Assembly (NCBI GenBank): GCA_043788365.1
Contig: JAYVTZ010000001.1
Location: forward strand, 7,800 to 71,799
DNA: 64,000 nucleotides
Source: Burkholderiaceae bacterium
GTDB lineage: Bacteria; Patescibacteriota; Saccharimonadia; Saccharimonadales; AQU-01
Direction of reading: 5' to 3'
A program made the translations under genes and the position numbers. The notes beneath the pieces are model-generated. The model had not been told where the DNA came from and ran no database searches. It saw nothing but the letters and a program-made list of their open reading frames with translations. How positions within the stretch are numbered: position 1 is the stretch's first letter; each line of letters opens with the position of its first letter. Below are positions 1 to 64,000 of this stretch, piece after piece.

Positions 1-1
1 A

Positions 2-751
2 GATGTTGTAATTGAGTCGACAGGTTTTTTTGTCGACCCGGCCAAGGCTAGAGCCCACATTGATGCTGGCGCTAAAAAAGTCGTTTTGAGCGCTCCAGCT
101 AAAGGAGATGGTGCCACCACTGTCGTGCTTGGCGTCAACGATAATCAGTTAGAAACAGCAGAAGATATTATTAGTAATGCCTCATGCACAACAAACTGTA
201 TTACTCCAGTTGCAGCGGTAATTGAAAATGCTTTTGGTATCGAAAAAGCTATGATGACAACCGTTCATAGCTATACTGCCAGTCAGAAGCTGCAGGATGC
301 TCCAGCCAAAGATTTGCGTGAAGCCCGCAATGCTGCCGAAAATATCGTACCAACAACTACAGGCGCCTCAATTGCCGCAGCTAAGGCTCTTCCCGCCTTA
401 GCCGGTGTATTTGGTGGTTTGAGTGTTCGTGTCCCAACCCCTGTAGTTTCCTTGGCCGACTTTGTGATTATTACCAAACGGCCAGTTACAGCTGAGGAAG
501 TTAACGAAGTATTTAAAAAGGCCGCCAAAGAACCTTATTATCAGGGTATTTTGGCGGTTACCGAAGAAGAATTAGTCTCAAGAGATTTCATTGGCAATAG
601 CCACTCCGCTATCGTTGATCTTAAGCTAACGGCCGTAGTGGCTGACAATATGTTGAAAGTTGTAGCTTGGTACGATAACGAGTGGGGTTATTCGAATCGG
701 TTAGTTGAAGTCGTCGCTGACACCGGTAAGTTGCTCCATAAGGACGACTAA
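2..751 (+). CDS. gap: glyceraldehyde-3-phosphate dehydrogenase, C-terminal part (5' end outside window)
   Basis: Frame open from nt 2 (DVVIESTGFF...). Active-site SCTTNC and the C-terminal WYDNEWGYS signature are present. Confidence 0.93.
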   Translation, partial: DVVIESTGFFVDPAKARAHIDAGAKKVVLSAPAKGDGATTVVLGVNDNQLETAEDIISNASCTTNCITPVAAVIENAFGIEKAMMTTVHSYTASQKLQDAPAKDLREARNAAENIVPTTTGASIAAAKALPALAGVFGGLSVRVPTPVVSLADFVIITKRPVTAEEVNEVFKKAAKEPYYQGILAVTEEELVSRDFIGNSHSAIVDLKLTAVVADNMLKVVAWYDNEWGYSNRLVEVVADTGKLLHKDD

Positions 752-1200
752 TGCGTATTTATATCGGGGCTGACCACCGCGGCTTTGAACTCAAAGGTAT
801 CATTAAAGACTTCCTAGTTTCTCGTGGTCATGAAGTTATTGATGTCGGCGATGAAAAACTTAATCCAGAAGATGATTATCCGCAGTTTGCTGGCAAATGT
901 GCCATGGCGGTGCTGGGCAGTGATGACCATGGCGCCAGAGGAATTTTGATTTGTAGTAGCGGTCAAGGTATGTGCATCTCGGCTAATCGTTTTAAGGGTA
1001 TTCGGGCAGCACTTGGTCACAGCGTTGAAGCAGCCCGCTCTTCGCGCAACGATGACGATACTAATGTACTTTGTTTACCAGCTGAACTCGAGAAGGATAA
1101 CGCCTGGCAGGATATCGTTACTACATTCTTAGACACACCATTTGCGGCCGCGACTAGGTACATACGTAGGAATAAAGAGATGGACGAGCTAGGCTTTTAA
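751..1200 (+). CDS. rpiB: ribose-5-phosphate isomerase B (RpiB/LacA/LacB family)
   Basis: 149 aa. Motifs IYIGADHRGFELK and ICSSGQGMCISANR. TAATG overlap with the gap stop. Confidence 0.9.
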   Translation: MRIYIGADHRGFELKGIIKDFLVSRGHEVIDVGDEKLNPEDDYPQFAGKCAMAVLGSDDHGARGILICSSGQGMCISANRFKGIRAALGHSVEAARSSRNDDDTNVLCLPAELEKDNAWQDIVTTFLDTPFAAATRYIRRNKEMDELGF

Positions 1201-1833
1201 ATGGCGGTAATTTGCCCAACGGTCACGACTAACGATCCGCACATCTATCGGCAACAGATCGAGAAAATCATTCCCTTTGCTGGTCGGATTCATCTTGATA
1301 TTGCTGACGGCGTGCTGGCCCCTGTTGAACTAATGCCAGTAGATAAGCTTTGGTTACCAGACGGCATTGTTTGTGATATTCACGTCATGTATCAAAATCC
1401 GAGCGCAGTCATCGTTCAGTTAATTAATCTAAAACCAAACCTTGTTGTTCTCCACGCCGAAGCCGATGGTGATTTCTTTGCACTGGCTGCTACCCTTCAC
1501 GCTGCCGACATTAAGGTCGGCCTAGCGTTACTAGCCGAAACAGAAGTCTCGACCATTAAACCAGTACTTGATGTCCTTGACCACGTCTTAGTTTTTAGTG
1601 GCAATCTTGGTCATTTCGGTGGGCACGTTGACCTGTCATTAATTGGTAAGGTCAGCGAGCTCAAAGAACTTAAACCAGAACTAGAAATTGGCTGGGATGG
1701 TGGCATCAATGATGAAAATGCCAGGGCACTAGTAAGTAGCGGAGTTGATGTATTAAATGTCGGTGGCTTTATTCAGAAATCAACGCATCCCGAAAACGCT
1801 TATGCTACACTTATAGCAGCAATAAGTAAGTAG
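1201..1833 (+). CDS. ribulose-phosphate 3-epimerase-like TIM-barrel protein (divergent)
   Basis: 210 aa. IHLDIADG and a C-terminal phosphate-binding G-rich pattern. Position between rpiB and tkt. The N-terminus differs from canonical Rpe. Confidence 0.6.
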   Translation: MAVICPTVTTNDPHIYRQQIEKIIPFAGRIHLDIADGVLAPVELMPVDKLWLPDGIVCDIHVMYQNPSAVIVQLINLKPNLVVLHAEADGDFFALAATLHAADIKVGLALLAETEVSTIKPVLDVLDHVLVFSGNLGHFGGHVDLSLIGKVSELKELKPELEIGWDGGINDENARALVSSGVDVLNVGGFIQKSTHPENAYATLIAAISK

Positions 1834-1845
1834 TTTTTTGTAGCA

Positions 1846-2706
1846 ATGAATAAGAAGTTATCTATCCAAGAACTAGAACTAAAGGCTAATGATATTCGCA
1901 AAGATATTATTAGAATGCTCGAGCACGCCGGTAGCGGTCATAGCGCTGGCCCACTTGATTTGGCCGACATTTTCACCGCTCTTTATTTTGATATTTTAAA
2001 ACACGACCCTAAAAATCCGGGTTGGGACGAGCGCGATTTATTGATTCTCAGCAACGGGCATTGCGCACCGGTACTTTATGCCACGATGGCTAATGCTGGC
2101 TATTTTGAGCGCGAAGAGTTAATGACATTGCGCCAATTTGGCTCAAGACTGCAAGGTCATCCAGAGCGCGAGCGTTTGCCAGGGCTCGAAAATACCAGCG
2201 GTCCACTCGGTTGTGGCCTCAGTCAGGCGGCAGGCATGGCACTGGCCATGCGAATGAATAGCCAGCAGTTGCACCGTTATATTTATGTCGTCATGGGTGA
2301 CGGTGAGCAAAACGAGGGTAATGTTTGGGAGGCGGCCATGCTGGCCTCAAAATATAAGCTCAGCAACATTATTGCCATTACAGATAGAAACAACATTCAG
2401 ATTGATGGCATGACCGAAGACGTTATGCCACTGGAAGACTTAAAAGCCAAATGGGAAGCTTTTGGCTGGTACGTTATTGAAATTGACGGCAACAATATCG
2501 AAGCCTTCATCGATGCGACAGCGATGGGCAGAGCGATAGTCGATAAACCAGTAATGATTATCGCACACACAATTGCCGGTAAGGGTATTGATTTTATGGA
2601 GTATGACTTCCACTGGCACGGCAAACCGCCGAATGCCGACGAGGCAAAACTGGCCTTACATGAACTTCGTACACTGGGTGGCAAGATTAAATCGGAGCAT
2701 GAGTAA
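1846..2706 (+). CDS. transketolase, N-terminal (TPP-binding) subunit
   Basis: 286 aa. Motifs GHSAGPLD and GDGEQNEGNVWEA. Split-gene form. Confidence 0.92.
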   Translation: MNKKLSIQELELKANDIRKDIIRMLEHAGSGHSAGPLDLADIFTALYFDILKHDPKNPGWDERDLLILSNGHCAPVLYATMANAGYFEREELMTLRQFGSRLQGHPERERLPGLENTSGPLGCGLSQAAGMALAMRMNSQQLHRYIYVVMGDGEQNEGNVWEAAMLASKYKLSNIIAITDRNNIQIDGMTEDVMPLEDLKAKWEAFGWYVIEIDGNNIEAFIDATAMGRAIVDKPVMIIAHTIAGKGIDFMEYDFHWHGKPPNADEAKLALHELRTLGGKIKSEHE

Positions 2707-3695
2707 TGACAGATTTATATCTTGTACAAAATTTCCGTGACAAAGACGCTCTCAAAGAGCCGACCCGTAAAGGTTTCGGTAAAGGGCTACTTGAGGCTGG
2801 TAAAAGAAACGAAAATGTAGTGGCTGCCTGCGCCGACCTGACTGATTCGACCCAGATTAGCTTATTCGCTAAAGAGTTTCCTGAACGCTTTGTCGAGATC
2901 GGCATCGCAGAACAAAACCTGGTAACCGTTGGTTCGGGCTTAGCGGCACAAGGTAAGATCCCCTTTGTCAGTAGTTACGCAGCCTTTAGCCCTGGTCGCA
3001 ACTGGGAACAGATTCGTACCACTATCTGTCTTAATAATCAGCCAGTTAAGATTGTTGGCTCTCATGCCGGTCTCTATACCGGTAAAGATGGCGCAACTCA
3101 TCAAATGCTTGAGGATATTGCTCTAATGCGAGTGCTACCAAACATGGTGGTGATTGCCCCTGGTGATTCAGTAGAGGCAGAAAAAGCCACTCTTGCCATG
3201 GCTGAAGATAAAAGACCGAACTATATCCGCTTGGCTCGTGAAGCCACACCGGTGCTGACGACCGATAAAACACCATTTAAGATTGGCAAAGCCTATGTCT
3301 ACGCTGAGGGCACAGACATTACGATTATCAGTACTGGCACAATGACTTACCGAGCGATGGTTGCGGCCGAGATTTTATCGAAAGCAGGTATTGCGGCCGA
3401 AGTCGTTCATGTACCGACTATTAAGCCTTTAGATAATGTAACGATTTTAGCCAGTGCCCGTAAAACAGGAATCATAATTACAATCGAAGAAGCCCAAATC
3501 AACGGTGGACTCGGTGGAGCGGTTGCCGAACTATTGTCAGAAGAGTTACCGACGGCTATGCGCCGCATGGGTATGCGTGACCATTTTGGTGAGTCGGGTA
3601 ACCCAGATGAACTATTTGAACACTTTGGACTGACGTCGAACCAAATCGTATTAAATGCTCATGAACTAGTGAGTGCTAAGAAAGCTAGGAGTTAA
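2706..3695 (+). CDS. transketolase, C-terminal (pyrimidine-binding) subunit
   Basis: 329 aa. EIGIAEQN motif. Start overlaps the N-subunit stop (TAATG). Confidence 0.92.
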   Translation: MTDLYLVQNFRDKDALKEPTRKGFGKGLLEAGKRNENVVAACADLTDSTQISLFAKEFPERFVEIGIAEQNLVTVGSGLAAQGKIPFVSSYAAFSPGRNWEQIRTTICLNNQPVKIVGSHAGLYTGKDGATHQMLEDIALMRVLPNMVVIAPGDSVEAEKATLAMAEDKRPNYIRLAREATPVLTTDKTPFKIGKAYVYAEGTDITIISTGTMTYRAMVAAEILSKAGIAAEVVHVPTIKPLDNVTILASARKTGIIITIEEAQINGGLGGAVAELLSEELPTAMRRMGMRDHFGESGNPDELFEHFGLTSNQIVLNAHELVSAKKARS

Positions 3696-3696
3696 C

Positions 3697-4614
3697 ATGC
3701 CGCTAACCATTGAAGAAATTCGTAACAACTGTCGTTTAGCCCGTGCCGCCATGGAGCGAGCCCGAACCGAACATTTTGCTCTCGGTGCCTTTAATCTCGA
3801 TAACCAAGAGACTTTAATTGCCGTTGTCAGGGCCGCCAAGGCCAAAAACGCACCGGTACTAGTTGAAGTCAGTAAGGGTGAAGTCGATGCGCTTGGGCTT
3901 GATAACGTCCGCGACCTAGTCGATAACTATAAGCGTGACATTGGGGTTGAAATGTACATTAATCTCGACCATTCACCATCTGTTGAGGACGCCAAAGCTG
4001 GTATTGACGCCGGTTTTGAGTTCATTCATATCGATATTTCCCAATCAAATCATGATGCCAGCGAAGACGAGATTATTGCCAAAACTAAAGAGATAGTTGA
4101 GTATGCCAAAAAGACCGGTGCGCTAGTCGAGAGCGAGCCACACTATTTTGGCGGCGGTTCTAACGTTTTCACCGAAGCTTTTGATTATGAAGAGATCCGC
4201 AAAACCTTCAGCACTCCAGAAGGCGCCAAGCACTTTGTTGACGCTAGCGGCGTCGATACTTACGCAGCCGCTATTGGTAACTTGCACGGTAGTTACCCAG
4301 TACCGAAAGTTCTCGATCTTGAATTATTGCAAAGAGTTCGTGATGCGATCGACTGTAACATTAGTCTGCACGGTGGTAGCGATACCCCGGGCAATTACTT
4401 CGTAGAAGCTGTAAAAATCGGCGTTACCAAGGTGAATATTAACTCAGATATGCGTAAAGCCTACCGCACGACCCTCGAAAAGGAACTGCGCGACAACCCG
4501 ACCGAATATGCTGTCATTAAACTGATGGACAAAGTAATTGCTGAGGTCCAAGCCGTGGTTGAAAGCAAGATCGACATGTTTAACTCTAGCGGTAAAGCTA
4601 AAGTTAGTGGCTAG
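3697..4614 (+). CDS. fba: class II fructose-bisphosphate aldolase family protein
   Basis: Motifs NLDHS and HGGSDTP. AGGAG lies upstream of ATG 3697. The track ORF start at 3673 lies inside tkt and was not used. Confidence 0.88.
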   Translation: MPLTIEEIRNNCRLARAAMERARTEHFALGAFNLDNQETLIAVVRAAKAKNAPVLVEVSKGEVDALGLDNVRDLVDNYKRDIGVEMYINLDHSPSVEDAKAGIDAGFEFIHIDISQSNHDASEDEIIAKTKEIVEYAKKTGALVESEPHYFGGGSNVFTEAFDYEEIRKTFSTPEGAKHFVDASGVDTYAAAIGNLHGSYPVPKVLDLELLQRVRDAIDCNISLHGGSDTPGNYFVEAVKIGVTKVNINSDMRKAYRTTLEKELRDNPTEYAVIKLMDKVIAEVQAVVESKIDMFNSSGKAKVSG

Positions 4615-4691
4615 TTTCTAGTAACTCGTATAAGACATCGAGCTCAAAGAACTTTTATACTAGAAACGAGCTACCAGTAATGAGATACTAT
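4611..4691. repeat. heptamer-array inverted pair in the fba-pfkB spacer
   Basis: Reverse arm CTAGTTT CTAGTAA CTCGTAT (4611-4631) includes the fba TAG stop. Forward arm ATACTAG AAACGAG CTACCAG TAATGAG ATACTAT (4657-4691). Confidence 0.8.
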
Positions 4692-4761
4692 TGTGCTTGT
4701 TGCTGAGCGGAATTTATGCAACAATAAGATTAAAGCATAAGCAAATATAAATGGGGGTGGG

Positions 4762-5772
4762 ATGAGCGAACATGGTCAGTTAGACGTACTAGCAATCGGC
4801 GATGTTGTTACCGATGCTTTTGTAAAGTTGCTGGATGACCGTGCCACGACTTATGAAAACGATGAGGGTAAATGGTTGGCAATGCCGTTTGGCACCAAGA
4901 TTCCGTTTGATCACGCCACAATTATTGAAGGCGTTGGTAATGCCGCTAACGCGGCAGTTAGTTTCGCTCGTCTTGGCTTAAAAAGTGGTTTGATTTCAAA
5001 CGTTGGCGCCGATTCGCAAGGCAGAGACATTATTGCCGCCCTGCATAAAAAGGAAGTTGATCCGCGCTTTGTCCATATAAACCCTGGCAAAATCAGCAAC
5101 TATCACTATGTGCTTTGGTATAAAGAAGAACGCACAATACTTATCAAGCATGAAGAATACGACTACCAGTGGCCGCGTTTTCGACCGATTGATATTCCAA
5201 AATGGGTCTACTTTAGCTCAATTAGTAAAAACTCGCTCGACACTTACCATGACCACGTTGCCGAATGGCTTGAAGACAACCCAGAGATTAAATTAGCGTT
5301 TCAGCCCGGAACTTTCCAGCTAGAAGCCGGAGCTGACAGATTAAAGGCGCTCTATCAACGGACTGAAGTTTTAGTCGTCAACCGTGAAGAAGCTGTCAAA
5401 GTTTGTGGCGGCAACTACGATGACTTACACGATTTGCTTAACAAGCTGCACGACCTTGGTCCAAAAGTGGTCGTTATCACCGACGGCCCAGCCGGTGCTT
5501 ACGCCAGTGATGGCGAAAATCGTTTCAAAATGCCATCATATCCCGATCCAGCACCACCATTTGAACGCACAGGCGCTGGCGATGCTTTTGCTAGTACTTT
5601 TGTTGCAGCGCTAATGAAAGGTAAAAGCCTCGAGGAAGCTATGCGTTGGGGGCCAATTAACTCGATGAGCGTGGTTCAGCAAGTTGGTGCCCAAAATGGA
5701 CTCTTAACAGATGAAGATTTAGAAGATCTACTTGCAAAAGCACCTGATTGGTATCACCCAGAACGTTTTTAG
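4762..5772 (+). CDS. PfkB-family carbohydrate kinase (substrate unknown; possibly the cluster's phosphofructokinase)
   Basis: 336 aa. C-terminal TGAGDAF motif of ribokinase/PfkB kinases. G-rich SD upstream. Confidence 0.82.
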   Translation: MSEHGQLDVLAIGDVVTDAFVKLLDDRATTYENDEGKWLAMPFGTKIPFDHATIIEGVGNAANAAVSFARLGLKSGLISNVGADSQGRDIIAALHKKEVDPRFVHINPGKISNYHYVLWYKEERTILIKHEEYDYQWPRFRPIDIPKWVYFSSISKNSLDTYHDHVAEWLEDNPEIKLAFQPGTFQLEAGADRLKALYQRTEVLVVNREEAVKVCGGNYDDLHDLLNKLHDLGPKVVVITDGPAGAYASDGENRFKMPSYPDPAPPFERTGAGDAFASTFVAALMKGKSLEEAMRWGPINSMSVVQQVGAQNGLLTDEDLEDLLAKAPDWYHPERF

Positions 5773-5861
5773 TATCTAGTTTCTGGTAACTTGTTGTTCG
5801 TATAAACCGTTCGTGCAGGCGGCCTAGTACTAGATACTAGGAACGAGCTACTAGATACTGG
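5770..5861. repeat. heptamer-array inverted pair downstream of the pfkB-family kinase
   Basis: Reverse arm at 5776-5803 (CTAGTTT CTGGTAA CTTGTTG TTCGTAT) follows the TAG stop. Forward arm at 5821-5861 (..TACTAG ATACTAG GAACGAG CTACTAG ATACTGG). Confidence 0.8.
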
Positions 5862-5887
5862 GGAGCCTATTCCCAAATAGGCTCCCC
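5860..5887. other. perfect 12-bp stem / 4-nt loop hairpin
   Basis: GGGGAGCCTATT-CCCA-AATAGGCTCCCC, with no flanking T-tract on either strand. Confidence 0.7.
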
Positions 5888-5925
5888 AGATGTTATGCTT
5901 ATGGTAATAGAGTGGGGAAATTCTA

Positions 5926-7164
5926 ATGTCTAGGTTATTGTCAGAATTATTGGGAGCGGGCGAGCCCGGATTTAGCCAGACCATCAGAGAGATGGAGCTA
6001 GCTACTAATTCAAGTGGCATAGACATCAGTTTGTCTACTGACATAAAACTAAAAATTGAGCAAAAATTACGAGAGCTCGGTCTTGACCAAAACGATACAA
6101 ATGGCCCCGAACTTTACCATTCATTGCAGCATTTAGTGTCAAAACATGATTCATTTATTGCCAGCGTACTCGGTATTAACGATGACAGTGGTAGTGTTGA
6201 GGTTTTAGCAAAAGTGAAGGCCAAAATTGAAACACTCAAAATCCCAAAGACTGTATGGGCTCTAAAGCATAGTGTTGCTAAGAAGTTATTAAAACAAAAT
6301 CCGCCAAAACACTTGATGAAGCAGCTAGGTTATCGTTCGGTCGATTCAATGCTTAAGCGTGAGCACGTGTCGGAACTATTTGGTGCTCTCAGATTTGCAG
6401 AAAGTGAACAGTGGCTTGAGCGATTTATAAGAAATTATAAGAAATTAAAATCTCAAGATTTTGAAAGTCGCTTAGTTGAAATATTATTACTTACAGATGA
6501 GCGCTATCAAAGACTAGCACGTGACTTTATAAATAGTCGTGGCTCAAACATCACTCATCTCAAGGAAATGGGTCTAGTGGTCATGTTGCCAATGCCACCC
6601 AATCAGCTCAGAGGCCTAAGCCTGATGATGTTTGTGCTGACTCTGCACAATATTGATGAAGTCAGAGCCTATAGTGCACTATTTAAACTTGAACAGGTGC
6701 GCCCTGATTTTGCGAGTAATTTAGTCAAAACTCTACTATTAGATTCAGGCAATCATGCAAACTTATTTGGTCAGCCAATTCATTGGAAGTTAATAAGAAG
6801 ACATTTTGGGTCTGTAAAATACGATTCATTTCCAGAAGTATTTGAGCCTAATCTTCAACTCGACGACTTACTCTGGCAACATGCCGAAGACACACTCTAT
6901 CATATTGAACCGGCGCTGAAGTTCTGGCATGAAGTCGAGTATGTTGGTTTACCAACTATTGAGGGTGCGGTTTCGTTCAATCTAATCGATAACATCATCA
7001 ATTACTGTAATCATTTTGAGTTTGACCGGCGCATTAACCACCATTTTAGTAGTGAGCTTTGGAATCAATTGTTGTTGCGCTACATGGGTCATAAAAAAGT
7101 CGAGCAACATTTGCTACAGCAGTTAGACAACAGTTTTGCAGACGAAGAATCAATAATCATATAA
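5926..7164 (+). CDS. hypothetical protein, 412 aa, no recognised motif
   Basis: Long uninterrupted ORF with GGGGA upstream of the ATG. 13 nt upstream of the SLOG gene. Confidence 0.8.
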   Translation: MSRLLSELLGAGEPGFSQTIREMELATNSSGIDISLSTDIKLKIEQKLRELGLDQNDTNGPELYHSLQHLVSKHDSFIASVLGINDDSGSVEVLAKVKAKIETLKIPKTVWALKHSVAKKLLKQNPPKHLMKQLGYRSVDSMLKREHVSELFGALRFAESEQWLERFIRNYKKLKSQDFESRLVEILLLTDERYQRLARDFINSRGSNITHLKEMGLVVMLPMPPNQLRGLSLMMFVLTLHNIDEVRAYSALFKLEQVRPDFASNLVKTLLLDSGNHANLFGQPIHWKLIRRHFGSVKYDSFPEVFEPNLQLDDLLWQHAEDTLYHIEPALKFWHEVEYVGLPTIEGAVSFNLIDNIINYCNHFEFDRRINHHFSSELWNQLLLRYMGHKKVEQHLLQQLDNSFADEESIII

Positions 7165-7177
7165 ACTAGGAGCAGAC

Positions 7178-7789
7178 ATGAATTACACAATTTGCGTATC
7201 AGGGGCCGCCGCCGGCAAAACCGTCCAAACTTCAAGTGAACTAGCAGAAAGGGTCGGTACGGCTATAGCTAAAGCCGGCCACATCACTACCACTGGTGCT
7301 ACAGTCGGCTTGCCATATTTTGCCGCCCGAGCCGCTACTAAGGCAGGCGGCATGAGCATTGGCTTCTCGCCAGCTAGTTCGCTACGTGAGCATCTATATA
7401 AGTACCGTTTGCCAATCGGTATCTATGACTTCGTTAACTTCACCGGTATGCACTACGTCGGTCGCGATGTTATGTTAGTTCAATCTAGTGACGCGATCAT
7501 TACCGTTGGTGGCCGTTTTGGCAGTCTGCATGAGTTCACGACTGCCCTAGAGTCAAATATGCCTTGCGGTGTCTTGCTCGGCAGTGGTGGCACGGCCGAC
7601 CTGATTCCTGATCTACTTGATAAGTTAGAAGAACCACACCGCAACTTGATAGTTTTGGATGACGACCCCGAGCGTCTTGTAGCCAAAATTGTTGCCATGC
7701 TCGACACCGAATTTGCTGACATCGATGCTGTAGCTGCCGCCAACCACTGGTTCCTCGACAGTGGCGGTGATAGCAAAGTCAACGGCTAA
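7178..7789 (+). CDS. SLOG/LOG-like Rossmann protein (TIGR00725-like)
   Basis: ICVSGAAAG N-terminus and VGGRFGSLHEFTTAL (GGxGTxxE-like) motif. AGGAG SD. Confidence 0.7.
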   Translation: MNYTICVSGAAAGKTVQTSSELAERVGTAIAKAGHITTTGATVGLPYFAARAATKAGGMSIGFSPASSLREHLYKYRLPIGIYDFVNFTGMHYVGRDVMLVQSSDAIITVGGRFGSLHEFTTALESNMPCGVLLGSGGTADLIPDLLDKLEEPHRNLIVLDDDPERLVAKIVAMLDTEFADIDAVAAANHWFLDSGGDSKVNG

Positions 7790-8103
7790 TCCAAGTACTC
7801 AACAAAATATTGATTAAACGGCGGTACGCTCGTTGCTAACATGTCTGCACTGCCAGTGTCTTGGTAGGGTGTGCCAGCGGGTATGGCCAACATCTCGCCC
7901 TTTCTCAATGTAAAATGCTCACCGTTAACTTCAAATAGAGCTAGACCGGACAGGACTTGATAAGTTGTCGTGGACAAATGGTTAATAGCGCGCCTATTCT
8001 CGCCCCTCAATGCAACACTTACTACAGACAGGTGTGAATCCTCATAAACAGACTCAACCATAATAATCGACTCTTTTTCAGGGGTGGGCATAATTAAAGT
8101 CAC
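7786..8103 (-). CDS. cupin-domain protein
   Basis: 105 aa. Beta-rich cupin-like pattern (YQVLSGLALFEVNGEHFTLRKGEMLAIPAGTPY). Confidence 0.65.
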   Translation of the reverse strand: MTLIMPTPEKESIIMVESVYEDSHLSVVSVALRGENRRAINHLSTTTYQVLSGLALFEVNGEHFTLRKGEMLAIPAGTPYQDTGSADMLATSVPPFNQYFVEYLD

Positions 8104-8115
8104 TATGACACATAA

Positions 8116-8637
8116 TCAGGCACTGGCCAAAATCAGCATACCGGTGCAATACGAGCCGATGATAATCATCTGTAGCCAGTACATTTTACTTCGGTCATAA
8201 TGAGCATACAGGCCTAGTACTACTGGAGTTATTAAGAGTGGGGTGGTTATTAATTTTAAGTTAGGGCTAAAGGGCAAAATAACAGCCGCTGATATGCCCA
8301 CGACTAAATAAATGAACCACATTATATATGAAGTCAGACTATGAAATTTATCAGTTTTGCCCCTAGCAGGAGCTAAAGCTTGGACATATTCAAAGATTAC
8401 CCCAACGAAGGATAAGTCAAACAAGACTCTGGATTGGTAGGTCTGAGTGAACATTTGATGAGTAAAAGCTAAAAATAAGGCCCCGCCAACCAAGTGTGCT
8501 ACTAGATAGATAATGTATGTCAAGTTGTTAGCGGCAGCATTCGCACTCAGCGATGACTTTCGATTTTTTCGCTGCGACCACAAAATATAGGCATGTGCAC
8601 CGTTGACGATTAAGGCCGAAAGCAACATGTAAATCAT
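8116..8637 (-). CDS. integral membrane protein, unknown function
   Basis: 173 aa with about 5 hydrophobic helices. Upstream of the cupin gene on the same strand. Confidence 0.75.
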   Translation of the reverse strand: MIYMLLSALIVNGAHAYILWSQRKNRKSSLSANAAANNLTYIIYLVAHLVGGALFLAFTHQMFTQTYQSRVLFDLSFVGVIFEYVQALAPARGKTDKFHSLTSYIMWFIYLVVGISAAVILPFSPNLKLITTPLLITPVVLGLYAHYDRSKMYWLQMIIIGSYCTGMLILASA

Positions 8638-8697
8638 TAAATTAGCTTATCAGATATCCATACCAATACATAACTGTCGTTATAAGCTATTTATCCC

Positions 8698-8706
8698 TGT
8701 TATAAT
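8698..8706 (+). promoter_or_regulatory. extended -10 box TGTTATAAT, 6 nt upstream of the uvrB ATG (leaderless geometry)
   Basis: Sequence tgttataat gtaggg ATG, with no SD. Confidence 0.5.
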
Positions 8707-8712
8707 GTAGGG

Positions 8713-10683
8713 ATGAATAAGTTTGAACTTAGGAGTGATTATAAGCCAACCGGCGACCAGCCGTCGGCCATTGCTCAATTGACTAAGGGCCTGGTCGACG
8801 ATGTTAAGGAGCAGACACTTCTCGGTGTGACGGGCTCAGGCAAGACATTTACGATGGCTAATATTATTCAGAACGTTCAAAAGCCGACGTTGATTCTTAG
8901 CCACAACAAAACATTAGCAGCTCAGCTCTACGGCGAGTTTAAGAAGTTTTTCCCGAATAACGCTGTGCATTATTTTGTTAGTTACTTTGATTACTACCAG
9001 CCAGAGGCTTACATTGCTCGGTCGGATACTTATATCGAGAAAGATTCACAGATTAATGAGGAGATTGACCGTCTGCGCCACGCCGCGACAGATGCACTGC
9101 TATCCCGCAAGGACGTCATAATTGTTGCCAGTGTCAGTTGTATTTATGGTATTGGTTCGGTTGAGGACTATGACGGTTTGGCGATTGAGGTCGTTAAGGG
9201 CGAACGTAGAGTACGTGATAAGTTCCTGCGTCAATTAACAGACATTCAATATCAGCGTAACGATATTGACTTCCACCGTGGCACATTTAGGGTTCATGGC
9301 GATGTCGTTGACATTTTCCCGGCTGGTGAAGAGTTGGCTTATCGGATAGAGTTCTTTGGTGATGACGTGGAGCGGATTACTAAGGTTGATCCGTTAACTG
9401 GCGAAATTCTCGAAAAGCTTGACAGTTTTAAAATTTTTCCGAGTTCGCACTACGTCACACCATTTGAGAAGTTGAAGGGCGCTTTGGTCAATATCGAAGA
9501 AGAGCTAAAAGACCGGTTGGCGTTATTCAAAAAGAATGGTCAGTTACTTGAAGCCCAGCGCCTAGAACAAAGAACCCGCTTTGACGTTGAAATGCTCGAA
9601 GAGACCGGCTTCGTTAAAGGTATCGAGAACTACAGTCGCTACCTAACCAACCGTGAGCCAGGCGAACAACCAGCCACGCTACTCGACTATTTTCCAGATG
9701 ATTTTCTGATGTTTATCGACGAGTCGCACATGACGATACCGCAAGTTCGGGGCATGTATAACGGCGACCGCGCCCGTAAAGAAGTGCTTGTCGATTATGG
9801 CTTCCGTTTACCTAGCGCATTAGATAACCGGCCACTAACATTTACTGAATTCGAGAAGCACATAAATAAAGTCGTTTACGTTAGTGCCACACCAGCCCAA
9901 TATGAGCTTAGCCGTAGTCCAGAGCCTGCCCAGCAAGTTATTCGCCCGACAGGGCTTCTTGATCCAGTTATTGAGTTAAGACCAATTGAGGGTCAGATAG
10001 ATGACTTGATTGCTGAGATTCGCAAGACCGTTGCCAAGCGACAGCGCGTACTTATAACGACTCTTACGAAGCGCATGTCTGAGGATTTGACTGAATATCT
10101 CAAAGAAATAAATATTAAAGTAACTTATTTGCATAGTGACGTCGAGACTTTGGAGCGCACCGACATATTAAGAGATTTAAGACTTGGTATTTACGATGTT
10201 GTGGTCGGTATTAACTTACTACGCGAAGGTCTAGATTTGCCAGAAGTTAGCCTAGTGGCGATTTTGGATGCGGACAAAGAAGGTTTCTTAAGAAGCGAAC
10301 AAGCTCTAATTCAAACTATTGGTCGGGCCGCCCGTCATGAAGAAGGCCGTGTCTTAATGTATGCCGACCACATCACCGGTAGTATGCAACGAGCCATGGA
10401 TGAAACGACTCGTCGCCGCAAGATTCAGGAAGACTACAACACCGCTCACCATCAGAGCCCGGTCGGCATCACGCGCTCAATTGAAAAGGGTATGAGGCCG
10501 GAGCTAACCGAAGAGGCAAAATCAGTTAAATTGAATCTGAATAAGATTCCAAAAGACGAATACAAACACATTATTAAAGACCTGACAGGTCAGATGGATA
10601 TCGCTGCCCTAAACTTGCAATTCGAAACCGCCGCCGAACTGCGCGACATGATCACTGATATCAAAAAACGCCTCGAAAAGTAG
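8713..10683 (+). CDS. uvrB: excinuclease ABC subunit B
   Basis: 656 aa. Walker [17 protein letters not shown] motif, C-terminal UVR domain (FETAAELRD). Confidence 0.97.
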
Positions 10684-10772
10684 CATAACGGAGCAGGTGA
10701 CCTGGAGTTATCATAAAATTGTAAAATTACCCCTGTTGCTCGAGTAGGTTGTTCTGCTATACTGGGATTAAT

Positions 10773-11066
10773 ATGACTAACCTCACACGCGAAGATGTCT
10801 TAAAATTGGCCGAACTAGCTAAGCTAGAGCTGTCAGAAGATGAAGTTGATAAATTTGCGAGCGAAATTAGCGAGATTTTAGGTTACGTCGAGCAGCTACA
10901 ATCAGTTGACGTTAAAGGTCTTGAACCGACCTATCAAGTGACCGGACTTCAGAATGTTACCCGCAAAGACGAAATTATTAACTACGGTGTATTGCGCGCG
11001 GAACTGCTAAAGAATTTGCCCGAACAAGAGAATGGTCAAATCAAGGTAAAGCGGGTACTGACATGA
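10773..11066 (+). CDS. gatC: Asp/Glu-tRNA amidotransferase subunit C
   Basis: Typical GatC N-terminus MTNLTREDVLKLAELAKLEL. The track start at 10749 is a TTG extension. Confidence 0.88.
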   Translation: MTNLTREDVLKLAELAKLELSEDEVDKFASEISEILGYVEQLQSVDVKGLEPTYQVTGLQNVTRKDEIINYGVLRAELLKNLPEQENGQIKVKRVLT

Positions 11067-12499
11067 GTCAGTGGAAGTCGATCAAACAACTAGCTGATGA
11101 TGTCAACGCAAAGCGAACATCCGCATCCGATTTAGTTGCTACGGCACTTAAAACAATCGAAGATAGAAAAGACTTTAATGCCATTATCGCCACTACTGCC
11201 GAACGGGCTAGACAGCGTGCCAAAGATATTGATAACAAAGTTGCGAACGGCGAAAATGCTGGCAGGTTAGCTGGTGTGCCATTTATTGCCAAAGATAACT
11301 TTTTAGTTTTTGGGGCCGAAACGACGGCTGCTAGTAACATCTTAAAAGGTTTCAACGCACCTTATCAAGCGACAGCAATCGAGCGACTGGAAGCTGAAGG
11401 CGCTATTTGTGTTGCCAAGGCTAACCTCGATGCTTTTGCCCACGGTTCTAGTACTGAAAATAGTGACTTTTTCACAACACTTAACCCGCTCGATAAAACT
11501 CGTGTGCCAGGTGGTTCATCAGGCGGTTCAACGGCTGCCGTTATACTCGACATGGTACCGTTTGCGCTCGGTACTGACACTGGTGGTTCGATTCGCTTGC
11601 CGGCATCATTTTGCGGTGCCGTTGGCTACAAGCCGACTTATGGTCTCGTCTCGAGGTCTGGAGTGGTTGCGATGGCCAGTAGTTTGGATGTTGTCGGACC
11701 GCTAACTCGTACTGTCGAAGACGCTGCAATTGTGCTTGACGTCATGTCTGGCAAAGACCCACTCGACAGCACCGCCGTCGACAAAGATGAAAAAGGCTAC
11801 GAACTCATAACTCTCGGCCAGTCGGCGAAGCTCTCAGCTGTCCGGATTGGTGTTATCAAAGAATACATGGCAGAAGGCCTAGACGAAGAAGTTAAAAAGA
11901 GTATCGAAGCCTCAATTGCTAAATTAAAGGCCGCTGGTGCCGAAATAATCGAAGTTAGTCTACCGTCATTGCCACTTGCTCTAGCCGTTTATTATATCGT
12001 TTGTCCGGCTGAAGTCAGTAGTAATCTTAGCCGTTATGATGGCCAGCGCTATGGCTTTAGCGATAAAGAGGCAAAAAATCTGGACGAGAGCTATAAGCAG
12101 TCCCGCTCAATCGGTTTTGGTAACGAAGCTAAACGTCGGATTATGATCGGTACTTACGTGCTTAGCAGTGGCTACTACGACGCCTATTATAAGCGTGCTC
12201 AAATTGTTCGCACTAAGCTGATAAATGAATTCGCCGACGCCTTCAAACAGGTCGACTTCTTGATTGGTCCGACAGCACCGTCTACTGCCTTTAAAATTGG
12301 TGAAAATATAGCCGATCCGCTGAAGATGTATCTGACTGATATTATGACCGTTGCCGTAAACTTAGTCGGTGTGCCGGCGATAAGTTTGCCTAGTTTAATA
12401 GACAAAGGCATGCCCATCGGTTTACAGTTAATCGCACCTGCGTCACACGATCGTCAATTATTAGAAATTGCCTTAACTTCGGAAGGATTGTTAAAATGA
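11063..12499 (+). CDS. gatA: Asp/Glu-tRNA amidotransferase subunit A (amidase signature)
   Basis: 478 aa. GGSSGGS amidase signature. 4-nt overlap with gatC. Confidence 0.96.
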   Translation: MSQWKSIKQLADDVNAKRTSASDLVATALKTIEDRKDFNAIIATTAERARQRAKDIDNKVANGENAGRLAGVPFIAKDNFLVFGAETTAASNILKGFNAPYQATAIERLEAEGAICVAKANLDAFAHGSSTENSDFFTTLNPLDKTRVPGGSSGGSTAAVILDMVPFALGTDTGGSIRLPASFCGAVGYKPTYGLVSRSGVVAMASSLDVVGPLTRTVEDAAIVLDVMSGKDPLDSTAVDKDEKGYELITLGQSAKLSAVRIGVIKEYMAEGLDEEVKKSIEASIAKLKAAGAEIIEVSLPSLPLALAVYYIVCPAEVSSNLSRYDGQRYGFSDKEAKNLDESYKQSRSIGFGNEAKRRIMIGTYVLSSGYYDAYYKRAQIVRTKLINEFADAFKQVDFLIGPTAPSTAFKIGENIADPLKMYLTDIMTVAVNLVGVPAISLPSLIDKGMPIGLQLIAPASHDRQLLEIALTSEGLLK

Positions 12500-12900
12500 A
12501 CCACCTGATCTTGATTGCGGTGACGGCAGTCGTCACGCTTTTAATCGCATATCTTGTTAATAACTTTCTAAGAAACAAACGCCGCGTAAAACGCTACATC
12601 GAAAAATGGCAAGATTTACAAAGATACTGCGCCAGCAAAGAAACCTGGCCGTTGGCAATAATTTCAGCCGATAAACTACTCGATGATGCCCTAAAAAACC
12701 GACGCATGAAGGGAAAGACGATGGGTGAGCGCCTAGTTTCGGCACAGCACAAGATTAATGACAATGACGGCGTTTGGTTCTCGCATAATCTCGCCAAGAA
12801 GTTGATGGACGAAACGACCGTACGACTAGTGCAGGCTGACGTTAAGAAATCACTGGTCGGCGTTAAGCACGCTCTAAAGGATCTCGGAGTGACGGTGTGA
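12496..12900 (+). CDS. small N-terminally membrane-anchored protein inserted between gatA and gatB
   Basis: 134 aa. One TM helix (LILIAVTAVVTLLIAYLV). ATGA and GTGA overlaps on both sides. Confidence 0.72.
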   Translation: MNHLILIAVTAVVTLLIAYLVNNFLRNKRRVKRYIEKWQDLQRYCASKETWPLAIISADKLLDDALKNRRMKGKTMGERLVSAQHKINDNDGVWFSHNLAKKLMDETTVRLVQADVKKSLVGVKHALKDLGVTV

Positions 12901-14360
12901 GCAGTGATGACTATTTACCAACTATTGGTATCGAGTGTCACGTTCAGCTAAGTACTGTGACAAAACTTTTTGCAGGTGTTGGCAATGATGCCCGTTCGGC
13001 CGAGCCGAATACGCTTATTAGTCACATCTGTTTGGGTATGCCAGGAGCCTTGCCTGTACTTAACGATCAGGCAGTTGAGTTTGGGGCCAAGGCCGCCTAT
13101 GCCTTGAATACAGTTCCGTCTGTGTTTAGTAAATTTGACCGCAAACACTATTTCTATCCCGATCTTCCAAAAGGTTATCAAATCACTCAATTTGAACAGC
13201 CGATTGTGCTCGGTGGTTATGTTGAAATTGATGTTAATGGTATCAAGAAAAAAATTGGTATCACCCGTGCCCATCTTGAAGAAGATGCCGGCAAGAACAC
13301 CCATCCGACAGGCAAAGACTATAGTCTAGTTGACCTTAACCGCGCCGGTACACCACTACTCGAAATTGTCTCAGAGCCGGACATTAAGAGTCCGGAAGAG
13401 GCCAAGGCCTATGCCCGCGAGCTGTATTTATTAGTGAAATATGCCGATATATCTGACGCTGACTTGTACCACGGTAATATGCGTTTTGATGTCAATGTCT
13501 CACTTAGTAATGATCCTAGCGTTTTAGGAATTAGGACGGAGACTAAAAATCTAAATTCGTTTAGAAGTGTCGAGAAGGCTGCTGAATATGAGATTAAACG
13601 TCAAACCGAACTGTTAAAAAAAGGTGAGAAAATTGCTCAAGAAACCCGTGGTTGGGACGACGCCAAACAGCGGACTTTCTCACAGCGAGGTAAAGAGCAC
13701 GCCCATGATTACCGTTATATGCCCGAACCAGATGTGCCACCGGTAGTGCTTAGTCCTGAGTTTATTGCTCGAATTAAAGCCAGTATGCCGGTGATGCCAC
13801 AGGAGTGGCGCAGTCGGCTTGAGTCACTCGGTATGAACCGTAGTCAAATCGATACTTTGCTCGAGGCCGAAATTGAAAATGAAACGGTAGATTACCTACC
13901 GCTAATCGAGGCTAACCTGAGTACTCCGGAAATCGCCAAATTCTTAGCTAATTACTTTGTGAACATAGAGATTCCACTGCGCCGCGACGAAAAGGCTAGC
14001 GACAAGTTAGATAACGAGTCCAGAGCCAAGATATATGCGGAAATTGAAAAACTGATTAGCTCTAATAAGTTAAGCTCGACCAGCGCTAAGTCACTACTAA
14101 CAAGCTTATTGACGGACGGACTTTTGCCGGAAAACATCGAAAAATATGCTACCGAACAAGGCTATATTCAAGTCTCCGATGAAGCCGAAATTGAGAAAAT
14201 TGTTGAAGCGGTACTGACCGAGAATCCTGACGCTGCTAAAGATGTCAAAAATGGTGAAATGAAAGCGATTGGCTTCTTAGTCGGCCAAGTAATGAAAAAG
14301 TCACTCGGCAAGGCCAACCCAGGCATGGCCCAGGAACTGATTAAGAAAAAACTAGCTTAA
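12897..14360 (+). CDS. gatB: Asp/Glu-tRNA amidotransferase subunit B
   Basis: 487 aa. IGIECHVQL N-terminus and C-terminal GatB/YqeY domain. GTG start. Confidence 0.96.
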   Translation: MSSDDYLPTIGIECHVQLSTVTKLFAGVGNDARSAEPNTLISHICLGMPGALPVLNDQAVEFGAKAAYALNTVPSVFSKFDRKHYFYPDLPKGYQITQFEQPIVLGGYVEIDVNGIKKKIGITRAHLEEDAGKNTHPTGKDYSLVDLNRAGTPLLEIVSEPDIKSPEEAKAYARELYLLVKYADISDADLYHGNMRFDVNVSLSNDPSVLGIRTETKNLNSFRSVEKAAEYEIKRQTELLKKGEKIAQETRGWDDAKQRTFSQRGKEHAHDYRYMPEPDVPPVVLSPEFIARIKASMPVMPQEWRSRLESLGMNRSQIDTLLEAEIENETVDYLPLIEANLSTPEIAKFLANYFVNIEIPLRRDEKASDKLDNESRAKIYAEIEKLISSNKLSSTSAKSLLTSLLTDGLLPENIEKYATEQGYIQVSDEAEIEKIVEAVLTENPDAAKDVKNGEMKAIGFLVGQVMKKSLGKANPGMAQELIKKKLA

Positions 14361-14389
14361 GTAGTTTGAAGTAGGCTACAATCAACTAT

Positions 14390-15289
14390 ATGAACAACAA
14401 ACCCGTTAGAAAAGCAGTTATCGCCGCCGCCGGTTTTGGCACCAGATTTTTACCCCAGACCAAAGCGATGCCAAAAGAAATGTTACCGCTAGTCGATAAG
14501 CCAGTAATTCAATACGTTGTTGAAGAGCTCGTTTCAGTCGGCATTGAAGACATAATAATTGTGACCAACTCAACTAAGCGTAGTATCGAGGATCACTTTG
14601 ACCGCCCACCAGCTGACCTAATTAGTAACTTAAAAGAAGGTGGTCCGAGCAAAGCCCATTATATAGAGGAAATTAAGGCCATTGGTGATATGGCTAACTT
14701 TATCTACGTTCGTCAGAAAGGTCCGTATGGTAATGGCACGCCACTACTTAACGTTGCTCACCTGATTGGTGACGAGCCGTTTATCTACACCTGGAGTGAT
14801 GATTTTATCGTGGCTTCACCGGCTAGGTTTCAGCAAATGATTGATGTTTATAAAGAGTACAACGCAACTGTAATGGGTGCGGTAAAAGCTAAGACAGATG
14901 AAGATTATGGTCGTTATGGCTTTGCAGCGGGTAACGAATTACGTAGTGGCATTATTGACGTGCAACGAATTGCTGAAAAGCCAGGCAAAGAAAATGCCCC
15001 ATCTGATTTAGCTACAGTTAGTGGCTGTTTATTCATGCCAGAAATCTTTAGTTACCTAGAGAAGGCGTTAATGGATTTGAAGCCTGACCATGAGCTCTAT
15101 TATAACGACGGTATTCAGTTGATGATAAACGACGGGCATCGCGTTATAGCGGCTGAAATTCAGAATGGTAAATATTATGATGCTGGCAGTAAGCTGGAAT
15201 ATCTGAAAACAGTTGTCGACTTTGCCCTTAAACATGATGATATCAAAGATGAGTTTAAGCAGTATCTAAAGGAAACTATTACTGACTAG
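14390..15289 (+). CDS. galU: UTP--glucose-1-phosphate uridylyltransferase
   Basis: AAGFGTRFLPQTKAMPKEMLPLVDKP N-terminal signature. Confidence 0.93.
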   Translation: MNNKPVRKAVIAAAGFGTRFLPQTKAMPKEMLPLVDKPVIQYVVEELVSVGIEDIIIVTNSTKRSIEDHFDRPPADLISNLKEGGPSKAHYIEEIKAIGDMANFIYVRQKGPYGNGTPLLNVAHLIGDEPFIYTWSDDFIVASPARFQQMIDVYKEYNATVMGAVKAKTDEDYGRYGFAAGNELRSGIIDVQRIAEKPGKENAPSDLATVSGCLFMPEIFSYLEKALMDLKPDHELYYNDGIQLMINDGHRVIAAEIQNGKYYDAGSKLEYLKTVVDFALKHDDIKDEFKQYLKETITD

Positions 15290-15328
15290 TATTTAGTTTT
15301 TAGATTGTACTGTATAATTGAGATATCT

Positions 15329-15601
15329 ATGAACACAGACGAAAGAATTCTAGTAGTACTGCTGTCAATCGCTCTTGCAACGTTCTTGATTCTAAGCATC
15401 ATTGCAGTTATTAAGGTTATTGAAATTCTAAATAATATCAAGAATATTACCGAAAAAGCCGAAGACTTTGCCGATAAAGCCGAAGCCGTTGGTGAGTTTT
15501 TCCAAAAGACTGCTGGCCCGGCAACCTTAATCAAGGCCTTGTCTAAAATTGCACGCAATTATAACGGTAATAGTAATAATAAAGGGAGAGGCAAGTCGTG
15601 A
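15329..15601 (+). CDS. DUF948-like small membrane protein
   Basis: One TM helix plus a helical tail. Classic pairing with a downstream YtxH gene. ATG 15329 preferred over TTG 15305. Confidence 0.6.
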   Translation: MNTDERILVVLLSIALATFLILSIIAVIKVIEILNNIKNITEKAEDFADKAEAVGEFFQKTAGPATLIKALSKIARNYNGNSNNKGRGKS

Positions 15602-16026
15602 AGAAATCTACTGAGAAGTTTGCAATTGGTACGGCAATTGCCGCCGCCGCAGGCTATGTTGCCGGTATATTAACTGCCCCTAAAAGCGGTAAGAATACCC
15701 GAATCGATATCCATAGTGCTACCGCTAAAAAGCGCTCAGAGACCGAGCACAAGCTCAAGTCTGTACATAGCGAGCTCAGTGAGCTTATAGATTTAAGCAA
15801 AGAGTCAGTCGATAAGCTTCAGGCCAAAGCCAGTGAAAAATTATCAACTACGCTTAAGTCAGCCCAATCCGCCAAAGATAAGGCGCGCGAAATGCTTTCG
15901 GCAGTACATGAGGGTGGCGCTGAAGACGAAGATCTACAGACGGCCATTAATGACGTCAACAAAGCTATTACACATTTAAAAAAGTTCCTGAAAGCTGAGA
16001 AACCCGTCAAAAAAGCTAAGTCCTGA
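15598..16026 (+). CDS. YtxH-domain protein
   Basis: GTAIAAAAGYVAGILTAPKSGKNTR motif. GTGA overlap with the previous ORF. Confidence 0.75.
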   Translation: MKKSTEKFAIGTAIAAAAGYVAGILTAPKSGKNTRIDIHSATAKKRSETEHKLKSVHSELSELIDLSKESVDKLQAKASEKLSTTLKSAQSAKDKAREMLSAVHEGGAEDEDLQTAINDVNKAITHLKKFLKAEKPVKKAKS

Positions 16027-16201
16027 TAGTAGTGGGTCGAGTTGTGGCTTGGCAGTGTTAGGAGTTATCTATTAACGTGACTCTAATTCGTCCATGCCAG
16101 TAAACATCCTTGCCGTTGTAAAAATCAGTATTTTAGTTCAAGACCCCAAAGCTTACCGACATTTTAAGGTACAATATATAGATATAAATAGGGATTAATG
16201 A

Positions 16202-19200
16202 GTGCCGGGAAAAACCTTAGAGTCTAGTGACTATGTACACCTACATAATCATACGCAATACAGTCTATTAGATGGTTTGACCAAGATACCAGAGCTTGTT
16301 GATGCTGTAAAGTCGTTTGATATGTCGGCCGTGGCTATTACTGACCATGGCACGATGTCGGGTGTGATTGAGTTTTATAAGACTGCTAAAGCGGGTGGCA
16401 TAAAGCCATTGATTGGCATGGAAACTTATGTTGCACCTAGAACTCATGTTGATCGTGACCCGTCGAAAGATAAGACTCCCTTTCATCTTATATTGTTAGC
16501 AATGAATAACCAGGGTTATCAGAACTTAATGAGGCTAAGTACGACCGCTAACCTCGATGGTTTTTATTATCGTCCTAGAATTGATCATGACCTGCTCGAG
16601 AAATATAACAAAGGTCTAATTGTGCTGAGCGGTTGCATAGGTGGTGAGATTAGTGATGCGATGCGTCAAAATCAGTATAGTCAGGCCAAAAAAATCGCTG
16701 AGTGGTATAAATCAATTTTTGGTGACCGCTATTACCTTGAAATACAAGACCATGGTCACGCTGACCACCCAGCCAGATGGGATGAACAGTCTGCAGCCAA
16801 TGAGCAGATTTTGAAACTTGGCAAGGAACTAGATATTAAGGTAGTGGTGACCTGTGATGCTCACTATTTAAGACACGATGACCAAGAAGCACATGAAATC
16901 TTATTATGTGTTCAAACTGGTTCATTCTTAAGCGACGAAAAGCGCATGTCATTAAAAGAATTTGAGCTACACGTTACCGACCCAAAAGAAATTATCAAGC
17001 GTTGGGGCGATGATTACCCAGACGTTGTAAAGAATAGTCGTGAGATTGCCGACCGTTGTGAGGTTGTGCTAGAACTCGGAAAGATTTTGATACCGCAGTT
17101 TCCAGTCCCGAAAGGCGAGAGCGAAAAGTCGTATCTACATAAGCTAGCATGGAGCGGCTTGGCTTGGCGCTATGGAAAGATTGATAACGATAAAGCCTTC
17201 AAACTGACAATTCAACAGGCCAAGAAGACGCTAACAACAGAAATTGTTGAGCGAGCTCAGTATGAACTAGAGATAATGGATTCTATGGGCTTCAACGGCT
17301 ATTTTCTAATCGTCCAAGACTTTATAAATTGGGGCAAGGATCAGGGTATTATTTTTGGGCCCGGGCGCGGATCAGCCGCTGGATCGATTGTGGCCTATGC
17401 GCTTCGTATTACAGAAATAGAGCCTCTGAGATATAACTTAATGTTTGAACGATTTTTAAACCCAAGTCGAATAAGTATGCCTGATATAGACATCGATATA
17501 CAAGATTCACGTCGTGATGAGGTGATTGAATATTGTGTCGAAAAATACGGCAAGAATCGTGTTGCTAACATTGTCACCTTTGGTAGAATGGCGGCTCGCA
17601 ACGCTGTCCGTGATGTATCTCGGGTATTACAGGTGCCATATGCTGAAGCCGACCGATTGGCTAAAATGATTCCACCACCAATCCAAGGACGTCATATACC
17701 GCTTGCAAAATCAATTGTTGATGACCCTGATCTAAAACGAGAGTATGAGGCTAGTGATTTAACTAAGAGAGTCTTTGATTTGGCAATTCGTTTAGAGGGT
17801 ACCATTCGTTCACATGGTGTTCATGCTGCTGGTGTTGTCATTGCCCCAGATGATATCGTCAAGTTCGCGCCTCTTGAGATGGCACAAAAGGGCGTGGTTT
17901 CGACGCAGTATTCGATGGGACCAATTGAAGAACTAGGTCTACTCAAAATGGACTTTTTGGGGCTTTCTAATCTGACGATTATAAAAAATGCACTGAGAAT
18001 TATTAAAAAAGTTTACAAAAATGACATTGATTTAAGTACGATACCAGTTGATGATTCTAAGACGTTTGAGCTACTGCAGCGAGCAGACACGACTGGTGTC
18101 TTCCAGCTTGAATCAGCGGGTATGAAACGTTACTTAAAGGAGCTAAGACCGACACTATTCGACGATATTATTGCAATGGGTGCTTTGTATCGTCCTGGGC
18201 CAATGTCAGAGATCCCGCGCTTCATCGAAGGTAAGAATAACCCTAGTTCAATTAGTTATCTTCACGAATCACTTGAGCCAATCTTAAAAGATACTTACGG
18301 TGTTATGGTCTATCAAGAGCAGATAATTAAGCTGCTGCAGCTTGTGGCCGGATATACTCCAGGTGAAGCTGACTTGGTGCGAAAGGCGATTGGCAAGAAA
18401 AAGCGTGACATCATGGAGGCAGAGGAACCGAAGTTCATCGAGGGCTGTATTAAACAGGGTCTGAGCCGGGCCGACGCTGCCAAGCTATGGTCACAAATCC
18501 AACCATTTGCTGATTATTCGTTTAACAAGGCGCATGCCACTTGCTATGCCCAGATATCATACTGGACTGCGTATCTAAAAGCACACTATCCAGCAGCATT
18601 TATGGCGGCGGTAATGACCAGTGACTACGATGATATCGATCGCCTGAGCATTGAAATCGGCGAATGTAAACACATGGGTCTAGAAGTTTTAGCGCCAGAC
18701 GTTAATCAGTCATTCGGCGAGTTTGCGGTTGTTCCAGGCAAAAGCAATCAGCAAGCTCAAATACGCTTTGGTATGAATGCCATCAAGAATGTTGGTGCTG
18801 GTGCAGTCGAAGAGATTATTAGGTCTAGAGAAGTTGACGGTAAATTCGTCAGTTTAGAAGATTTCTTTGCCAAGGTAAGTCCAAGAATTGTTAATCGCAA
18901 AGGTTTGGAAAGTTTAATTAAAGCTGGTGCCTTTTCGGAGTTTGCTGACAGAGGACTCCTTCTTAATAATATTGATACGCTACTAGCCTATGCAAATCGA
19001 CTACAAAAGGAGAAAAACAGTGGCCAAACCGACCTATTCGGTAATCAAGCTGAGTCTGGGGCTATGACTCCTAAGCTAGTTTTAGATGACTCTGGTCCAA
19101 GCTATGTTACTCGCGATGAACTACAGTGGGAGCGGGAACTGCTTGGGCTTTATCTTTCTAGCCATCCCTTAGAGCAGTACAGATTGTTTCTGGAAGAGCA

Positions 19201-19834
19201 AACTGTACCGCTGAGTAGCCTCAAGCCAGAGCACGACGGCAAAATGGTTACGGTCGGTGGTATTGTCGTAGACTTTAGAGAGATTTCCACAAAGAATGGT
19301 CAGAAAATGGGCTTCGTAAAACTAGCAGACCAAAATGGTGAGGCGGAGCTAGTTTTATTTCCATCGATTTACCAGCAAACAATAGGTACGTGGGAGCGAG
19401 ATAGGGTATTACTGGTTAAAGGTAAGATTAACGGCAAAGACAAGGCAGGTAATATCCACAGCGACTTAAAAATACTTGTTGATGATGCGCGTGAGGTCAC
19501 CTTTGAACAAGCATCGGCCTATGTTTCGACCGGTAAAAAACCCAAAACGCCTAAACCAACCAAAGTGTTAAACCGCCAAAATATGCCAGAGGACGATAGA
19601 GTAACTACTCCAAAACGTCTGTATATCAGGCTAGCTTCATCAGATGATACCAGTAGTCTTCTGGGGCTTAAAAAAATTGTCGACAGCAATCCAGGCGATA
19701 CAGAGGTTGTTTTAGTAATTGGCGAAGATGCAAACAAACAAATACTGAAGTTACCGCAAAAGATCGATCAAGGTCAGGCCGCACTAGACAAATTATTTAG
19801 TTTGGTCGGAGAACCTAACGTTAAGTTCCAGTAA
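16202..19834 (+). CDS. dnaE: DNA polymerase III alpha subunit
   Basis: 1210 aa. N-terminal PHP domain (HLHNHTQYSLLDG), polymerase core, OB fold. GTG start. Confidence 0.97.
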   Translation: MPGKTLESSDYVHLHNHTQYSLLDGLTKIPELVDAVKSFDMSAVAITDHGTMSGVIEFYKTAKAGGIKPLIGMETYVAPRTHVDRDPSKDKTPFHLILLAMNNQGYQNLMRLSTTANLDGFYYRPRIDHDLLEKYNKGLIVLSGCIGGEISDAMRQNQYSQAKKIAEWYKSIFGDRYYLEIQDHGHADHPARWDEQSAANEQILKLGKELDIKVVVTCDAHYLRHDDQEAHEILLCVQTGSFLSDEKRMSLKEFELHVTDPKEIIKRWGDDYPDVVKNSREIADRCEVVLELGKILIPQFPVPKGESEKSYLHKLAWSGLAWRYGKIDNDKAFKLTIQQAKKTLTTEIVERAQYELEIMDSMGFNGYFLIVQDFINWGKDQGIIFGPGRGSAAGSIVAYALRITEIEPLRYNLMFERFLNPSRISMPDIDIDIQDSRRDEVIEYCVEKYGKNRVANIVTFGRMAARNAVRDVSRVLQVPYAEADRLAKMIPPPIQGRHIPLAKSIVDDPDLKREYEASDLTKRVFDLAIRLEGTIRSHGVHAAGVVIAPDDIVKFAPLEMAQKGVVSTQYSMGPIEELGLLKMDFLGLSNLTIIKNALRIIKKVYKNDIDLSTIPVDDSKTFELLQRADTTGVFQLESAGMKRYLKELRPTLFDDIIAMGALYRPGPMSEIPRFIEGKNNPSSISYLHESLEPILKDTYGVMVYQEQIIKLLQLVAGYTPGEADLVRKAIGKKKRDIMEAEEPKFIEGCIKQGLSRADAAKLWSQIQPFADYSFNKAHATCYAQISYWTAYLKAHYPAAFMAAVMTSDYDDIDRLSIEIGECKHMGLEVLAPDVNQSFGEFAVVPGKSNQQAQIRFGMNAIKNVGAGAVEEIIRSREVDGKFVSLEDFFAKVSPRIVNRKGLESLIKAGAFSEFADRGLLLNNIDTLLAYANRLQKEKNSGQTDLFGNQAESGAMTPKLVLDDSGPSYVTRDELQWERELLGLYLSSHPLEQYRLFLEEQTVPLSSLKPEHDGKMVTVGGIVVDFREISTKNGQKMGFVKLADQNGEAELVLFPSIYQQTIGTWERDRVLLVKGKINGKDKAGNIHSDLKILVDDAREVTFEQASAYVSTGKKPKTPKPTKVLNRQNMPEDDRVTTPKRLYIRLASSDDTSSLLGLKKIVDSNPGDTEVVLVIGEDANKQILKLPQKIDQGQAALDKLFSLVGEPNVKFQ

Positions 19835-19849
19835 ATCTGTAGTACGGCT

Positions 19850-20884
19850 TTATCGTATTGCGCCGGCGCTTTGCGTTACTGTCATACACAAGCCGATAAA
19901 GCTTATAACTGTGACATCGAACAGGGCATGATGCATGACATATTGCTCGCCCTTTACCAGCCAGCGTCTGAAAGCGAGACCATGTTTAATTACTATCAGT
20001 AACGCCGCCGCGACACTCAATAGAACGGTAACTGAAGTTAGCCATGGCAACGAACCTTTAGTGAATACATCAAGTCTTGAGATGTTTTGTGATGCCGGTT
20101 CAGTCGCTCCTTTAACTTCGCTTGGACTAAGTCTTGGGCCGTTACTGTCGACTCTTATTGATGCAGAGACTGGAACAGGAGTTGGTGTTACTTCGATTGC
20201 GGCAGGTGTTGGATTGGGTGTAGCTGCTGGGGTAGCTACTGGGCGTACGACAGACGCTGAAGCGACGCTACTAGCTGGAGCCGGAGCAGTCGCTACTAAA
20301 GGATTACCGTATTCCGAAGATACAATGGTCGCAGGTTCACCAGTATGGACAAAGTTTGCCGAGTTTGCGATACCAAAGCCCACATCAACAAACTGTGCAT
20401 TCAACAGGTTCTCCCGGTGCCCCATCGTGCTGTTCATCCAGCCGGTTATAGTGGCGGCACTGTCTAGATAACCGTATGCCAAGTTCTCGCCTGCAGTTTT
20501 ATATGAATAACCGGCTCGGTCGAAGAATACCCATGGCTCTAATCCGTCAGGAGTGTTGTGGGCCCAATAGTCACGTGCAACCATATCATTGGCTTTTGCT
20601 TGAGCGGCTTGATTTAGCTTCGCGTTGAGTTTGAGTGGTCCGACACCATTGGCAGCTCTTTGTTGGTTGGTTGCGGCTAGTAAGCTGTCAATCCCGACGC
20701 TAGTAGCATAGGCAAGGACACCATTTTTTGAACGAGGCTGCCAATAACTACTGAATAAAAGTCCAGTTATAACTATTAAAGTTAGTGGTACATAGGGAAG
20801 ATAAACACTCAGGAAATTCTTAGTGTGTTTTTGGTGTTTACCGTGACGTTTTTTATTTTGTGGGCTGCGGTGGCCTGAAACCAT
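19850..20884 (-). CDS. membrane-anchored CAP/SCP (PR-1-like) domain protein with Pro/Thr/Ala-rich linker
   Basis: 344 aa. Motifs YWAHNTPDG and GENLAYGY. N-terminal TM helix and C-terminal TM helices. Confidence 0.8.
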   Translation of the reverse strand: MVSGHRSPQNKKRHGKHQKHTKNFLSVYLPYVPLTLIVITGLLFSSYWQPRSKNGVLAYATSVGIDSLLAATNQQRAANGVGPLKLNAKLNQAAQAKANDMVARDYWAHNTPDGLEPWVFFDRAGYSYKTAGENLAYGYLDSAATITGWMNSTMGHRENLLNAQFVDVGFGIANSANFVHTGEPATIVSSEYGNPLVATAPAPASSVASASVVRPVATPAATPNPTPAAIEVTPTPVPVSASIRVDSNGPRLSPSEVKGATEPASQNISRLDVFTKGSLPWLTSVTVLLSVAAALLIVIKHGLAFRRWLVKGEQYVMHHALFDVTVISFIGLCMTVTQSAGAIR

Positions 20885-20936
20885 AACTATTTAAGTATAA
20901 CCATAATTATTTGCTTGGTCAAAATATATTGTCTAC

Positions 20937-21425
20937 TCATATCAATTGGTACAGCGCAATCGCCGCTGCCTGAACTACGTTTAGTGATTCTTTTTGGCCT
21001 TTCATGGTAATTTCTACGACGTCGTCACAAACGGCTAAGACTTCTGGTTCGACGCCCTCGACTTCTCGGCCAATAATCAAAACCAGTTTATCGGCAGCGT
21101 GGTAATTTTTTAAGTTTTGTGAATTAGCAGTTTGTTCTAATGCGCAGATTCTGTAGCCGTCGTCTCTCAATCTATTTATAAGCAATAGGGCGTCGGCTTC
21201 GTGATACCAATCGACTGAATTTTCAGCGCCCAAAGCAGTTTTTTCAATTTGGTGATGAAGCTTATTAGCTAGGTGTGGCAGCCTATCATCGGGTACGGTT
21301 ACAGGGTAGGGTGTATAGCCGGTCAGATAAACTTCGCTAACGCCTAATCCATCGGCTGTTCGGAGTAACGAGCCGACGTTATGGCTACTTCTGAGATTGT
21401 GGGCGATTAATATAACTTTTGGCAT
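20937..21425 (-). CDS. SpoU/TrmH-family RNA 2'-O-methyltransferase
   Basis: 162 aa. Motifs NVGSLLRTADGLG, IIGREVEGV and SLNVVQAAAIALYQL. Confidence 0.88.
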   Translation of the reverse strand: MPKVILIAHNLRSSHNVGSLLRTADGLGVSEVYLTGYTPYPVTVPDDRLPHLANKLHHQIEKTALGAENSVDWYHEADALLLINRLRDDGYRICALEQTANSQNLKNYHAADKLVLIIGREVEGVEPEVLAVCDDVVEITMKGQKESLNVVQAAAIALYQLI

Positions 21426-21436
21426 AAGTTCTGATT

Positions 21437-21598
21437 ACAGTATCTCGTATCTAGTCTCTCGTTACTAGTAGCTAGGCAATTAATGTATGTCGTATATAGT
21501 TTCTCGTATTTCGTATAATGGCAAATCAACAGTGCATAAACCAGTTAGGTGAAGCTTGTCTCTATACTAGAAACTAGTTACTAGCTACAAGATACTAA
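21437..21598. repeat. heptamer-array repeat cluster in the divergent trmH/pilB intergenic region
   Basis: Units on the reverse strand at 21437-21478 and 21489-21516. Units on the forward strand at 21564-21598 (ATACTAG AAACTAG TTACTAG CTACAAG ATACTAA). Confidence 0.8.
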
Positions 21599-21607
21599 TG
21601 TATACTT

Positions 21608-23212
21608 ATGCTTATGTCACATGATGTTAGGCAGAACGAAGAACAGTCAACTGCACGCCGTGCCGGTGTACTTGGAATAGAATACTTTGATACAAGCACG
21701 AATGAAAAAGCAATTTTCAAGCAAGTATTACCAGTATCTGACTTACTAAAGTATCGCATTATTCCACTTTTTGCAGACGATCATAATATCTTATTTGGGC
21801 TTACGACAACTACTTCGCAACAAACGATTAATGGTCTAAGGCAGCGGTTTCAAGACCAGAGAGTTAATTATGTACTTATCTCTGACTCGGGTTTTCATGA
21901 CTATATGTTGCTATATGATCCACCAAAGCAGGTTGTTTATCAGAATATTGATATCGCCAGTGCCGGCTCAGAAGATTTGATTAAAAAAGTATCTTCAATC
22001 CTAGACCAAATCAAAGCCGACGATATGTTAGCATATTTAGTTCAGCAGGCTCACAACCTTAACGCATCTGATATCCACTTTGAGAACGAGTCCAAATATA
22101 CGCGCATACGTTTTCGCATCGATGGAGTACTCCATCCAGTTGCACATTTAAATTTTGAAAAGGCTCATATTCTTGTCTCTGCTATTGCTAGCGCCGCAAA
22201 TGTGTCAACTGCGTCACTAGACGCTCAACAGGGTCACATATCCGAGATGTCAAAAATGGCCGATGGTTCTGAGGTCAGTATCAATCTTCGTGTTGAAACG
22301 GTTCCGGCCGTAAATGGCATGGACATAGTGATGCGGCTATTCAACATGGATCAAAGCTCTTACTCACTTGATAGGCTCGGTTTGTCTGTCAAAGAACGAC
22401 AAGTAGTTGAGGATATTATCAGCAAGCCAAGTGGACTAGTGATGGTAGTTGGACCGACTGGTTCCGGTAAAACGACCACGCTTTATTCAATTTTGCAGAC
22501 GCTGAACACGGAAGAAAACAAAATTATTACAATTGAGGACCCAGTTGAATATCAATTTGAAGGCGTTACTCAGATTTCTGTTAGTAATTCTAAAGAACAC
22601 CACACCACCTTTGCCGAAGAGTTACGTGCTGTGCTTAGGCTTGACCCAGATATCGTCATGGTCGGAGAAATTCGCGATACCGATACCGCCAAGACAGCCC
22701 TGCAGGCGGCCCTAACTGGACATCTAGTTCTGTCGACTTTTCACGCCAGCTCCGCGGCGGCCGCTCTCACTAGAATCATGGATGTAGTTGAAGAAAATCC
22801 GCTTTTTTTGTCGGCTATTCGTTTAATCATGGCACAACGCCTGGTTAGACGACTTGATGACGCCATAAAACAGGCCTACACGCCAGATGCTAAAACACTT
22901 GATCTAATAACTAAAGTTGTCAATGGGCTACCCCCCAGTATACCCAAGCCTAGTCTGGTAAACTTACAGCTCTTTAAGCCAGGCAAATCAATCGAAAATC
23001 CCTATGGCTATAAGGGACAATTGGCACTGCGCGAGCAGTTTTTGATGAGAGGTCAGGTATTTCAACTACTGCAGGATGCCAAACAATTAACGACAGACCA
23101 GATAGAGCAATCAGCCATTGAGAGCGGTATGACGACCATGCTGCAGGAAGGTGTGCTAAAGGCCATAAATGGCGAAACAAGTCTAGAAGAAGTTTACCGA
23201 GTAGTCGGCTAA
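21608..23212 (+). CDS. type II/IV secretion (type IV pilus assembly) ATPase, GspE/PilB family
   Basis: 534 aa. Walker A GPTGSGKTT, Asp/His boxes, N-terminal T2SSE_N-like domain. Confidence 0.9.
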   Translation: MLMSHDVRQNEEQSTARRAGVLGIEYFDTSTNEKAIFKQVLPVSDLLKYRIIPLFADDHNILFGLTTTTSQQTINGLRQRFQDQRVNYVLISDSGFHDYMLLYDPPKQVVYQNIDIASAGSEDLIKKVSSILDQIKADDMLAYLVQQAHNLNASDIHFENESKYTRIRFRIDGVLHPVAHLNFEKAHILVSAIASAANVSTASLDAQQGHISEMSKMADGSEVSINLRVETVPAVNGMDIVMRLFNMDQSSYSLDRLGLSVKERQVVEDIISKPSGLVMVVGPTGSGKTTTLYSILQTLNTEENKIITIEDPVEYQFEGVTQISVSNSKEHHTTFAEELRAVLRLDPDIVMVGEIRDTDTAKTALQAALTGHLVLSTFHASSAAAALTRIMDVVEENPLFLSAIRLIMAQRLVRRLDDAIKQAYTPDAKTLDLITKVVNGLPPSIPKPSLVNLQLFKPGKSIENPYGYKGQLALREQFLMRGQVFQLLQDAKQLTTDQIEQSAIESGMTTMLQEGVLKAINGETSLEEVYRVVG

Positions 23213-23295
23213 TTTCATTGCCAGCCACAGTTTTATTATAACAACAGATATGATATACTTGATTTAAAGAGTTAAATAAGGTAGTATAGACACTT

Positions 23296-23817
23296 ATGCA
23301 AAATCTGATTCAGGCAGTAGATGCCAAGTACAAAAAACATGCCGTCGTCGACGTTAAGTCAGGTGACACAGTTAAAGTTCATCAAAAAATTAAAGAAGGC
23401 GCCAAAGAGCGTGTTCAGATTTTTGAAGGTCTGGTTATACGTGCTTCACGCAAGGATAGCCTGACTAGTACAATTGCGGTTCGCAAGATTGCCAGTGGTG
23501 TTGGTGTTGAGAAAACCTTCCTATTACATAGCCCAAATGTTCTTAAAATTGAAGTAACCAAGCGTAGTAAAGTCCGTCGTAATTACTTAAGCTATATGCG
23601 CAAACTTACCGGTAAGAACGCCCGACTTTCTAGCGTTGATTTTGATAAACGTGGTGTTAACGATATCCATGATGCTGCCGCTGAAGCCGAAGAAGTCAAA
23701 CTACACGAAGAAGTTGAAGCCGCCGCTAAGGCTGAAGTTGAAGCTAAGGCTGCCGAAAAAGCCGCTGAAGACGCCAGGGCTGAAGCTATTATTGCTGCTC
23801 GCGAAAAAGCCGAATAG
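23296..23817 (+). CDS. rplS: 50S ribosomal protein L19 with Ala/Glu/Lys-rich C-terminal extension
   Basis: Core GDTVKVHQKIKEG...ERVQIFEGLVI. 173 aa versus a usual length of about 115. Confidence 0.93.
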   Translation: MQNLIQAVDAKYKKHAVVDVKSGDTVKVHQKIKEGAKERVQIFEGLVIRASRKDSLTSTIAVRKIASGVGVEKTFLLHSPNVLKIEVTKRSKVRRNYLSYMRKLTGKNARLSSVDFDKRGVNDIHDAAAEAEEVKLHEEVEAAAKAEVEAKAAEKAAEDARAEAIIAAREKAE

Positions 23818-23986
23818 TATCTAGTTACTAGTAGCTAGACACCGGTATAAAACACTAATATTTTACCTAACCGTCTTATACGAGCTACTAGAAACAAGCC
23901 ACTAAATGCTCTTACGTGAATAAATTATGAATTTAGCAGTCATTATACTAGCTACTAACTTCTAGATACGAGATACTAGTAACATG
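23815..23986. repeat. heptamer-array composite repeat filling the rplS-rnhB spacer
   Basis: Reverse-oriented units at 23821-23841. Forward units at 23878-23905 and 23945-23986, the last being TAACATG, which contains the rnhB start. Palindromic core at 23921-23935. Confidence 0.8.
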
Positions 23987-24586
23987 ATAGGAATCGATGA
24001 AGTCGGCAGGGGTTGTTGGGCTGGGCCGTTATTAGTAGTGGCTGCAAGGACAAGAACTGCTCCACCAGCCGGGCTCAAAGACTCAAAGCTTCTAAGCAAA
24101 ACGGCCCGACAGAAATTATTTTCACTTATTCATGATAGTTGTGATATTGGCGAGGGTTGGGTCAGTCCGGGCGAAATTGATGAATTTGGTCTGAGTGCAG
24201 CGATGCGGCTTGGTGTCGAAAGGGCATTATTTGCCATAAAACCAGTATTGCGAGAAGAGGTAATTATCGATGGTGATATCGACTATCTTGAGCAGATTTT
24301 GCAAACTGAAACGCGATTGAAAGATTTCGATTTGCAGAGCCAGGCCGTAATCAAGGCCGATAGCAAGTTTCCAATTGTCAGCGCGGCTAGTGTCCATGCC
24401 AAAGTTAGGCGTGATGATTTTATGGCACAGGTGGCTGCAAAATACCCTGGTTACGGTTTTAAAAATCACGCTGGCTATGGCACCAGTGAACACTTACTGG
24501 CTCTGAAAACTCATGGCGTTTGTATGATTCATAGGCTAAGTTACAAACCGGTCAAGCTAGTTTATGAAGCAACCACAAGTAGTTAA
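23984..24586 (+). CDS. rnhB: ribonuclease HII
   Basis: GIDEVGRGCWAGPL active-site N-terminus. Confidence 0.92.
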   Translation: MIGIDEVGRGCWAGPLLVVAARTRTAPPAGLKDSKLLSKTARQKLFSLIHDSCDIGEGWVSPGEIDEFGLSAAMRLGVERALFAIKPVLREEVIIDGDIDYLEQILQTETRLKDFDLQSQAVIKADSKFPIVSAASVHAKVRRDDFMAQVAAKYPGYGFKNHAGYGTSEHLLALKTHGVCMIHRLSYKPVKLVYEATTSS

Positions 24587-24929
24587 TAATCTTAGCCATG
24601 GACAGCTTGGTGAGCAGTCAGCGGTCAGATATTTGATTAAATTGGGCTTTAAAATACTGGCACAGAATTATCGAACGTCGATATGCGAAATTGATATAAT
24701 TGCTATTAAGCAAAAAACGATCTATTTTGTCGAGGTCAAATATCGCCAAAATAACCATCAAGGTGAAGGCGTTGACTATGTTACCAGCAAGAAATTAAAT
24801 CAGATGAAGTTTGCGGCCAGAGTTTGGCAGTCTGATAATGACTCGGCTAATCAGGGCCAAATCGCAATAATCGAAGTCTCTGGTGAAGACTACCGGGTTA
24901 CTGATTTTATAACAGACGCTTATATCTAA
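24564..24929 (+). CDS. YraN-family (UPF0102) endonuclease-like protein
   Basis: GEQSAVRYL...CEIDIIA...VEVKYR pattern. Usual rnhB neighbour. Confidence 0.8.
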   Translation: MKQPQVVNNLSHGQLGEQSAVRYLIKLGFKILAQNYRTSICEIDIIAIKQKTIYFVEVKYRQNNHQGEGVDYVTSKKLNQMKFAARVWQSDNDSANQGQIAIIEVSGEDYRVTDFITDAYI

Positions 24930-24934
24930 AACGA

Positions 24935-27553
24935 CTATTTATCTTTAAAGAAAGTCTTAACTTCTTTTAAGCTCCGTTTTTTCCAAGCCGATTGCCACTG
25001 AATCATCTCTATACCTTGTTTGTAGGTGCGTTCCAGAGTAATCGACATTCGAGGCAAGAAGAAAGCTTTGTACTCTTCTAAGAAAGCTTCGTCACTAAAA
25101 GCTCGGCCGACATAGACTGGCATCCGGTAGAAACTGAGATCACTACCAAAACTAGTCTCCAGCCAATCCCAGTGATCTTTGAGCCATTCCCAAGTTTGGC
25201 GCTTGGCGTTGTGATTCAGAAAGCTATAGGCAATCCAATAGGTAACATCCTGTAATCTAACAGAATCAGTATCAATGATGCCAAGAGCACGCTCAATAAT
25301 TTTCGGATCTTTAAAGCCTGTTAAGGCGGCCGATAATGTCACTCTTTCTTCACTCAAAGACGATTCGTTGTGCAGCCTAAGAAGTTTTTCAAAATCATCA
25401 GCATTTCCAAGACGAGCAACCGTGCCGTAGACGGTACCTCGCAAATCAGGATCAATATCGATACCACGTTTAACTTTGCGCTGTGACGGGTTGACGACGA
25501 AATCTGGCGACAGCTCCTTGTTGTGTTCGATTGAAGCAAAGAGATTGAGACAGTGCTTAACTATTGCTGGCTCGTCAGCTGAGGATGCCATGCCAAGGAT
25601 TATTGGACGAAGTAGCCTGTCAAAGTGTGATTCATTTGCCACCCTTTCCCATCCTAAACGCTTAAGTTGGGTTGCTATAAGCTTTCGTTTGTATGGTTTC
25701 ATCGATTCTCGCAACTCATCATTGTCCATTGCCATCTTAAGTGCTCCAATTGTCATACTAATGGCATCCCAGACGGCGTAGTTATCTTCATTCTTAAAGT
25801 TACTTATAAAGTGCAGCATGTCGGCTGTATCAGCATACCCAGCCTTTGCTGACTCTGATAAATCGGTTAATATGCCAAGTCGATCAATGGGGCTGAGATG
25901 GCCTTTCTTGATCTGCTCTCCAAGACGTTGTAAGTGTGAGCTGTTATATGTGGTCCTATAGAAACCACTATGGTTTACGTTTACTTTGACGTCATGGGCA
26001 TCTTTAATTTTGAATGTAGCCGAAGCTTCTTCAAGTAGGCTTGGTAATTCGGTGTGTTTGGCCTGTAGAGCAATCGGCCAAATTGATTCTTCTAGCTTGT
26101 TATGAACTGGGTTAGTAAAGAACCTTTCTTGGGCTAAGCTTACGCTGTCATTTTCGATATTAACTCTCAGAAGCGGGAAGCCAGGTCTGGTTGTCCAAGC
26201 ATCCATGAAGGCTTTGACTGGTTTTTCAGAGGCCTCCTCCATAGCATCCCACAGATCTTTGGTGTCTGTATTGCCATAAGAATGCTTTTTAAGGTAATAG
26301 CGTAGTCCTGTTTGGAAGGCATCTGCACCGACGTAGCTATGCAGCATATGAATAGTACTAGCGCCTTTGCTGTAACTGATGGCGTCGAAGATAGAGCGAA
26401 TCTCATCTGGATGGGATACTGGCACTTCAATCGGGTGGGTATTTTCTAGTGCATCAAGTTTGAGAGCCTGTTGTTGTTCGTCGATTATAAATTGTGTCCA
26501 CATCTTCCATTCGGGGAATATGTAATCGACTGCAAGATATTCAATCCAACTCGCAAAACCCTCGTTAAGCCAGAGGTCTGTCCACCAGCGCATCGTTACT
26601 AGATTGCCGAACCATTGGTGCGCAAGTTCGTGGGCAACAACCATAGCCACGTATTGTTTGGTTGCCAGACTAGTATTGTGTGGATCAACCAATAGGGCGT
26701 GCTCGCGGAAAGTTATACAACCCCAGTTTTCCATGGCACCAGACGCAAAGTCAGGCAGCGCTATCAAATCACACTTTTCTAGCGGGTAGTCGATACCAAA
26801 GTAGTCATTAAAGAACTCTAGGCATTTAACTGCAACACCTAGTGCAAATTCAGTATGCTCGACATTATCTGGAGTTGCATAAGTGCGCACAACAACGTGG
26901 TCCTTGGTTTTTCTCTCTAAATATCCGAGTTCACCATAAATGAAAGCCAATAAGTATGTCGACATATGTGGTGTAGTTTCAAAGTGTGTCTTTACTAGGT
27001 TGGTATTTTTGATGACGGTTTGTGACTTTATAGGTGTGTTGGCTATGACTGTTTCGCCGACGGGTGTCGTCAGGCTCAAGTCGAAAGTTGCTTTAGCTTC
27101 TGGATCGTCAATACACGGTATGACTTCACGGGCGTGATGACTCTCAAACTGGGTGGCAATTAACTTTTTATCTACGCCATCTTGTTTGAAAAAGCATGGA
27201 TATACTCCATTCATTTGACGCGTAATGATTCCGTTAAACTCTAGAACAATCGTGTATCGTCCGGGGTAGAGCATTTTCGAGCTGTGCAACCTGACTTCAG
27301 TGAATTTGTTGTGGTGGTTTATGCGGTCAATGCTAATTATATTATCGCCTTTTTTATCGTGGTGGACGACGTGAGCAGAGGTGATTTTCAAATCTTTCTG
27401 GTGAAAGGTTAGTCGCTGATTTGGCTTGCCAACTTTTTGCCCGCTAATTACCACACTACCACTAAATGTCATCTCGTCACGGTTGGGCACGAGGTCGATA
27501 ATATAGTGTTTTGGCACAAAGCCAGCAAACAGTCTTTTTACGTCTTTACTCAT
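24935..27553 (-). CDS. pepN: M1-family aminopeptidase N
   Basis: 872 aa. GAMENWG exopeptidase motif and HELAHQWFGNLVT-x18-E zinc site. Confidence 0.94.
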   Translation of the reverse strand: MSKDVKRLFAGFVPKHYIIDLVPNRDEMTFSGSVVISGQKVGKPNQRLTFHQKDLKITSAHVVHHDKKGDNIISIDRINHHNKFTEVRLHSSKMLYPGRYTIVLEFNGIITRQMNGVYPCFFKQDGVDKKLIATQFESHHAREVIPCIDDPEAKATFDLSLTTPVGETVIANTPIKSQTVIKNTNLVKTHFETTPHMSTYLLAFIYGELGYLERKTKDHVVVRTYATPDNVEHTEFALGVAVKCLEFFNDYFGIDYPLEKCDLIALPDFASGAMENWGCITFREHALLVDPHNTSLATKQYVAMVVAHELAHQWFGNLVTMRWWTDLWLNEGFASWIEYLAVDYIFPEWKMWTQFIIDEQQQALKLDALENTHPIEVPVSHPDEIRSIFDAISYSKGASTIHMLHSYVGADAFQTGLRYYLKKHSYGNTDTKDLWDAMEEASEKPVKAFMDAWTTRPGFPLLRVNIENDSVSLAQERFFTNPVHNKLEESIWPIALQAKHTELPSLLEEASATFKIKDAHDVKVNVNHSGFYRTTYNSSHLQRLGEQIKKGHLSPIDRLGILTDLSESAKAGYADTADMLHFISNFKNEDNYAVWDAISMTIGALKMAMDNDELRESMKPYKRKLIATQLKRLGWERVANESHFDRLLRPIILGMASSADEPAIVKHCLNLFASIEHNKELSPDFVVNPSQRKVKRGIDIDPDLRGTVYGTVARLGNADDFEKLLRLHNESSLSEERVTLSAALTGFKDPKIIERALGIIDTDSVRLQDVTYWIAYSFLNHNAKRQTWEWLKDHWDWLETSFGSDLSFYRMPVYVGRAFSDEAFLEEYKAFFLPRMSITLERTYKQGIEMIQWQSAWKKRSLKEVKTFFKDK

Positions 27554-27704
27554 TACTTATATTTTAACATGTGACTAGGATGTGAAATTGACAATTTGAC
27601 CTGGGGATAGTACACTTGTTATGTACTTTTGATTCCGGCCGGCAGGTCGGATATTTTAATTTAAAGACCCAAGTACGATCAAATAACTAAGGAAGGAATA
27701 TAAA

Positions 27705-28868
27705 ATGGAACTAGATATGAAACAACTTGCAGTTGCCGTCAAAGCAATTGCTGAAGAAAAAAATTTGCCAGAAGAGGCAGTTCAGGAAATCGTTGAACAA
27801 GCTCTGGCCGCCGCTTACCGCCGTGACTATGGCGACCGCGAACAAGAAGTCAGAGTGACTATGAATCTAAATAATGGTGACGTCGATGCTTACGTATCCA
27901 AAGAAGTTGTCGCTACAGTCGAGGATGACCGTTTCGAAATCAGCTTAGGCGACGCTCAGGTTATTCGTAAAAATGCTGCCGTTGGCGAGACTGTCGAGAT
28001 TCATGAAAAAGTGACTGACTTTGGTCGTGTTGCCGCTCAAACTGCCAAGCAGGTAATTTTGCAAAGACTACGCGAAGCCGAACGCGAAACTATTATGACC
28101 GAGTACGAAGATAAAATCGGTACTGTGATTAACGGTGTTGTTAGTCGTGTCGAAGGCAACATTGTCCGTGTCGAACTGGGCAAAGCTCAGGGTATTATGC
28201 CTAAGAGCGAACAGATTCAAAATGAACATTACTACCCTGGTCAGCGCCTAAAGGTATTTCTAAAGGACGTTGAGCGTGGTTTTCGTGGCCCACAACTTGT
28301 TGTTAGTCGTGGTAATAAAGAGTTTATTGAGTGGCTATTCAGGGCTGAAGTCCCAGAAATGGACAATGGCACAGTTGAAATTAAGGGCATTGCCCGTGAG
28401 GCTGGTGTCAGGACTAAAATCGCTGTCAGCAGCTCGACACCCGGCGTCGACCCAGTTGGCACCTTCGTTGGTGGCCATGGTATGCGTGTCAACGCCGTTA
28501 TGGGTGAAGTCGGTGAGCAGGAGAAGATAGATATTGTGGTTTGGAACGAAGAGGCGCGGGCTTACATTACTAATGCCCTCAGTCCTACAAGGGTTTCTAA
28601 GGTAACCCTCGATGAGTCCAACAAGAAGGCCACTGTCGTTGTTCCAGAAGACCAACTCAGTATTGCTATTGGCAAGAGCGGTCAAAATGTCCGTTTGGCC
28701 AGCAAGCTAGCTGGCTATGATATCGATATTGTTTCGGAAAGCGAACAACCAGTTAGTAAGACTGAAGCCTCGGAAGTAAAAGTTACTAAACCGAGTATGC
28801 CTAAGCTCAAGAAAAAGGAACAGCTTGAGAGCTCACTACTTGAAGCTATCGAAGAACATGGTGAATAA
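27705..28868 (+). CDS. nusA: transcription termination/antitermination factor NusA
   Basis: 387 aa with N-terminal, S1 and two KH domains. GGAAGGA SD. Confidence 0.94.
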   Translation: MELDMKQLAVAVKAIAEEKNLPEEAVQEIVEQALAAAYRRDYGDREQEVRVTMNLNNGDVDAYVSKEVVATVEDDRFEISLGDAQVIRKNAAVGETVEIHEKVTDFGRVAAQTAKQVILQRLREAERETIMTEYEDKIGTVINGVVSRVEGNIVRVELGKAQGIMPKSEQIQNEHYYPGQRLKVFLKDVERGFRGPQLVVSRGNKEFIEWLFRAEVPEMDNGTVEIKGIAREAGVRTKIAVSSSTPGVDPVGTFVGGHGMRVNAVMGEVGEQEKIDIVVWNEEARAYITNALSPTRVSKVTLDESNKKATVVVPEDQLSIAIGKSGQNVRLASKLAGYDIDIVSESEQPVSKTEASEVKVTKPSMPKLKKKEQLESSLLEAIEEHGE

Positions 28869-28895
28869 AATAAAGTAGACAAAAACACACATAAG

Positions 28896-28904
28896 TGCTA
28901 TAAT
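28896..28904 (+). promoter_or_regulatory. extended -10 box TGCTATAAT, 6 nt upstream of ATG 28911
   Basis: Sequence tgctataat agattc ATG. Confidence 0.5.
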
Positions 28905-28910
28905 AGATTC

Positions 28911-29156
28911 ATGCTTGTCGATGTATTATTGCCAATACCACCACGCCTAGATTCGATTTAGTCAACCACTACTGACGGTCAATTTCATGTAGGTAGAGTT
29001 TTTGATGACGTTGAAGATATCAAGCGAAAAATTGCTGTCAAGACCGACGAAATAGAACGTCCCCGTGGTGATACTCTTCAAAATCGCTACGACTTAGCCG
29101 AGATGGCCGCTAGACTAGCGGTTCAACAGAGCCTACTCAGTGAACAACTAGGTTAA
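28911..29156 (+). pseudogene. 81-codon reading frame interrupted by one in-frame TAG (codon 17); pseudogene or read-through small ORF
   Basis: ATG 28911, TAG 28959-28961, then 64 further in-frame sense codons (STTTDGQFHVGRVFDDVEDIKRKIAV...SEQLG) to TAA 29154-29156. Confidence 0.4.
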
Positions 29157-29164
29157 GTTGATAA

Positions 29165-29191
29165 CTAGCACTCTTGCACTCCGAGTGCTAA
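29165..29191. promoter_or_regulatory. CIRCE element (HrcA operator) upstream of clpC
   Basis: CTAGCACTC-N9-GAGTGCTAA versus consensus TTAGCACTC-N9-GAGTGCTAA. Confidence 0.85.
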
Positions 29192-29203
29192 GTTTGCTAT
29201 TAT
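29174..29203 (+). promoter_or_regulatory. candidate clpC promoter TTGCAC-N18-TATTAT overlapping CIRCE
   Basis: -35 at 29174-29179 lies in the CIRCE spacer. -10 at 29198-29203. Confidence 0.45.
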
Positions 29204-29242
29204 TTAAGAAGGCCGTAAAAGCAACTAAATATTGTATGGCCA

Positions 29243-29277
29243 ATACTAGCAACTAGTAACGAGGTACTAAATACTAT
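29243..29277 (+). repeat. heptamer array abutting the clpC start codon
   Basis: ATACTAG CAACTAG TAACGAG GTACTAA ATACTAT, then T ATG. Confidence 0.8.
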
Positions 29278-29278
29278 T

Positions 29279-31777
29279 ATGATGCCTGAATCATCTGACT
29301 TTATCGAATTCTTTAACCATTTGACGCCGAATGCTCAGTCGAGTATAAAGCACGCTGGCGCGATTGCTAGTGGTTTTGGTAGCGCCTATATCGGTACCGA
29401 GCACTTATTACTTGGGGTCTTGGCTCAAGACGTCTCAATGGGCGCTAAATTGTTGGCGGGCGCGGGTGTTACGATAGACCGCGCTAGACTGGCCCTAAAT
29501 CTGAATTCCAAAACACTAGTCATTAATCTTGGTGCTAAAGGTCTCAGCGAAACCGCCAAATTAACACTGCGTATGGCTTATGACGTCGCTCAGGACTTCA
29601 ACCAAGAGTTCTGTGGCACTGAACATATTTTATACAGTATTTTGTCGCAAAAAAATGCTCGCGCAACCGAGCTACTACGCAACATGAATATTGACGTTGA
29701 GAATCTAATCGATCAGCTTGAACAATTTCTCAATCGTCAACAGTACGAGGAATCCGGCAGTCTGACTGGCGGTAATTCGCGAACCAGGGGTAGTAAGAAG
29801 CCTAAAACAGCGCTTGATTTTTTTGGCACCGATATGACTGCTCAGGCTCGGGCCGGTAAGCTCGACCCGGTGGTTGGCCGCGAACCACAAATTCGCCGGG
29901 TGATTACGATTCTTAATCGTCGGACAAAAAATAATCCAGTGCTGATTGGTGAGCCTGGTGTCGGTAAGACGGCCATTGTTGAGGGTCTGGCCCAACGGAT
30001 TGTGGCTGAAGATGTACCAGATAGCTTACTTGATAAACAAATCATTATGCTTGACCTGGCTGCCATGATTGCTGGCACCAAGTATCGTGGTGAATTTGAA
30101 GAGCGCCTAAAAAAAATCATGACGGAACTTGAAAATGACAATAAAACGATCGCCTTTATTGACGAGTTACACCTGATTGTTGGTGCTGGTGCGGCTGAGG
30201 GCGCGATGGACGCAGGCAATATCTTAAAGCCAGCCCTGGCGCGCGGCAAAATGCAGATGATTGGCGCGACTACAACGACAGAGTATACAAAACATATTGA
30301 GAAGGATGCAGCTCTGGAGCGTCGTTTCCAACCAATTAAAGTCCCTGAGACGACTGTCCCGGAAACTATCGCAATACTAAAAGGCTTGCGCAAACATTAT
30401 GAAGATTTCCACGGTGTTAAAATTAGCGATGAGGTTATTGTCGACACAGTGACACTGGCCAAACGTTATATAAATGATCGTTTTATGCCTGATAAGGCAA
30501 TTGATTTAATCGACGAAACTGCCGCATATTTGCGAGTTGACAAGGGTAAGACTCCCCCAGCAGTAAGAAACTTACAAAAGGAACTAAAGCTCGTTAACGG
30601 CCGCATTGAAGAGGCGGTAGATAATGAAAACTACGAACTGGCCGCACAGCATAAAACTCGAGCTAGCCAAATCAATAGCGAGCTAAAAGGCCTTCAAGCC
30701 GACGGCAAGGCCGTAAATACGCTCCATATATCGAGTGAGGACGTGGCAGAAGTTGTCGCTCGTATGACTGGCGTACCGGTGACAAGAGTAATTAGAGCCG
30801 AAGCCAAGTACTTACTGAACCTAGAGAAAACCATCAGCAAACATGTCATCGGTCAAGATGAAGCAGTCGTGGCGGTATCGAAAGCAATCAGACGTAACCG
30901 TATGGGTATCAGCAGTGCTGCTAGGCCAATTGGTTCATTTATATTTCTTGGGCCAACCGGTGTCGGTAAGACCGAACTTGCTAGAGTACTTGCTAGGGAG
31001 TTTTTTGGCAGTGACGACGCTATGATAAAAATTGACATGAGTGAATTCGGCGAACATCACACCGTATCAAGACTAGTTGGTGCGCCGGCCGGCTACGTTG
31101 GTTACGAAGAAGGCGGCCAGTTAACCGACAAAGTTCGTCGTCAGCCTTATAGTTTAGTCTTGTTTGATGAGATTGAAAAAGCCCATCCAGAAGTCTTTAA
31201 TATGTTATTACAGATCTTAGAGGACGGCGTGTTAACAGATGCTAAGGGCCGCAAGATTGACTTTACCAACACCATAGTAATCATGACAAGTAATCTTGGT
31301 GCGCAGAAGCTCCAAAAAGAGGCCAGTCTTGGGTTCCATGCCATTAACTCTGAAGATTTAAGAGATCTTGATTCTTTGCATACCCAAAATAAGAGTAAAG
31401 TTCTAGACGAATTAAAGAAAATGATGCGTCCTGAACTCCTGAACCGTATCGACAAAACAATCGTATTTAGGGCCCTGACCAAAAAAGATGCACTAAGAAT
31501 TTTGGATCTTCAGATTGATGAATTGGGTCAACGACTTGTTAAGCACGGACTGGGCCTAGAAATTTCTAGTGCCGCCAAACTAATACTCTTGGAAGACGGC
31601 TATGACGCCCATAATGGTGTGCGCCCGCTTAGGCGATTAATTCAAGATACGATTGAAGACCATTTAGCTGTAGCCATGCTCGAGAACACTTACCAAAAAG
31701 GTAGTCTGGTCCAAGTTAACGCTAAAGCCGGCAAGATTGTTTACAGTGGCGCCGAAGAAGTCACTACTAAGAAATAA
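29279..31777 (+). CDS. clpC: ATP-dependent Clp protease ATP-binding subunit ClpC-like (two AAA+ modules)
   Basis: 832 aa. Clp_N repeats and Walker A motifs GEPGVGKT and GPTGVGKT. Confidence 0.94.
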
Positions 31778-31832
31778 CCTTTTTGTTACCAACCCTTAAA
31801 ATATAAACCAAAAATCTTATATACTGGAAGTT

Positions 31833-32801
31833 ATGAATTCGCATAAAAGCAGAAATGGTCTGATTGTATCGATGTTGTTGCTGTTATCTGTATCCTTCGC
31901 CTGGTATCAGCGCCAATATATTTACGACTGGTCGAGGCTACGTAACTATAGCGTAAGTATTGGTATGAGTGAGTTAGCAACCGCCACAACTATGAACGCT
32001 AAGGCACGTAATATTTTTTATGTTCAACACCCCGAGCTCGACAATAAAGTCGTCTTTGATGGTAAGTGTGATGTTGGCGAACAGACGATTGTGCTTGGTT
32101 GTTACATTAGTAAAAAGGGTATTTTTGTTTATGATGTAACAGACGCCAGGCTAGCTGGTGTTAAAGAAGTTACCTCGGCTCACGAGATGCTACATGTTGC
32201 CTATGACCGGTTGAGCCAAAAAGACCGAATAGCCGTCGATTCGATGGTCGAGAATGCCTACTCTAAACTCAATGATACCCGTATAAAAGACACAGTTGAG
32301 CAATATAAAAAGAACAAAGCCGATGTTAAGGATGAATTACATTCGATTCTAGGCACAGAGGTCAGAACCTTGCCAGCTGACCTAGAGAGTTACTATAAAA
32401 AATATTTTGATAATAGGCTTGTAGTTGTTAGTTTTTCAGAGAAGTATGAAAGTGTATTCACGGATAGAAAAAATAAAGTCGAACAGTTCGACCAGCAACT
32501 TAACTCTCTGAAAGTAAGAATTGATTCATCGCAAGCCGATCTAGCGTCGCAGATAATTACAGTTGACCAAAAGCGTGAGCAACTTGACGCCGAGCTAGCC
32601 GCCAGTCGTTATGATCTATATAACGCCGGGGTTGCACCATTTAATAGTCTAGTTAAGTCCTATAACAATAAAATCGCTAGCACAAGGGGCTTAATTGACC
32701 AGTATAATCAGACTCTCGATCAGCGAAATGCAATAGCCCTAGAAGAGCAAGAGCTTTACAAGGCCATCGATAGTCGACTGACAACACAAACCGCTAAATA
32801 G
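31833..32801 (+). CDS. membrane-anchored hypothetical protein with HExxH motif and coiled-coil C-terminus
   Basis: 322 aa. N-terminal TM helix. SAHEMLHVAY. Confidence 0.8.
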   Translation: MNSHKSRNGLIVSMLLLLSVSFAWYQRQYIYDWSRLRNYSVSIGMSELATATTMNAKARNIFYVQHPELDNKVVFDGKCDVGEQTIVLGCYISKKGIFVYDVTDARLAGVKEVTSAHEMLHVAYDRLSQKDRIAVDSMVENAYSKLNDTRIKDTVEQYKKNKADVKDELHSILGTEVRTLPADLESYYKKYFDNRLVVVSFSEKYESVFTDRKNKVEQFDQQLNSLKVRIDSSQADLASQIITVDQKREQLDAELAASRYDLYNAGVAPFNSLVKSYNNKIASTRGLIDQYNQTLDQRNAIALEEQELYKAIDSRLTTQTAK

Positions 32802-32945
32802 TATTTAGTAGCTAGTATAAAAATAGGTAAATTCATAATTAATTCACCTTTTGTATCTAGTACCCCTGTTTCTCGTATTTTGTATTAAGACATGAGAGAA
32901 TACGCAGATTATTTCAATCCCTTATCTCCGAATACTAAGTACTAC
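32798..32945. repeat. heptamer-array composite repeat downstream of 31833..32801
   Basis: Starts at the TAG stop. 32805-32891 is homologous, in inverted orientation, to 23873-23958. Confidence 0.75.
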
Positions 32946-32996
32946 TTTAGATGACAATTGTTCGACGTTTTTACCGTCAGAGGTTAAACTAGGGGT

Positions 32997-34349
32997 ATGG
33001 CAAAGAAGAGTCCAGTGAGGTATGTCTGTAGCAGTTGTGGTAACAGTTTTGGCACTTGGTCAGGGCGTTGTAGCTCGTGTGGTGAATGGAATACCCTGCA
33101 GGAGCAACTCGAAATCACTTCAGCTAGTATTGCTTCGGGGGGTAGACTCCTTAGCTCTCAGAATATCAGCGAAGTATCTAAGCATGATTCAGCTAAAAGA
33201 TTACTGACAGGAATGAATGAGGTCGATACAGTACTTGGTGGCGGCTTTGTGTCTGGTAGTGTTACTTTGATTGCTGGCCAACCCGGTATTGGTAAAAGTA
33301 CTTTACTCTTACAGCTGGCCGATCTAATTGCCAAAAATCATCGAGTTTTATACGTAAGTGGTGAGGAGTCGGCCCACCAAGTTGGCTTACGAGCCGAGCG
33401 CCTGGGCGTAACGGCTAAGTCATTGCAACTGGTTATGAGTACAGTGGCTGACGACATAGCTTCAACGATTGCTAATAGTAAGTTTGACCTTGTAATTGTT
33501 GACTCAATTCAGACAGTGGCCACGAATGCCATTATTTCAGCCGCCGGAACAGTTAGCCAAATCACTAATAGTGCACAGTTATTAATTGCTGCCGCTAAGC
33601 AGACAAACACGGCCTTGATATTAGTTGGGCACGTCACCAAAGAAGGTTCGATAGCCGGACCAAAAGTACTCGAGCATGTGGTTGATGTTGTCTTGCAACT
33701 CGAAGGTGACCGCTATGGTGGTTTCAAACTACTGAGGGGTGTTAAAAACCGCTTTGGCTCAACTAACGAGACAGGTATCTTTGAAATGGCCGATAAAGGT
33801 CTATTACCAGTCGCTAATCCATCAGCGGCACTGCTTGCTGAACGTCAAGTTAGCGATGGTTCGGTGGTTCTAGCCACTATGGAGGGTACTAGGCCGTTAT
33901 TGGTGGAAGTTCAGGCACTAGTTAATAAAACCAGCTATGGCTACCCTAAAAGAGCAGCGAGCGGCATGGACTTGAACCGGCTGAACCTACTTGTTGCTAT
34001 GTTGGAGCGGCGCACCAAACTACGACTATCAGACTACGACATTTATATAAACATAGTAGGTGGTATTAAAATTACTGAACCTGCGGCTGATTTGGCCGTG
34101 TGTATGGCGATTGCCTCAGCCGCTAAGGGCATGCAGCTCAAGAAAAATGCCGTTGTCTTTGGTGAGGTAGGGCTATCGGGTGAAGTCAGGCACGTACCAT
34201 ATATCGATAAGCGTGTGGCCGAGGCCAAAAAACTTGGCTTTGACGGTGCGATAGGGCCAATTATCAAAACCGGTAAACAACCTGTCGGACTGAGTGGTGT
34301 TCAAGATGTTCGGGCTGCTCTGAATCAATTTCTAGAAAAAGATTCCTAA
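32997..34349 (+). CDS. radA: DNA repair protein RadA/Sms
   Basis: Zn finger CSSCGNSFGTWSGRCSSCGEWNT, Walker A GQPGIGKST, KNRFG, Lon-like C-terminus. Confidence 0.96.
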   Translation: MAKKSPVRYVCSSCGNSFGTWSGRCSSCGEWNTLQEQLEITSASIASGGRLLSSQNISEVSKHDSAKRLLTGMNEVDTVLGGGFVSGSVTLIAGQPGIGKSTLLLQLADLIAKNHRVLYVSGEESAHQVGLRAERLGVTAKSLQLVMSTVADDIASTIANSKFDLVIVDSIQTVATNAIISAAGTVSQITNSAQLLIAAAKQTNTALILVGHVTKEGSIAGPKVLEHVVDVVLQLEGDRYGGFKLLRGVKNRFGSTNETGIFEMADKGLLPVANPSAALLAERQVSDGSVVLATMEGTRPLLVEVQALVNKTSYGYPKRAASGMDLNRLNLLVAMLERRTKLRLSDYDIYINIVGGIKITEPAADLAVCMAIASAAKGMQLKKNAVVFGEVGLSGEVRHVPYIDKRVAEAKKLGFDGAIGPIIKTGKQPVGLSGVQDVRAALNQFLEKDS

Positions 34350-34357
34350 TCAAGTAT

Positions 34358-37300
34358 TTATTTTTTAAAACTAACAGTTCTTGAGTCTGCACCAGATGTG
34401 ACTTTGACAATGTAATTCGTGCCGGTTGGCCCCGAAAGGTTGACCGTGCAATTTGTGACCACAATATTAGTACAGCTACCGACTGGGTTAAGCGAGCCAA
34501 GGCCAACTTGTAGGGAGACGGAATAGTTACTGCTTGAACCACCGGACCAAGTGACGCTTGTATTACCGCTACCTATTGATTGTCCTACTGAAGGGGTCAA
34601 TATTACTAGCGGCTGGTTGGACAAAGTGGTCGTAACCGAGTTCGGGCTGGTGGCGTCATAGAGAACACTATCAATCACTTGAGCAGATATAACTGTGCCA
34701 GCTGGTTGTGACGACGAGTCAAATGTAATCGTTTGGCCGTCACTGTCAATTGCGAACGACTGCAAGACCTGACCATTTGCAATGAAGTTGACAGCGCCTT
34801 TATAAGCGTCGCTATTTAACGGATGAGTGCCTGCGTGGACAACGGTTGAAACATTACCACTAGAGTCAAGGAATAGGGCGTCAAGCGACGGTTTAACATC
34901 AGTTGCACAGATATGAGCATCATCCTGTTGATCTGCAGCGGCGCTTGATCCAAGGCTGTTAAAGCGGTCAACCGAGAAATTATTGGCTTCAGTATCTGTA
35001 ACAGTTTTTTTAGCTCGGTCTGGCGTACAGTCAGTAGCTAATTTGTTAGAAACGATGTCGATGACTTTTGGTGCGCCATTAGTTTTAGCATTAGGCTTAT
35101 ACCAGCCTGGGAATAAATCGTTTGCCGGGCTTGGCTCAATCGAACCGATACCTACGTGTGAGCGAACAACGAAAGCTGGCAAGGTTTGAATGTCACTTGG
35201 CTTTTGTCGGTCCTCAGGTTTAAGCCCCTCGTGTGCCTTTTTCATCCAGCCTTCCCAAATTGGTTGGGTCATGTTTTCCATTGTGCCGCTCATAACTACG
35301 CGGCGACTGTGATAGCCAACCCAAACTGCGGCAGCATATTGAGTTGAAAATCCTGTCATCCAACCATCTTTGCCGTCGTTGGTAGTTCCGGTCTTCATAG
35401 CAAAACTCCATGTACCTTGAGCGTTCTTAAAACGGTGCGGTTTGCGACTAGATGGGAAGTAACTGGCGTTAGGGTCACTCATCATATCGGCAACGATATA
35501 GGCAGAGTCTTGTTTAACTACTTGCTCGCCTTTGCTCGGCTTCCATTCATAGATTGGTTTATTGCTGGCGTCGGTTATCTTTAGGATGTAAGTTTGAGGG
35601 ATGTTTAGACCATTACGTGAGATTGTCGCGAAACCGTGAACGTGTTGGTCAAGGTGTAAGAAGGCGCCATCACCAATAGCCGACGAACCATAGCAAGGGC
35701 CCTCTTGTGATAGTTTTTCATCAAAGTAACAGTTGTAGCCAAAAGCCGTGCTGCCATTACGTGGGTCCATTAACTTCTCAGCCGTTTTAATTGTCTTATC
35801 AATACCGGTTGTCAGCATGGCTTTAACTGCCGGCACGTTACGTGAACCACCCAATGCATAACGCAACGTCAATGGCCCTGGGTACCTAAAGTCGTAGTCC
35901 ATTAGACAGTTACCGCCTTGTTTTGGCAGGGCCTTATTAGTACACGGATAGCCATCAATTACGTCTTGGCTGTCATAGATGACCGATCCGGCGCCAACAT
36001 TAGTGTTGTTATCAATCAGGGCCGTATAGTCATAAGGCTTGAAGCTTGAGCCAGGGGGAAGTGGTGTTTGTGCATAGTTTATCTGTCCGTAATCAGGGTT
36101 AGTGAAGTCTGAACCACCGACCAGAGCTACCATTTGTCCGGTCTTAACGTCTTCAGCTGCAAAAGCGGCGACATCACCGCCCTGACGTCTAACTTGGACA
36201 AGGCCCTTACTGACTTGGTCTTCGGCAATATTTTGAAGACCCATATCGAGTGTAGTTATTACTGTCCAGCCACCAAGCTTAACCGACTTTTCGCCTCGCG
36301 TGTCCTCCAGTTGTTTTTTGGCGGCTAAGACAAACCAAGGTGCTTTTATGCCAGAATACTTTGGTTGTCTTGGCTTAACTTCAGCCAAGACATCGACTTT
36401 TCTAGCGTCATCACGTTGTTTCTTGGTGATCTTGCCTTGCTGTTCTAGCAGGCCTAAAATGTAGTCTTTACGGTCCAGAAAAGCACGTTTATCGAAGTCG
36501 CCACTATACGGTGAGTAGAAACGCGGTGACTTTGGAATCGCTGACAGCATGGCGGCCTCTGCTAATGTTAAGTCTTTGGCCGACTTTTGGAAGTAGTCAC
36601 GTGCACCAGCCTCAACACCATATTCAATACCTCCGTAAGGTGCAGTGTTTAAGTAGCCTGTTAAAATCTCTTGTTTCGAGTAAGTCCTCTCTAGTTCTAC
36701 TGATAAAATAAGTTCTTTTATTTTTCGACTATAAGTACGATCTTTGCTCCAGTCCTGAGTCAGCTTGACTAGCTGCTGCGTAATAGTCGAACCACCCTGA
36801 GTGCTATTGCCGCCAACTGCGTTGTTGATTCCGGCACGGATTATGCCACGAACGTCAAAACCGCCGTGCTTGAAGAAGTCCTTGTCTTCGACTGCGACTG
36901 TTGCGTCTTTCATAGATGGCGAGATGTCGTTATTGCCAACTGGTATTCGCTTTACGGCATCGTAATCTTCCCAGAGCAAAGTTTTACCAGTTTTATCGTA
37001 GTAACGGACACTACCGCCGATATTTTTGCCAGATATATCCTTAAGATTTGGAAGGTCTTTTCGGAAGTATGCCAGAGCGCCAACTAAGATAAGCGCACCT
37101 AAAGCCAGACCAATTCCGAGAAGCTTAAGAGCCATGACCAAACCATCACGGCTAAACCAATAGTGGTATATACGCTTGGGATTCATGTGATAAAGCATGC
37201 GCTTAAAGTGGTTCTTTGGCAGCCCGGCCTTGCGCTGAGCCTTGCGTTGCTGTTTTAATTCTTTACCATTTAGTAACTTATCAAAAAACGATCGATTAAT

Positions 37301-37405
37301 CTTCTGAACCTTGCCACTTCTTGTCACGAAAGTATTTTTACTAACCTTGCTACCGCTCCGGCCAGCTTGTGGCGTTGGTTTCTTCATAAACTTTCTTGGC
37401 TCCAT
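34358..37405 (-). CDS. class A penicillin-binding protein (glycosyltransferase GT51 + transpeptidase) with long N- and C-terminal extensions
   Basis: 1015 aa. Motifs EDKDFFKHGG, SSFKP (SxxK), SRN and KTGTT. Basic cytoplasmic tail plus TM helix. Confidence 0.93.
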   Translation of the reverse strand: MEPRKFMKKPTPQAGRSGSKVSKNTFVTRSGKVQKINRSFFDKLLNGKELKQQRKAQRKAGLPKNHFKRMLYHMNPKRIYHYWFSRDGLVMALKLLGIGLALGALILVGALAYFRKDLPNLKDISGKNIGGSVRYYDKTGKTLLWEDYDAVKRIPVGNNDISPSMKDATVAVEDKDFFKHGGFDVRGIIRAGINNAVGGNSTQGGSTITQQLVKLTQDWSKDRTYSRKIKELILSVELERTYSKQEILTGYLNTAPYGGIEYGVEAGARDYFQKSAKDLTLAEAAMLSAIPKSPRFYSPYSGDFDKRAFLDRKDYILGLLEQQGKITKKQRDDARKVDVLAEVKPRQPKYSGIKAPWFVLAAKKQLEDTRGEKSVKLGGWTVITTLDMGLQNIAEDQVSKGLVQVRRQGGDVAAFAAEDVKTGQMVALVGGSDFTNPDYGQINYAQTPLPPGSSFKPYDYTALIDNNTNVGAGSVIYDSQDVIDGYPCTNKALPKQGGNCLMDYDFRYPGPLTLRYALGGSRNVPAVKAMLTTGIDKTIKTAEKLMDPRNGSTAFGYNCYFDEKLSQEGPCYGSSAIGDGAFLHLDQHVHGFATISRNGLNIPQTYILKITDASNKPIYEWKPSKGEQVVKQDSAYIVADMMSDPNASYFPSSRKPHRFKNAQGTWSFAMKTGTTNDGKDGWMTGFSTQYAAAVWVGYHSRRVVMSGTMENMTQPIWEGWMKKAHEGLKPEDRQKPSDIQTLPAFVVRSHVGIGSIEPSPANDLFPGWYKPNAKTNGAPKVIDIVSNKLATDCTPDRAKKTVTDTEANNFSVDRFNSLGSSAAADQQDDAHICATDVKPSLDALFLDSSGNVSTVVHAGTHPLNSDAYKGAVNFIANGQVLQSFAIDSDGQTITFDSSSQPAGTVISAQVIDSVLYDATSPNSVTTTLSNQPLVILTPSVGQSIGSGNTSVTWSGGSSSNYSVSLQVGLGSLNPVGSCTNIVVTNCTVNLSGPTGTNYIVKVTSGADSRTVSFKK

Positions 37406-37493
37406 TAGACTTACCTATATTATATCAAACTTAACTTAAGAATATAGCAGGCGACCATAAAAGAGCTTGGTGGTAATCAAGCCATAAGACATA

Positions 37494-37499
37494 TATAAT
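37494..37499 (+). promoter_or_regulatory. -10 box TATAAT, 7 nt upstream of the tyrS ATG (leaderless geometry)
   Basis: Sequence tataat ctctact ATG, with no SD. Confidence 0.4.
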
Positions 37500-37506
37500 C
37501 TCTACT

Positions 37507-38769
37507 ATGAGCAATATGTCACTTTCTGAAGAGCTAGCTTGGCGTGGATTCGTTAACCAGACAACCTATAAAGACAATAATGTACTGGATGGCGAGCCAA
37601 TAACTTTCTACATTGGCGTTGACCCAAGCGCTGCCTCAATGACAATCGGTAATCTCGCCAGCGCAATGATGGTTAGGCATTTTATCGACCATGGCCACAA
37701 GGCTTATTTATTAGTTGGTGGCGCGACCGGCCTAGTCGGTGATCCTGACGGCAAGAGCGAGGAGCGTGACCTAAAGTCATTCGATGAAGTTGCTGTTAAC
37801 AAAGCCGGTATTATCGATCAGTATCGAACCATCTTTTCTGGCCAGCCGTTCGAAATCGTCGATAATTATGATTGGTTTAAGGACATGAACTATCTAACAT
37901 TCCTGCGCGAAGTCGGCAAGCACGTGCCACTCAGGCAGATGGTGGGTAGAGATTTTGTCCAATCACGCATGGGTGATGATGGCGCGGGTATCAGTTACGC
38001 CGAGTTCAGCTATTCGCTAATTCAGGGCTACGATTTCTTGCATCTAAACCAGACGTACGGTGTTAGTTTGCAGCTTTGTGGCGCTGATCAATGGGGGAAT
38101 AGCATTGCCGGTGTAGACCTAATAAGACGTAAGACGGGCAATGAAGCTCATGTCTGGTCGGCACCGTTAGTTATCGACAAGGCGACTGGTCGCAAATTTG
38201 GCAAGAGTGAAGGTGGGGCAATCTGGCTCGATGCCAACCTCACCAGCATCTATACGTTTTATCAGTTCTGGTTGAATACTGACGACAACAATGTCGAAGA
38301 ATACTTAAAAATATTCAGTTTACTTGATAAGGATACTGTCGAGAGCATCATGAACGATTTTAATAGCAACAAAGCCAGTCGCTTAGCCCAAAAGGCTCTA
38401 GCTTACGAAGTGACTAAGCTGGTACATGGTCTAGACCGAGCGGATTCGATAAAGCGCGTCAGTGAGTCGTTATTTGGTAGCGGCAATTATCGTGATTTAA
38501 ATCTTGATGATTTTGAGCTAATGAAATCAGAACTTAAAGTCGTTGACGCAAAACCAGACGAAACTACCATAATTTCACTGATGGTAAGTGGTGGACTAGC
38601 TAGCTCTAACAGCGAAGCCAGACGATTTATTGATAGTCAAGCGGTCTATATAAATGGCGAGCAAATCCCCGCCGACAAACACACTACCAGCCATGAAAAT
38701 TACATTAACGGTTATGCAATCTTAAGGCGGGGTAAAAATAACCAGGTACTTGTCAAACATGCAAACTAG
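37507..38769 (+). CDS. tyrS: tyrosyl-tRNA synthetase
   Basis: 420 aa. HIGN-equivalent (TIGNL), KFGKS (KMSKS) motif, C-terminal S4 domain. Confidence 0.95.
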   Translation: MSNMSLSEELAWRGFVNQTTYKDNNVLDGEPITFYIGVDPSAASMTIGNLASAMMVRHFIDHGHKAYLLVGGATGLVGDPDGKSEERDLKSFDEVAVNKAGIIDQYRTIFSGQPFEIVDNYDWFKDMNYLTFLREVGKHVPLRQMVGRDFVQSRMGDDGAGISYAEFSYSLIQGYDFLHLNQTYGVSLQLCGADQWGNSIAGVDLIRRKTGNEAHVWSAPLVIDKATGRKFGKSEGGAIWLDANLTSIYTFYQFWLNTDDNNVEEYLKIFSLLDKDTVESIMNDFNSNKASRLAQKALAYEVTKLVHGLDRADSIKRVSESLFGSGNYRDLNLDDFELMKSELKVVDAKPDETTIISLMVSGGLASSNSEARRFIDSQAVYINGEQIPADKHTTSHENYINGYAILRRGKNNQVLVKHAN

Positions 38770-38815
38770 TGCTAATTTTATCTAAATAAGCAATTAAGTG
38801 AACAGGGGTATTATC

Positions 38816-39367
38816 ATGACCGGACTAGCAGAGCAAGGTGGCGAAGTAGCAAATAAAACAAATGAAGAGCTTCGACAAAGTGCATCTCTTGCTATACGTG
38901 ACCTAATTGACGGTATATCCAAGTTTGAAATGTCACGTGAGTATCGCTTAGCTCAAAAACTTAAAGGCGTCAATGATGATATTGGTGCGATTCGATCAGA
39001 CTTAAAAGAAGGCGAAGTTGCTCCTATAATTTTGCATGCTGAAGCAATGCACGTCGGTATCGCGGCCAGGATGGTCCAGTCACGCATCGATCCTGTGGAG
39101 GCCAATATGGTCAGCTATGCTTCTTCGTTACGGAGCGAACGCAGCCGCTTGTGGTACGACAAGACCGAGGACTCACCAGCAGAGCTTACTTTGCCACGTA
39201 TTGATCCAGGCGGTGATGCGCCAAAAACACCAGCGGCTATTCAAGCACTTACGATGCAGACGATTTCTGACAGAATTAACGTACCAGTTAACTTCATTGA
39301 GCCCAACCCAGAGCAGCCTGATGAGCCGATAGTTACTCGTTTTGTGCCAACACCAAAAGAACAATAA
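38816..39367 (+). CDS. hypothetical protein
   Basis: AGGGG lies 8 nt upstream of ATG 38816. The track start at 38798 is a GTG. No recognised motif. Confidence 0.65.
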   Translation: MTGLAEQGGEVANKTNEELRQSASLAIRDLIDGISKFEMSREYRLAQKLKGVNDDIGAIRSDLKEGEVAPIILHAEAMHVGIAARMVQSRIDPVEANMVSYASSLRSERSRLWYDKTEDSPAELTLPRIDPGGDAPKTPAAIQALTMQTISDRINVPVNFIEPNPEQPDEPIVTRFVPTPKEQ

Positions 39368-39400
39368 AACACGCTCAGTAAGGTGTGCTATACTTTTTAG

Positions 39401-40168
39401 ATGCCAAAGAAATCAACCAAAAAAGCCGACCAATATAATGACCCAGCTCACAATTATCTTCGCTACTGGGATGGTCGTGACTACGAAAACGCCGCCGAAG
39501 AAATGGCCATTAAACGCTTGCTCAAAGGCAAGCACTTTCATCATGCCGTTGATGTCGGTGGTGGCTACGGCCGACTCTGCTTGCTGCTAGAAAAATTCTC
39601 TGAAAGGGTTACACTTGCCGAGCCTAGTCAGCAACAATTAGATATTGCTAAGGATTTCCTAAAAGGCCACAAAACCATTGATAGTCAACTACTGCAAGCC
39701 GATGATTTGAAGTTCAAAGACGAGTCGATTGATTTACTAACGATGATTCGCGTCATGCATCATTTACCGGATCCAACAGCCGAATTTAAAGAGATTAATC
39801 GCATAATGCGTAACGATGGTTGGTTCATCTTAGAAATTGCCAATTATGCCCATGGCCGCAACCGCATCAAGTACGCCCTTAAGGGCAAGAGATTGCCGCA
39901 GGCCCCAGTTGATATCCGTTCCAAGGAAAATAAAAAGAAAGATGAAATTGCTTTTGTTAACCACAACCCTAAAACGGTCATTAAGCAGCTTGCCCACGCT
40001 GGCTTCAAAGTCGAGAGGATACTATCGGTCTCCAATCTTCGTTCGCCAGCCCTTAAAAAGGTTGTGCCAAAGTCAGTTATGTTAACAGTCGAAAATATTT
40101 TACAGCCAACACTTGCAAAGACCTTCTTTGGCCCGAGTGTATTCTTGTTAGTTAGAAAAGCTTCTTGA
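39401..40168 (+). CDS. class I SAM-dependent methyltransferase
   Basis: Motif I VDVGGGYGRL. Confidence 0.85.
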   Translation: MPKKSTKKADQYNDPAHNYLRYWDGRDYENAAEEMAIKRLLKGKHFHHAVDVGGGYGRLCLLLEKFSERVTLAEPSQQQLDIAKDFLKGHKTIDSQLLQADDLKFKDESIDLLTMIRVMHHLPDPTAEFKEINRIMRNDGWFILEIANYAHGRNRIKYALKGKRLPQAPVDIRSKENKKKDEIAFVNHNPKTVIKQLAHAGFKVERILSVSNLRSPALKKVVPKSVMLTVENILQPTLAKTFFGPSVFLLVRKAS

Positions 40169-40216
40169 TGTGACGGGAAAATTAGTTTAGTATTCCATAA
40201 AACCAAGGGGAGTTAT

Positions 40217-40657
40217 ATGGAACTTGATGTTAATGGAATATTTTTCGACTCGGCTGATGCTGGTGACCATGAATCAATATTAGTAATGAGAGCTGCTTGG
40301 GATAGATATACTGGCCACGACAAAAGGCGAGCTGCCGTTAAAGAATCCAAGGTCAGGGCACGTTATGATGCTGGCATGCCCCAGTTACCTGGTCAGGAAA
40401 AGCTCAGCCCGAGACTCCCAATTCAGAATCGGCTTTTGCCAAGTTTTATGAGAGGTACAGATGATCAAGGGGTCATAGCTCTAAACGCTGACGAGCTGCC
40501 TGCCATGATTTATGCCTTGAAAACAGCGCGACGCACCAATAAAGCGACAAAAACATTCACATATGGTAATCCAGAGGCCGTTGCCGAAAGCCTAATGGCT
40601 GTTTATAGAGAAAATTTTGCTCCTAAACCAGAGCCTGGACAAGAAGCAGTTTCATAA
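40217..40657 (+). CDS. hypothetical protein
   Basis: 146 aa. AGGGGAG SD. Confidence 0.65.
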   Translation: MELDVNGIFFDSADAGDHESILVMRAAWDRYTGHDKRRAAVKESKVRARYDAGMPQLPGQEKLSPRLPIQNRLLPSFMRGTDDQGVIALNADELPAMIYALKTARRTNKATKTFTYGNPEAVAESLMAVYRENFAPKPEPGQEAVS

Positions 40658-40685
40658 AAGTCCAGCCTTGGCCTAGACTAGACAT

Positions 40686-42719
40686 ATGACACTAGATTCG
40701 ATTGTAGTTGAAATTAATGGAATTGGTCCAGCCTTGGCCGAAAAGTTCAAGTCGGTTGGCATCACTACGATTTCTGACCTAGTCGATTATTACCCACGCC
40801 GTTATGACGATTATTCACATATCGAGACAATTTCCGCCATTCAACCTGGTGTCGTAACAATTCGGGCAGTTATCAAACAGGTCCGTGGTCGCTATGTTAA
40901 GCGCGGATTGCATATTACTGAAGCTGCGGCCAGCGACGAAACCGGTAGCGTTAGATTGGTTTGGTTTAATCAGCCTTATCGGGCAAATGCCATCAAGCCG
41001 GAAACTGAGTATTTTATTTCTGGTCAGTTTGAGCTAAAGTCTGGTCGACTGGCAATCATGAACGCTTCAATGGAGCTGGCTAGTGATTTCCCGGTCAGTA
41101 CGGCGCGGATAGTACCGATTTACCGCGAGACCAAGAATATTAAGTCGTTGCAAATTCGTCGGGCGCTGCGCGAAGTTGGCCCGCTGATTAGTAAATTGAC
41201 TGAAACTTTGCCGACTTGGCTTATTAAAGAGCAAAAACTGATGAGTAAAAGCGAGGCGATTATGGCGATTCACTTCCCGCGTGATGCTGACCATTTGGCA
41301 TTGGCCCAACGACGGCTGGGTTTTGAAGAAGTCTTCGAACTAACTCTGGCAAGTTTGCTAAATAAGTATGAATTACTCCAGGAACACGCTCTGTCGATTC
41401 CATTCAAACAAGAATTAGCTAAGCAATTCGTGTCACACCTTCCATTTAAGTTAACTGATGCTCAACGAGTCGTAATCTGGCAAACTTACCAAGACCTAGA
41501 AAAAACTCAACCGATGAATCGACTAATTGAAGGTGACGTCGGTTCTGGTAAAACTGTTGTGGCGACGATGGCGGCATTAATGGCGCTCGAGCAAGGCTAT
41601 CAAGTCGCATTAATGGCTCCAACTGAACTACTGGCTAGGCAGCATGCCGAAACAATCTACAAATTACTTGAACCCCTAGGTTATGCCGACCAAGTTGGTT
41701 TGCTAGTCGGTAGCCTAAAACCAGCCCAAAAGAAAATAGCTCAAGACAAGATTGCCAGTGGCGAAATTCGGCTGATGATCGGCACTCATGCCCTGATTCA
41801 AGAAAAAGTTGATATGCATAAACTTGGACTGATTATTGTTGATGAGCAGCATCGTTTTGGTGTCGAACATCGCAAGAAGCTCCAAGCCAAGGCTGGTCAC
41901 GCACTGCACGTGCTTAGTATGACGGCGACACCTATACCACGCAGCTTGGCGTTGACACTGTATGGTGAAATGGATATCTCAATAATAGATACTAAGCCAG
42001 TTGGACGAAAGACTATCATCACCAAGATTACTTCCCCAAATTCTCGCCCTGCTTTGTATGAAAAGATTGATAAGGAGTTAGAAGCTGGGCGTCAAATGTT
42101 TGTCGTGACACCATTAATTACCGATTCTGAAGTAGTTGTAGCAGCATCGGCAGAGAAGGTTTACGCAGATATGAAACTAGCTTTTGCTAATCGCCGCGTA
42201 GGGCTCATGCACGGCAAGCTAAAGTCAGACGATAAGAATGCGGTCATGGAGCAGTTTGTTAGCGGCGAGCTGGATATACTGGTGTCAACGACAGTGATTG
42301 AGGTTGGTGTCGATGTGCCGAACGCGACTGTTATGCTGATCGAGAATGCTGAACGTTTTGGTCTTGCTCAAGTACACCAGTTGCGTGGGCGGGTTGGTCG
42401 TAGTGATTATCAAGGCTATTGTTATCTGATGATGGGTGATTCGTCGGCGCCAAGTCGCCGACTTTTGGCACTTGAAAGCTCATCAGATGGTTTTGCATTG
42501 GCTGAACTAGATTTGCAGATTCGTGGTCCAGGGGCAATTTATGGCACGATGCAACACGGTCAGCTTGACCTCAGGATTGCCAAACTAACAGATATAAAAT
42601 TGATTGCCAGCGCCAGAAGTTCAGCCCAAAGGTTTATCGATGAAGGTGAAAATCTGTTACAATATGGTCATCTGGCTCAACGAGTTCAACACTTACGAGC
42701 AGTCACAAACCTAAACTAG
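40686..42719 (+). CDS. recG: ATP-dependent DNA helicase RecG
   Basis: 677 aa. Wedge domain, GDVGSGKT, DEQHRFG. Confidence 0.96.
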   Translation: MTLDSIVVEINGIGPALAEKFKSVGITTISDLVDYYPRRYDDYSHIETISAIQPGVVTIRAVIKQVRGRYVKRGLHITEAAASDETGSVRLVWFNQPYRANAIKPETEYFISGQFELKSGRLAIMNASMELASDFPVSTARIVPIYRETKNIKSLQIRRALREVGPLISKLTETLPTWLIKEQKLMSKSEAIMAIHFPRDADHLALAQRRLGFEEVFELTLASLLNKYELLQEHALSIPFKQELAKQFVSHLPFKLTDAQRVVIWQTYQDLEKTQPMNRLIEGDVGSGKTVVATMAALMALEQGYQVALMAPTELLARQHAETIYKLLEPLGYADQVGLLVGSLKPAQKKIAQDKIASGEIRLMIGTHALIQEKVDMHKLGLIIVDEQHRFGVEHRKKLQAKAGHALHVLSMTATPIPRSLALTLYGEMDISIIDTKPVGRKTIITKITSPNSRPALYEKIDKELEAGRQMFVVTPLITDSEVVVAASAEKVYADMKLAFANRRVGLMHGKLKSDDKNAVMEQFVSGELDILVSTTVIEVGVDVPNATVMLIENAERFGLAQVHQLRGRVGRSDYQGYCYLMMGDSSAPSRRLLALESSSDGFALAELDLQIRGPGAIYGTMQHGQLDLRIAKLTDIKLIASARSSAQRFIDEGENLLQYGHLAQRVQHLRAVTNLN

Positions 42720-42746
42720 ATAAGGAAAAAGTAGTACGAAGTTAGG

Positions 42747-42790
42747 TGGCTAGAAAAACTAGTCACTAGAAACTAACTACTAGATACTAT
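42747..42790 (+). repeat. heptamer array abutting the start of 42795..43676
   Basis: TGGCTAG aa AAACTAG TCACTAG AAACTAA CTACTAG ATACTAT, then aaaa ATG. Confidence 0.8.
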
Positions 42791-42794
42791 AAAA

Positions 42795-43676
42795 ATGTGG
42801 TCTGGAACAACTATAACAAAATTCTCGGGACGGATTTGGGGAGCGCACCAGAAGATTGATCGAGTAGCGCGCCGTCATTTGACGCGCCTAATTGATAACG
42901 ACCACAAATTTCCATCTAGTGGTAATATTCTGCATTTCGAGGGTCGCAATGGTCCGGATGGCATCAAGAACAAATCACCAGCTAAAGATGAGCCATGGCA
43001 TTATTACAGTCCATTTAAAGACGATAACGACAACTTCATCGCATTAATTACGAGCCATTATGACCAATTAGTAAAGGAACTAAAGGCGGTTAATAAAGAA
43101 CGTACCGCCTTTGAGGCGGCTTGGTTGGCACATGCTTTAGTTGATGGCCTGACTCCAGCCCATCACTACCCATACGAAGAAAAATTGACAGAAATCCGTG
43201 GTGGTGAAGGTATTGAAACACGTGACACATTAAAAAGTAAAATTATAATGCCCGGTGATACGAAGACCGAGATGATAAAGAATAACTGGAAGATGTGGGG
43301 TTTCGGTGGGCTGTTATCGACACACGGGTTTTTTGAATTTGGTGTCGCCAGTATTATTAAGCCGGTTAGTTTTGGTGAGGCGGTACCGACTGACCACGAC
43401 CGTGAGGTTATGCTCGAAATCGGTCCAGTTGAATGGTTCAAGCGTACGGCTCGTGAGATTGCCGTTCTTGACATGTTTGATCGCTACGTTGAGCGCGGTT
43501 GGACGGCCAAGTTAACAGTCGAAGTTAGACAAAGGCTAATCCCAGCCATTATCCAAACCGTGACTCTTACTTGGTATTCGGCCTTAGTAGAAGCTGGTAT
43601 TGTTGACAAGGCCTATAAACCAGTCACTCCAGTCACTCTTGTACGAACTAAAAAAGTGACCAAAAAGGCCACATAA
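42795..43676 (+). CDS. zinc-dependent phospholipase C / S1-P1 nuclease superfamily-like protein
   Basis: N-terminal MW...GAHQKIDRVA resembles mature PLC W1...H14. H-x3-D-x5-H (HALVDGLTPAH) has the same spacing as PLC H118/D122/H128. Confidence 0.55.
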   Translation: MWSGTTITKFSGRIWGAHQKIDRVARRHLTRLIDNDHKFPSSGNILHFEGRNGPDGIKNKSPAKDEPWHYYSPFKDDNDNFIALITSHYDQLVKELKAVNKERTAFEAAWLAHALVDGLTPAHHYPYEEKLTEIRGGEGIETRDTLKSKIIMPGDTKTEMIKNNWKMWGFGGLLSTHGFFEFGVASIIKPVSFGEAVPTDHDREVMLEIGPVEWFKRTAREIAVLDMFDRYVERGWTAKLTVEVRQRLIPAIIQTVTLTWYSALVEAGIVDKAYKPVTPVTLVRTKKVTKKAT

Positions 43677-44212
43677 TGCGAGTCATTGCCGGCAGTCTAG
43701 GCGGTCGCCAATTTGATGCCCCATCTGGCCACAAAACTCACCCAATGAGCGAAAAAGCTCGTGGTGGGTTATTTAATGCTCTGGGCGATATAGAAAACTT
43801 AACGGTTTTAGATGCTTTTAGTGGCACTGGGGCATTATCGTTTGAAGCCCTCAGCCGTGGTTCTGGTCACGTCACCGCAATTGATAGCGACAGAAATGCT
43901 GGTGATACAATAATTCGAAATATTAAATCGCTCAGCCTAGGTGGAAAAATTAAGCTAGTCAAAGCCAATGCCAGTGCTTGGTCGGATAATAATCCCAATC
44001 AATTGTTCGACTTAGTCTTCTGCGATCCGCCCTATGACGACATCAAAGAAGATTTATTAGAGAAATTATCACTCCATTCCAAGCTAGGCGGAGTGATTGT
44101 CTATTCACTACCGCCAGCCTCAGAATTCATCTTAAATTCATCTTTCTTTAATCTGTTAAGCCAGAAATCCTACGGCGATGCCCAGCTATATTTTTATCGA
44201 AAAACCGCGTAA
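43676..44212 (+). CDS. rsmD: 16S rRNA (guanine966-N2)-methyltransferase RsmD
   Basis: LDAFSGTGALSFEALSRG and DPPY motifs. Confidence 0.9.
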   Translation: MRVIAGSLGGRQFDAPSGHKTHPMSEKARGGLFNALGDIENLTVLDAFSGTGALSFEALSRGSGHVTAIDSDRNAGDTIIRNIKSLSLGGKIKLVKANASAWSDNNPNQLFDLVFCDPPYDDIKEDLLEKLSLHSKLGGVIVYSLPPASEFILNSSFFNLLSQKSYGDAQLYFYRKTA

Positions 44213-44221
44213 TATATAGCT

Positions 44222-44509
44222 ATGAGCAAGGACTACGCAACCAAACATGATGTTGAAGAAATCGTCGGCCGAGTAGTTGGTGTTGTCGTTGGAGGCATTG
44301 TCGGCGATGCCTTGCAGTTAATTTCTGAACGTTTCGACAAAGTCGACGAACGACTCGATAGACACGAAGTGTTACTTAACGAACATTCAACAATACTAGA
44401 AGATCACACTGATAAACTTTATCGAATCGAAAAGAAACTAGATACTACCATTGAAATAGTCGATGGCCATGGCATCCAACTCAAAAAACTAAAACACCTT
44501 ACAGCCTAG
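44222..44509 (+). CDS. small hypothetical coiled-coil protein
   Basis: 95 aa. Gly/Val-rich segment followed by heptad-like helices. Confidence 0.55.
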   Translation: MSKDYATKHDVEEIVGRVVGVVVGGIVGDALQLISERFDKVDERLDRHEVLLNEHSTILEDHTDKLYRIEKKLDTTIEIVDGHGIQLKKLKHLTA

Positions 44510-44519
44510 TACTATCGTC

Positions 44520-44528
44520 TGGTATAAT
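44520..44528 (+). promoter_or_regulatory. extended -10 box TGGTATAAT for tRNA-Leu
   Basis: 17 nt upstream of the mature tRNA 5' end. Confidence 0.55.
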
Positions 44529-44545
44529 AACCAAAGCTTAATTCT

Positions 44546-44630
44546 GCGGATGTGGTGGAATTGGTAGACACGCTAGCCTTAGGAGCTAGTGTCGCAAGAC
44601 GTGAAGGTTCAAGTCCTTTCATCCGCACCA
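44546..44630 (+). tRNA. tRNA-Leu (anticodon TAG), type II with long variable arm, CCA encoded
   Basis: Hand-folded. Acceptor GCGGATG/CATCCGC. Anticodon stem CTAGC/GCTAG with loop CTTAGGA. Variable arm GTCGCAAGAC. T-arm GAAGG-TTCAAGT-CCTTT. 85 nt. Confidence 0.93.
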
Positions 44631-44637
44631 TATTTAA

Positions 44638-44660
44638 AGCCCCTCGAAAGAGGGGTTTTA
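44638..44660 (+). terminator. rho-independent terminator after tRNA-Leu
   Basis: CCCCTC-GAAA-GAGGGG followed by TTTT. Confidence 0.8.
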
Positions 44661-44749
44661 AATATGGTACAAATTAAGTCTTGAACCTTCAGACCCGCTT
44701 TAGCGGGTGAAGGTTAGCCCGCGCGAAGCCGGACGCTGTCCTTTCATCC
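44650..44749 (+). repeat. direct repeat DR1 (tRNA T-arm-derived hairpin element ending in a copy of the tRNA 3' end)
   Basis: 44654-44724 is identical (71/71) to 44997-45067. Hairpin arms at 44684-44698 and 44703-44715. The 3' block CTGTCCTTTCATCC matches the tRNA 3' end. Confidence 0.9.
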
Positions 44750-44772
44750 CCATCATCTGTTAAGCTATAGTA

Positions 44773-44994
44773 ATGAGTTACGAGTTTTTGAGTAATTTAA
44801 GCGACGATGATGCTGCGAAACTTGTAGGTAAAGTTATTAATAGACTACCACATCATCATGGCCGAATCGGATCGGCAATCATGGAAGTCTTAGAATTTTC
44901 ACCACCAGAAGGCACAGATATTAATGCATTTAATGCAAGTGTCATGGGTGATGCGCTGAGAATAATAGGAGACAGCTCAGTCCCTGAGGAATAA
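44773..44994 (+). CDS. small hypothetical protein bracketed by DR1 and DR2
   Basis: 73-aa ORF. DR2 begins 1 nt after its TAA. Confidence 0.45.
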   Translation: MSYEFLSNLSDDDAAKLVGKVINRLPHHHGRIGSAIMEVLEFSPPEGTDINAFNASVMGDALRIIGDSSVPEE

Positions 44995-45096
44995 GAGGTT
45001 TTAAATATGGTACAAATTAAGTCTTGAACCTTCAGACCCGCTTTAGCGGGTGAAGGTTAGCCCGCGCCGTATGCACGACACTGTCCTTTCATCCGC
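44995..45096 (+). repeat. direct repeat DR2
   Basis: Same 71-nt core as DR1. Variable 13-nt segment, then CTGTCCTTTCATCCGC, of which 14 nt (GTCCTTTCATCCGC) are identical to the tRNA-Leu 3' end. Confidence 0.9.
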
Positions 45097-45184
45097 TCAA
45101 ATCATTAGATTCAATTCAACGCATCTTCTTTAGTCTGACAGGTTTATGAATAATATAATCATCACTGGTAGTCGAAACAATGAA

Positions 45185-45193
45185 TGATATAAT
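45185..45193 (+). promoter_or_regulatory. extended -10 box TGATATAAT, 6 nt upstream of ATG 45200
   Basis: Sequence tgatataat tttggt ATG. Confidence 0.45.
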
Positions 45194-45199
45194 TTTGGT

Positions 45200-45451
45200 A
45201 TGAATAGTATTGATGACAGTACTTATATTGGGGTAATTTTAGAAGAAGTCCGCGACCAGAACAAGCTAGTCCTTGAAGCAGTTGGTGATATGAAGAAGAA
45301 CATTGATAAAATACCTAAAATTGAGGCTGATGTCGTAGAGCTTAAGCAAGATATGAAAGTGGTTAAAGATGTGGTCAAAGATATTAGTGCGCATATAAAT
45401 AACCACGAACTCAGAATTACTAAACTTGAACTTGGCAGACGATCTATCTAA
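45200..45451 (+). CDS. small hypothetical coiled-coil protein
   Basis: 83 aa. Heptad-rich (VVELKQDMKVVKDVVKDI). Confidence 0.55.
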   Translation: MNSIDDSTYIGVILEEVRDQNKLVLEAVGDMKKNIDKIPKIEADVVELKQDMKVVKDVVKDISAHINNHELRITKLELGRRSI

Positions 45452-45585
45452 CTATTGAAATCAAATGTCAGAATCCGCAAAAATTTAATACGGGCAATTC
45501 TATTCAGAGCATACAAACAGGAACTGAGCTTACTAATAAGTCGTTCAGATAAGCTCTAGGGGTGTTGAAAAGAGCCAAAATCCTC

Positions 45586-45591
45586 TATAAT
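45586..45591 (+). promoter_or_regulatory. candidate -10 box TATAAT upstream of the giant surface-protein gene
   Basis: TTGAAA lies 15 nt upstream, which is short spacing. AAGG sits 7 nt before GTG 45633. Confidence 0.35.
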
Positions 45592-45632
45592 AATGCTTAA
45601 GATTAAGGGGTCTAAAAAGCTAAGGTTTAGAC

Positions 45633-48600
45633 GTGCAGAGGCCAGAGGGAAAAGGTAGAATCATTACCGACTTTACTCCTGTTAAAAAAGGAGCGGGGCA
45701 GGCAGTACCAAAAATCTTGGCCAAAAGTCCTGCAAAAAAGTTGCCGTTGCGAAATAGGCTAAAGCTCCGAGCCAGAAAACAAAAGCTTAAGCTGGCTAGA
45801 CTTGCCAAGCCGTCAAAGATACCTTTGATCAGGTTCACTCCTCGCACTCTCTCAGCCGGCATAATCATCCTAACCCTACTCGGCTTAATCATAGGCAACT
45901 CCCTCTACCAATCCTCCAAATACAAAATAAACCGCACTAAAGTAGCCTTCCTATCCCATAGCTCCATAGACACAACCTTCATCAAACAAGATAGTAAAAG
46001 CTTTAGCTACGACCGTAGCGCCGAACAATCTGCAATAAGTACTAACGACAAAGGCCAAAAACAACTAACTGTAGCTAGTCCAACTGACGCTACCGGCATA
46101 GACTCATACAAGGCCACCCTACCCAAGAATCCTAAAGACGGCATAACCTTTAGTGACTCTAAAGGTACTAATAGCTTTAACCTAAAACCACTAGACAAAG
46201 CTGTTAATTCATCTCTGCTTGGTGGTCGCCTAGATAGTGGCAATATAGTCTATCCAAGTAGTAACAACTCTAACGAGAAACACATCTATTCCTTCAAAAA
46301 GAACGGCATTAAGGAAGATATTCTCCTAACAGCCAAACCAAGCACTAAAGAACTAAACTACGCCTATACTCTAACCCTAAACTCTGACCAAGAAGCCAGA
46401 GCCAACCCAGACGGATCAATTGGCATCTACATTGCTAACCCAAACAATACAAGCTCAAACAGCACCAACCCAAACAATACAGCTAGTCAACCTAAAGACT
46501 ACCTTGTCTACGTCCTACCTAAACCCTTCATCATAGACAGCAGAGGAGTAAAGAACTATGAGGATGTCTTCTACAAGCTAGAAGCAAGCAAACAAACAAC
46601 AACAGGCAATAGCAACCAGACGGGAAACAACGGAACGAATGGCCAAGCTGGCAGCACCTACACCCTAACCCTAGAAGCTCTAAACATGCTAAACAAGAAC
46701 TATCCTCTAAGTATTGACCCTACTATTACAGTCACAACCACAGCTGACTTTAGACAAGGCTTAGACGATGGCATGCTAGACTACACCACCACGGCTGATC
46801 AAGTGGCGAGGGCGAATGTGTCATTGGGGACAATGGGAACAGCCACAACTCAAACTGCGGCATTTACAACCAAAAGATCGTCACCAACTGCATTAGCTTA
46901 TAATGGCTACGCTTATATATTCGGTGGATCATTTCAAAGTTCGCTCATACAATCAAGCGTCTATACTGATATACAGTATTGTCCAATCAACACCAACGGA
47001 AGCCTTGGGACATGCACGACAAACTCCACAGGATTAGCTGCCGCACCTGATCCTTGGGAGTCATTTATTTATAACGGCAGTATCTATAGCATTCTCGGTT
47101 TTGGCTTTGGCATGGTGCAACGATGTATTATCAATTCTAATGCTTCCGTTAGTCCGTGCACATTTCAGACTGGTATAAGTAACCTATCAAAACAGCCTCT
47201 TTTTCTTCACGATAATTTTTTGTTTACTATTTCAGCGGGGGATGTAAACAGATGCCCGTTCAATAGCGATGGATCAATAGGAAATTGTACAACCCAAAGC
47301 GCAGTTTATAATTCGAACTGGGGCGTGGCATCAGCAGAAATATATAATACTTGGCTTTACGTCACTAGCATTGATGTTAGCGGATTTATGAGTATGATGA
47401 TTTGTCGGATTAATCCGGACGAATCGGTAAGTAACTGTACTCATTCGGTTACATCTTTGGTTGGACGATCTGGATACGGATTAGCAGCATATAGAGGATA
47501 TTTATATATAATAGGCGGTCACGATTTTTTTGCTACGTTATACGATGTGGATGAAGCGCCAATTAATGCCGACGGGTCTATCGGCAGCTTAACGACTCTA
47601 AACATACTGAACACAAAACTTTCACTGATGGGGGCATTTATTTACGATGGATATCTGCATGTTATGGGTGGTAATTTTAAAAACGGTGGAACTTTTTTTA
47701 ATACTAATGATGCGGAGTATGTACCAATTAATACTGGCACGCCAACCTTTGGTACGGTCAGCTCTGCGACGCAGCAAACAAGCGCCTTTACGACAGCGCG
47801 CTATAACCAGACTTCTGTGGTCTACGACGGCTATCTCTATATCATTGGCGGCTGTCACGATGCAGCGTCGCCGCCGTGTGATGTGTTACTGAATGACATT
47901 CAGTACTGCCCGATAAATAGCGATGGCTCGATAGGCGCCTGTACTCAGCAGACCAACGCCTTTACTACGGCTAGGGCATACCACGCAACGGCGATACTCA
48001 ACGGCTATTTATATATTGTCGGCGGGCAAACCGGCGCTTTAACTGTCACGAACGATGTTCAATATTGCCAGATCAATAACAATCACTCTGTCGGTACATG
48101 CACTCAACAGACTAACGCCTTTACGACCGCCAGAATGAGCCATGCTTCTTTTGCCTATAACGGCTATTTATATATTGTCGGCGGCCAAAGCTTTGCGCCA
48201 ACCTCTGGCTGTACGCCGGTCGATTATTGTGACGATATCCAATATTGTCCAATAAATTCTAACGGCTCAGTTGGAGCCTGTACTCAGCAAACCTCTGCCT
48301 TTACAACCGCCCGTGATTTCCTTTCTTCGCTGACGTACAACGGCTATCTCTACATTGTTGGCGGTTTTAGTAACGGTGGAGCGTTAAATGATATTCAATA
48401 CTGCCCAATCAACTCTAATGGTTCAGTTGGGGCTTGTACCCAGCAGGCAGCGGCCTTCACTACTCCAAGATACAACCTGCGGTCGGTAGCCTATAATGGC
48501 TATTTGTATATAATTGGCGGCCAAGATAACGCCAGTATCCCGTTAAGTGATTTGCATCATTGCCCCATAAATAGTAACGGCTCAATAGGTACATGTACTC

Positions 48601-49472
48601 AGGTTTTGTCAGCTTTTACGACAGCACGCTCTTCTCATACTTCAGTAGTCTACGGAGGTTACCTATATATAATTGGCGGCTATGATAACACTAGTTCTTA
48701 CAACGACATCCAATACATCCCAACCCTCACCCCAACCCAAGTCTCGCACTATGAAAGACTTATTAACCTAGGCAACGGTGGCACAGTCACTTCCTTTGTG
48801 ATTAATGGTACTGCTAAATGTGGCTACACTGTTAGCTACAAAACAGCTGACAATACAGGAGTCTTTGGTTCGTCTACTACAGTGCTTGATGTCTTCCCAG
48901 GAGTATCTCAAACAGTATCACTAACCGGTGCTACTGCCATAGCTTTCACGGTTGTACTAGATGACTCAACCTGCGGTGGTCAGTCTATAGTCACCGACCT
49001 TAGTGTTAGCTATACTCCTAGACCTAGCGCCCCAACTCTAACGGCGCCACTCAATAATGCTACTGCTGCTAGCTTAACTCCAGAACTTCGTCTTGGAGCT
49101 ATCGCCAACACCACGAACTATCTTCGTTATAAGATAGAAGTCTGTAGTACCAGCAACTGTTCCTCTATAGTTCGCACTATCGACCAAACATCAAGCCAGA
49201 CTGGCTGGCAATCTCAGTCAGAACAAAGTGGTACTGCCTACACGGGTGGGATATCGTCAATTGCTCAGTACGCTATTCACAAGTACCAAACCCCAGCACT
49301 ATCCGCCAATACACAATATTGGTGGCGAGGCTACGCCATAGACCCTAGCGGCACAAATACCTTTAGCCCAGCTTCTGCTATCTCTACCTTCACGACCAAA
49401 CAAACTACCGCCAATGTCATAAATATTGGCGGCGGCACAACTATCTATAGCGGTACGACAATAGGTAATTGA
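45633..49472 (+). CDS. 1279-aa membrane-anchored surface protein: basic N-tail, TM helix, unknown domain, two tandem six-bladed Kelch-like beta-propellers, C-terminal beta-sandwich and FN3-like domains
   Basis: GTG start. TM helix at aa 72-90. Twelve blades (aa 403-1031); the last six follow AFTTAR-x6-YNGYLYI[IV]GG-x8-18-DIQYCPINSNGS[IV]GxC. C-terminal YWWRGYAIDPSG FN3-like motif. Confidence 0.85.
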   Translation: MQRPEGKGRIITDFTPVKKGAGQAVPKILAKSPAKKLPLRNRLKLRARKQKLKLARLAKPSKIPLIRFTPRTLSAGIIILTLLGLIIGNSLYQSSKYKINRTKVAFLSHSSIDTTFIKQDSKSFSYDRSAEQSAISTNDKGQKQLTVASPTDATGIDSYKATLPKNPKDGITFSDSKGTNSFNLKPLDKAVNSSLLGGRLDSGNIVYPSSNNSNEKHIYSFKKNGIKEDILLTAKPSTKELNYAYTLTLNSDQEARANPDGSIGIYIANPNNTSSNSTNPNNTASQPKDYLVYVLPKPFIIDSRGVKNYEDVFYKLEASKQTTTGNSNQTGNNGTNGQAGSTYTLTLEALNMLNKNYPLSIDPTITVTTTADFRQGLDDGMLDYTTTADQVARANVSLGTMGTATTQTAAFTTKRSSPTALAYNGYAYIFGGSFQSSLIQSSVYTDIQYCPINTNGSLGTCTTNSTGLAAAPDPWESFIYNGSIYSILGFGFGMVQRCIINSNASVSPCTFQTGISNLSKQPLFLHDNFLFTISAGDVNRCPFNSDGSIGNCTTQSAVYNSNWGVASAEIYNTWLYVTSIDVSGFMSMMICRINPDESVSNCTHSVTSLVGRSGYGLAAYRGYLYIIGGHDFFATLYDVDEAPINADGSIGSLTTLNILNTKLSLMGAFIYDGYLHVMGGNFKNGGTFFNTNDAEYVPINTGTPTFGTVSSATQQTSAFTTARYNQTSVVYDGYLYIIGGCHDAASPPCDVLLNDIQYCPINSDGSIGACTQQTNAFTTARAYHATAILNGYLYIVGGQTGALTVTNDVQYCQINNNHSVGTCTQQTNAFTTARMSHASFAYNGYLYIVGGQSFAPTSGCTPVDYCDDIQYCPINSNGSVGACTQQTSAFTTARDFLSSLTYNGYLYIVGGFSNGGALNDIQYCPINSNGSVGACTQQAAAFTTPRYNLRSVAYNGYLYIIGGQDNASIPLSDLHHCPINSNGSIGTCTQVLSAFTTARSSHTSVVYGGYLYIIGGYDNTSSYNDIQYIPTLTPTQVSHYERLINLGNGGTVTSFVINGTAKCGYTVSYKTADNTGVFGSSTTVLDVFPGVSQTVSLTGATAIAFTVVLDDSTCGGQSIVTDLSVSYTPRPSAPTLTAPLNNATAASLTPELRLGAIANTTNYLRYKIEVCSTSNCSSIVRTIDQTSSQTGWQSQSEQSGTAYTGGISSIAQYAIHKYQTPALSANTQYWWRGYAIDPSGTNTFSPASAISTFTTKQTTANVINIGGGTTIYSGTTIGN

Positions 49473-49474
49473 TT

Positions 49475-49492
49475 AAATTTTAGTCTTGAACC
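49475..49492 (+). repeat. partial third copy (DR3) of the DR 5' module, 2 nt after the giant gene stop
   Basis: AAATTTTAGTCTTGAACC versus AAATTAAGTCTTGAACC in DR1 (44671-44687) and DR2 (45014-45030). Confidence 0.6.
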
Positions 49493-49581
49493 CTTATGCC
49501 TGCCAAGCAGTGAAGCCTATCTGGCTCACGACTGTATTTGCTTGCTGGTGGGCCATGCTGTCATTCCAATCGCAAAAGTCT

Positions 49582-50055
49582 TTATTCCTCGATCTTCCTT
49601 GTAGTAATTGGTCCAGAAAGTTGCGAAGTATCTGGTTCTGGTTGGCGCGTACGGTCCTGGGATTTTATTTGAGCTCTAGACTGGTTTACTCGTATCACAC
49701 CACTACTCCCAGACCGATTTTGAAGCTGTGCCAAAAAGTTACCACTAAGGTTAGTTTTATTTCTGTCGTGTCCAAAAGGATAGAACTGCATATCGTGCTC
49801 GACCGCCTCATCGACCTGTATCTCGACTTCATCGCGCCTGACCAGTTGGTCTGCGTCTAGAATAGGTGGCTCAGCATAAAGCAGTTCATCGTTTTCTCGC
49901 AAGGCTTTAATAACGGCATAGACCACTATGCCCCTAAGTGCAAATGGAGCACTCATCTGGTCGCCATCAATAATATATTCAATCGTAGCTTCTGTGGCTT
50001 CATTGACTTCTTGGTCGGTGTGTTCATAGACAGGTTTCTGTATCTTCACAGACAT
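49582..50055 (-). CDS. acidic hypothetical protein
   Basis: 157-aa ORF, more protein-like than the overlapping plus-strand ORF 49486..49860. Confidence 0.55.
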   Translation of the reverse strand: MSVKIQKPVYEHTDQEVNEATEATIEYIIDGDQMSAPFALRGIVVYAVIKALRENDELLYAEPPILDADQLVRRDEVEIQVDEAVEHDMQFYPFGHDRNKTNLSGNFLAQLQNRSGSSGVIRVNQSRAQIKSQDRTRQPEPDTSQLSGPITTRKIEE

Positions 50056-50145
50056 ATTATAACATAAATTTATAAATAGAGGAATACCATAGTCAAATAA
50101 ATAACCGTTAGCCCAAAACTTTAGAATTAGCTATAATAGGGTCAA

Positions 50146-51444
50146 ATGGCCCTATCAACTCAACCCTACAAAGGCACCAGAGATTTCTACCCTGAGGACA
50201 TGCGCCTGCAGAAGTATATCTTTGGTGTTATGCGCACAGTTGCTGAAAAATTTGGCTATGAAGAATACGGTGCATCAATATTAGAGCCGATTGAGCTATA
50301 TAAAGCTAAAAGTGGCGCTGAAATTGTTAGTGAGCAGACTTATTTATTTACAGACAGGGGTGGCCGAGAGGTTGCTATCAGGCCGGAAATGACCCCTACA
50401 GTTAGCCGCATGGTTGCCGGTAAGCGCCAAGAACTCGGTTATCCGCTCAGGTGGTTTAGTATTCCAAATCTATTGCGTTATGAACGTCCACAGCGCGGCC
50501 GACTACGCGAGCACTGGCAGCTGAATGTCGATGTATTTGGTGTCGCTGGGATTGAAGCTGATTATGAGATTATTAGCGTTTCTGACGCGATTATGCAGGC
50601 TTATGGTGCCGGTCGTGAGATGTACGTCATTAAGCTAAATAGCCGTAAACTGATGGATAAGATTTTCGCAGATTACCTCGGACTTAATGCTGAGCAAGCC
50701 GTAAAAGTTGCCAAAATTATTGACCATATGCACAAAGTTGCACCAGAAGTTTTTGATAAAGAAGTTAACGAGGTCTTAAGTGATGAACAGCGTCAAAGTG
50801 GTGTTAGCGGTAGGCTGGGCGGAATATTAGAAGTTAATAACCTTGATCAACTACCTGAAGATCTGAAAGCGCATGAGTCGGTCGCCGAACTTCGTAAGCT
50901 AATGCAAATGATGGGCGATTCTGGCATCACTAATGGCGTATTTGATATATCTGTCATGCGTGGCTTTGACTACTACACCGATATTGTTTTTGAAGTCATG
51001 GATACTGACCCCGAGAACAATCGTTCAATGTTTGGTGGTGGCCGTTACGACGGACTCGTTGGATTATTTGGTGTCGAGCCAGTGCCAACCGTTGGCTTTG
51101 GTATGGGTGACGTCACAATCGCCAATTTCATTGAGACCCATAGCCTTAAGCCTAACCTAAAAACCGAGACTGATATTTATGTTATTTTAGTCGGTGATGT
51201 ATATAGTCAGGCCCAAAATGTGGTGACTGAACTGCGTAACCGAGGGCTGAACGTCGCCGTCGATATGTCTGGCCGTAAACCAGGCGACCAAATCAAAAAT
51301 GCCACTAAAAAGAATATTGAGCATGTACTATTTATTGGCGAAAAAGAATTGTCAGAAAATCGCTTCAACCTCAAGAATATTGTCAGCGGCCAAGAGGATA
51401 ATCTCGATATTGATGGTATAGTTGGGCAAATTAGTAAAAAATGA
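50146..51444 (+). CDS. hisS: histidyl-tRNA synthetase
   Basis: 432 aa. Class II motifs (RYERPQRGRLREHWQ, GGGRYDGL). TATAAT lies 8 nt upstream of the ATG. Confidence 0.95.
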   Translation: MALSTQPYKGTRDFYPEDMRLQKYIFGVMRTVAEKFGYEEYGASILEPIELYKAKSGAEIVSEQTYLFTDRGGREVAIRPEMTPTVSRMVAGKRQELGYPLRWFSIPNLLRYERPQRGRLREHWQLNVDVFGVAGIEADYEIISVSDAIMQAYGAGREMYVIKLNSRKLMDKIFADYLGLNAEQAVKVAKIIDHMHKVAPEVFDKEVNEVLSDEQRQSGVSGRLGGILEVNNLDQLPEDLKAHESVAELRKLMQMMGDSGITNGVFDISVMRGFDYYTDIVFEVMDTDPENNRSMFGGGRYDGLVGLFGVEPVPTVGFGMGDVTIANFIETHSLKPNLKTETDIYVILVGDVYSQAQNVVTELRNRGLNVAVDMSGRKPGDQIKNATKKNIEHVLFIGEKELSENRFNLKNIVSGQEDNLDIDGIVGQISKK

Positions 51445-51890
51445 CCGCTACTAACCACGTCGTAACTGGGGCACTGATAGCTACCTCCATCACTAATCCG
51501 GCGATTGCTTTGCCATTGGCGCTTCTTTCTCATCCGCTGCTCGACATGGTTCCGCATTTTAATATGTTGTATGACCCAAAGGTACTCAAGCCGTCATTTA
51601 TAGTAATTCTACTGATTGACATGTCTATAGCGGCCTCAATATTATTGACTATTTTACTCAGTCGACCAGAGCACTATTTGATAATACTAGCTGGAGGAAT
51701 TTTGGCTGCTAGCCTAGACTTACTGGCGTTGCCTGAGTTTTTTGACGTTATACACCATAGGGCACATAAGTTCGGTAGCGTGCAAGCATTTCTAAAGAAA
51801 ATCCAGTGGAGTGAGACAACTAAAGGGTTTGCCGTCGAAGCGGCTTGGCTGGCTATGGTGGGGACTTTGTTGGTGCAAAAACTGGCTTAA
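51441..51890 (+). CDS. integral membrane protein, unknown function
   Basis: 149 aa with 4 hydrophobic helices. ATGA overlap with hisS. Confidence 0.72.
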   Translation: MTATNHVVTGALIATSITNPAIALPLALLSHPLLDMVPHFNMLYDPKVLKPSFIVILLIDMSIAASILLTILLSRPEHYLIILAGGILAASLDLLALPEFFDVIHHRAHKFGSVQAFLKKIQWSETTKGFAVEAAWLAMVGTLLVQKLA

Positions 51891-51942
51891 GTAATGTTTT
51901 GACTCTGGTCTTAATAGTCAAAATTTGCTAGAATCACTAGTC

Positions 51943-53226
51943 ATGCGTATAAACAAATCATTCGAATCAGATACCAAGGTCAAGCTAACTATCACGGCCG
52001 ACGAGGCCTTTATGTTAAAAACTAAGGACCACACCTTGCGTCACATAGCGCGCGATACCAAGATTCCTGGCTTTCGCCCTGGCAAAGCTCCGCTGGCACT
52101 TGTCGAGAAACAAGCCAATCCCAACGCCCTACAATCTGACTTTTTAGATGAAGCAATTAACAGATTGTATTCAGAGGCAATCAAGGCCGAGAATCTGCGC
52201 CCAGTAGCAAATCCGGTAGTCGATCTTAAGAAGTTTGTGCCTTATACGGTTCTAGAGTTTGAAGCTACTGTTGAAGTTGTAGGCGAAATTAAATTAGCTA
52301 ACTATAAAACTATCAAAAAGACTCTGAATGTTATTCCGGTTACAGCCGAAGACATCACTGGTGTCATCAAAACCTTGCAAACTAGAATGGCTGACAAAGC
52401 CGAAGTTAAGCGCCCTGCCAAGGATGGTGACGAAGTTGTTATGGATTTCAGCGGTGTTGATGCTAAGGGCAAAGATATTGAAGGCGCCACAGCTACCGAC
52501 TACCCACTCGTTATCGGCAGTAATAGTTTAATCCCTGGTTTCGAGCCTGAGCTTATCGGCCTATCGGCCGGTGATGACAAAACTTTTGATATCGTTTTTC
52601 CCAAAGACTACCAGTCGCGCGCACTGGCAGGTACCAAGGTGACGTTTACGGTTAAAGTTCACAAAGTTAGCGAGCTAAAAGAACCAAAAGCTGACGACGA
52701 CTTTGCGGCCAAAGCCGGCCCATTCACGACTCTCAAAGACTTAAAAGCCGACATTAAGAAGCAGTTAAGTCACGAACGCGAACTTGACGCTAAGCAAGCC
52801 CTAGAAAATGAACTCATTACCGAAATTGCTAGCAAGTCTAAGTTGGCCGTGTCAGAATCGATGATTGACGAGCAGCTCGAGCGCGCCGAAGATGAAGAGC
52901 GCAAAAACCTAGCTTTCCGTGGTCAAACCTGGCAAGAACACCTCGACAATGAAGGCGTAACAGAAGAACAACACCGAGCCCAAAACCGCCCGGCCGCTGA
53001 AGAATCTATTAAGACTGGTCTAATCCTAGCTGAGATTGCCGAAGTTGAGGGTATTATGTTTACGCCTGATGAAGTTGCAATGCGGATTGAACTGCTTAAG
53101 GGTCAGTATACCGACCCAAGTATGCGCGCTCAGCTTGATTCTCCTGAAAATCGTCGTGATATCGAAGGTCGGATTATGACCGAAAAAACCGTCGAAAGGT
53201 TAGTTAGCTATGCCACTGGAAAGTGA
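51943..53226 (+). CDS. tig: trigger factor
   Basis: GFRPGKAP ribosome-binding motif and FKBP-like middle domain. ATG 51943 preferred over TTG 51925. Confidence 0.93.
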   Translation: MRINKSFESDTKVKLTITADEAFMLKTKDHTLRHIARDTKIPGFRPGKAPLALVEKQANPNALQSDFLDEAINRLYSEAIKAENLRPVANPVVDLKKFVPYTVLEFEATVEVVGEIKLANYKTIKKTLNVIPVTAEDITGVIKTLQTRMADKAEVKRPAKDGDEVVMDFSGVDAKGKDIEGATATDYPLVIGSNSLIPGFEPELIGLSAGDDKTFDIVFPKDYQSRALAGTKVTFTVKVHKVSELKEPKADDDFAAKAGPFTTLKDLKADIKKQLSHERELDAKQALENELITEIASKSKLAVSESMIDEQLERAEDEERKNLAFRGQTWQEHLDNEGVTEEQHRAQNRPAAEESIKTGLILAEIAEVEGIMFTPDEVAMRIELLKGQYTDPSMRAQLDSPENRRDIEGRIMTEKTVERLVSYATGK

Positions 53227-53455
53227 GTCCAACGCTACTGAGGCTCATCTGGAATCGATGAGATTTTTAGCAGACGTGTTAGTGCCTAAACCTAAGGCTG
53301 TGGACATAGATGCTGGCGTTAAAAGACGCGATACTGTCACTAAATTCTTGGCTACCTTAACCGGCCAAACACTATTTTTCCCGTTCTCTTTAGGGAGAGT
53401 CAATCATATGGATCGCAGGACCCCAGATCAGATGACCGACCCTGATGCTAACTGA
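53210..53455 (+). CDS. possible small ORF in the tig-clpP spacer
   Basis: 81-aa ORF that starts inside the tig 3' end. No SD and no motif. Confidence 0.3.
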   Translation: MPLESESNATEAHLESMRFLADVLVPKPKAVDIDAGVKRRDTVTKFLATLTGQTLFFPFSLGRVNHMDRRTPDQMTDPDAN

Positions 53456-53496
53456 TATTAATGCCCGTTAGGGCCGAGCGCAGGAATTGTAAAAAG

Positions 53497-53523
53497 TTAG
53501 CACTCGCACTTGACGAGTGCTAA
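53497..53523. promoter_or_regulatory. CIRCE element (HrcA operator) upstream of clpP, perfect consensus arms
   Basis: TTAGCACTC-GCACTTGAC-GAGTGCTAA. Confidence 0.9.
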
Positions 53524-53538
53524 AACGGCAGGTATTAT
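53510..53538 (+). promoter_or_regulatory. candidate clpP promoter TTGACG-N17-TATTAT; -10 ends 6 nt before the ATG
   Basis: The -35 lies within the CIRCE spacer and right arm. No SD before ATG 53545. Confidence 0.55.
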
Positions 53539-53544
53539 TTATTT

Positions 53545-54147
53545 ATGAGTGAATTATTACGTCGAACCAAGTCTGCCCTTATTCCAACCGTAATTGAGAC
53601 CGAAGGTCGGATGGAACGTGCCTACGATATCTACAGTCGTTTGCTGCGCGATAGGATAATTTTCCTCGGTGAAGACGTCAATGAACACACGGCTAACCTA
53701 GTCGTTGCCCAGCTATTATTTTTAGATAACGAAGCCTCTGATAAAGATATTTATCTATACATTAACAGCCCGGGTGGTAGCGTATACGATGCTCTAGCCA
53801 TCTATGACACCATGCAATACGTTAAAAGCGATATTCAGACCGTCGGCATCGGTGTTCAGGCCAGTGCCGCAGCCTTCCTACTAAGTAGCGGCGCCAAAGG
53901 CAAACGCACTATTTTGCCAAATTCGACTGTCATGATCCACCAGCCATCGAGTGGCACGCGTGGTAAGGTCACCGATATGGAAATCGACCTCAAGGAGTCA
54001 CTACGTATCAAAAAGCGACTAAATGAAATTATGGCTAAAAACACCGGTCAAACCATCAAAAAAATCGAAGTAGACATGGAACGAGACTACTGGATGACTG
54101 CCGATGAGGCCAAAAAATATGGTGTTGTTGATAAGGTAATTGGCTAA
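53545..54147 (+). CDS. clpP: ATP-dependent Clp protease proteolytic subunit
   Basis: 200 aa. Catalytic Ser region QASSAAAFLL and MIHQPS. Confidence 0.96.
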
Positions 54148-54503
54148 TGTCGGACTCAGGATATGTTGCGACTGCTTTAAATGTGAATATGACTCAGGAA
54201 GGGTTCAGCTCGGTCAGAACGTTAATGAGCGCGACTGATAAAAGCTTTGCACAAATCGCCAGGGATGCTGTTAGGCAGTTTGCAGAAAGAGATAATCCAG
54301 ACATGGTCGTAGAAGTTTCTCAAGATTATATAGATCGTGAAAAAGAAGAATTGACAGGTTCATCAGTTAGGCTACCAACATATCTTAGTGAAGTGGTTGA
54401 TAACGAAGCAATTAGAGCGGGCACTGATCGTACGACAATGGCCTCGTTTATTACGGAATGCTACCTATATGATCAATTAGTATTTTTGCAAAGCAGCCCT
54501 TAA
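54147..54503 (+). CDS. tandem ribbon-helix-helix (CopG/Arc-like) protein coupled to clpP
   Basis: TAATG overlap with clpP. Two RHH-like units (LNVNMTQEGFSSVRTLM...IARDAVRQF and VRLPTYLSEVVDNEAIRAG...FITECYLY). Confidence 0.6.
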   Translation: MSDSGYVATALNVNMTQEGFSSVRTLMSATDKSFAQIARDAVRQFAERDNPDMVVEVSQDYIDREKEELTGSSVRLPTYLSEVVDNEAIRAGTDRTTMASFITECYLYDQLVFLQSSP

Positions 54504-54743
54504 AAAGTAATTTATTAGCCCATAGCTCTTGACTCATGACTCCATACTCTGTACTCTATAAGGTAAGAAGTAGTATAAGTTAGCATGCTTGTTTGATTCT
54601 GATCAGTTAAATAAGCACCAAAAGCACTGACTTAGTAATCTTCGCGCGATAAATATATAAACAAACACGTTTTCTTATTCGAGTACTCAAAAATCTTATA
54701 AACACTAAATAGCAAATAAACTGCTCAGGAGTATTTTATTAGT

Positions 54744-57700
54744 ATGGCAAAAGCGACCAAGACAACAGCTAAAGAACGCGTATTTTATACAAAAATTGAC
54801 GACAGTTTGGATCTTCCAAACCTAGTCGATCACCAAAACAAATCATTCCAGTGGTTTGTAGACGAAGGACTCGGCGAACTCCTAGCCGAAATCAGTCCAA
54901 TTGATGACTACACCGGCACTAAGCTAACTCTATCTTTCAAAGATTACCGCTTTGAAGATCCAAAAATGACTGAGGCCGAAGCTCGGGAAAACAACGTTAG
55001 CTTTGACGCTCCACTTAAAGCCACAGTAGTGCTAACCAACAAAGTAACCGGTGAAGTCAAAGAACAAGAGATTTATCTCGGTGACTACCCATGGATGACC
55101 AAGCGCGGAACGTTTGTAATTAATGGCGCTGAACGTGTTGTTGTTAGCCAGTTGATTCGCTCAGCTGGCGTTTTCTTTACGGCTGACAATCACGGCTCAA
55201 CCAGCCTATATGGTGCCAAGGTTATTCCTGGCCGTGGTGCTTGGCTCGAGTTCGAAACGGCTGCCAACGGTGCCATTTTCGTCAAAATTGACCGCAAACG
55301 CAAAATCCCTATCACTACACTTCTACGCGCTCTTGGTATGACCGATACTCAGATGCAAGAAGCCTTCAAACACGTCGACCAGGGCAAGCTTAACTACTTG
55401 CAAGCCACGCTCGATAAAGACCCAGCCAAAGCTAACAACGAAGCTCTAATTGAAGTTTATCGACGTTTGCGTCCAGGTGACCTGGCGACGGTCGACAACG
55501 CTCGTTCTCTACTTGAGAACATGTTCTATAACTACAAGCGTTTTGACTTTAGCAAAGTGGGTCGTTACAAAATCAACAAGCGTCTTAACCTTGACGTTCC
55601 AAATGTTCTCGAAAAGCGGGTTATGCGTCTTGAAGACCTAATAGCCATTATTGCTGAAATTATTCGCCTTAATAATACTCAAGAACCAGCTGACGACATC
55701 GATAGCTTAGCTAATCGTCGCGTTAAGTTGGTTGGTGAACTCGTTCAACGCCAGTTCCGTATCGGACTACTACGCATGGAGCGTAACACTAAAGATCGTA
55801 TGAGTATGAGTGAAATCGAGACTGTCTCACCAGCTCAACTCATTAACGCCCGCCCAATTGTCGCTGCTGTTCGCGAATTCTTCGCTAGCTCTCAGCTGTC
55901 ACAGTTCATGGATCAGATTAACCCATTGTCAGAACTAGCCCACAAGCGCCGTCTCAGCTCAATGGGGCCTGGTGGCTTGTCTCGTGAGCGTGCTGGCTTT
56001 GAAGTCCGTGACGCCCACGCTACTCACTATGGCCGTATTTGTGCCGTTGAAACACCGGAAGGTGCCAACATCGGACTGGTACTAAACCTAGCGAGCTATG
56101 CTCGTATCAACGACTATGGTTTCATCGAAACACCGTATCGTAAAGTATTGAACGCTGTTACTGCCGCCAAAGCAGCCGGTCACATTGCATCTGTTAATCT
56201 AGAAGACGAAAAGGGCAAAGTTATCGTTAAAGCAGGTACCAAGATTACCGCTGAACAAGCCAAGAAGCTAGCTACAGTTAAGAAGCAAGTTACCTGGCCG
56301 GTGCGCGCTAAAGTCACCAGCGAAATTATCTATCTTGATGCGTCAGAGGAAGAGCATGCGATTATTGCCAGCTCAGCCGAAGAAATTGATGCCGATGGTT
56401 ATTTTGTTGATGAACGCGTCAGTGCCCGTAAGTATCTAGCCTCAGGTGAAGTCGATGCCGACGAAGTCACACATATGGATGCGTCACGTCGCCAGATTAT
56501 TGGTTCTTCAGCCGCACTAATTCCTTTTGTTGAAAAGAACTATGTGTACCGCTCACTGATGGGCAGTAACCAACAGCGCCAAGCCGTACCACTAATTTCG
56601 CCTAAGGCACCAATTGTTGGTACTGGTATGGAAGGTGTTGCCGCTCGTAACACTGGTCAGTTAATTGTTGCTGAAGCCGACGGTGAAGTTATTCGTGCCT
56701 CAGCTGATGAAATTACAGTTAAATACAAAGACGGTACAGTTAACTATCACCCGCAGCACTATGTCCGCAGTAACGAAGGCACATCGATTAACCATAAAGT
56801 AGTGGTTAACTCGGGTGACCACGTCAAGGCCGGTGATCCGCTATCAGAAGGTATGTCAGTTGCCGGTGGTGAACTGGCACTTGGTAAGGACCTAACCGTT
56901 GCTTTCATGCCGTGGTCAGGCTATAACTTTGAAGATGCTATCATCATTTCTCGTAAATTAGTTGAAGATGACACCCTGACATCAATCCATATCGTCGACT
57001 TCATGACCGAAGTTCGCGAAACCAAGTTAGGGCCAGAAATTGTCACTCGCGATATTCCTAACGTCTCTGAGGAAGCGCTTCGTCACCTCGATGATGATGG
57101 TATCGTCCGGATTGGTGCCGAAGTCCATCCTGGTGATATTCTAGTTGGTAAAATTACGCCAAAGGGCGAACAAGAACTAAGTTCAGAGGAACGACTACTG
57201 CGAGCTATCTTCGGCGAAAAGGCCAAGGAAGTTCGTGATACCTCACAACGCATGAGTAACGGTAAGCACGGCAAAGTTGTCGGTGTTAAGGTTTTCTCAC
57301 GCGCTAATGGCCATGAGCTTAAGGCTGGAGTTCTTATGCAAATCCAGATCTTCGTAGCTCAAATGCGCAAGATAGCTGTTGGTGATAAATTAGGTGGTCG
57401 TCACGGTAACAAGGGTGTTATCGCTCGCATCTTGCCGGTTGAGGATATGCCATTTAACGCCGAAGGCATGCCAGTAGATATCGTTTTGAACCCACTCGGC
57501 GTACCATCACGTATGAACGTTGGCCAGTTGTTCGAAACCCACCTAGGTATTGCTGCTAAGATGCTCGGCCTGCACGTTGCTAGCCCATCATTTAACGGTG
57601 TATCAGTCGAGAAAATCCGTGAACTGTTGACAGAAGCTGGACTACCGGACGACGGCAAGCAGCAACTATTTGACGGCCGCACCGGTGAAGCTTTCAAGGA

Positions 57701-58340
57701 GCGCACCACAGTTGGTTCGATGTACATGATTAAGCTCAACCACATGATTGCCGATAAGATTCACGCCCGCTCAACCGGTCCATACACTATGGTTACCCAG
57801 CAGCCACTCGGCGGTAAGGCCCAAAATGGTGGTCAGAGATTTGGTGAAATGGAAGTCTGGGCACTCGAAGCTTACGGCGCTTCACATACTCTCCAGGAAA
57901 TGTTGACGATTAAGTCTGATGACGTTTATGGACGCTCAAAAGCCTACGAATCAATCATTAAGGGTACCGAAATTGTCGGGCCTAAGGTTCCAGAAAGCTT
58001 TAACGTGCTTGTCAAGGAACTTCAAGGTCTTGGCCTAAAGGTTGATCTAATGACCGAAGACGCCATCATCGATGCCGAAAAAGTACTTGCTGAAAGCATT
58101 AAGGACGAAGCTGCACATCAATCTGACGTAGAAGTTCCGCAACCAATGGCCTCAGATGTTGATGTTACTACCGACGCGATGGCCGATGAATTCCTAGAAC
58201 TAGAACTTGATTCTGACAATCCAGTCGGTGGCGGTGCTGACATGGATGACGAGGACATTACTATGACTATAAGTACAGATGATAACGACGAGGATGACCT
58301 CGCCGCAGATGACGATAACGAAGGAGGGCTAACACTATGA
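54744..58340 (+). CDS. rpoB: DNA-directed RNA polymerase subunit beta, with acidic C-terminal tail
   Basis: 1198 aa. Conserved blocks (NLVDHQNKSF, GRHGNKGV, MPWSGYNFEDA). AGGAG SD. Confidence 0.98.
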   Translation: MAKATKTTAKERVFYTKIDDSLDLPNLVDHQNKSFQWFVDEGLGELLAEISPIDDYTGTKLTLSFKDYRFEDPKMTEAEARENNVSFDAPLKATVVLTNKVTGEVKEQEIYLGDYPWMTKRGTFVINGAERVVVSQLIRSAGVFFTADNHGSTSLYGAKVIPGRGAWLEFETAANGAIFVKIDRKRKIPITTLLRALGMTDTQMQEAFKHVDQGKLNYLQATLDKDPAKANNEALIEVYRRLRPGDLATVDNARSLLENMFYNYKRFDFSKVGRYKINKRLNLDVPNVLEKRVMRLEDLIAIIAEIIRLNNTQEPADDIDSLANRRVKLVGELVQRQFRIGLLRMERNTKDRMSMSEIETVSPAQLINARPIVAAVREFFASSQLSQFMDQINPLSELAHKRRLSSMGPGGLSRERAGFEVRDAHATHYGRICAVETPEGANIGLVLNLASYARINDYGFIETPYRKVLNAVTAAKAAGHIASVNLEDEKGKVIVKAGTKITAEQAKKLATVKKQVTWPVRAKVTSEIIYLDASEEEHAIIASSAEEIDADGYFVDERVSARKYLASGEVDADEVTHMDASRRQIIGSSAALIPFVEKNYVYRSLMGSNQQRQAVPLISPKAPIVGTGMEGVAARNTGQLIVAEADGEVIRASADEITVKYKDGTVNYHPQHYVRSNEGTSINHKVVVNSGDHVKAGDPLSEGMSVAGGELALGKDLTVAFMPWSGYNFEDAIIISRKLVEDDTLTSIHIVDFMTEVRETKLGPEIVTRDIPNVSEEALRHLDDDGIVRIGAEVHPGDILVGKITPKGEQELSSEERLLRAIFGEKAKEVRDTSQRMSNGKHGKVVGVKVFSRANGHELKAGVLMQIQIFVAQMRKIAVGDKLGGRHGNKGVIARILPVEDMPFNAEGMPVDIVLNPLGVPSRMNVGQLFETHLGIAAKMLGLHVASPSFNGVSVEKIRELLTEAGLPDDGKQQLFDGRTGEAFKERTTVGSMYMIKLNHMIADKIHARSTGPYTMVTQQPLGGKAQNGGQRFGEMEVWALEAYGASHTLQEMLTIKSDDVYGRSKAYESIIKGTEIVGPKVPESFNVLVKELQGLGLKVDLMTEDAIIDAEKVLAESIKDEAAHQSDVEVPQPMASDVDVTTDAMADEFLELELDSDNPVGGGADMDDEDITMTISTDDNDEDDLAADDDNEGGLTL

Positions 58341-61300
58341 TGCGACGCTATAACAACGGAACCGATATTGCCGACTTTACGGCCGTCAGACTAGCCGTAG
58401 CCAGCCCAACCGACATTTTAGAATGGTCGCACGGCGAAGTTACCAAGCCAGAAACTATCAACTACCGCACCCAAAAGCCGGAACGCGACGGCCTCTTCTG
58501 CGAAAGAATCTTTGGACCAGTCAAGGACATTAACCCTCACGATGCTAAGTTTAAGGGCGTTCGCTCACGCGAAGCCGCCGTTGATAAGAACGGTGAAATT
58601 GTTACTAAGAGTATTGTTCGCCGTGAACGCATGGGTCACATTACTCTTGCTAGCCCAGTGGCTCACATCTGGTTTCTGCGTGGTACTCCGTCAGCAATGG
58701 GACTAGTGCTTGGCATGACTGTTAAGAACTTAGAGAGAATCGCATACTTTGCCAGCTATATCATCAAAGAAGCTGACACCGTCAAGCGCGACCAGATCCT
58801 AGCCGACAAAGAAGCCGAATTTTCAGCCGCCCAGGAAGCTATCAGACTACGCTATGAAAACGAAGCACACGCTGAAAACGCTGATGTTAAAGCGCTAGCT
58901 GCCGCTCAAACTAAGGAGCTTGAAGAATTGGTTGCTGACTACGAACTAGCCCGCGAACAGCTTGAAGGACTCGAAAGACTACGTCTAATTGGAGAAACCG
59001 ATTATCGTAACTTACCTGAAGACTTTCAGGCCCTTGTTAAGGTTGGTATGGGTGGTTCAACCCTCAAAGATCTACTAGAAACTGTCGAACTCGAAGACCT
59101 GATTCGCGACCTAAACGTCGAAGTTGAAGAAACTAAGGGTCTGCGCAAGAAGAAGATTATGAAGCGCCTAAGACTGCTAGAAAGTATGCACCGTGCCGGC
59201 ATTAAGCCGTCAAGTTTGTGTGTGACTGTTCTACCGGTTATTCCTCCAGATCTTCGCCCGATGGTTCAGCTAACTGGTGGCCGTTTTGCGACCTCAGACT
59301 TAAACGACCTTTACCGCCGTGTCATCAATCGCAACAACCGTCTTAAGAAGTTAATTGACCTTAACGCGCCAGAAGTCATCCGCCGCAACGAGCAGCGCAT
59401 GCTCCAGGAAGCCGTTGACGCTTTAATTGACAACAACAACGCTCGCTCAGGTCGAGCCGTTGCCGCCACCGGCCAGCGCCGCCGTCTAAAGAGCCTAAGC
59501 GATATGCTAAAAGGCAAGCAAGGACGTTTTCGTCAGAACTTACTCGGTAAGCGCGTTGACTACTCTGGTCGTTCGGTAATTATTGCCGGTCCAGAACTCA
59601 AGATTTACCAATGTGGTATGCCAAAGATGATGGCGCTTGAACTATTCAAGCCATTCGTTATCGGTCACCTCATCACTAACGAATTTGCTCACAATATTCG
59701 CTCAGCAACGCGCATGATTGAAGCCGGTGAAATCGCTGTTTGGGACGCTCTGGACGAAGTAATTAAGGGCAAGTACGTGCTCCTAAACCGTGCTCCATCA
59801 CTTCACCGTTTGAGCATCCAGGCTTTCCAGCCGATCTTAATCGAAGGTAAGGCTATTCAGTTGCACCCACTTGTTTGTAAGGGCTTTAACGCCGACTTCG
59901 ATGGTGACCAAATGGCTGTTCACTTGCCACTTTCTGATGCTGCCCAGGCGGAAGCTCGTGACATCATGGTTGCCAGCAAGAACTTGCTAAAACCAGCTGA
60001 CGGTTCGCCAATCCTCCATATCGAACAAGACATCGTGCTTGGTTGTTACTACTTAACCTATGAACGCCCAGGTATTCAGGCGAAGCAGAAGAGCTTCACT
60101 GGTATCGAAGAAGCGTTGATGGCCTTTGATAGCGGCATCGTTGAGCTTCAAAGTCATGTCCGTATGCCTTTCCGTGGTGAGATGCGTGAAACTACGCTAG
60201 GTCGTGTCCTATTTAACGAAATTTTCCCAGAAGATTTCCCATTCCAAGACCAGGCTATGACTAAGAAGAAGTTGCAACAAGTTGTCGCTCTTTCTTACCA
60301 GAAGTACGGTCAATCTGTTACAGCTACCATTGCCGATGATCTTAAAGATATTGGCTTCCTCTACGCTACAAAATCAGGTTTATCGATGGGTATGAATGAC
60401 TTTAGTGACATTCCGACTCTAGATGCCATGATTGATGCTGGCGAGAAGAAGGCGACTGAAATCAGCGACCAATACGACCAAGGGTTCATTACCGAAGAAG
60501 AACGTTATCGCCTAACTGTCGATACTTGGATGAAGACTGACGCTCAGGTGCAACAGACTCTTAGCGAGCAGTTTACGCTCGAAGACAGTTCAATGGCCGT
60601 GGCCGTTATCTCTGGTGCTCGTGGTAACATAGGTCAGGTTAAAACCGCCGTTGGTCTACTTGGTATCACCACTGACGCTACTGGTCGCGCGATTGAGCTA
60701 CCGATTAAGTCAGGCTATAAGAAAGGTCTAACACCTCTAGAATACTTCACCGCTACTCGTGGTGCACGTAAGGGTATGATTGATACCGCTCTTAAGACCG
60801 CCGACTCAGGTTACCTAACGCGTCGTCTAGTTGACGTCAGTCAAGACGTCTTCACGATTGCTGAAGATGTGGCTGACCCAGGTTTCCCAATCTTTAGAAG
60901 CGACTCTGAAGAAATCGGCGTTCCATACGGTTCAAGACTACGCGGTCGCTTTGCCGCTGAAGACATTGCTAAACATGTTAAGAAGGGCCAGCTAATCACC
61001 GAAGAAATCGCTTCTGCTATCGAGAATGACGCCGCTATGGACGGTGTTAAGATCATGAGCGTTCTAAGTTGTACTAGCGTTAAGGGCATTTCTCGTAAGT
61101 CTTACGGACTTGACCCTGCTACCGGTGAACTCGTTGCCGCCTTCCACCCAGCCGGTGTGATTGCTGCACAGTCAATCGGTGAGCCAGGTACACAGCTAAC
61201 ACTAAAGACATTCCACTCCGGTGGTGTCGCTGGTGAAGATATCACGACTGGTCTACCACGTGTCGAAGAGTTGTTTGAAGTCCGCACACCTAAGGGTCAG

Positions 61301-62146
61301 GCCTTCTTGAGCGAACTTGGTGGTGTTGTCAGTTCATGGGAAGATGGCGACCATTATGTCGTCCAGGTTACTGCTTCAGAGGATTCAATTGTTGAACTAG
61401 CCGTTGCCGGCCGCATCCCACAGATCAAGAACAATGCAGAAGTAGCTATAGGTGACGTTGTCGCCTCGGCTGAGGACGGTAGCGACCCACTAATCTCACC
61501 AATCTCTGGTAAGGCACACGTAACGAAGAAGTTAATCACCGTATCTCCAACCAAGCAGAGTGTTGTTAAGTACGAGATTCCAAGCTTCAAGCAGGTGCTA
61601 GTTAACGACGGTGACACAGTTGTTGCTGGTCAAAGACTTACTAATGGCTCAATTAACCTTCACGAACTAATGCGCCTGCAAGGCGTAGAAGCTACCCAGC
61701 GCTACATCATGAATGACATCTTGAAGATCTTTGCATCACAAGGTCAGAACATCAACGACAAGCACCTTGAAGTAATTGTAAGGCAGATGTTCAGCCGCGT
61801 TCAGATCGAAGAGACTGGTGATAGCCAGTTTGTTATCGGTGACGTTGTCAGTAAGCTAGCCGTCGTCGAAGCCAACGAAGGCCTAGTTCTAGAGGGTAAG
61901 AAACCAGCTAAGTATATTCAACTACTGCTTGGTATTACCAAAGCGTCACTTTCAACCGACTCATTCCTATCAGCTGCCAGTTTCCAAGACACAACTCGTG
62001 TCCTAATTGGTGCTGCTACCAGCGGTAAGGTTGACAAGTTGTTTGGTCTAAAGGAAAACGTTATCTTAGGACGACGCATTCCAGTCGGCACCGGCCACAA
62101 GTCTGAAGCCGAAATGGCCGAAGAAGCCGAAGCCCTCGAACAATAG
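58337..62146 (+). CDS. rpoC: DNA-directed RNA polymerase subunit beta'
   Basis: 1269 aa. NADFDGDQMAVH catalytic motif. ATGA overlap with rpoB. Confidence 0.98.
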   Translation: MMRRYNNGTDIADFTAVRLAVASPTDILEWSHGEVTKPETINYRTQKPERDGLFCERIFGPVKDINPHDAKFKGVRSREAAVDKNGEIVTKSIVRRERMGHITLASPVAHIWFLRGTPSAMGLVLGMTVKNLERIAYFASYIIKEADTVKRDQILADKEAEFSAAQEAIRLRYENEAHAENADVKALAAAQTKELEELVADYELAREQLEGLERLRLIGETDYRNLPEDFQALVKVGMGGSTLKDLLETVELEDLIRDLNVEVEETKGLRKKKIMKRLRLLESMHRAGIKPSSLCVTVLPVIPPDLRPMVQLTGGRFATSDLNDLYRRVINRNNRLKKLIDLNAPEVIRRNEQRMLQEAVDALIDNNNARSGRAVAATGQRRRLKSLSDMLKGKQGRFRQNLLGKRVDYSGRSVIIAGPELKIYQCGMPKMMALELFKPFVIGHLITNEFAHNIRSATRMIEAGEIAVWDALDEVIKGKYVLLNRAPSLHRLSIQAFQPILIEGKAIQLHPLVCKGFNADFDGDQMAVHLPLSDAAQAEARDIMVASKNLLKPADGSPILHIEQDIVLGCYYLTYERPGIQAKQKSFTGIEEALMAFDSGIVELQSHVRMPFRGEMRETTLGRVLFNEIFPEDFPFQDQAMTKKKLQQVVALSYQKYGQSVTATIADDLKDIGFLYATKSGLSMGMNDFSDIPTLDAMIDAGEKKATEISDQYDQGFITEEERYRLTVDTWMKTDAQVQQTLSEQFTLEDSSMAVAVISGARGNIGQVKTAVGLLGITTDATGRAIELPIKSGYKKGLTPLEYFTATRGARKGMIDTALKTADSGYLTRRLVDVSQDVFTIAEDVADPGFPIFRSDSEEIGVPYGSRLRGRFAAEDIAKHVKKGQLITEEIASAIENDAAMDGVKIMSVLSCTSVKGISRKSYGLDPATGELVAAFHPAGVIAAQSIGEPGTQLTLKTFHSGGVAGEDITTGLPRVEELFEVRTPKGQAFLSELGGVVSSWEDGDHYVVQVTASEDSIVELAVAGRIPQIKNNAEVAIGDVVASAEDGSDPLISPISGKAHVTKKLITVSPTKQSVVKYEIPSFKQVLVNDGDTVVAGQRLTNGSINLHELMRLQGVEATQRYIMNDILKIFASQGQNINDKHLEVIVRQMFSRVQIEETGDSQFVIGDVVSKLAVVEANEGLVLEGKKPAKYIQLLLGITKASLSTDSFLSAASFQDTTRVLIGAATSGKVDKLFGLKENVILGRRIPVGTGHKSEAEMAEEAEALEQ

Positions 62147-62182
62147 AGTCGAGGGGCTAGGTCTTTGAACTTATACTAGGGG

Positions 62183-62211
62183 TTGCGTTAGATAGCTATA
62201 TCTGTTAAAAT
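62183..62211 (+). promoter_or_regulatory. candidate str-operon promoter TTGCGT-N17-TAAAAT
   Basis: Hexamers at 62183-62188 and 62206-62211, about 120 nt upstream of rpsL. Confidence 0.45.
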
Positions 62212-62330
62212 GCAACTCAGAGTTTCATATTACAAAGCAGTGTGAATATGAACTGATTTATAGAGGTGCCGACTCGTAATTCAGAATTCATAGCTTACGA
62301 CTGCTAAATCCCAAAGGGAGAATTTAGCCA

Positions 62331-62744
62331 GTGCCAACAATCAACCAACTAGTTCGAAAGCCGCGCACCAGAGCTACGGTGAAGTCAAAGTCACCAGCTC
62401 TGCAGCGCATTGTTAATAACCTTAAGACTAAGTCTTATGACAAACCAGCACCACTAAAAAGAGGTGTTTGTGTCAAGGTTACGACCAAAACACCAAAGAA
62501 GCCTAACTCGGCCTTACGTAAGGTTGCCCGCGTGCGCCTAACCAATGGTCAAGAAGTTTGGGCTTACATTGGCGGCGAAGGTCACAACCTACAAGAGCAT
62601 GCCGTCGTACTGTTACGCGGTGGTCGCGTTAAGGACCTTCCTGGTGTTCGTTACCACATCGTACGTGGCACCCTTGACCTTCAAGGTGTAGCAGACCGTA
62701 AGAACGGCCGTAGCAAATACGGAGCTAAGAAAGAAAGCAAGTAA
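62331..62744 (+). CDS. rpsL: 30S ribosomal protein S12
   Basis: [12 protein letters not shown]-terminus and [18 protein letters not shown] start. AAGGGAG SD. Confidence 0.97.
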
Positions 62745-63022
62745 TGGCCTCACCTTTTGAAACAGGCTCATTTGAGTTTTCCCCAGACTTGGACCCACCT
62801 ATACATCTTGGGCTTGGACCAGAACTTCAGGCAGAACTTGCGCCGGAACGTCTTGCCGCAGTCACTGGTAGAACAATTGACGTTGCAACACTTGGTAAAA
62901 CAACAGTTTCAGCATTGCGACAAGCAGAACTAAAAGATGCATTTCGAAAATTTGTTGCTAGTTCTTCAGTTTCAGTAGTACCACAACCACTTATTATAGA
63001 TAACCTAGTAGGAGCAATTTAA
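62744..63022 (+). CDS. unknown 92-aa ORF inserted between rpsL and rpsG
   Basis: Fills the whole spacer. TAATG overlaps at both ends. Confidence 0.5.
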   Translation: MASPFETGSFEFSPDLDPPIHLGLGPELQAELAPERLAAVTGRTIDVATLGKTTVSALRQAELKDAFRKFVASSSVSVVPQPLIIDNLVGAI

Positions 63023-63501
63023 TGCCGCGTAAGAAAACTAAATCACTTGTACGTGACATACAACCCGACCGTTTGTATGGCTCAGTTGCTGTCCAGCGTC
63101 TTATTAACCGCGTTATGCGCGACGGTAAGAAGCAGCTTGCCGAACGTCTAGTATACGAAGGTATGCAAAACGCCGCCGACAAGCTAAAAGTCGATAATCC
63201 TTTAGAAGTCTTTGAACAGGCTATGAAGAATGTCCAGCCGCACATGGAGACTCGTTCTCGCCGTGTTGGTGGCGCAAACTATCAGATTCCTTTTGAAGTT
63301 AAGGGTCAACGCCAGAATCACCTAACAACTATGTGGTTTGTTGCCGCTGCCCGTGGCCGCAAGGGGATCGGTATGGCCGATCGTCTGGCAATCGAATTTG
63401 TCGAAGCTTACAACAATACCGGCACTGCCGTTAAGAAGCGTGAAGATACTCACAAGATGGCTGAGTCAAACCGAGCATTTGCTCACTTCGCAAGGTTCTA
63501 G
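63022..63501 (+). CDS. rpsG: 30S ribosomal protein S7
   Basis: 159 aa. Motifs KFINRLM-like LINRVMRDGKK and VGGANYQIP. Confidence 0.97.
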   Translation: MPRKKTKSLVRDIQPDRLYGSVAVQRLINRVMRDGKKQLAERLVYEGMQNAADKLKVDNPLEVFEQAMKNVQPHMETRSRRVGGANYQIPFEVKGQRQNHLTTMWFVAAARGRKGIGMADRLAIEFVEAYNNTGTAVKKREDTHKMAESNRAFAHFARF

Positions 63502-63581
63502 TATGACAGACCTGGTTGCTAGCAGTAATTGCCCAGCCGAAGTTGTCGTGGCCTTTAATGGCGCTGGACTAGCAGGATAAT

Positions 63582-63926
63582 ATGACAGCAGAAGCTACTA
63601 AGTCTAATCCAAGTATAGAGGCTGTTCAGGTGTCGGCTAGCGCTGGTGTTTCGGCCGAGCAAATGTTTATGTCAGCCAAAAGAGACACACCATCGTCTAT
63701 ATATTTTGAATTAGCCGGTTTGGTGGCTGACAGAGTGGCTTTTCGCCCCACCTTTACAGAAGATTTAGACCAACTTATAAGCGATGGTGACGCCAGTAAA
63801 GCAACCGCCGAAGCTCGAGCGACACTTGCTTATAGGATTGGCGCTAGGGCTGCATTTGCAGATTTTGCAGCCGGAAATGACACAGAACTTCAAAAATTAA
63901 TGGGTTATTACGTAACCGAGGAATAA
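63582..63926 (+). CDS. unknown 114-aa Ala-rich ORF inserted between rpsG and fusA
   Basis: AGGA lies 5 nt upstream of the ATG. The stop is 1 nt before the fusA ATG. Confidence 0.5.
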   Translation: MTAEATKSNPSIEAVQVSASAGVSAEQMFMSAKRDTPSSIYFELAGLVADRVAFRPTFTEDLDQLISDGDASKATAEARATLAYRIGARAAFADFAAGNDTELQKLMGYYVTEE

Positions 63927-63927
63927 A

Positions 63928-64000
63928 ATGGCAGAAAAGAAATTTACACTAGACAAAGTTCGTAACATTGGCATCATTGCTCACATTGACGCCGGTAAGA
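63928..64000 (+). CDS. fusA: elongation factor G, N-terminal 24 codons (3' end outside window)
   Basis: MAEKKFTLDKVRNIGIIAHIDAGK G1 motif. GAGGA SD. Confidence 0.93.
   Translation, partial: MAEKKFTLDKVRNIGIIAHIDAGK

Follow-up and report, generated by a model that had tools for sequence, protein, structure and literature searches.

Intergenic arms of five phased heptads in a Saccharibacteria genome, a candidate lineage-specific dispersed repeat at gene boundaries

What kind of sequence are the short directional arrays that stand between genes in this stretch of Saccharibacteria (TM7) DNA, and what might read or maintain them? Across the 64 kb that we analysed (the window), seven intergenic spacers carry 14 arms of one directional module of about 35 nt, confined to intergenic DNA (6.4% of the window). 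An arm comprises a (T)TATAC(T/G)AG head, three NNAC(T/G)AG units and an ATACTA tail, and can be written as five phased heptads: one ATAC(T/G)AG, three NNAC(T/G)AG and one ATACTAN. This corrects the initial annotation: repeat units are heptamers, five of which form an arm as a fixed module. Gene identities are backed by Pfam matches on identical contigs (F_bP_aldolase, PfkB, SpoU_methylase, T2SSE, Ribosomal_L19 and RNase_HII); contigs of identical sequence occur in other samples.

Core A, C and A are near-invariant across units, and two spacer bases vary freely. Information in the middle units amounts to 0.21 bits at N1, 0.43 at N2, 1.69 at A3, 1.82 at C4, 0.54 at K5, 2.0 at A6 and 1.07 at G7, a non-uniform profile (p ~5e-10) that is partly inflated, some arms having first been picked by a regular expression that fixed the core. 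Repeat-family detection and the lag-7 scan are free of this bias. Chains of at least three AC.A[AG] cores at exact spacing number nine at period 7 and 0–1 at each other period from 4 to 11, against 0.07 ± 0.25 period-7 chains (maximum 1) in 200 Markov-1 simulations.

Table 1. Heptad arms and associated features of the window (E, E value against the arm profile)
Feature	Positions	Strand	Sequence or setting	Score
R1	4602..4636	-	minus-strand reading TTATACGAG TTACTAG AAACTAG CCACTAA	E 5e-06
F1	4655..4691	+	TTATACTAG AAACGAG CTACCAG TAATGAG ATACTAT	E 2e-06
R2	5770..5806	-	tail CTA supplies the pfkB-family kinase stop, TAG (5770-5772)	E 1.5e-05
F2	5826..5860	+	tail continues into perfect hairpin	E 1.2e-07
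Perfect 14-bp stem-loop, not a heptamer arm	5858..5889	+	CTGGGGAGCCTATT/AATAGGCTCCCCAG	-26.4 kcal/mol, z -6.6
R3	21438..21475	-	tail GATACT 13 nt before trmH (SpoU) ATG 21425	E 3e-07
R3b	21483..21519	-	second, more degenerate reverse arm of the divergent spacer	E 3e-04
F3	21562..21598	+	directly upstream of conserved leaderless pilB promoter TATACTTATGCTTATG	E 1.5e-07
R4	23815..23851	-	tail CTA is the rplS TAG stop (23815-23817)	E 3e-06
F4	23875..23911	+	internal forward arm; 94% over 33 nt to reverse complement of R1	E 1.2e-06
F5	23943..23979	+	tail GATACT at -12..-7 of rnhB ATG (23984)	E 1.1e-06
F6	29242..29277	+	lone arm before clpB; tail AATACT 6 nt before second ATG 29282	E 7e-07
R5	32799..32826	-	short, two units plus tail; CTA is the TAG stop (32799-32801) of ORF 31833..32801	E 0.18
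R6	32853..32897	-	degenerate reverse arm	E 5.2, weak
Forward-arm remnant, degenerate	32930..32945	+	GAATACTAAGTACTAC; seen by eye only	
F7	42755..42790	+	lone arm; tail GATACT at -12..-7 of ATG 42795	E 8e-06

The initial annotation had taken the arrays for copies of one element, and the alignments support that view over one of chance low complexity. Twelve clear, family-defining arms align as a single 35–37-nt module of five units each, and a profile made from them also recovers the degenerate R5 (E 0.18) and R6 (E 5.2). The match that had been claimed between GTTTCTAGTAACTCGTATAAGAC (4614–4636) and the reverse complement of 23873–23895 was confirmed at 22 of 23 positions, with no such match in 100 shuffles, and extends to 33 nt at 94%; R1 and F4 are distant copies in opposite orientation. 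R5 and the 21 nt beyond it (to 32847) are 84% complementary to 23916–23964 over 49 nt, 27 nt of which lie past the heptads. Apart from this 27-nt stretch, present in two copies, the inter-arm sequence is not common to copies.

Arms have the head-to-tail heptads and exact 7-nt period of TAACTGA-type and STRR repeats, and one explanation is that they are heptanucleotide microsatellites, born by slippage at ATACTAG-like seeds (-10 boxes, or TAGT after stops) and now decaying, with neither function nor mobility. Heptamers are the commonest long simple-sequence repeats in most prokaryotic genomes examined by Mrazek (2007), as that work is summarized in PMC4679880. Two other Saccharibacteria loci (L017 and L011) have heptamer runs of their own in which adjacent units are identical, and tandem NNACTAG arrays are common across metagenome contigs: a scan of these with TACTAGNNACTAGNNACNAGNNAC yielded no further copies of the 35-nt module, its matches being mostly near-perfect NNACTAG microsatellites in organisms of GC 0.31–0.68. 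The outer ends of the arms also coincide with ancestral sequence, as slippage from such seeds would have it. Neutral decay, however, should affect all seven positions equally, and here the core has been retained and the spacers are free. Units within arms are neither identical (two positions hold 0.2–0.4 bits) nor variable in number (five in each of the 12 clear arms), and adjacent units are seldom the same. A fixed length with distinct head and tail, and near-identical inverted copies at distant loci, one with 27 nt of non-repeat flank, also speak against microsatellites, an origin that we hold to be very unlikely.

The nearest relatives have no arm, or a decayed one, at corresponding sites. 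The orthologous sister-clade spacers fba|pfkB, trmH|pilB and 322aa|radA have none, F1 is missing from the 63-nt orthologous spacer of L084–L087, and a third lineage, compared over 20.8 kb, lacks arms. Run against ~620 kb of other Saccharibacteria loci, the arm profile found nothing convincing (best E 4.1). F5 aligns in phase with a decayed sister-clade array, 25 of 35 positions matching (counted by hand), which fits a family that predates the split and has been kept sharp in this lineage alone. A related clade has CATTGA arrays instead, and CCTA arrays occur in other relatives. Viral contigs scanned with ACNAGNNACTAGATACT gave almost exclusively single matches, the exception being an unrelated conserved four-unit array in 12 contigs. 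In the literature searched, such arrays are not described in Saccharibacteria, and almost nothing is reported on where Patescibacteria transcription units start and stop.

The arrangement of the arms follows gene boundaries. They occur as inverted doublets of ~90 nt (4602–4691 and 5770–5860), as three-arm sets of ~140–165 nt (21438–21598, 23815–23979 and 32799–32945) or singly; copy and orientation counts cover one 64-kb stretch of genome. The arms had been called gene-oriented, and all 14 tails indeed face outward, towards the nearest ORF boundary. By contrast, the divergent spacer had been said to flip the arrays, and it does not: every paired spacer reads reverse arm or arms, then forward arm or arms, the heads pointing inward and the tails outward. 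Two forward arms (29242–29277 and 42755–42790) have no reverse partner. Also proposed was a TAG stop that itself begins a reverse array, followed by a forward one. The TAG and reverse array are present after fba, pfkB, rplS and ORF 31833..32801, and the tails of R2, R4 and R5 contribute the CTA of the stop; at fba, however, the TAG (4612–4614) falls within the fourth unit of R1, the array entering the ORF by 8–10 nt. A forward array follows in the first three of these spacers, whereas the fourth keeps just the degenerate remnant at ~32930–32945.

All four arm-flanked genes end in TAG, compared with 14 of the 55 genes overall, as the predicted stop-codon bias requires. In the sister clade, three of the same four genes also have a TAG stop without an ACNAG-type arm after it (pfkB is followed there by a CATTGA-type array in its place). 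The bias is real but for the most part predates the arms. Three-frame stop codons were rejected as a selected feature, stop-free ACGAG/CTCGT units being common.

At the start-codon side, arm tails meet promoters. The tails of F5, F6 and F7 put xATACT at -12..-7 of the ATG, that is, 6 nt before the start. A -10-like hexamer lies 6–7 nt before the ATG in 18 of 55 window genes, against ~1.5 per other offset, and these three tails, at d = 6, fall on this genome's own -10 peak. At the rnhB start, most of ~28 other Saccharibacteria loci have a -10-like box (TACAAT, TATAAT, TATACT or GATACT) ~6–9 nt before, and trmH of L004 has CATACT 7 nt ahead of its ATG, a sister-clade -10 box to which the R3 tail GATACT is homologous. 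In three or four places the tail lies where a leaderless gene should have its -10 box. Forward ends lie a few nucleotides before a start codon for F5, F6 and F7 (1–4 nt) and R3 (11 nt); the other ten arms do not end there. That the head might itself be a -10 box was rejected: with TATAC(T/G) read forward the T-7 equivalent is T in 5 of 11 arms, and read in reverse in 2 of 11. About one third of the window genes look leaderless.

Proximity to start codons raises the question of whether the arms act as RNA. A forward (AC(U/G)AG-N2)n leader on the mRNA, bound by a multimeric protein or by the ribosome, could control translation of genes lacking a Shine–Dalgarno (SD) sequence. Read forward, arms contain (U/G)AG at every 7 nt, with 4-nt spacers that resemble HutP-type sites; at three genes without a clear SD the arm ends 1–4 nt from the ATG; and F6, which lies downstream of a CIRCE-overlapped promoter, would be within the 5′ leader if that promoter is in use. 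Beggiatoaceae TAACTGA repeats, too, mostly end near start codons where ribosome-binding sites are rare (PMC4679880). Half of the arms, however, point the other way and would present CUNGU in sense RNA; F1, F2 and F3 lie 15–70 nt from the start, F1 being 70 nt upstream of a pfkB-family ATG that has its own SD; and the tails of F5 and F7 are best read as leaderless -10 boxes, which would place the array outside the gene's own mRNA. An RNA-level leader is a long shot on this evidence.

A further proposal of the initial annotation was that paired arms form hairpins acting as terminators or REP-like stabilizers of the upstream mRNA, or that a pair is a cassette whose reverse half terminates one gene and whose forward half promotes the next. 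Its promoter half is supported for the start-adjacent arms (F5–F7 and R3, together with the rnhB and trmH boxes of relatives), where three or four forward-type tails coincide with -10 boxes. On the hairpin side, the paired spacers form more stable structures than shuffled sequence does (z -2.3, -2.7, -2.1, -3.6 and -2.2), while same-orientation arms have no such advantage (z +0.78 for 21436–21525 and +0.91 for 23860–23982). R4/F4 occupies the place of a canonical intrinsic terminator that follows rplS in the sister clade, and an inverted CATTGA/TCAATG pair in a convergent sister-clade spacer gives a strong fold on each strand (z -4.3 and -4.6).

Yet a single arm is a direct heptad array and not a self-folding palindrome of REP type, and we found no excess of partner-specific complementarity: partners pair at -23.5 kcal/mol and non-partners at -24.9, with partners ranking 5/7, 7/7, 5/7 and 7/7. 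Stems between reverse and forward arms are A+U-rich 5-bp blocks split by 2-nt mismatches, no U-tract was found after them, and a scan for the intrinsic-terminator consensus listed no site in the arm spacers and no window-wide excess. F2 is already trailed by a separate perfect hairpin, and the divergent spacer and the lone F6 and F7 cannot yield a hairpin on a single transcript. No Rfam 15 covariance model matched in the spacers at gathering and E-value thresholds; at E <= 1 the whole window gave a tRNA-Leu and a sub-threshold Ysr141, both outside arm spacers. Since true partners have no pairing advantage over non-partners and the U-tract is missing, the terminator or stabilizer half is weakly supported, and the cassette as a whole appears quite unlikely.

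The reading that we favour, tentatively and at somewhat less than an even chance, is that the arrays are a REPIN- or MITE-like dispersed repeat in which a protein recognizes the conserved heptads and the ends overlap, and in places serve as, -10 boxes and stops. Such a lineage-specific intergenic repeat would behave like a REPIN/BIME or MITE and have the fabric of bacterial heptamer arrays. An A-C-x-A-(G) core every 7 bp, kept while the spacers drift, would be the recognition pattern of an oligomerizing protein, which may either copy and maintain the element or be a host DNA-binding factor. By their position, the outward ends adjoin and overlap pre-existing boundary signals, the tail CTA complementing a TAG stop and the tail xATACT lying where the leaderless -10 hexamer of rnhB, clpB, the 293-aa gene and trmH should be. 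Weak, interrupted hairpins formed by inverted arms on read-through RNA would be a by-product.

Several observations bear on the mobile side of this dispersed-repeat reading. As in REPs and REPINs, presence varies between relatives and intergenic inverted doublets occur; as in MITEs, there are terminal inverted repeats, with outer ends (T/C)AGTATCT... and ...AGATACT(A/G). Comparison with sister-clade spacers revealed no target-site duplication: arms are flanked by TA/TG, CA/TA and TA/TA, where TA belongs to the tail itself. The outermost bases (TAG, or ATACT where the tail meets a -10 box) proved to be ancestral and not inserted in at least five cases, a state that seeding through microhomology or slippage explains no less well than insertion does. 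A conserved interior of MITE type was not found, nor was an IS seen in the window. A Pfam scan of 20 window proteins showed no transposase, RAYT, ribbon-helix-helix (RHH) or small DNA-binding protein, and neither those proteins nor the Pfam gene tables include a Y1 transposase. The arms lack the GTAG motif, their core being ACNAG/CTAG. The spacer bases differ among most copies, which argues against plain copy-and-paste without long divergence. DNA-uptake signals and restriction-site avoidance received no support (CTAG, 283 observed versus 244 expected).

A host system could make the same pattern, with any mobility incidental, if a regulator or architectural protein polymerized on five phased heptads in the manner of the omega/ParB ribbon-helix-helix protein on 7-bp repeats. 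Such a protein would block or adjust -10-only leaderless promoters and insulate adjacent transcription units, or the arms would act as centromere-like sites. Free spacers around a conserved core, a fixed unit number of five, use in both orientations and the overlap of three leaderless promoters by arms at -5 to -40 all suit operators, and the lack of excess canonical terminators makes another means of marking unit boundaries conceivable. On plasmid pSM19035, a precedent for protein-bound heptads that serves the dispersed-repeat reading as well, ParB (omega) binds contiguous 7-bp repeats, direct or inverted, with one dimer per repeat and a need for four contiguous repeats for full activity (PMC9499535). 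Against this stand the absence of a coherent regulon among pfkB, trmH, pilB, rnhB, clpB, radA and two unknowns, the complete lack of sites in close lineages, which is unusual for host regulation, a strict tails-outward polarity that operators do not need, and no candidate among the scanned window proteins. We judge host operators to be improbable.

More broadly, a Patescibacterium may have a so far undescribed protein system that reads heptads and has the arms as its sites on DNA, in a mobile-element or a boundary-marking version; we consider this doubtful. A mobile version would represent a new small element whose ends are five phased ACNAG heptads. In a boundary version, a protein would mark the limits of transcription units in a genome of -10-only leaderless promoters and few intrinsic terminators, the bound array blocking read-through at the stop and gating the -10 box of the next start. 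The CATTGA and CCTA arrays of related species would then be dialects of one principle. Genomes of Saccharibacteria and other Patescibacteria are tiny, with very short spacers, and this family lengthens spacers by 35–170 nt, keeps a phased 5-nt core and is aligned with stops and with leaderless -10 boxes. Either it is selfish and persists in spite of deletion pressure, or it is working gene punctuation. The 35-bp arm offers a defined probe with which to fish for a binding protein.

Known systems share single features with the arms. REP, BIME and REPIN elements of Proteobacteria are short, species-specific and intergenic, often lie just after stops and form foldable inverted doublets of ~70–110 nt; each REP is itself palindromic, carries a conserved GTAG and is linked to a RAYT transposase. 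The arms resemble them in their intergenic, post-stop placement, their foldable inverted doublets and their variable presence between close relatives, but are non-palindromic direct heptad arrays without GTAG, and no RAYT was seen. In HutP and TRAP RNA sites, fixed spacers separate (U/G)AG triplets that lie in a single leader, next to a terminator/antiterminator, and have a known ring protein. The arms likewise have (U/G)AG with 4-nt spacers, a conserved core and free spacer bases; unlike those sites, they stand at many loci in both orientations, and several are probably not cotranscribed with the gene. The consensus heptad of omega is WATCACW, from which the arm heptad differs. The omega arrays have another sequence and serve plasmid partition and repression through a known ribbon-helix-helix protein, whereas the arms are chromosomal, dispersed and 18–70 nt apart; the resemblance, four or more adjoining 7-bp units, direct or inverted, is structural only (PMC9499535, PMC2441792).

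Tandem TTTTGAT heptads upstream of the core promoter of Vibrio cholerae ctxAB recruit transcriptional regulators (10.1101/2021.05.14.444153). They share with the arms a position just upstream of a core promoter and differ in occupying a single locus with identical units in variable copy number. Cyanobacterial STRR and long heptanucleotide repeats, as Mrazek (2007) is summarized in PMC4679880, have the seven-base period, the intergenic location and a lineage-specific unit, yet are near-perfect and variable in copy number where the arms are degenerate at two positions, fixed in number and tied to ORF boundaries.

In form, the arms come closest to the TAACTGA direct repeats, heptamers that occur in marine Beggiatoaceae and in some Cyanobacteria and Bacteroidetes (MacGregor 2015, PMC4679880). 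In Beggiatoaceae these repeats are intergenic sets of 2–6 heptamers, strongly oriented to the downstream start codon and ending a few nucleotides from it, for which binding by the ribosome or by a multimeric RNA-binding protein has been proposed (PMC4679880). Patchy lineage-specific spread, rare canonical ribosome-binding sites and start-codon orientation are common to both, and the units themselves are alike (TAACTGA there; TAACTAG, for example, here). TAACTGA units are identical and inverted copies occur in 1 of 170 sets, whereas arm units are free at two of seven positions, half of the arms are inverted and adjoin stop codons, and each arm is fixed at five units, with distinct head and tail, the tail being placed on the leaderless -10 box. 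The Saccharibacteria arms provide a second case for the TAACTGA puzzle of heptamer arrays before start codons.

The window comes from a genome of ~45% GC within the Saccharibacteria (Saccharimonadales), and the relatives of its RplS and PfkB proteins are all Saccharibacteria MAGs. Two arrays follow the TAG stop of fba at 4611-4691, the first reverse and the second forward. The initial annotation had picked out a 23-mer here as evidence that such arrays are copies of one element. The reverse complement of 23873-23895 matches this 23-mer with one mismatch (0 such matches in 100 shuffles), and the likeness continues to 33 nt at 94%. By reading all spacers of the window and aligning the copies, we defined one directional module of ~35 nt comprising five heptamers: a head, three units and a tail. 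Twelve clear and two degenerate copies (arms; R, reverse; F, forward) are spread over seven spacers (Table). The twelve clear arms align as this single module and, together with the 33-nt match between distant inverted copies, bear out the claim of common origin. Distant copies are near-identical in opposite orientation, and one includes 27 nt of non-repeat flank.

Table. Module consensus, arm-bearing spacers, arm tails at gene starts and examples of -10-like hexamers in the window
Feature	Position	Sequence or arms	Gene start
Module head		(T)TATAC(T/G)AG	
Module middle		three units NNAC(T/G)AG	
Module tail		ATACTA(N)	
Spacer	4602-4691	R1, F1	
Spacer	5770-5860	R2, F2	
Spacer	21438-21598	R3, R3b, F3	
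Spacer	23815-23979	R4, F4, F5	
Spacer	29242-29277	F6	
Spacer	32799-32945	R5, R6, forward remnant	
Spacer	42755-42790	F7	
F5 tail		GATACT-N6-ATG	rnhB (23984)
F7 tail		GATACT-N6-ATG	293-aa gene (42795)
F6 tail		AATACT-N6-ATG	clpB second ATG (29282)
-10-like hexamer (examples)			8713, 39401, 45200, 31833, 37507, 14390, 50146, 21614

Chains of three or more AC.A[AG] cores with constant spacing occur nine times in the window at period 7, against 0-1 times at other periods in 4-11 and 0.07 +/- 0.25 times in Markov-1 simulations. Correspondingly, a motif-blind autocorrelation scan returned six scan windows at lag 7 and none at other lags in 4-11. Every arm falls within the intergenic 6.4% of the window. 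Information content in the middle units is 1.7-2.0 bits at A3, C4 and A6 and 0.2-0.4 bits at both spacer positions, a profile with some ascertainment bias from the regular expression used to find arms; the repeat families and the lag-7 scan are independent of that expression. A chi-square test argues against uniform decay of the unit positions (p ~5e-10).

All paired spacers place the reverse arm(s) first and the forward arm(s) second, with heads facing inward to each other and tails outward. The divergent trmH|pilB spacer follows this common order, so nothing 'flips' there, contrary to the initial annotation. That account also made the TAG stop the first element of each reverse array, which is correct for the pfkB-family gene, rplS and ORF 31833..32801, where the tail CTA is the complement of TAG, and incorrect for fba, whose TAG falls within the fourth unit of its arm. 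The expected TAG bias is present on tabulation (4/4 arm-flanked genes versus 14/55 genes overall). In a sister clade (L003/L004 and L084-L087; nucleotide identity 93-97% among themselves and ~70-75% to the window), 3 of the 4 arm-flanked genes likewise end in TAG with no ACNAG-type arm after them, indicating that TAG mostly predates the arm; after pfkB, a CATTGA-type array takes its place.

Folding lent weak support to the suggestion that inverted arms pair as hairpins: R/F pairs beat shuffles at a modest z of -2.1 to -3.6, with no partner preference and no U-tract after the stems. Across all R x F combinations, duplex energies were -23.5 kcal/mol for partners and -24.9 kcal/mol for non-partners, true partners ranked 5/7, 7/7, 5/7 and 7/7, and nothing indicated that partner pairing is under selection; the shared core lets any reverse arm pair with any forward arm. 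The stems are 5-bp blocks interrupted by free spacer bases, consensus terminator scans of the window gave no excess, and a single-transcript hairpin is impossible for lone arms and the divergent spacer. Directly after F2 there is already a separate perfect hairpin, a 14-bp stem-loop (5858-5889; -26.4 kcal/mol, z -6.6), which the sister-clade spacer lacks.

The sister-clade spacers fba|pfkB, trmH|pilB and 322aa|radA hold no arms, and fba|pfkB measures 63 nt there versus 147 nt in the window. After rplS, a canonical intrinsic terminator in the clade occupies the place of R4/F4 in the window. RplS (L19; 23296-23817) is itself 173 aa in the window versus 141 aa in the clade, and thus differs in its C-terminal extension. 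Before rnhB, the clade retains a decayed, in-phase copy of F5 (25/35 positions, counted by hand), so at least F5 is older than the split. The clade has arrays of its own: (N)NCATTGA units of period 7-8 lie after the pfkB stop (L084 2472-2611), and in a convergent spacer (L084-L087 ~11012-11090) an inverted CATTGA/TCAATG pair folds strongly on both strands (z -4.3, -4.6). Within 20.8 kb of a third lineage (~80% amino-acid identity), lag-7 arrays are absent. In a more distant Saccharibacterium (L017), NCCTANN heptamer arrays (10302-10331 and 17443-17475), each with its last two units identical, end 3 nt before the ATGs of rnhB and a second gene, and TAnnnT lies at -12..-7 of both ATGs, as with the window tails. 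When a profile of the window arms was run against ~620 kb from other Saccharibacteria loci, the best match was a 14-nt fragment with an unconvincing E of 4.1.

In 18/55 window genes, the ATG is preceded at 6 or 7 nt by a -10-like hexamer (xAxxxT, agreeing with TATAAT at 4/6 positions or more), over a background of ~1.5 genes per other offset, and on this pattern leaderless mRNAs appear common in the organism. Other Saccharibacteria loci show a weaker peak, at 7 nt, and non-Saccharibacteria control loci show none. The tails of all three start-adjacent forward arms fall exactly on the -10 position; judged by position and orthology, they occupy the expected place of a putative leaderless -10 box. 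A -10-like box (TACAAT, TATAAT, TATACT or GATACT) precedes rnhB by ~6-9 nt in most of ~28 other Saccharibacteria loci, and in sister-clade trmH the hexamer CATACT, a homologue of the R3 tail, precedes the ATG by 7 nt. The other ten arms do not lie at gene promoters: F3 sits immediately before the conserved pilB promoter, the next start is 66-70 nt from F1 and F2, and any firing from the reverse arms at stops would be antisense. That tails match TAG stops and ATACT -10 boxes may owe as much to microhomology, at which arms inserted or were seeded, as to function.

CIRCE-like inverted repeats (TTAGCACTC-N9-GAGTGCTAA) lie at 29166-29192 and 53493-53522, where they overlap promoters upstream of clpB and of a 200-aa gene at 53545, respectively; the clpB copy is kept in the sister clade, and the third lineage has an imperfect copy, ending GAGTGCCAA, before clpP. 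Two 79-nt direct repeats (44646-44724 and 44989-45067; 96% identical) come after a tRNA-Leu (44546-44630) and, with a partial third copy at 49476-49503, bracket a 1279-aa protein with ~160-nt DNA repeats. This block (44546-49581) has no counterpart between the same flanking genes in the third lineage, so an island has probably inserted at the tRNA. A sub-threshold Rfam match to the Yersinia sRNA Ysr141 inside recG (41483-41719, minus strand; 39 bits versus a gathering score of 196) is almost certainly chance.

The kept, phased core with free spacers, the five fixed units, the distant inverted copies and the lineage-specific spread together argue against decaying microsatellites and against a purely hairpin function, and favour a family of dispersed repeats with a core recognised by a putative protein. 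If a host protein read the core, the arms would be operators or insulators; heptad arrays that omega/ParB binds at one dimer per 7 bp are a known case (PMC9499535). Close relatives, however, lack arms and the flanked genes form an incoherent set. For these same reasons we rank highest, tentatively, a protein that copies the element: such copying would place selection on the element itself, and copies with intact cores would keep spreading while their spacers drift. Present evidence tells these two readings apart only poorly.

We found no account of such heptamer arrays in Saccharibacteria in the literature. Near-perfect tandem arrays of NNACTAG occur widely in metagenome contigs (L090-L169; JGI, GC 0.31-0.68); at contig ends they are a frequent cause of assembly breaks, and some stop right at an ATG (L108, L113 and L095). 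A conserved stretch with four ACTAG-type heptamers and no tRNA, CTACTAAATACTAG(G/A)GACTAGATACTAG(T/C)(A/G)ATTTGGCGGAG, is common to twelve IMG/VR viral contigs (L211, L212, L221, L225, L226, L242, L250, L260, L265, L271, L276 and L283; GC 0.35-0.41). In form, the nearest published parallel is offered by the TAACTGA heptamer repeats found in Beggiatoaceae, which lie just before start codons and are without tested function (PMC4679880). New in the window arms are a fabric that is degenerate yet phased, a fixed module, the anchoring of inverted doublets at stop and start boundaries, a tie to leaderless promoters and the host phylum.

Follow-up and report, generated by a model that had tools for sequence, protein, structure and literature searches.

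Oriented arrays of degenerate heptamers at gene boundaries in a Saccharibacteria-like genome

Several spacers between the genes of a 64-kb stretch of bacterial DNA (the whole stretch that was analysed, hereafter the window) hold runs of directly abutting 7-nt units of similar sequence. What kind of repeat do these units represent, and what could account for their position between genes? The preliminary description, which listed seven such intergenic regions, placed them in a reduced Saccharibacteria-like genome, and the best named protein matches are indeed those of Saccharibacteria.

Extent and anatomy of the repeat family

Upon inspection of the sequence, phased heptamers were found in all seven regions, and the units agree with those quoted. 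Scanning both strands of the window for exact phased matches to NNACNAG revealed eight arrays of at least three units (plus-strand starts at 4657, 5827, 21564, 23878, and 29243; minus-strand starts at 4611, 5776, and 21444) and, besides these, five doublets. No array of this size appeared in 200 first-order Markov simulations of the window, which served as the null model, and the simulated mean of doublets was 1.6 vs. 13 observed; phasing and enrichment, for which a comparison with shuffled sequence had been proposed, are thus far beyond chance. A weight matrix built from 54 units, with an array called at no fewer than 14 bits over three units, yielded 15 array regions vs. 0.33 positions per simulated window. 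All 15 lie in spacers or across a stop codon and none well within an ORF, and the density of TACTAG is 5.8 per kb in non-coding vs. 0.49 per kb in coding DNA, in line with the earlier impression that nothing comparable occurs inside coding sequence. Overall, the family accounts for about one quarter of the non-coding DNA of the window. The part between 21 and 25 kb is base-for-base identical in two independent public assemblies (L001 and L002), which therefore offer no strain polymorphism; hence the arrays are not an assembly artefact, and the intergenic heptamer repeat family is confirmed as real.

In the 54-unit matrix, A3 and C4 are conserved at 96% each, A6 at 94%, and W2 at 91%; position 5 is T in 71% and G in 19% of the units, and G7 amounts to 71%, a lower value because the closing units end in T or A. 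The consensus is therefore a degenerate NWAC[T/G]AG. Positions A3, C4, A6, and G7, initially taken as invariant, turned out to be highly but not absolutely conserved (about 95% for the first three, less for G7), and the arrays, whose abutting heptamers are real, comprise three to six units and not four to six. The quoted regions were right, but the arrays on the minus strand, which make up half of all arrays, had been missed along with a further weak array at 15286–15306. The arrays are listed below in order of position.

4604–4634, minus strand: A2, antisense to fba; minus-strand reading GTCT TATACGAG TTACTAG AAACTAG CCACTAA; the fba stop codon TAG (4612–4614) lies inside the array.
4654–4691, plus strand: A1, right arm of the palindromic element E1 (about 88 nt), 70 nt upstream of a pfkB-like gene; TTATACTAG AAACGAG CTACCAG TAATGAG ATACTAT.
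5770–5806, minus strand: A4, antisense; TTTATACGAA CAACAAG TTACCAG AAACTAG ATACTAA; the closer overlaps the stop codon TAG at 5770–5772.
5824–5861, plus strand: A3, right arm of element E2; GTACTAG ATACTAG GAACGAG CTACTAG ATACTGG.
15286–15306, minus strand: weak short antisense array (19.6 bits); plus-strand reading TAGTATTTAGTTTTTAG; begins at the stop codon TAG at 15287–15289.
21437–21478, minus strand: A6, sense for a minus-strand SpoU methylase gene; CTACTAG TAACGAG AGACTAG ATACGAG ATACTGT; closer GATACT 13 nt before the ATG; the orthologous sequence in L003 is CATACTGTG.
21483–21520, minus strand: A14, internal degenerate array (22.2 bits) resembling 32868–32885; TATACGAA ATACGAG AAACTAT ATACGAC.
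21561–21598, plus strand: A5, sense for pilB, immediately 5′ of a conserved TATACT −10 box and the start, pairing with A6 over about 30 positions; TATACTAG AAACTAG TTACTAG CTACAAG ATACTAA.
23814–23848, minus strand: A7, antisense to rplS; ATACCGG TGTCTAG CTACTAG TAACTAG ATACTAT; the closer overlaps the stop codon TAG at 23815–23817.
23875–23905, plus strand: A8, right arm of element E4a (about 91 nt); GTCT TATACGAG CTACTAG AAACAAG CCACTAA.
23943–23986, plus strand: A9, sense for the RNase HII gene; TATACTAG CTACTAA CTTCTAG ATACGAG ATACTAG TAACATG; GATACT 6 nt before the ATG; the 6 × 7-nt frame is also kept in L003.
29241–29277, plus strand: A10, solo array in the clpB leader, downstream of a CIRCE promoter and abutting the ATG; AATACTAG CAACTAG TAACGAG GTACTAA ATACTAT.
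32798–32824, minus strand: A11, antisense, left end of element E6 (about 145 nt), which is absent from L003; TTATACTAG CTACTAA ATACTAT; the closer overlaps the stop codon TAG at 32799–32801.
32852–32892, minus strand: A13, internal degenerate array (15.4 bits); TAATACAAA ATACGAG AAACAGG GGTACTAG ATACAAA.
32928–32950, plus strand: A15, short right end of E6; AATACTAA GTACTAC.
42750–42790, plus strand: A12, solo array, sense for a 293-aa gene; CTAGAAA AAACTAG TCACTAG AAACTAA CTACTAG ATACTAT; GATACT 6 nt before the ATG.

As the preliminary description also held, these are not CRISPR arrays: their 7-nt units abut without spacers, whereas CRISPR repeats of about 23–50 nt are separated by unique spacers of similar length. 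Nor do they belong to a named family or a known ncRNA: in Rfam, only a tRNA-Leu passes in the window, and the array regions lack matches even at E ≤ 1.

Orientation towards gene ends and predicted folding

Each array runs from an inner opener, TTATAC[T/G]AG, to an outer closer, ATACTA[T/A], and the closer faces the nearest gene in one of two placements, i.e., antisense and overlapping a stop codon or sense and just ahead of a start. The minus strand carries half of the arrays, so that each larger region represents an inverted pair; in all five paired spacers, the minus arm is on the left and the plus arm on the right. The resulting element consists of a left arm (minus-strand units), a variable centre of about 25–90 nt, and a right arm, each arm harbouring 3–6 abutting degenerate heptamers. 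Such elements, about 88–165 nt long in the window, span the spacer between the upstream stop codon and the promoter or start of the gene that follows. Three arrays of the window are solo. The preliminary description had noticed neither the inverted arrays on the minus strand nor how strictly arrays are oriented relative to the flanking genes; it also contained nothing on their overlapping stop codons and −10 boxes, on their being missing in the nearest relatives, or on the recurrence of the layout in unrelated bacteria.

In the window and 51 metagenome loci taken together, the closer faces the ORF in 85 of the 98 arrays located within 30 nt of an ORF boundary, the other 13 being contrary. The rule-obeying arrays include 55 antisense arrays at stops (median distance of 2 nt) and 30 sense arrays at starts (median of 11.5 nt); in the window alone, four arrays face stops and five face starts. 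The weight matrices of the sense and antisense classes, compared in array orientation, are indistinguishable, which is expected if the two classes are the two arms of one element. At the start-facing side, GATACT, AATACT, or TATACT is located 6–7 nt ahead of the ATG at 23984, 42795, 29282, and 21614, and the use of the closer as a −10 box fits about 13 leaderless-type promoters of the window and the orthologous boxes of L003. In several sense arrays, the closer thus probably serves at the same time as the −10 box for a leaderless transcript. The arrays are not explained as promoters alone, for half of them face the 3′ end of a gene, and the sense arrays of other lineages precede Shine–Dalgarno sites. 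Provision of stop codons in all frames was likewise rejected as the main function, since the ACGAG-type units carry no stop.

The placement ahead of starts could be thought to reflect single-stranded RNA leader repeats which, by analogy, would be bound by S1, a cold-shock protein, a HutP/TRAP-like reader, or the ribosome and would tune translation. HutP and TRAP sites are regularly spaced (U/G)AG (NAG) triplets in a leader competing with a terminator and go together with a gene for the cognate protein. The arrays display (U/G)AG every 7 nt; half of them are antisense, and in the window neither a context of terminator and antiterminator nor a gene for HutP or TRAP was seen. Sense arrays end 0–25 nt before start codons or Shine–Dalgarno sites in many lineages, and A10, situated in a leader downstream of its promoter, fits this explanation as well. 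However, antisense arrays at stops, for which it has no role, outnumber sense arrays at starts (55 vs. 30), several sense arrays of the window precede the presumed site of transcription initiation of leaderless genes, and E1 and E2 are 65–70 nt from the next start, which carries its own Shine–Dalgarno site. Leader repeats are hence considered quite unlikely, in spite of published analogues (PMC4679880; preprint 10.1101/2022.06.06.494920), the latter concerning the heptamer repeats of Nostoc.

The former analogue, the TAACTGA direct repeats of marine Beggiatoaceae, some cyanobacteria, and Bacteroidetes, proposed to tune the translation of the downstream gene in Beggiatoaceae (MacGregor 2015, PMC4679880), is a close one, and the preliminary description had missed it. 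In BOGUAY, 147 of 170 TAACTGA sets point to starts and 12 to stops (PMC4679880). Both families have abutting 7-nt units in many dispersed, nearly exclusively intergenic sets (2–6 copies in TAACTGA sets; 3–6 units in the window, with 15 arrays in 64 kb), which end a few nt before start codons, have unrelated neighbour genes, and show a patchy taxonomy; even the units are alike (TAACTGA vs. TAACTAG). The TAACTGA units are, however, identical copies, with related heptamers rarely repeated, whereas the units of the window are degenerate and only ACKAG is fixed. Furthermore, TAACTGA sets are overwhelmingly start-facing, whereas stop-facing antisense arrays are equally common or commoner here (55 at stops, 30 at starts), sense and antisense arrays pair into palindromes, and opener and closer units are distinct.

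Paired arrays of one spacer are computed to fold into long imperfect hairpins. The fold of E1 has a 6 + 10 bp stem (z of −1.8 and −2.6 for the plus and minus strands), those of E2 and E4a are characterized by z of −3.4/−3.5 and −3.6/−3.0, respectively, the ends of E6 pair with z of −3.2, and the arms of E3 pair as well; compact spacers in other genomes are near-perfect local palindromes with 13-bp perfect stems and z down to −4.9. Partner-specific covariation of the arms was sought and not found: in the window, the duplex energy of same-spacer arms ranks 5–7 of 8, and neither same-spacer nor same-transcript pairs are better than alternative pairings across loci. As arms of the same spacer are no more complementary than arms elsewhere, covariation lends no support to selection for the hairpin, and a comparison of G-U-tolerated substitutions in sense and antisense arrays yielded no clear sign of RNA-specific asymmetry. 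No array hairpin in the window is followed by a T run, and so the arrays are not intrinsic terminators, which need a G+C-rich stem and a U tract.

Pairing might also join the two ends of a transcript. In such a panhandle, the 5′ sense array and the 3′ antisense array of one mRNA would pair and close it, so that the stop codon is brought beside the start codon and both mRNA ends are protected. Three units of the window are bracketed suitably, i.e., pfkB (A1/A4), pilB–rplS (A5/A7), and clpB with a 322-aa gene (A10/A11). By duplex energy, A4–A1 and A7–A5 are mutual best partners, and the three bracket pairs beat 75–83% of the alternatives, as same-spacer pairs do not; besides, the closer AUACUA is complementary to UAGUAU, including the stop codon. 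Still, bracket pairs are no better at other loci (on average, 41% of the alternatives are weaker), arrays also occur between cistrons inside a ribosomal operon, compact spacers form their near-perfect palindromes locally, and leaderless transcripts would be left without the 5′ array. Closure of this kind appears very improbable.

Turnover of the arrays and the explanations it bears on

Both the arrays and the 7-nt periodicity are absent at the syntenic loci of four Saccharibacteria relatives (L003, L126, L127, and L128), which are distant (57–61% RNase HII identity); the spacers of relatives and window measure 111 vs. 182, 119 vs. 166, and 57 vs. 195 nt. Compared with these relatives, E6 looks like an insertion of about 145 nt between conserved flanks, its junctions relative to L003 being ambiguous for target-site duplication. 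TA is found at both element ends (TA, then GTATCTAG...CTAGATAC, then TA) but belongs to the conserved closer. At the site of E4a, L003 carries a canonical terminator instead. The 42-nt frame of A9 equals that of the array-less L003, which suggests evolution in place rather than insertion.

Likeness between copies extends past the heptamer core. Positions 4604–4636 and 23873–23905 (A2/A8) share 94% identity over 33 nt, and 23916–23964 matches 32799–32847, inverted, at 84% over 49 nt, including a non-array centre; the latter match is composed of the 28 nt upstream of A9 and the first A9 units. Save for these two matches, the centres of the window elements are unrelated between copies.

The same array architecture recurs in unrelated metagenome contigs. 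In the lineage L216, a 228-nt element (L216:5748–5975) is multicopy, with full-length copies at L216:408–607 (87%) and in L139 and L222. The S11–S4 spacers of L216 (227 nt), L234 (74 nt), and L139/L235 (67 nt) all consist of inverted heptamer arrays from the stop codon to the Shine–Dalgarno site. The RpoA proteins of L216 and L234 are 97% identical, yet their orthologous ribosomal-operon spacers are entirely different, even in their units (e.g., NATCKAG). Spacer content in this lineage is thus rapidly replaced, with the layout retained between near-identical genomes. A phage origin is unlikely, with only two matches in viral contigs.

A scan of reference genomes for four ACKAG units retrieved perfect ACKAG-type heptamer microsatellites from many phyla, none of them from Saccharibacteria among the matches listed. 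Together with the statement of Mrazek (2007), as cited in PMC4679880, that, among the long simple repeats of prokaryotes, heptamers are the most common, this would fit decaying heptanucleotide microsatellites generated by replication slippage, functionless and immobile. Neutral decay, however, would erode all seven positions equally, yet four of them are about 95% conserved; nor would it account for the orientation rule (85 vs. 13), for the openers and closers, for the pairing of inverted arms, or for the likeness of copies outside the arrays. Mere microsatellite decay is, therefore, very unlikely.

The arrays are flanked by housekeeping genes that have no function in common. When 579 ORFs from 105 loci with arrays were clustered all against all, no recurrent associated family emerged beyond housekeeping genes, and Pfam scans of most ORFs of the window found no transposase, RAYT, ribbon-helix-helix protein, HutP, or TRAP. 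These results bear on another explanation by analogy, in which the arrays would be double-stranded DNA operators read in a 7-bp register by a polymerising DNA-binding protein. The omega repressor of pSM19035, a ribbon-helix-helix protein, recognises abutting WATCACW heptads, direct or inverted, at three plasmid promoters. Bound arrays would control the overlapping leaderless promoters and would act as polar roadblocks or insulators at gene ends. The arrays share with omega operators the abutting 7-bp units, direct and inverted, and the overlap with promoters: sense arrays cover −13 to −45 of promoters whose −10 box is the closer. Conservation resembles that of a binding site (94–96% at A3, C4, and A6, with N1 free), orientation is strict, and sense and antisense arrays share one and the same motif, so that recognition would be independent of the transcribed strand. 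On the other hand, the consensus is not WATCACW, the arrays occupy dozens of chromosomal spacers, neither a ribbon-helix-helix nor another candidate DNA-binding protein emerged from the Pfam scans of the window, no protein family recurs beside the arrays in the 105 loci, and the flanking genes have no common function. Arrays also lie between ribosomal protein cistrons within an operon, and the different arrays and units of the genomes with 97%-identical RpoA are hard to fit with one operator code. The operator explanation is, therefore, judged unlikely, albeit worth bearing in mind.

The explanation preferred here, tentatively and with somewhat less than even confidence, is that the arrays belong to lineage-specific, small, non-coding palindromic elements of the REP/BIME or MITE kind with STRR-like heptamer arms. 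Observed are the anatomy of the elements, their orientation and potential to fold, their absence from relatives, the likeness of copies to one another, and, in another lineage, the fast replacement of such spacers. The arms may arise and spread via insertion and/or ectopic gene conversion between spacers, and the 7-nt units may be gained and lost by slippage; for this reason, the arms within one genome would stay alike. In RNA crossing the spacer or in single-stranded DNA, the arms would pair into a long imperfect hairpin with helices of 5–10 bp interrupted at the N-W positions. By analogy with REP/BIME, such a hairpin could shield mRNA ends, take part in their processing, or weaken read-through. 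If the elements act at all, they would do so through their hairpins and promoter ends. The outer unit (G)ATACTA may, in this organism, have been recruited by leaderless promoters as their −10 box, and the complement of the closer, TAGTAT, may provide the stop codon of the upstream gene.

Several observations run counter to the palindromic-element explanation. The centres differ between the window copies, unlike those of a typical MITE; the TA flanks, as part of the motif, reveal no target-site duplication; no transposase, RAYT, or other enzyme was found in the window by the Pfam scans, covering most ORFs; three arrays are solo; and the A9 frame is kept in L003. In addition, four unit positions are about 95% conserved while N1, W2, and K5 vary, resembling a recognition site. 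Conservation at this level needs either a binding factor or strong homogenisation.

Comparison with known elements and biological meaning

STRR and REP/BIME elements, suggested in the preliminary description as the nearest concepts, are indeed supported as such by the inverted folding arms, the position at cistron ends, and the rapid turnover. The cyanobacterial STRR heptanucleotides, reportedly described by Mazel et al. in 1990 with the units CCCCAAT, TTGGTCA, and CAACAGT, occur in heterocystous cyanobacteria; as a rule, their copies are nearly identical, and the class is not defined by a strict orientation relative to gene ends. Like STRR, the arrays are tandem heptamers dispersed in non-coding DNA at many loci per genome; unlike STRR, they are built from NWACKAG and reside in another phylum (a Saccharibacterium), whereas STRR arrays are longer.

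REP/BIME elements of enterobacteria and pseudomonads form RNA hairpins which can stabilise the upstream mRNA or attenuate transcription. A REP is an imperfect palindrome of 20–40 nt with a 5′ GTAG, mobilised by a RAYT (Y1) transposase. Common features are the short, non-coding, palindromic, multicopy, and strain-variable nature, location at cistron ends or between cistrons, hairpin-forming potential, and the significance of closeness to stop codons. Differences include the single arm, which is a direct heptamer array, only arm pairs being palindromic, the absence of a RAYT among the Pfam matches in the 64-kb window, and the occurrence of arrays in divergent-gene spacers, which BIMEs avoid. Correia elements of Neisseria are MITEs with outward promoters, full-length conservation, and clear TA duplications. 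They resemble the elements described here in size (about 90–230 nt), inverted terminal arms, intergenic location, ends creating −10 boxes, hairpins in transcripts (predicted in our case), and presence/absence between relatives; in the window, however, only the arms are conserved. Of the features of MITEs, inverted terminal arms, a length below 600 bp, non-coding nature, and multiple copies are found, as is presence/absence at orthologous sites relative to the distant L003, L126, L127, and L128; whole-length copy likeness is seen only in the L216 lineage and not in the window. The elements resemble REP/MITE-like and cyanobacterial heptamer repeats, of which they would be a heptamer-armed, oriented, palindromic variant.

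A broader proposal, distinctly improbable in our estimation, is that the arrays represent the cis half of a portable cross-phylum system marking the ends of coding units via a factor or mRNA closure. The factor would be a heptad-reading DNA- or RNA-binding protein or a hairpin-specific HUH-type enzyme recognising ACKAG units in a 7-nt register at both gene ends; with closure, two arrays of one transcript would pair, physically coupling termination and initiation. If true, such marking would constitute an undescribed gene-boundary layer in Saccharibacteria, an Aerophobetes-like subsurface lineage, and others.

In practical terms, arrays of this sort break short-read assemblies, can mislead the calling of start codons and promoters in leaderless organisms, and could serve as strain markers. 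The genomes of Patescibacteria/CPR are thought to be streamlined and repeat-poor; despite this presumed poverty, one repeat family contacts stop codons, promoters, and starts of housekeeping genes. The family also provides a sequence-defined handle on the purpose of dispersed heptanucleotide repeats such as STRR and TAACTGA, to which it adds regularities across phyla: the closer facing the coding sequence (85 of 98 arrays), the inverted folding arms, and the replacement of spacers with the layout kept.

Heptamer arrays and their orientation toward genes

The preliminary description had claimed a dispersed intergenic family of phased heptamers in seven regions, and their sequence, read at the coordinates, has the content described. 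The repeat family is real, but half of the window's arrays, those on the minus strand, had been missed. An exact scan of both strands for phased NNACNAG yielded eight arrays (three or four units each) and five doublets, vs. no three-unit array and a mean of 1.6 doublets in 200 first-order Markov simulations of the window. With a weight matrix built from 54 units, 15 array regions exceeded 14 bits over three units (0.33 such positions per simulated window), each located in a spacer or overlapping a stop codon. The hexamer TACTAG is 12 times denser in non-coding DNA (4.3 kb of the window) than in coding DNA, and a search for known ncRNA families in Rfam gave no match in the array regions, even at E ≤ 1. 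The stretch 20.6–25.4 kb is base-for-base identical in two independent public assemblies.

In the matrix, A3 (96%), C4 (96%), A6 (94%) and W2 (91%) prevail, position 5 is T (71%) or G (19%), and G7 reaches 71%, since closing units mostly have T or A there. Read in its own orientation, an array runs from an inner TTATAC[T/G]AG opener through internal (NWAC[T/G]AG)n units to an outer ATACTA[T/A/G] closer.

4604–4691, minus array left, plus array right: two-array spacer
5770–5861, minus array left, plus array right: two-array spacer
15286–15306: extra weak array, beyond the seven regions
21437–21598, minus array left, plus array right: two-array spacer
23814–23905, minus array left, plus array right: two-array spacer
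29241–29277: solo array in the clpB leader
32798–32950, minus array left, plus array right: two-array spacer

The arrangement is the same in all five two-array spacers; therefore, the closers point outwards to the flanking genes. Four antisense arrays overlap the upstream gene's stop codon, with a fifth, weak case at 15287: TAGTAT begins at the stop codon at 5770, 23815 and 32799, and the TAG stop at 4612 is part of the CTAG in the internal unit next to a CCACTAA closer. Sense closers lie 0–13 nt 5' of start codons (A1 and A3, the right arms of elements E1 and E2, are 65–70 nt from the next start). The stop codon of ribosomal protein L19 (23296–23817), which is extended at its C terminus by ~60 aa rich in Ala, Glu and Lys (173 aa vs. 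141 aa in the syntenic relative L003), is part of array A7.

Recurrence and turnover in other bacteria

When reference genomes were scanned with four ACKAG units, the matches listed were dominated by perfect heptamer microsatellites. Among these matches (L006–L125), perfect ACKAG-type tandem heptamers (CCACTAG, GGACTAG, TGACGAG, GAGACGA and others) are common, far above chance frequency, and occur in Chloroflexota, Acidobacteriota, Gemmatimonadota, Planctomycetota, cyanobacteria and some Proteobacteria. A more specific array pattern was found at 105 metagenome loci (G+C 0.24 to 0.67) and gave only two matches in viral contigs; 14 of the 105 loci are perfect microsatellites, and at 33 an inverted second array lies no more than 350 nt from the first, on its opener side. 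The recurrent map is gene, antisense array, centre, sense array, next gene. In the window plus 51 metagenome loci, the arrays no farther than 30 nt from an ORF boundary turn the closer toward the ORF in 85 cases (55 stops, 30 starts) and do not in 13. The median distance is 2 nt to the stop codon for stop-facing arrays and 11.5 nt to the start for start-facing ones, which leaves the latter space for a Shine-Dalgarno site, and the weight matrix in array orientation is the same for both.

Turnover is evident in a lineage outside the CPR, that of metagenome contig L216, whose RpoA shares 97% identity with its counterpart in a subsurface 'Clostridia bacterium' MAG and 60–68% with Aerophobetes proteins. 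The spc/alpha operon was compared among four genomes with 89–97% RpoA identity. All of the larger spacers consist of an inverted heptamer array reaching from stop codon to Shine-Dalgarno site, but the content differs: the S11–S4 spacer measures 227 nt in L216, 74 nt in L234 (97% RpoA identity) and 67 nt in L139 and L235, and the L18–S5 spacer 176, 142 and 69 nt, with NATCKAG units in that of L234. All variants fold, one with a perfect 13-bp stem (z −4.9), and a 228-nt element consisting of arms and a conserved centre recurs at full length in further spacers, both on its own contig and on related ones. Thus, sequences turn over very rapidly within a layout that is kept, as expected of REP/BIME- or MITE-like elements or of spacers exchanging by gene conversion via shared arms, and not of a conserved operator. 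Inverted arrays of other heptamers (GATTCAC, NATCKAG, ATACGNN) also occur in spacers adjoining ACKAG ones (L216:8023–8144, L234:8286–8495, L204:121–155); the unit sequence is less conserved in these lineages than the 7-nt period and palindromic layout.

Proposed element family and competing readings

The genes of the window are housekeeping genes; the best named matches of its RNase HII are Saccharibacteria, the closest relative being only 61% identical. Neither arrays nor 7-nt periodicity were found in the four syntenic loci (L003, L126, L127, L128), and the spacers of L003 are shorter (111 vs. 182, 119 vs. 166 and 57 vs. 195 nt). Between conserved flanks, the element at 32.8 kb resembles an insertion of ~145 nt, and at the position of the window hairpin E4a, L003 has a canonical terminator. 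The six-heptamer frame of the 42 nt directly 5' of RNase HII is present in L003 as well (GTACTAG ... ATACTAT TATTATG), which speaks against simple insertion. Some window copies are alike past the heptamer core (94% over 33 nt; 84% over 49 nt including non-array centre) and, to judge from this similarity, are related by descent. Pure slippage debris is a highly improbable origin for the arrays.

Our leading reading, held tentatively and with somewhat less than even confidence, is that the arrays form the arms of a family of dispersed palindromic elements that do not code for protein. The spread of the elements would involve insertion and/or ectopic conversion as well as 7-nt slippage; they are proposed to hug coding sequences because they are tolerated nowhere else, their CTAG cores furnishing stop codons where an element clips a gene end. 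The strongest objection is the resemblance to a recognition site: ACKAG is ~95% conserved, and the remaining positions are variable. An omega-like heptad-binding protein reading the arrays is unlikely: Pfam scans of most window ORFs revealed no candidate factor, and none recurs beside arrays at the 105 loci.

The elements may also form hairpins in transcripts or single-stranded DNA. Inverted arms of the same spacer give long imperfect stems (E1, z −1.8/−2.6; E2, −3.4/−3.5; E4a, −3.6/−3.0; E6, −3.2), and those of E3 pair across ~30 positions. The ACKAG cores let any minus arm pair with any plus arm, and same-spacer arms in the window are no more complementary than arms of different spacers; therefore, covariation lends no support to a selected RNA structure. 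Three transcription units (pfkB; pilB-rplS; clpB plus a 322-aa gene) have a sense array at the 5' end and an antisense array at the 3' end, and the complementarity of the two somewhat exceeds that of alternative pairings; the excess does not hold in other loci, and a 5'–3' mRNA panhandle is most improbable. Directly after array A3 lies a near-perfect G+C-rich hairpin (5858–5889; GGGGAGCCTATT CCCA AATAGGCTCCCC), with no T tract on either strand.

In this organism, the elements may have been co-opted as −10 boxes. GATACT, AATACT or TATACT stands 6–7 nt 5' of the ATG at 23984, 42795, 29282 and 21614, and the sense closer would double as a putative −10 box, since this spacing matches ~13 other leaderless-type promoters of the window and orthologous promoters of L003. 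The ~13 gene starts (e.g., 8713, 14390, 31833, 37507, 39401, 45200, 53545) have TATAAT or TATACT 6–8 nt 5' of the ATG and no Shine-Dalgarno site; leaderless mRNAs seem common here and in L003, with TATACT a frequent −10 variant. Another 7-nt phased run, 5' of rpoB (54515–54565; TTGACTC ATGACTC CATACTC TGTACTC TATAAGG), reads like overlapping −35/−10 boxes in 7-nt steps.

The array at 29241–29277 lies 3' of the conserved clpB promoter, which overlaps CIRCE, and therefore should be transcribed. RNA leader repeats, a role proposed for TAACTGA repeats (PMC4679880) and one on which a preprint on Nostoc heptamer repeats bears (10.1101/2022.06.06.494920), are a distinctly unlikely explanation of the arrays. 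CIRCE-type inverted repeats (TAGCACTC-N9-GAGTGCTAA) occur twice, 5' of clpB (29166–29195; kept in L003) and 5' of the ClpP-family gene at 53545 (53493–53522), both with a −35 box within the loop; judging by the pair, this Saccharibacterium may have an HrcA heat-shock regulon.

Other features of the window and known repeat families

A tRNA-Leu (44546–44630) is followed by a 79-nt direct repeat (44646–44724 and 44989–45067, 96%), and a 28-nt inverted repeat spans its 3' end (region 44546–45100); these repeats may be the attachment-site scar of an integrated element. In a 1279-aa ORF (45633–49472), a coding repeat of ~159 nt recurs in tandem six times or more (47769–48679), each copy with a terminal Y-L-Y-I-I-G-G-like motif; the ORF probably encodes a beta-propeller or Kelch-like surface protein. 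Inside recG (41483–41719, minus strand), a weak sub-threshold Rfam match to the Yersinia sRNA Ysr141 (39 bits vs. a gathering score of 196) is almost certainly due to chance.

The closest published relatives of the family are TAACTGA repeats, cyanobacterial STRRs, REP/BIME and promoter-bearing MITEs. The first two share its period, copy number and position; however, the family lacks the exact unit that defines TAACTGA repeats and differs from STRRs in both unit sequence and phylum. REP/BIME and promoter-bearing MITEs share its palindromic, intercistronic and fast-turnover behaviour, but the self-palindromic repeat with GTAG/RAYT defining REP/BIME is absent from the family in the 64-kb window, and its copies in the window lack the whole-length conservation that defines MITEs, whereas the TA at both element ends, where a target duplication would lie, is part of the conserved closer. 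The finding would gain interest if a dedicated factor did underlie the orientation rule that holds across phyla.

Follow-up and report, generated by a model that had tools for sequence, protein, structure and literature searches.

What do two long direct repeats, assembled from pieces of a tRNA gene and placed behind it, tell about the history of a bacterial locus? The question was raised by a preliminary description of a 64,000-nucleotide stretch of Saccharibacteria DNA (termed the window here), in which a tRNA-Leu gene is followed by two repeats of about 100 bp (DR1 and DR2) that bracket a small open reading frame. Saccharibacteria have tiny and reduced genomes, and to our knowledge little is known about how they gain genes. 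We lean towards the view that the DRs are junction modules derived from the tRNA tail, in an array formed by serial acquisition at a tRNA-Leu hotspot. The tRNA-Leu–hisS locus appears to be a dedicated gene entry point. Its tRNA-proximal part contains the following features.

44546-44630, plus strand: tRNA-Leu(TAG), found by ARAGORN and by Rfam (RF00005/tRNA, 60.5 bits)
44627-44668, no strand assigned: palindromic terminator-like hairpin, ACCATATTTAAAGCCCCTC GAAA GAGGGGTTTTAAATATGGT, reaching from the ACCA of the tRNA to an inverted TGGT
44650-44755, plus strand: DR1 module with shared core and pseudo tail (nhmmer with the DR profile, E=3e-28)
44756-44765, plus strand: decayed copy of the tRNA trailer, TCTGTTAAGC versus TATTTAAAGC (repeat family D2, 82% over 28 nt)
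44773-44994, plus strand: ORF73, an ORFan of uncertain coding potential and the sole cargo in the DR1-DR2 interval
44993-45096, plus strand: DR2 module, whose core at 44997-45067 equals that of DR1 (nhmmer, E=2.9e-27)

The sequence copied in the repeats is the 3' third of tRNA-Leu(TAG), comprising the T-arm, the acceptor strand and CCA. According to ARAGORN this is the only tRNA in the window; the DRs lack a 5' acceptor strand and thus do not form a complete cloverleaf. The build-up of the repeats proposed in the preliminary description was confirmed. A core of 71 nt (44654-44724 and 44997-45067) is identical in all 71 positions, with 0 matches in 100 shuffles. It is followed by unrelated segments, 11 nt in DR1 (GAAGCCGGACG) and 13 nt in DR2 (CGTATGCACGACA), and then in both repeats by CTGTCCTTTCATCC, which corresponds to the T-stem 3' strand and the acceptor strand of tRNA-Leu. 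The sequence GTCCTTTCATCC was found exactly three times in the 64 kb (0.21 occurrences are expected by chance), at 44613 in the tRNA and at 44738 and 45083, and each occurrence is a block boundary. The core was also found to hold the reported reverse complement of the T-arm, since CTTGAACCTTCA at 44680 and 45023 matches 44602-44613 exactly in inverted orientation. This element pairs with the downstream TGAAGGTT, and the hairpin that had been described, AACCTTCA-GA-CCCGC-TTTA-GCGGG-TGAAGGTT, is indeed present at 44684-44715 and 45027-45058.

Positions 44600-44694 form a single long, imperfect palindrome with the terminator loop at its centre. The tRNA 3' third and its trailer make up one arm, and an inverted copy of both makes up the other. 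At the terminator-like hairpin itself lies the inverted repeat I1, with 28-nt arms that are 82% complementary. A simple terminator scan did not flag this hairpin, and its label was given by inspection; in the Rfam search the same long hairpin drew a spurious miRNA-like match. Palindromes reaching from ACCA to TGGT, with other sequences, are also present in relatives. DR1 contains the right terminator arm, the inverted copy of the tRNA 3' end (TGGTACAAATTAAGTCTTGAACCTTCA), hairpin 2 (44684-44715), a GC hairpin 3 (44716-44737) and a pseudo tRNA 3' end (GTCCTTTCATCCCCATCA, 44738-44755). DR2 has its differing segment at 45068-45080 and its pseudo tRNA 3' end (CTGTCCTTTCATCCGC) at 45081-45096, and the left terminator arm is missing. 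The tail copy behind DR1 reaches through the trailer, with GTCCTTTCATCCCCATCATCTGTTAAGC matching the tRNA 3' end and trailer at 82% identity. Behind DR2 the corresponding identity is 64%. The distal part of the locus reads as follows.

45097-49472, plus strand: second cargo block, opening with the 64% copy of tRNA tail and trailer
About 49473-49575, plus strand: DR3, a degenerate third module directly 3' of the stop codon of the Kelch gene
49582-50055, minus strand: ORF157, lineage-specific, the final cargo before hisS, without a Pfam match
50146-51444, plus strand: hisS, conserved, bordering the variable interval on the right (tblastx and tblastn synteny)

With a profile of the DR family, nhmmer returned DR3 (49478-49527, E=0.0057) as the third-best match in the window; its blocks are, in order, AGTCTTGAACC, GTGAAG and GCTGTCATTCCAATCGC. 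A search of all 64 kb revealed only these three DR copies, all at the tRNA-Leu locus. The identity of the tail copies falls with distance from the tRNA, from 100% over 82% and 64% to DR3. The 5.4 kb between DR1 and hisS are lineage-specific and hold ORF73, DR2, ORF83, the Kelch gene, DR3 and ORF157. ORF83 (45200-45451) and a Kelch-repeat protein of 1279 aa (45633-49472) make up the second cargo block, which by tblastx synteny is missing from the related loci L001 and L002. The genes adjoining the tRNA in the window are RsmD and ORF95. A relation of ORF95 and ORF83 as flanking paralogues was ruled out, as they share no similarity. Behind DR1, cargo starts at the expected position of the terminator stem. 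ORF73 has no Pfam match, its last codons overlap the degenerate left terminator arm, and among 5.8 billion proteins it matches just one, P0001, which is the identical sequence read from another start. ORF73 is possibly no genuine gene. No sister-strain record was obtained from exact-sequence look-ups of ORF73, RsmD and P0001.

Could purely local events have produced this arrangement? Unequal homologous recombination, or template switching at the palindrome during replication, would have duplicated the module, and ORF73 would be a spurious frame in an inserted or expanded spacer of a window without a mobile element. A simple local duplication also explains the perfect identity of the 71-nt cores, which counts against acquisition. 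It would agree with the start of the DR2 homology in the terminator loop, a typical palindrome breakpoint, and with a tail and trailer behind DR1 that are a diverged copy (82%) of the genome's own trailer. The ORFan nature of ORF73 fits as well, and so does the result that no recombinase was found in the window. However, unrelated segments of 11 and 13 nt within otherwise identical repeats are not the product of a plain duplication, and DR3 together with 4.4 kb of lineage-specific genes requires the acquisition of foreign DNA. We regard a purely local origin as unlikely, also in view of the arrays in relatives described below.

The locus was also compared between genomes, as the preliminary description had suggested. 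A scan for RsmD yielded 65 loci of about 12 kb each, nearly all from Candidatus Saccharibacteria. The order RsmD, tRNA-Leu(TAG) is kept in about 55 Saccharibacteria loci, with hisS downstream. The gap between tRNA and hisS is hypervariable, ranging from 40 nt to more than 5 kb, and the distance between RsmD and the tRNA is likewise variable. In the closest genome (L001) the tRNA is followed by a single DR and, 85 nt further on, by hisS. In L002, 4.7 kb of other genes are found as cargo between tRNA and hisS. DR1 is 87-89% identical to the single DR copy of L001 and L002, including compensatory changes. The alignment of the three loci keeps 87-89% identity through tRNA and DR and ends exactly after GTCCTTTCATCC; thus the end of the DR is a synteny breakpoint. 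Both this end of homology and the hypervariable gap support the proposed serial integration at the tRNA 3' end. For the identity of the two cores, in contrast, gene conversion of an older module is a better explanation than two recent integrations. DR2 would then be a mosaic, in which the first 71 nt of an older module were overwritten from DR1. The basis of this reading is that the core of DR2 is identical to that of DR1, while its tail and trailer have diverged and its internal segment differs.

The tRNA-Leu(TAG)–hisS interval is a recombination hotspot, a familiar type of genome island site. Its flanks are conserved while the content differs between related genomes, as is typical of a tRNA-linked hotspot. 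Within the window the blocks follow from the tRNA 3' end and are bounded by direct repeats of the tail, as in tandem accretion, and the same pattern recurs in L031, L044 and L091. The cargo at the locus includes genes of surface, Kelch, pilin-like and toxin type. In the 65 genome loci, DR matches were found only directly 3' of tRNA-Leu. A pattern scan of metagenome contigs detected 16 DR copies on nine contigs, all in the tRNA-Leu/hisS context, and a profile search added one further copy and none away from this locus. Viral contigs contained no DR. The alternative picture of a widespread terminator-like repeat, free of any tRNA link and sitting at an invariant locus, does not describe these data, as the DR is confined to the 3' side of tRNA-Leu and the interval varies.

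The metagenome contigs carry arrays in which two to four diverged DR copies lie between unrelated cargo, always in the orientation of the tRNA. The most complex one (L091, four copies) reads tRNA, terminator, DRa, terminator, DRb, a 253-aa gene, DRc, two minus-strand genes, terminator, DRd and hisS. Its neighbouring modules have unrelated terminators and differing hairpin sequences and are therefore not local duplicates. Two copies each were found in three further arrays. L086 has the order tRNA, DR, a 510-aa gene, DR and a phosphatase, with hisS further on. L084 shares the 510-aa block of L086, and on its left side there is a different module and a recombinase-bearing element. In L087 a small element is enclosed by two DRs. 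Such arrays combine modules of clearly differing origin with unrelated cargo, which a local rearrangement does not account for.

These observations are compatible with the following course of events. DR1, DR2 and the decayed DR3 would be copies of a "tRNA-Leu tail module" of about 100-125 bp, which combines a terminator palindrome and the tRNA 3' end in inverted orientation with two conserved hairpins and a pseudo-copy of the same 3' end in direct orientation. The module would be native to the 3' side of tRNA-Leu(TAG) in one Saccharibacteria clade. Incoming DNA would recombine with the tRNA-tail sequence or with the pseudo-copy of it, and every event would push the earlier tail, trailer and module distally, where they decay. 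The outcome would be the order tRNA, module, cargo, module, cargo, module, hisS, with ORF73 as the first cargo of the window and ORF83 plus the Kelch gene as the second. The decay gradient, the heterologous modules, their fixed orientation and the break of homology at the module end all argue for such serial recombination at tails. The hotspot, the arrays, the confinement of the module to this locus, the conservation of its structure and the serine-recombinase elements at the tRNA-Leu of relatives were observed. That the copies in the window arose by site-specific and not by homologous recombination is inferred, and so is the enzyme responsible. Homologous exchange through the conserved part of the module (about 45 nt) after DNA uptake could yield similar arrays.

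Which enzyme might act at this site? In the 64-kb window we found neither a recombinase nor an attR of the type left by large serine recombinases (LSRs), and Pfam revealed no integrase in the seven ORFs of 286-344 aa and three others. The blocks of the window, which lack a recombinase, would have been moved in trans or would be relics. A recombinase, which the preliminary description had proposed to look for elsewhere in the genome, was encountered in relatives, as a serine recombinase at the tRNA-Leu of L054, L057 and L094. The att-remnant reading gains from the hotspot, the arrays and the LSRs of relatives. The starting point were recombinase fragments in L084, with Pfam matches to PF00239 Resolvase (3e-20) and PF07508 Recombinase (2e-7). 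Using these fragments, tblastn identified homologues directly 3' of tRNA-Leu and on the opposite strand in L057, L054, L040 and L004. Intact LSRs are 525-533 aa long (525 aa in L057, 533 aa in L054), and L094 has an intact version of the L084 gene; L004, L040 and L084 carry remnants. The family has at least 593 members, many of them labelled Saccharimonadales. Viral contigs contained a single distant match to LSR relatives.

The LSR frame runs antisense through the tRNA tail, so that its stop codon is the complement of the T-loop TCA. The C-termini GADERT, GARERT, GARDWT and GRGDRT are antisense translations of differing acceptor and T-stem sequences. The sequence GCACCAG is present at both element ends in L057, L054 and L094. 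In seven listed right-end junctions, one of which (L085) was counted through a weaker gtttgg match, (G/C)(T/C)TCAA begins 24 nt before CACCA. In the tRNA, GTTCAA begins 19 nt before CACCA, i.e. 5 bp nearer than the motif in the element arm. A shift of the distal motif by 5 bp between attP and attB is part of the published model of large serine integrases (PMC3783163). The elements of the relatives, with this shift and with GCACCAG on both flanks, are therefore genuine serine-integrase elements. Judging from their junctions, they target G|CACCA with the T-loop as the distal motif, and the crossover is not in the T-loop.

The link between LSR and DR junctions is circumstantial, as read from the junction sequences. 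Four LSR-type right ends adjoin a "CACCA-terminator-DR" arrangement, and in L087 a DR pseudo-tail is immediately followed by an element whose right end is of the LSR type, and this element by the next module. The pseudo-sites of the DRs are identical to the tRNA arm in the proximal 13 nt of the LSR target; GTTCAA is missing at both -19 and -24. In the window and at DRc of L091, cargo replaces the terminator stem and does not lie at G|CACCA, which is at odds with the LSR crossover. Two further ideas, that the DR is the P arm of an LSR attP and that the DR unit is a miniaturised LSR element, were ruled out, because the real ends of LSR elements differ. Together, locus and LSR give gene flow in a phylum that is hard to manipulate a concrete, testable site and enzyme, with potential use in genetic engineering.

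By analogy, the overall workings are like the accretion of tRNA-linked islands with cis-mobilisable blocks (CIME), combined with SCC composite arrays. In tRNA-linked islands the repeat is usually a tRNA fragment of 15-50 bp, and a CIME has no integrase of its own. The present locus shares with them the site at a tRNA 3' end, the blocks bounded by tail direct repeats, the position of older copies farther from the tRNA and the variation of cargo among relatives. Also similar is that recombinase-less blocks adjoin recombinase-bearing elements in related genomes. In contrast, the DR is a module of 100-125 bp with an inverted tail copy and compensated hairpins, the blocks are very small (125 bp to 4.5 kb), and the module is present even without cargo (L001). 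While the site is of a known type, the tRNA-linked island, the conserved structured module is the unusual part. SCC composite arrays are located at the 3' end of rlmH and are moved by the Ccr large serine recombinases. Common to both systems are an LSR family dedicated to the 3' end of one conserved gene, serial stacking, and recombinase-less pseudo-elements delimited by repeated integration-site sequences. Here, however, integration is aimed at a tRNA, the repeats are long structured modules, and the LSR gene runs antisense through the tRNA tail with its stop in the T-loop. The elements of relatives resemble those of phage serine integrases (A118/LI, Bxb1, phiC31) in a distal motif that lies 5 bp farther in the element arm and in the short identical core GCACCAG on both flanks. 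This rule fits the LSR elements and not the DRs, which agree in the proximal 13 nt only. Like MITE or REP sequences, the cargo-less unit is an imperfect palindrome (95 nt) behind gene ends; unlike these, the DR is confined to one locus and one of its arms is a functional tRNA 3' third.

The preliminary description had also noted a resemblance to integron cassette arrays. In that case the DR would be a folded site of the attC type, used by a tyrosine recombinase of the IntI type, and the tRNA with DR1 would serve as attI. The likeness is one of architecture: an imperfectly palindromic, structured site of about 100 nt lies 3' of each cargo block, in fixed orientation and with pairing that is conserved although the sequence varies. 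The consensus sequences R'' (RYYYAAC) and R' (GTTRRRY) are absent, since the hairpin ends read CTTGAAC and GTTAGCC; the mismatch to GTTRRRY had been recognised before and was confirmed. No IntI-like gene was found in the ORFs scanned, with no tyrosine recombinase among the size-matched ORFs of the window or beside the tRNA in 65 related loci, and the recombinase that does occur beside the tRNA there is of the serine type. Moreover, some cargo blocks contain several genes or genes of the opposite strand, and a tRNA gene serves as the platform. By its sequence features the DR array is not an integron, and we consider an integron-like origin very improbable.

The module is more than a scar-like repeat in one respect, as its hairpins have been preserved by compensation. 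The apex of hairpin 2 occurs as CCCGC/GCGGG, CTTCC/GGAAG, CCTGC/GCAGG and CCTCC/GGAGG, and the GC hairpin as GCCCG/CGGAC, GTCCG/CGGAC and GCCGG/CCGAC. Across the DR copies 90.9% of cells are paired, compared with at most 49% when the pairing is slid (RNAalifold was also run), and the covariation score was reached by none of 500 shuffles. In the metagenome copies, the outer 8 bp of hairpin 2 were set by the search pattern, so that their invariance is uninformative. These compensatory changes imply selection on a folded form, either RNA or single-stranded DNA, and hence a constraint that is foreign to plain att scars. This counts against the acquisition model.

One alternative would be that the module is chiefly a functional, plus-strand structured RNA whose copies are kept for their use as RNA, with recombination being secondary. 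Conceivable roles are those of a processed small RNA, of an insulator or stabiliser of 3' ends downstream of the tRNA and the cargo genes, or of a mimic or decoy of the tRNA tail. Besides the compensated pairing, this would agree with the constant orientation of the DRs relative to the tRNA, with the gene end that precedes each of them, and with their identity of 87-89%, which is above expectation for species whose RsmD is 78% identical. On the other hand, a terminator lies between the tRNA and DR1 and leaves no room for a promoter, the DR copies show mixed G.U and C.A pairing exceptions, and the decay of DR3 and of the tails indicates that not every copy is maintained. The outer pairs of hairpin 2 contribute nothing here, and an exact break of homology between genomes at the module end is left unexplained. 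Rfam (Rfam 15) was searched with the window region, L016, L031 and 11 loci at gathering and permissive thresholds (E<=5-10), and only the tRNA was found. All other Rfam matches were hairpins at chance level, in a search that covered T-box, tmRNA and small ribozymes; the lack of a family match even at E<=5-10 also counts against an RNA. On balance we judge an RNA role as the main function to be rather unlikely, and keep the junction modules of serial acquisition as our reading.

Several more specific functions of the DR were tried and rejected. A tRNA or tRNA-like gene on the minus strand has no acceptable T-arm or acceptor by inspection, and ARAGORN detected none. An acceptor-like extension of hairpin 3 into a minihelix shows no covariation, as the 5' side tracks hairpin 2 and the 3' side is fixed. 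A leader peptide (a Shine-Dalgarno sequence followed by ATG GTA CAA ATT AAG TCT TGA) is unconserved in L001 and L002. T-box control of hisS lacks a model match, and the module mimics tRNA-Leu and not tRNA-His.

Other Saccharibacteria lineages carry longer elements of 105-190 nt at the corresponding place (X/Y elements). They begin with a terminator palindrome, to which an inverted fragment of the T-arm and then the 5' strand of the T-stem are joined; a structured insert (about 90 nt) and CAAGTCC...ACCA complete them. The final tail copy is the acceptor sequence of the local tRNA itself, and a further terminator is often next to it. The elements have no match to an Rfam family, and their hairpin motif gave two matches in viral contigs, both unrelated. 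Their common core has a P1 hairpin and a P3 hairpin, with GCAAG and then a variable hairpin in between. The helices P1 and P3 covary, and in all 11 copies P3 has a plus-strand G.U wobble, whose counterpart on the minus strand would be a mismatched A.C pair. This favours the structured-RNA explanation introduced above, and on sequence grounds the wobble suggests an RNA made from the tRNA strand. Such an RNA may be mobile and intron-like, may act in cis, or may serve as a decoy of the recombination target. Copies of the core were also found 5' of the intact tRNA, embedded in pseudo-5' pieces of tRNA-Leu; they occupy the acceptor/D junction in L020, the D-loop in L015 and L016, and the anticodon loop in L052.

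The structure of the junction module and its longer relatives is without counterpart in curated RNA families and may be an RNA or folded-DNA element of a new kind; what potential for novelty remains lies in the structured module and in its tRNA-embedded relatives. A bolder idea, which we hold to be improbable, is that the module and its relatives are not scars but a structured RNA or folded single-strand element, derived from tRNA-Leu, that actively builds the array. In one version it may imitate the recombination target as a self-propagating decoy, capturing and shuffling blocks of genes, and may thus amount to an integron-like platform of the CPR built from a tRNA tail and serine recombinases. 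In another it may be an intron-like mobile RNA that inserts into the D-, anticodon- and T-loops of tRNA-Leu copies. Among the loci of the longer relatives, L031 repeats the layout of the window, with an ORF between two tail copies. The fragments of tail or tRNA in L027 and L060 mismatch the local tRNA, which indicates a horizontal, foreign origin.

The tail of tRNA-Leu(TAG) is the site of conserved large serine recombinases, about 525 aa long, that form a family with at least 593 homologues. Their reading frame crosses the tRNA tail antisense, with the stop codon lying within the T-loop. Variation in the six C-terminal residues (GADERT, GARERT, GARDWT and others) tracks that of the tRNA acceptor stem. 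Genes and remnants were found at the following related loci:

L057:2927-4504, minus strand, recombinase gene
L054:6656-8257, minus strand, recombinase gene
L094:2085-3665, plus strand, recombinase gene
L004, L040 and L084, recombinase remnants

Elements with a tyrosine integrase are a second, classical class using tRNA-Leu(TAG). Partial fragments of this tRNA, from the anticodon stem to ACCA, were detected in five viral contigs (L067, L070, L073, L074 and L081). They match the tRNA of the window exactly over the 25-nt 3' end, which was also the search pattern that retrieved them. Matches to the C-terminus of a tyrosine integrase (tblastn) were located a few hundred bases from these fragments, and in L072 a full tRNA-Leu is followed by a tyrosine integrase.

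Within the window, two further features were recorded on either side of the tRNA gene:

Window 49473-49575, DR3, a third, degenerate copy of the tRNA-tail module, directly behind the Kelch gene (1279 aa) and its stop codon
Window 44222-44509, ORF95, a coiled-coil-like frame between RsmD and the tRNA, with no Pfam match

With DR3 behind the Kelch gene, the array reaches to less than 600 nt from hisS. ORF95 holds this place in the window only; in L001 and L002, the tRNA lies about 15 nt behind RsmD. Variation thus extends to the 5' side of the tRNA.

Upstream of the intact gene, partial tRNA-Leu copies are interrupted by a structured element, 90-130 nt long, whose insertion points fall at four different positions of the tRNA:

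L016:6641-6785, structured element
L015:6607-6745, structured element
L052:9311-9475, structured element
L020:1400-1500, structured element
L013:6550-6700, structured element

Its layout is, in order, GTGAGAA, an NGTG-loop hairpin, GCAAG, a variable hairpin and a GGGG-hairpin. The helices covary, and a G.U wobble is found in 11 of 11 copies. The element had no match in Rfam, and it is homologous to the insert of the elements on the 3' side of the tRNA.

The tRNA gene itself was rearranged at L060:6554-6830. Here, the resident tRNA-Leu (acceptor GCGGATG) is split: an insertion of about 206 bp separates the first 18 nt of this tRNA from its 3' portion, anticodon loop onwards. The insertion holds a complete, different tRNA-Leu(TAG) with the acceptor GCGCGAG, and the net result is the replacement of one tRNA gene by another placed inside it. 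An identical small GC hairpin, TCCGCCAGTNGGCGGA, is inserted into tRNA-tail copies at two unrelated loci (L027:6779-6839 and L060:6995-7015); in L060 it breaks up CAAGTCCT|TTCATCC.

Directly 3' of the repeat module, different cargo blocks share an opening stretch of about 70 nt, ATTCAATTTAGATCGCAAATAAT...GTTAATGTGCGATATCACATT, which contains an operator-like palindrome and may be a common element end or a promoter:

L002:6303-6370, shared start
L087:71-140, shared start
L091 (reverse orientation) 1371-1440, shared start
L084:3141-3210, variant
L086:4587-4650, variant

At L044:6736-8240, a 1.5-kb block 3' of tRNA-Leu terminates in a diverged tRNA-tail copy, GTACTTCCATCCCCACCA; judged by eye, it carries a candidate BrnT/BrnA-like toxin-antitoxin pair and an NYN-like protein. 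In L091 (reverse orientation, 2689-3663), one cargo block holds a second, 5'-truncated hisS-like gene, which lies on the opposite strand and adjoins the genuine hisS. Just 3' of hisS in L039 (11612-11693), a c-di-GMP-II riboswitch scored 56.4 bits, over the Rfam gathering threshold.
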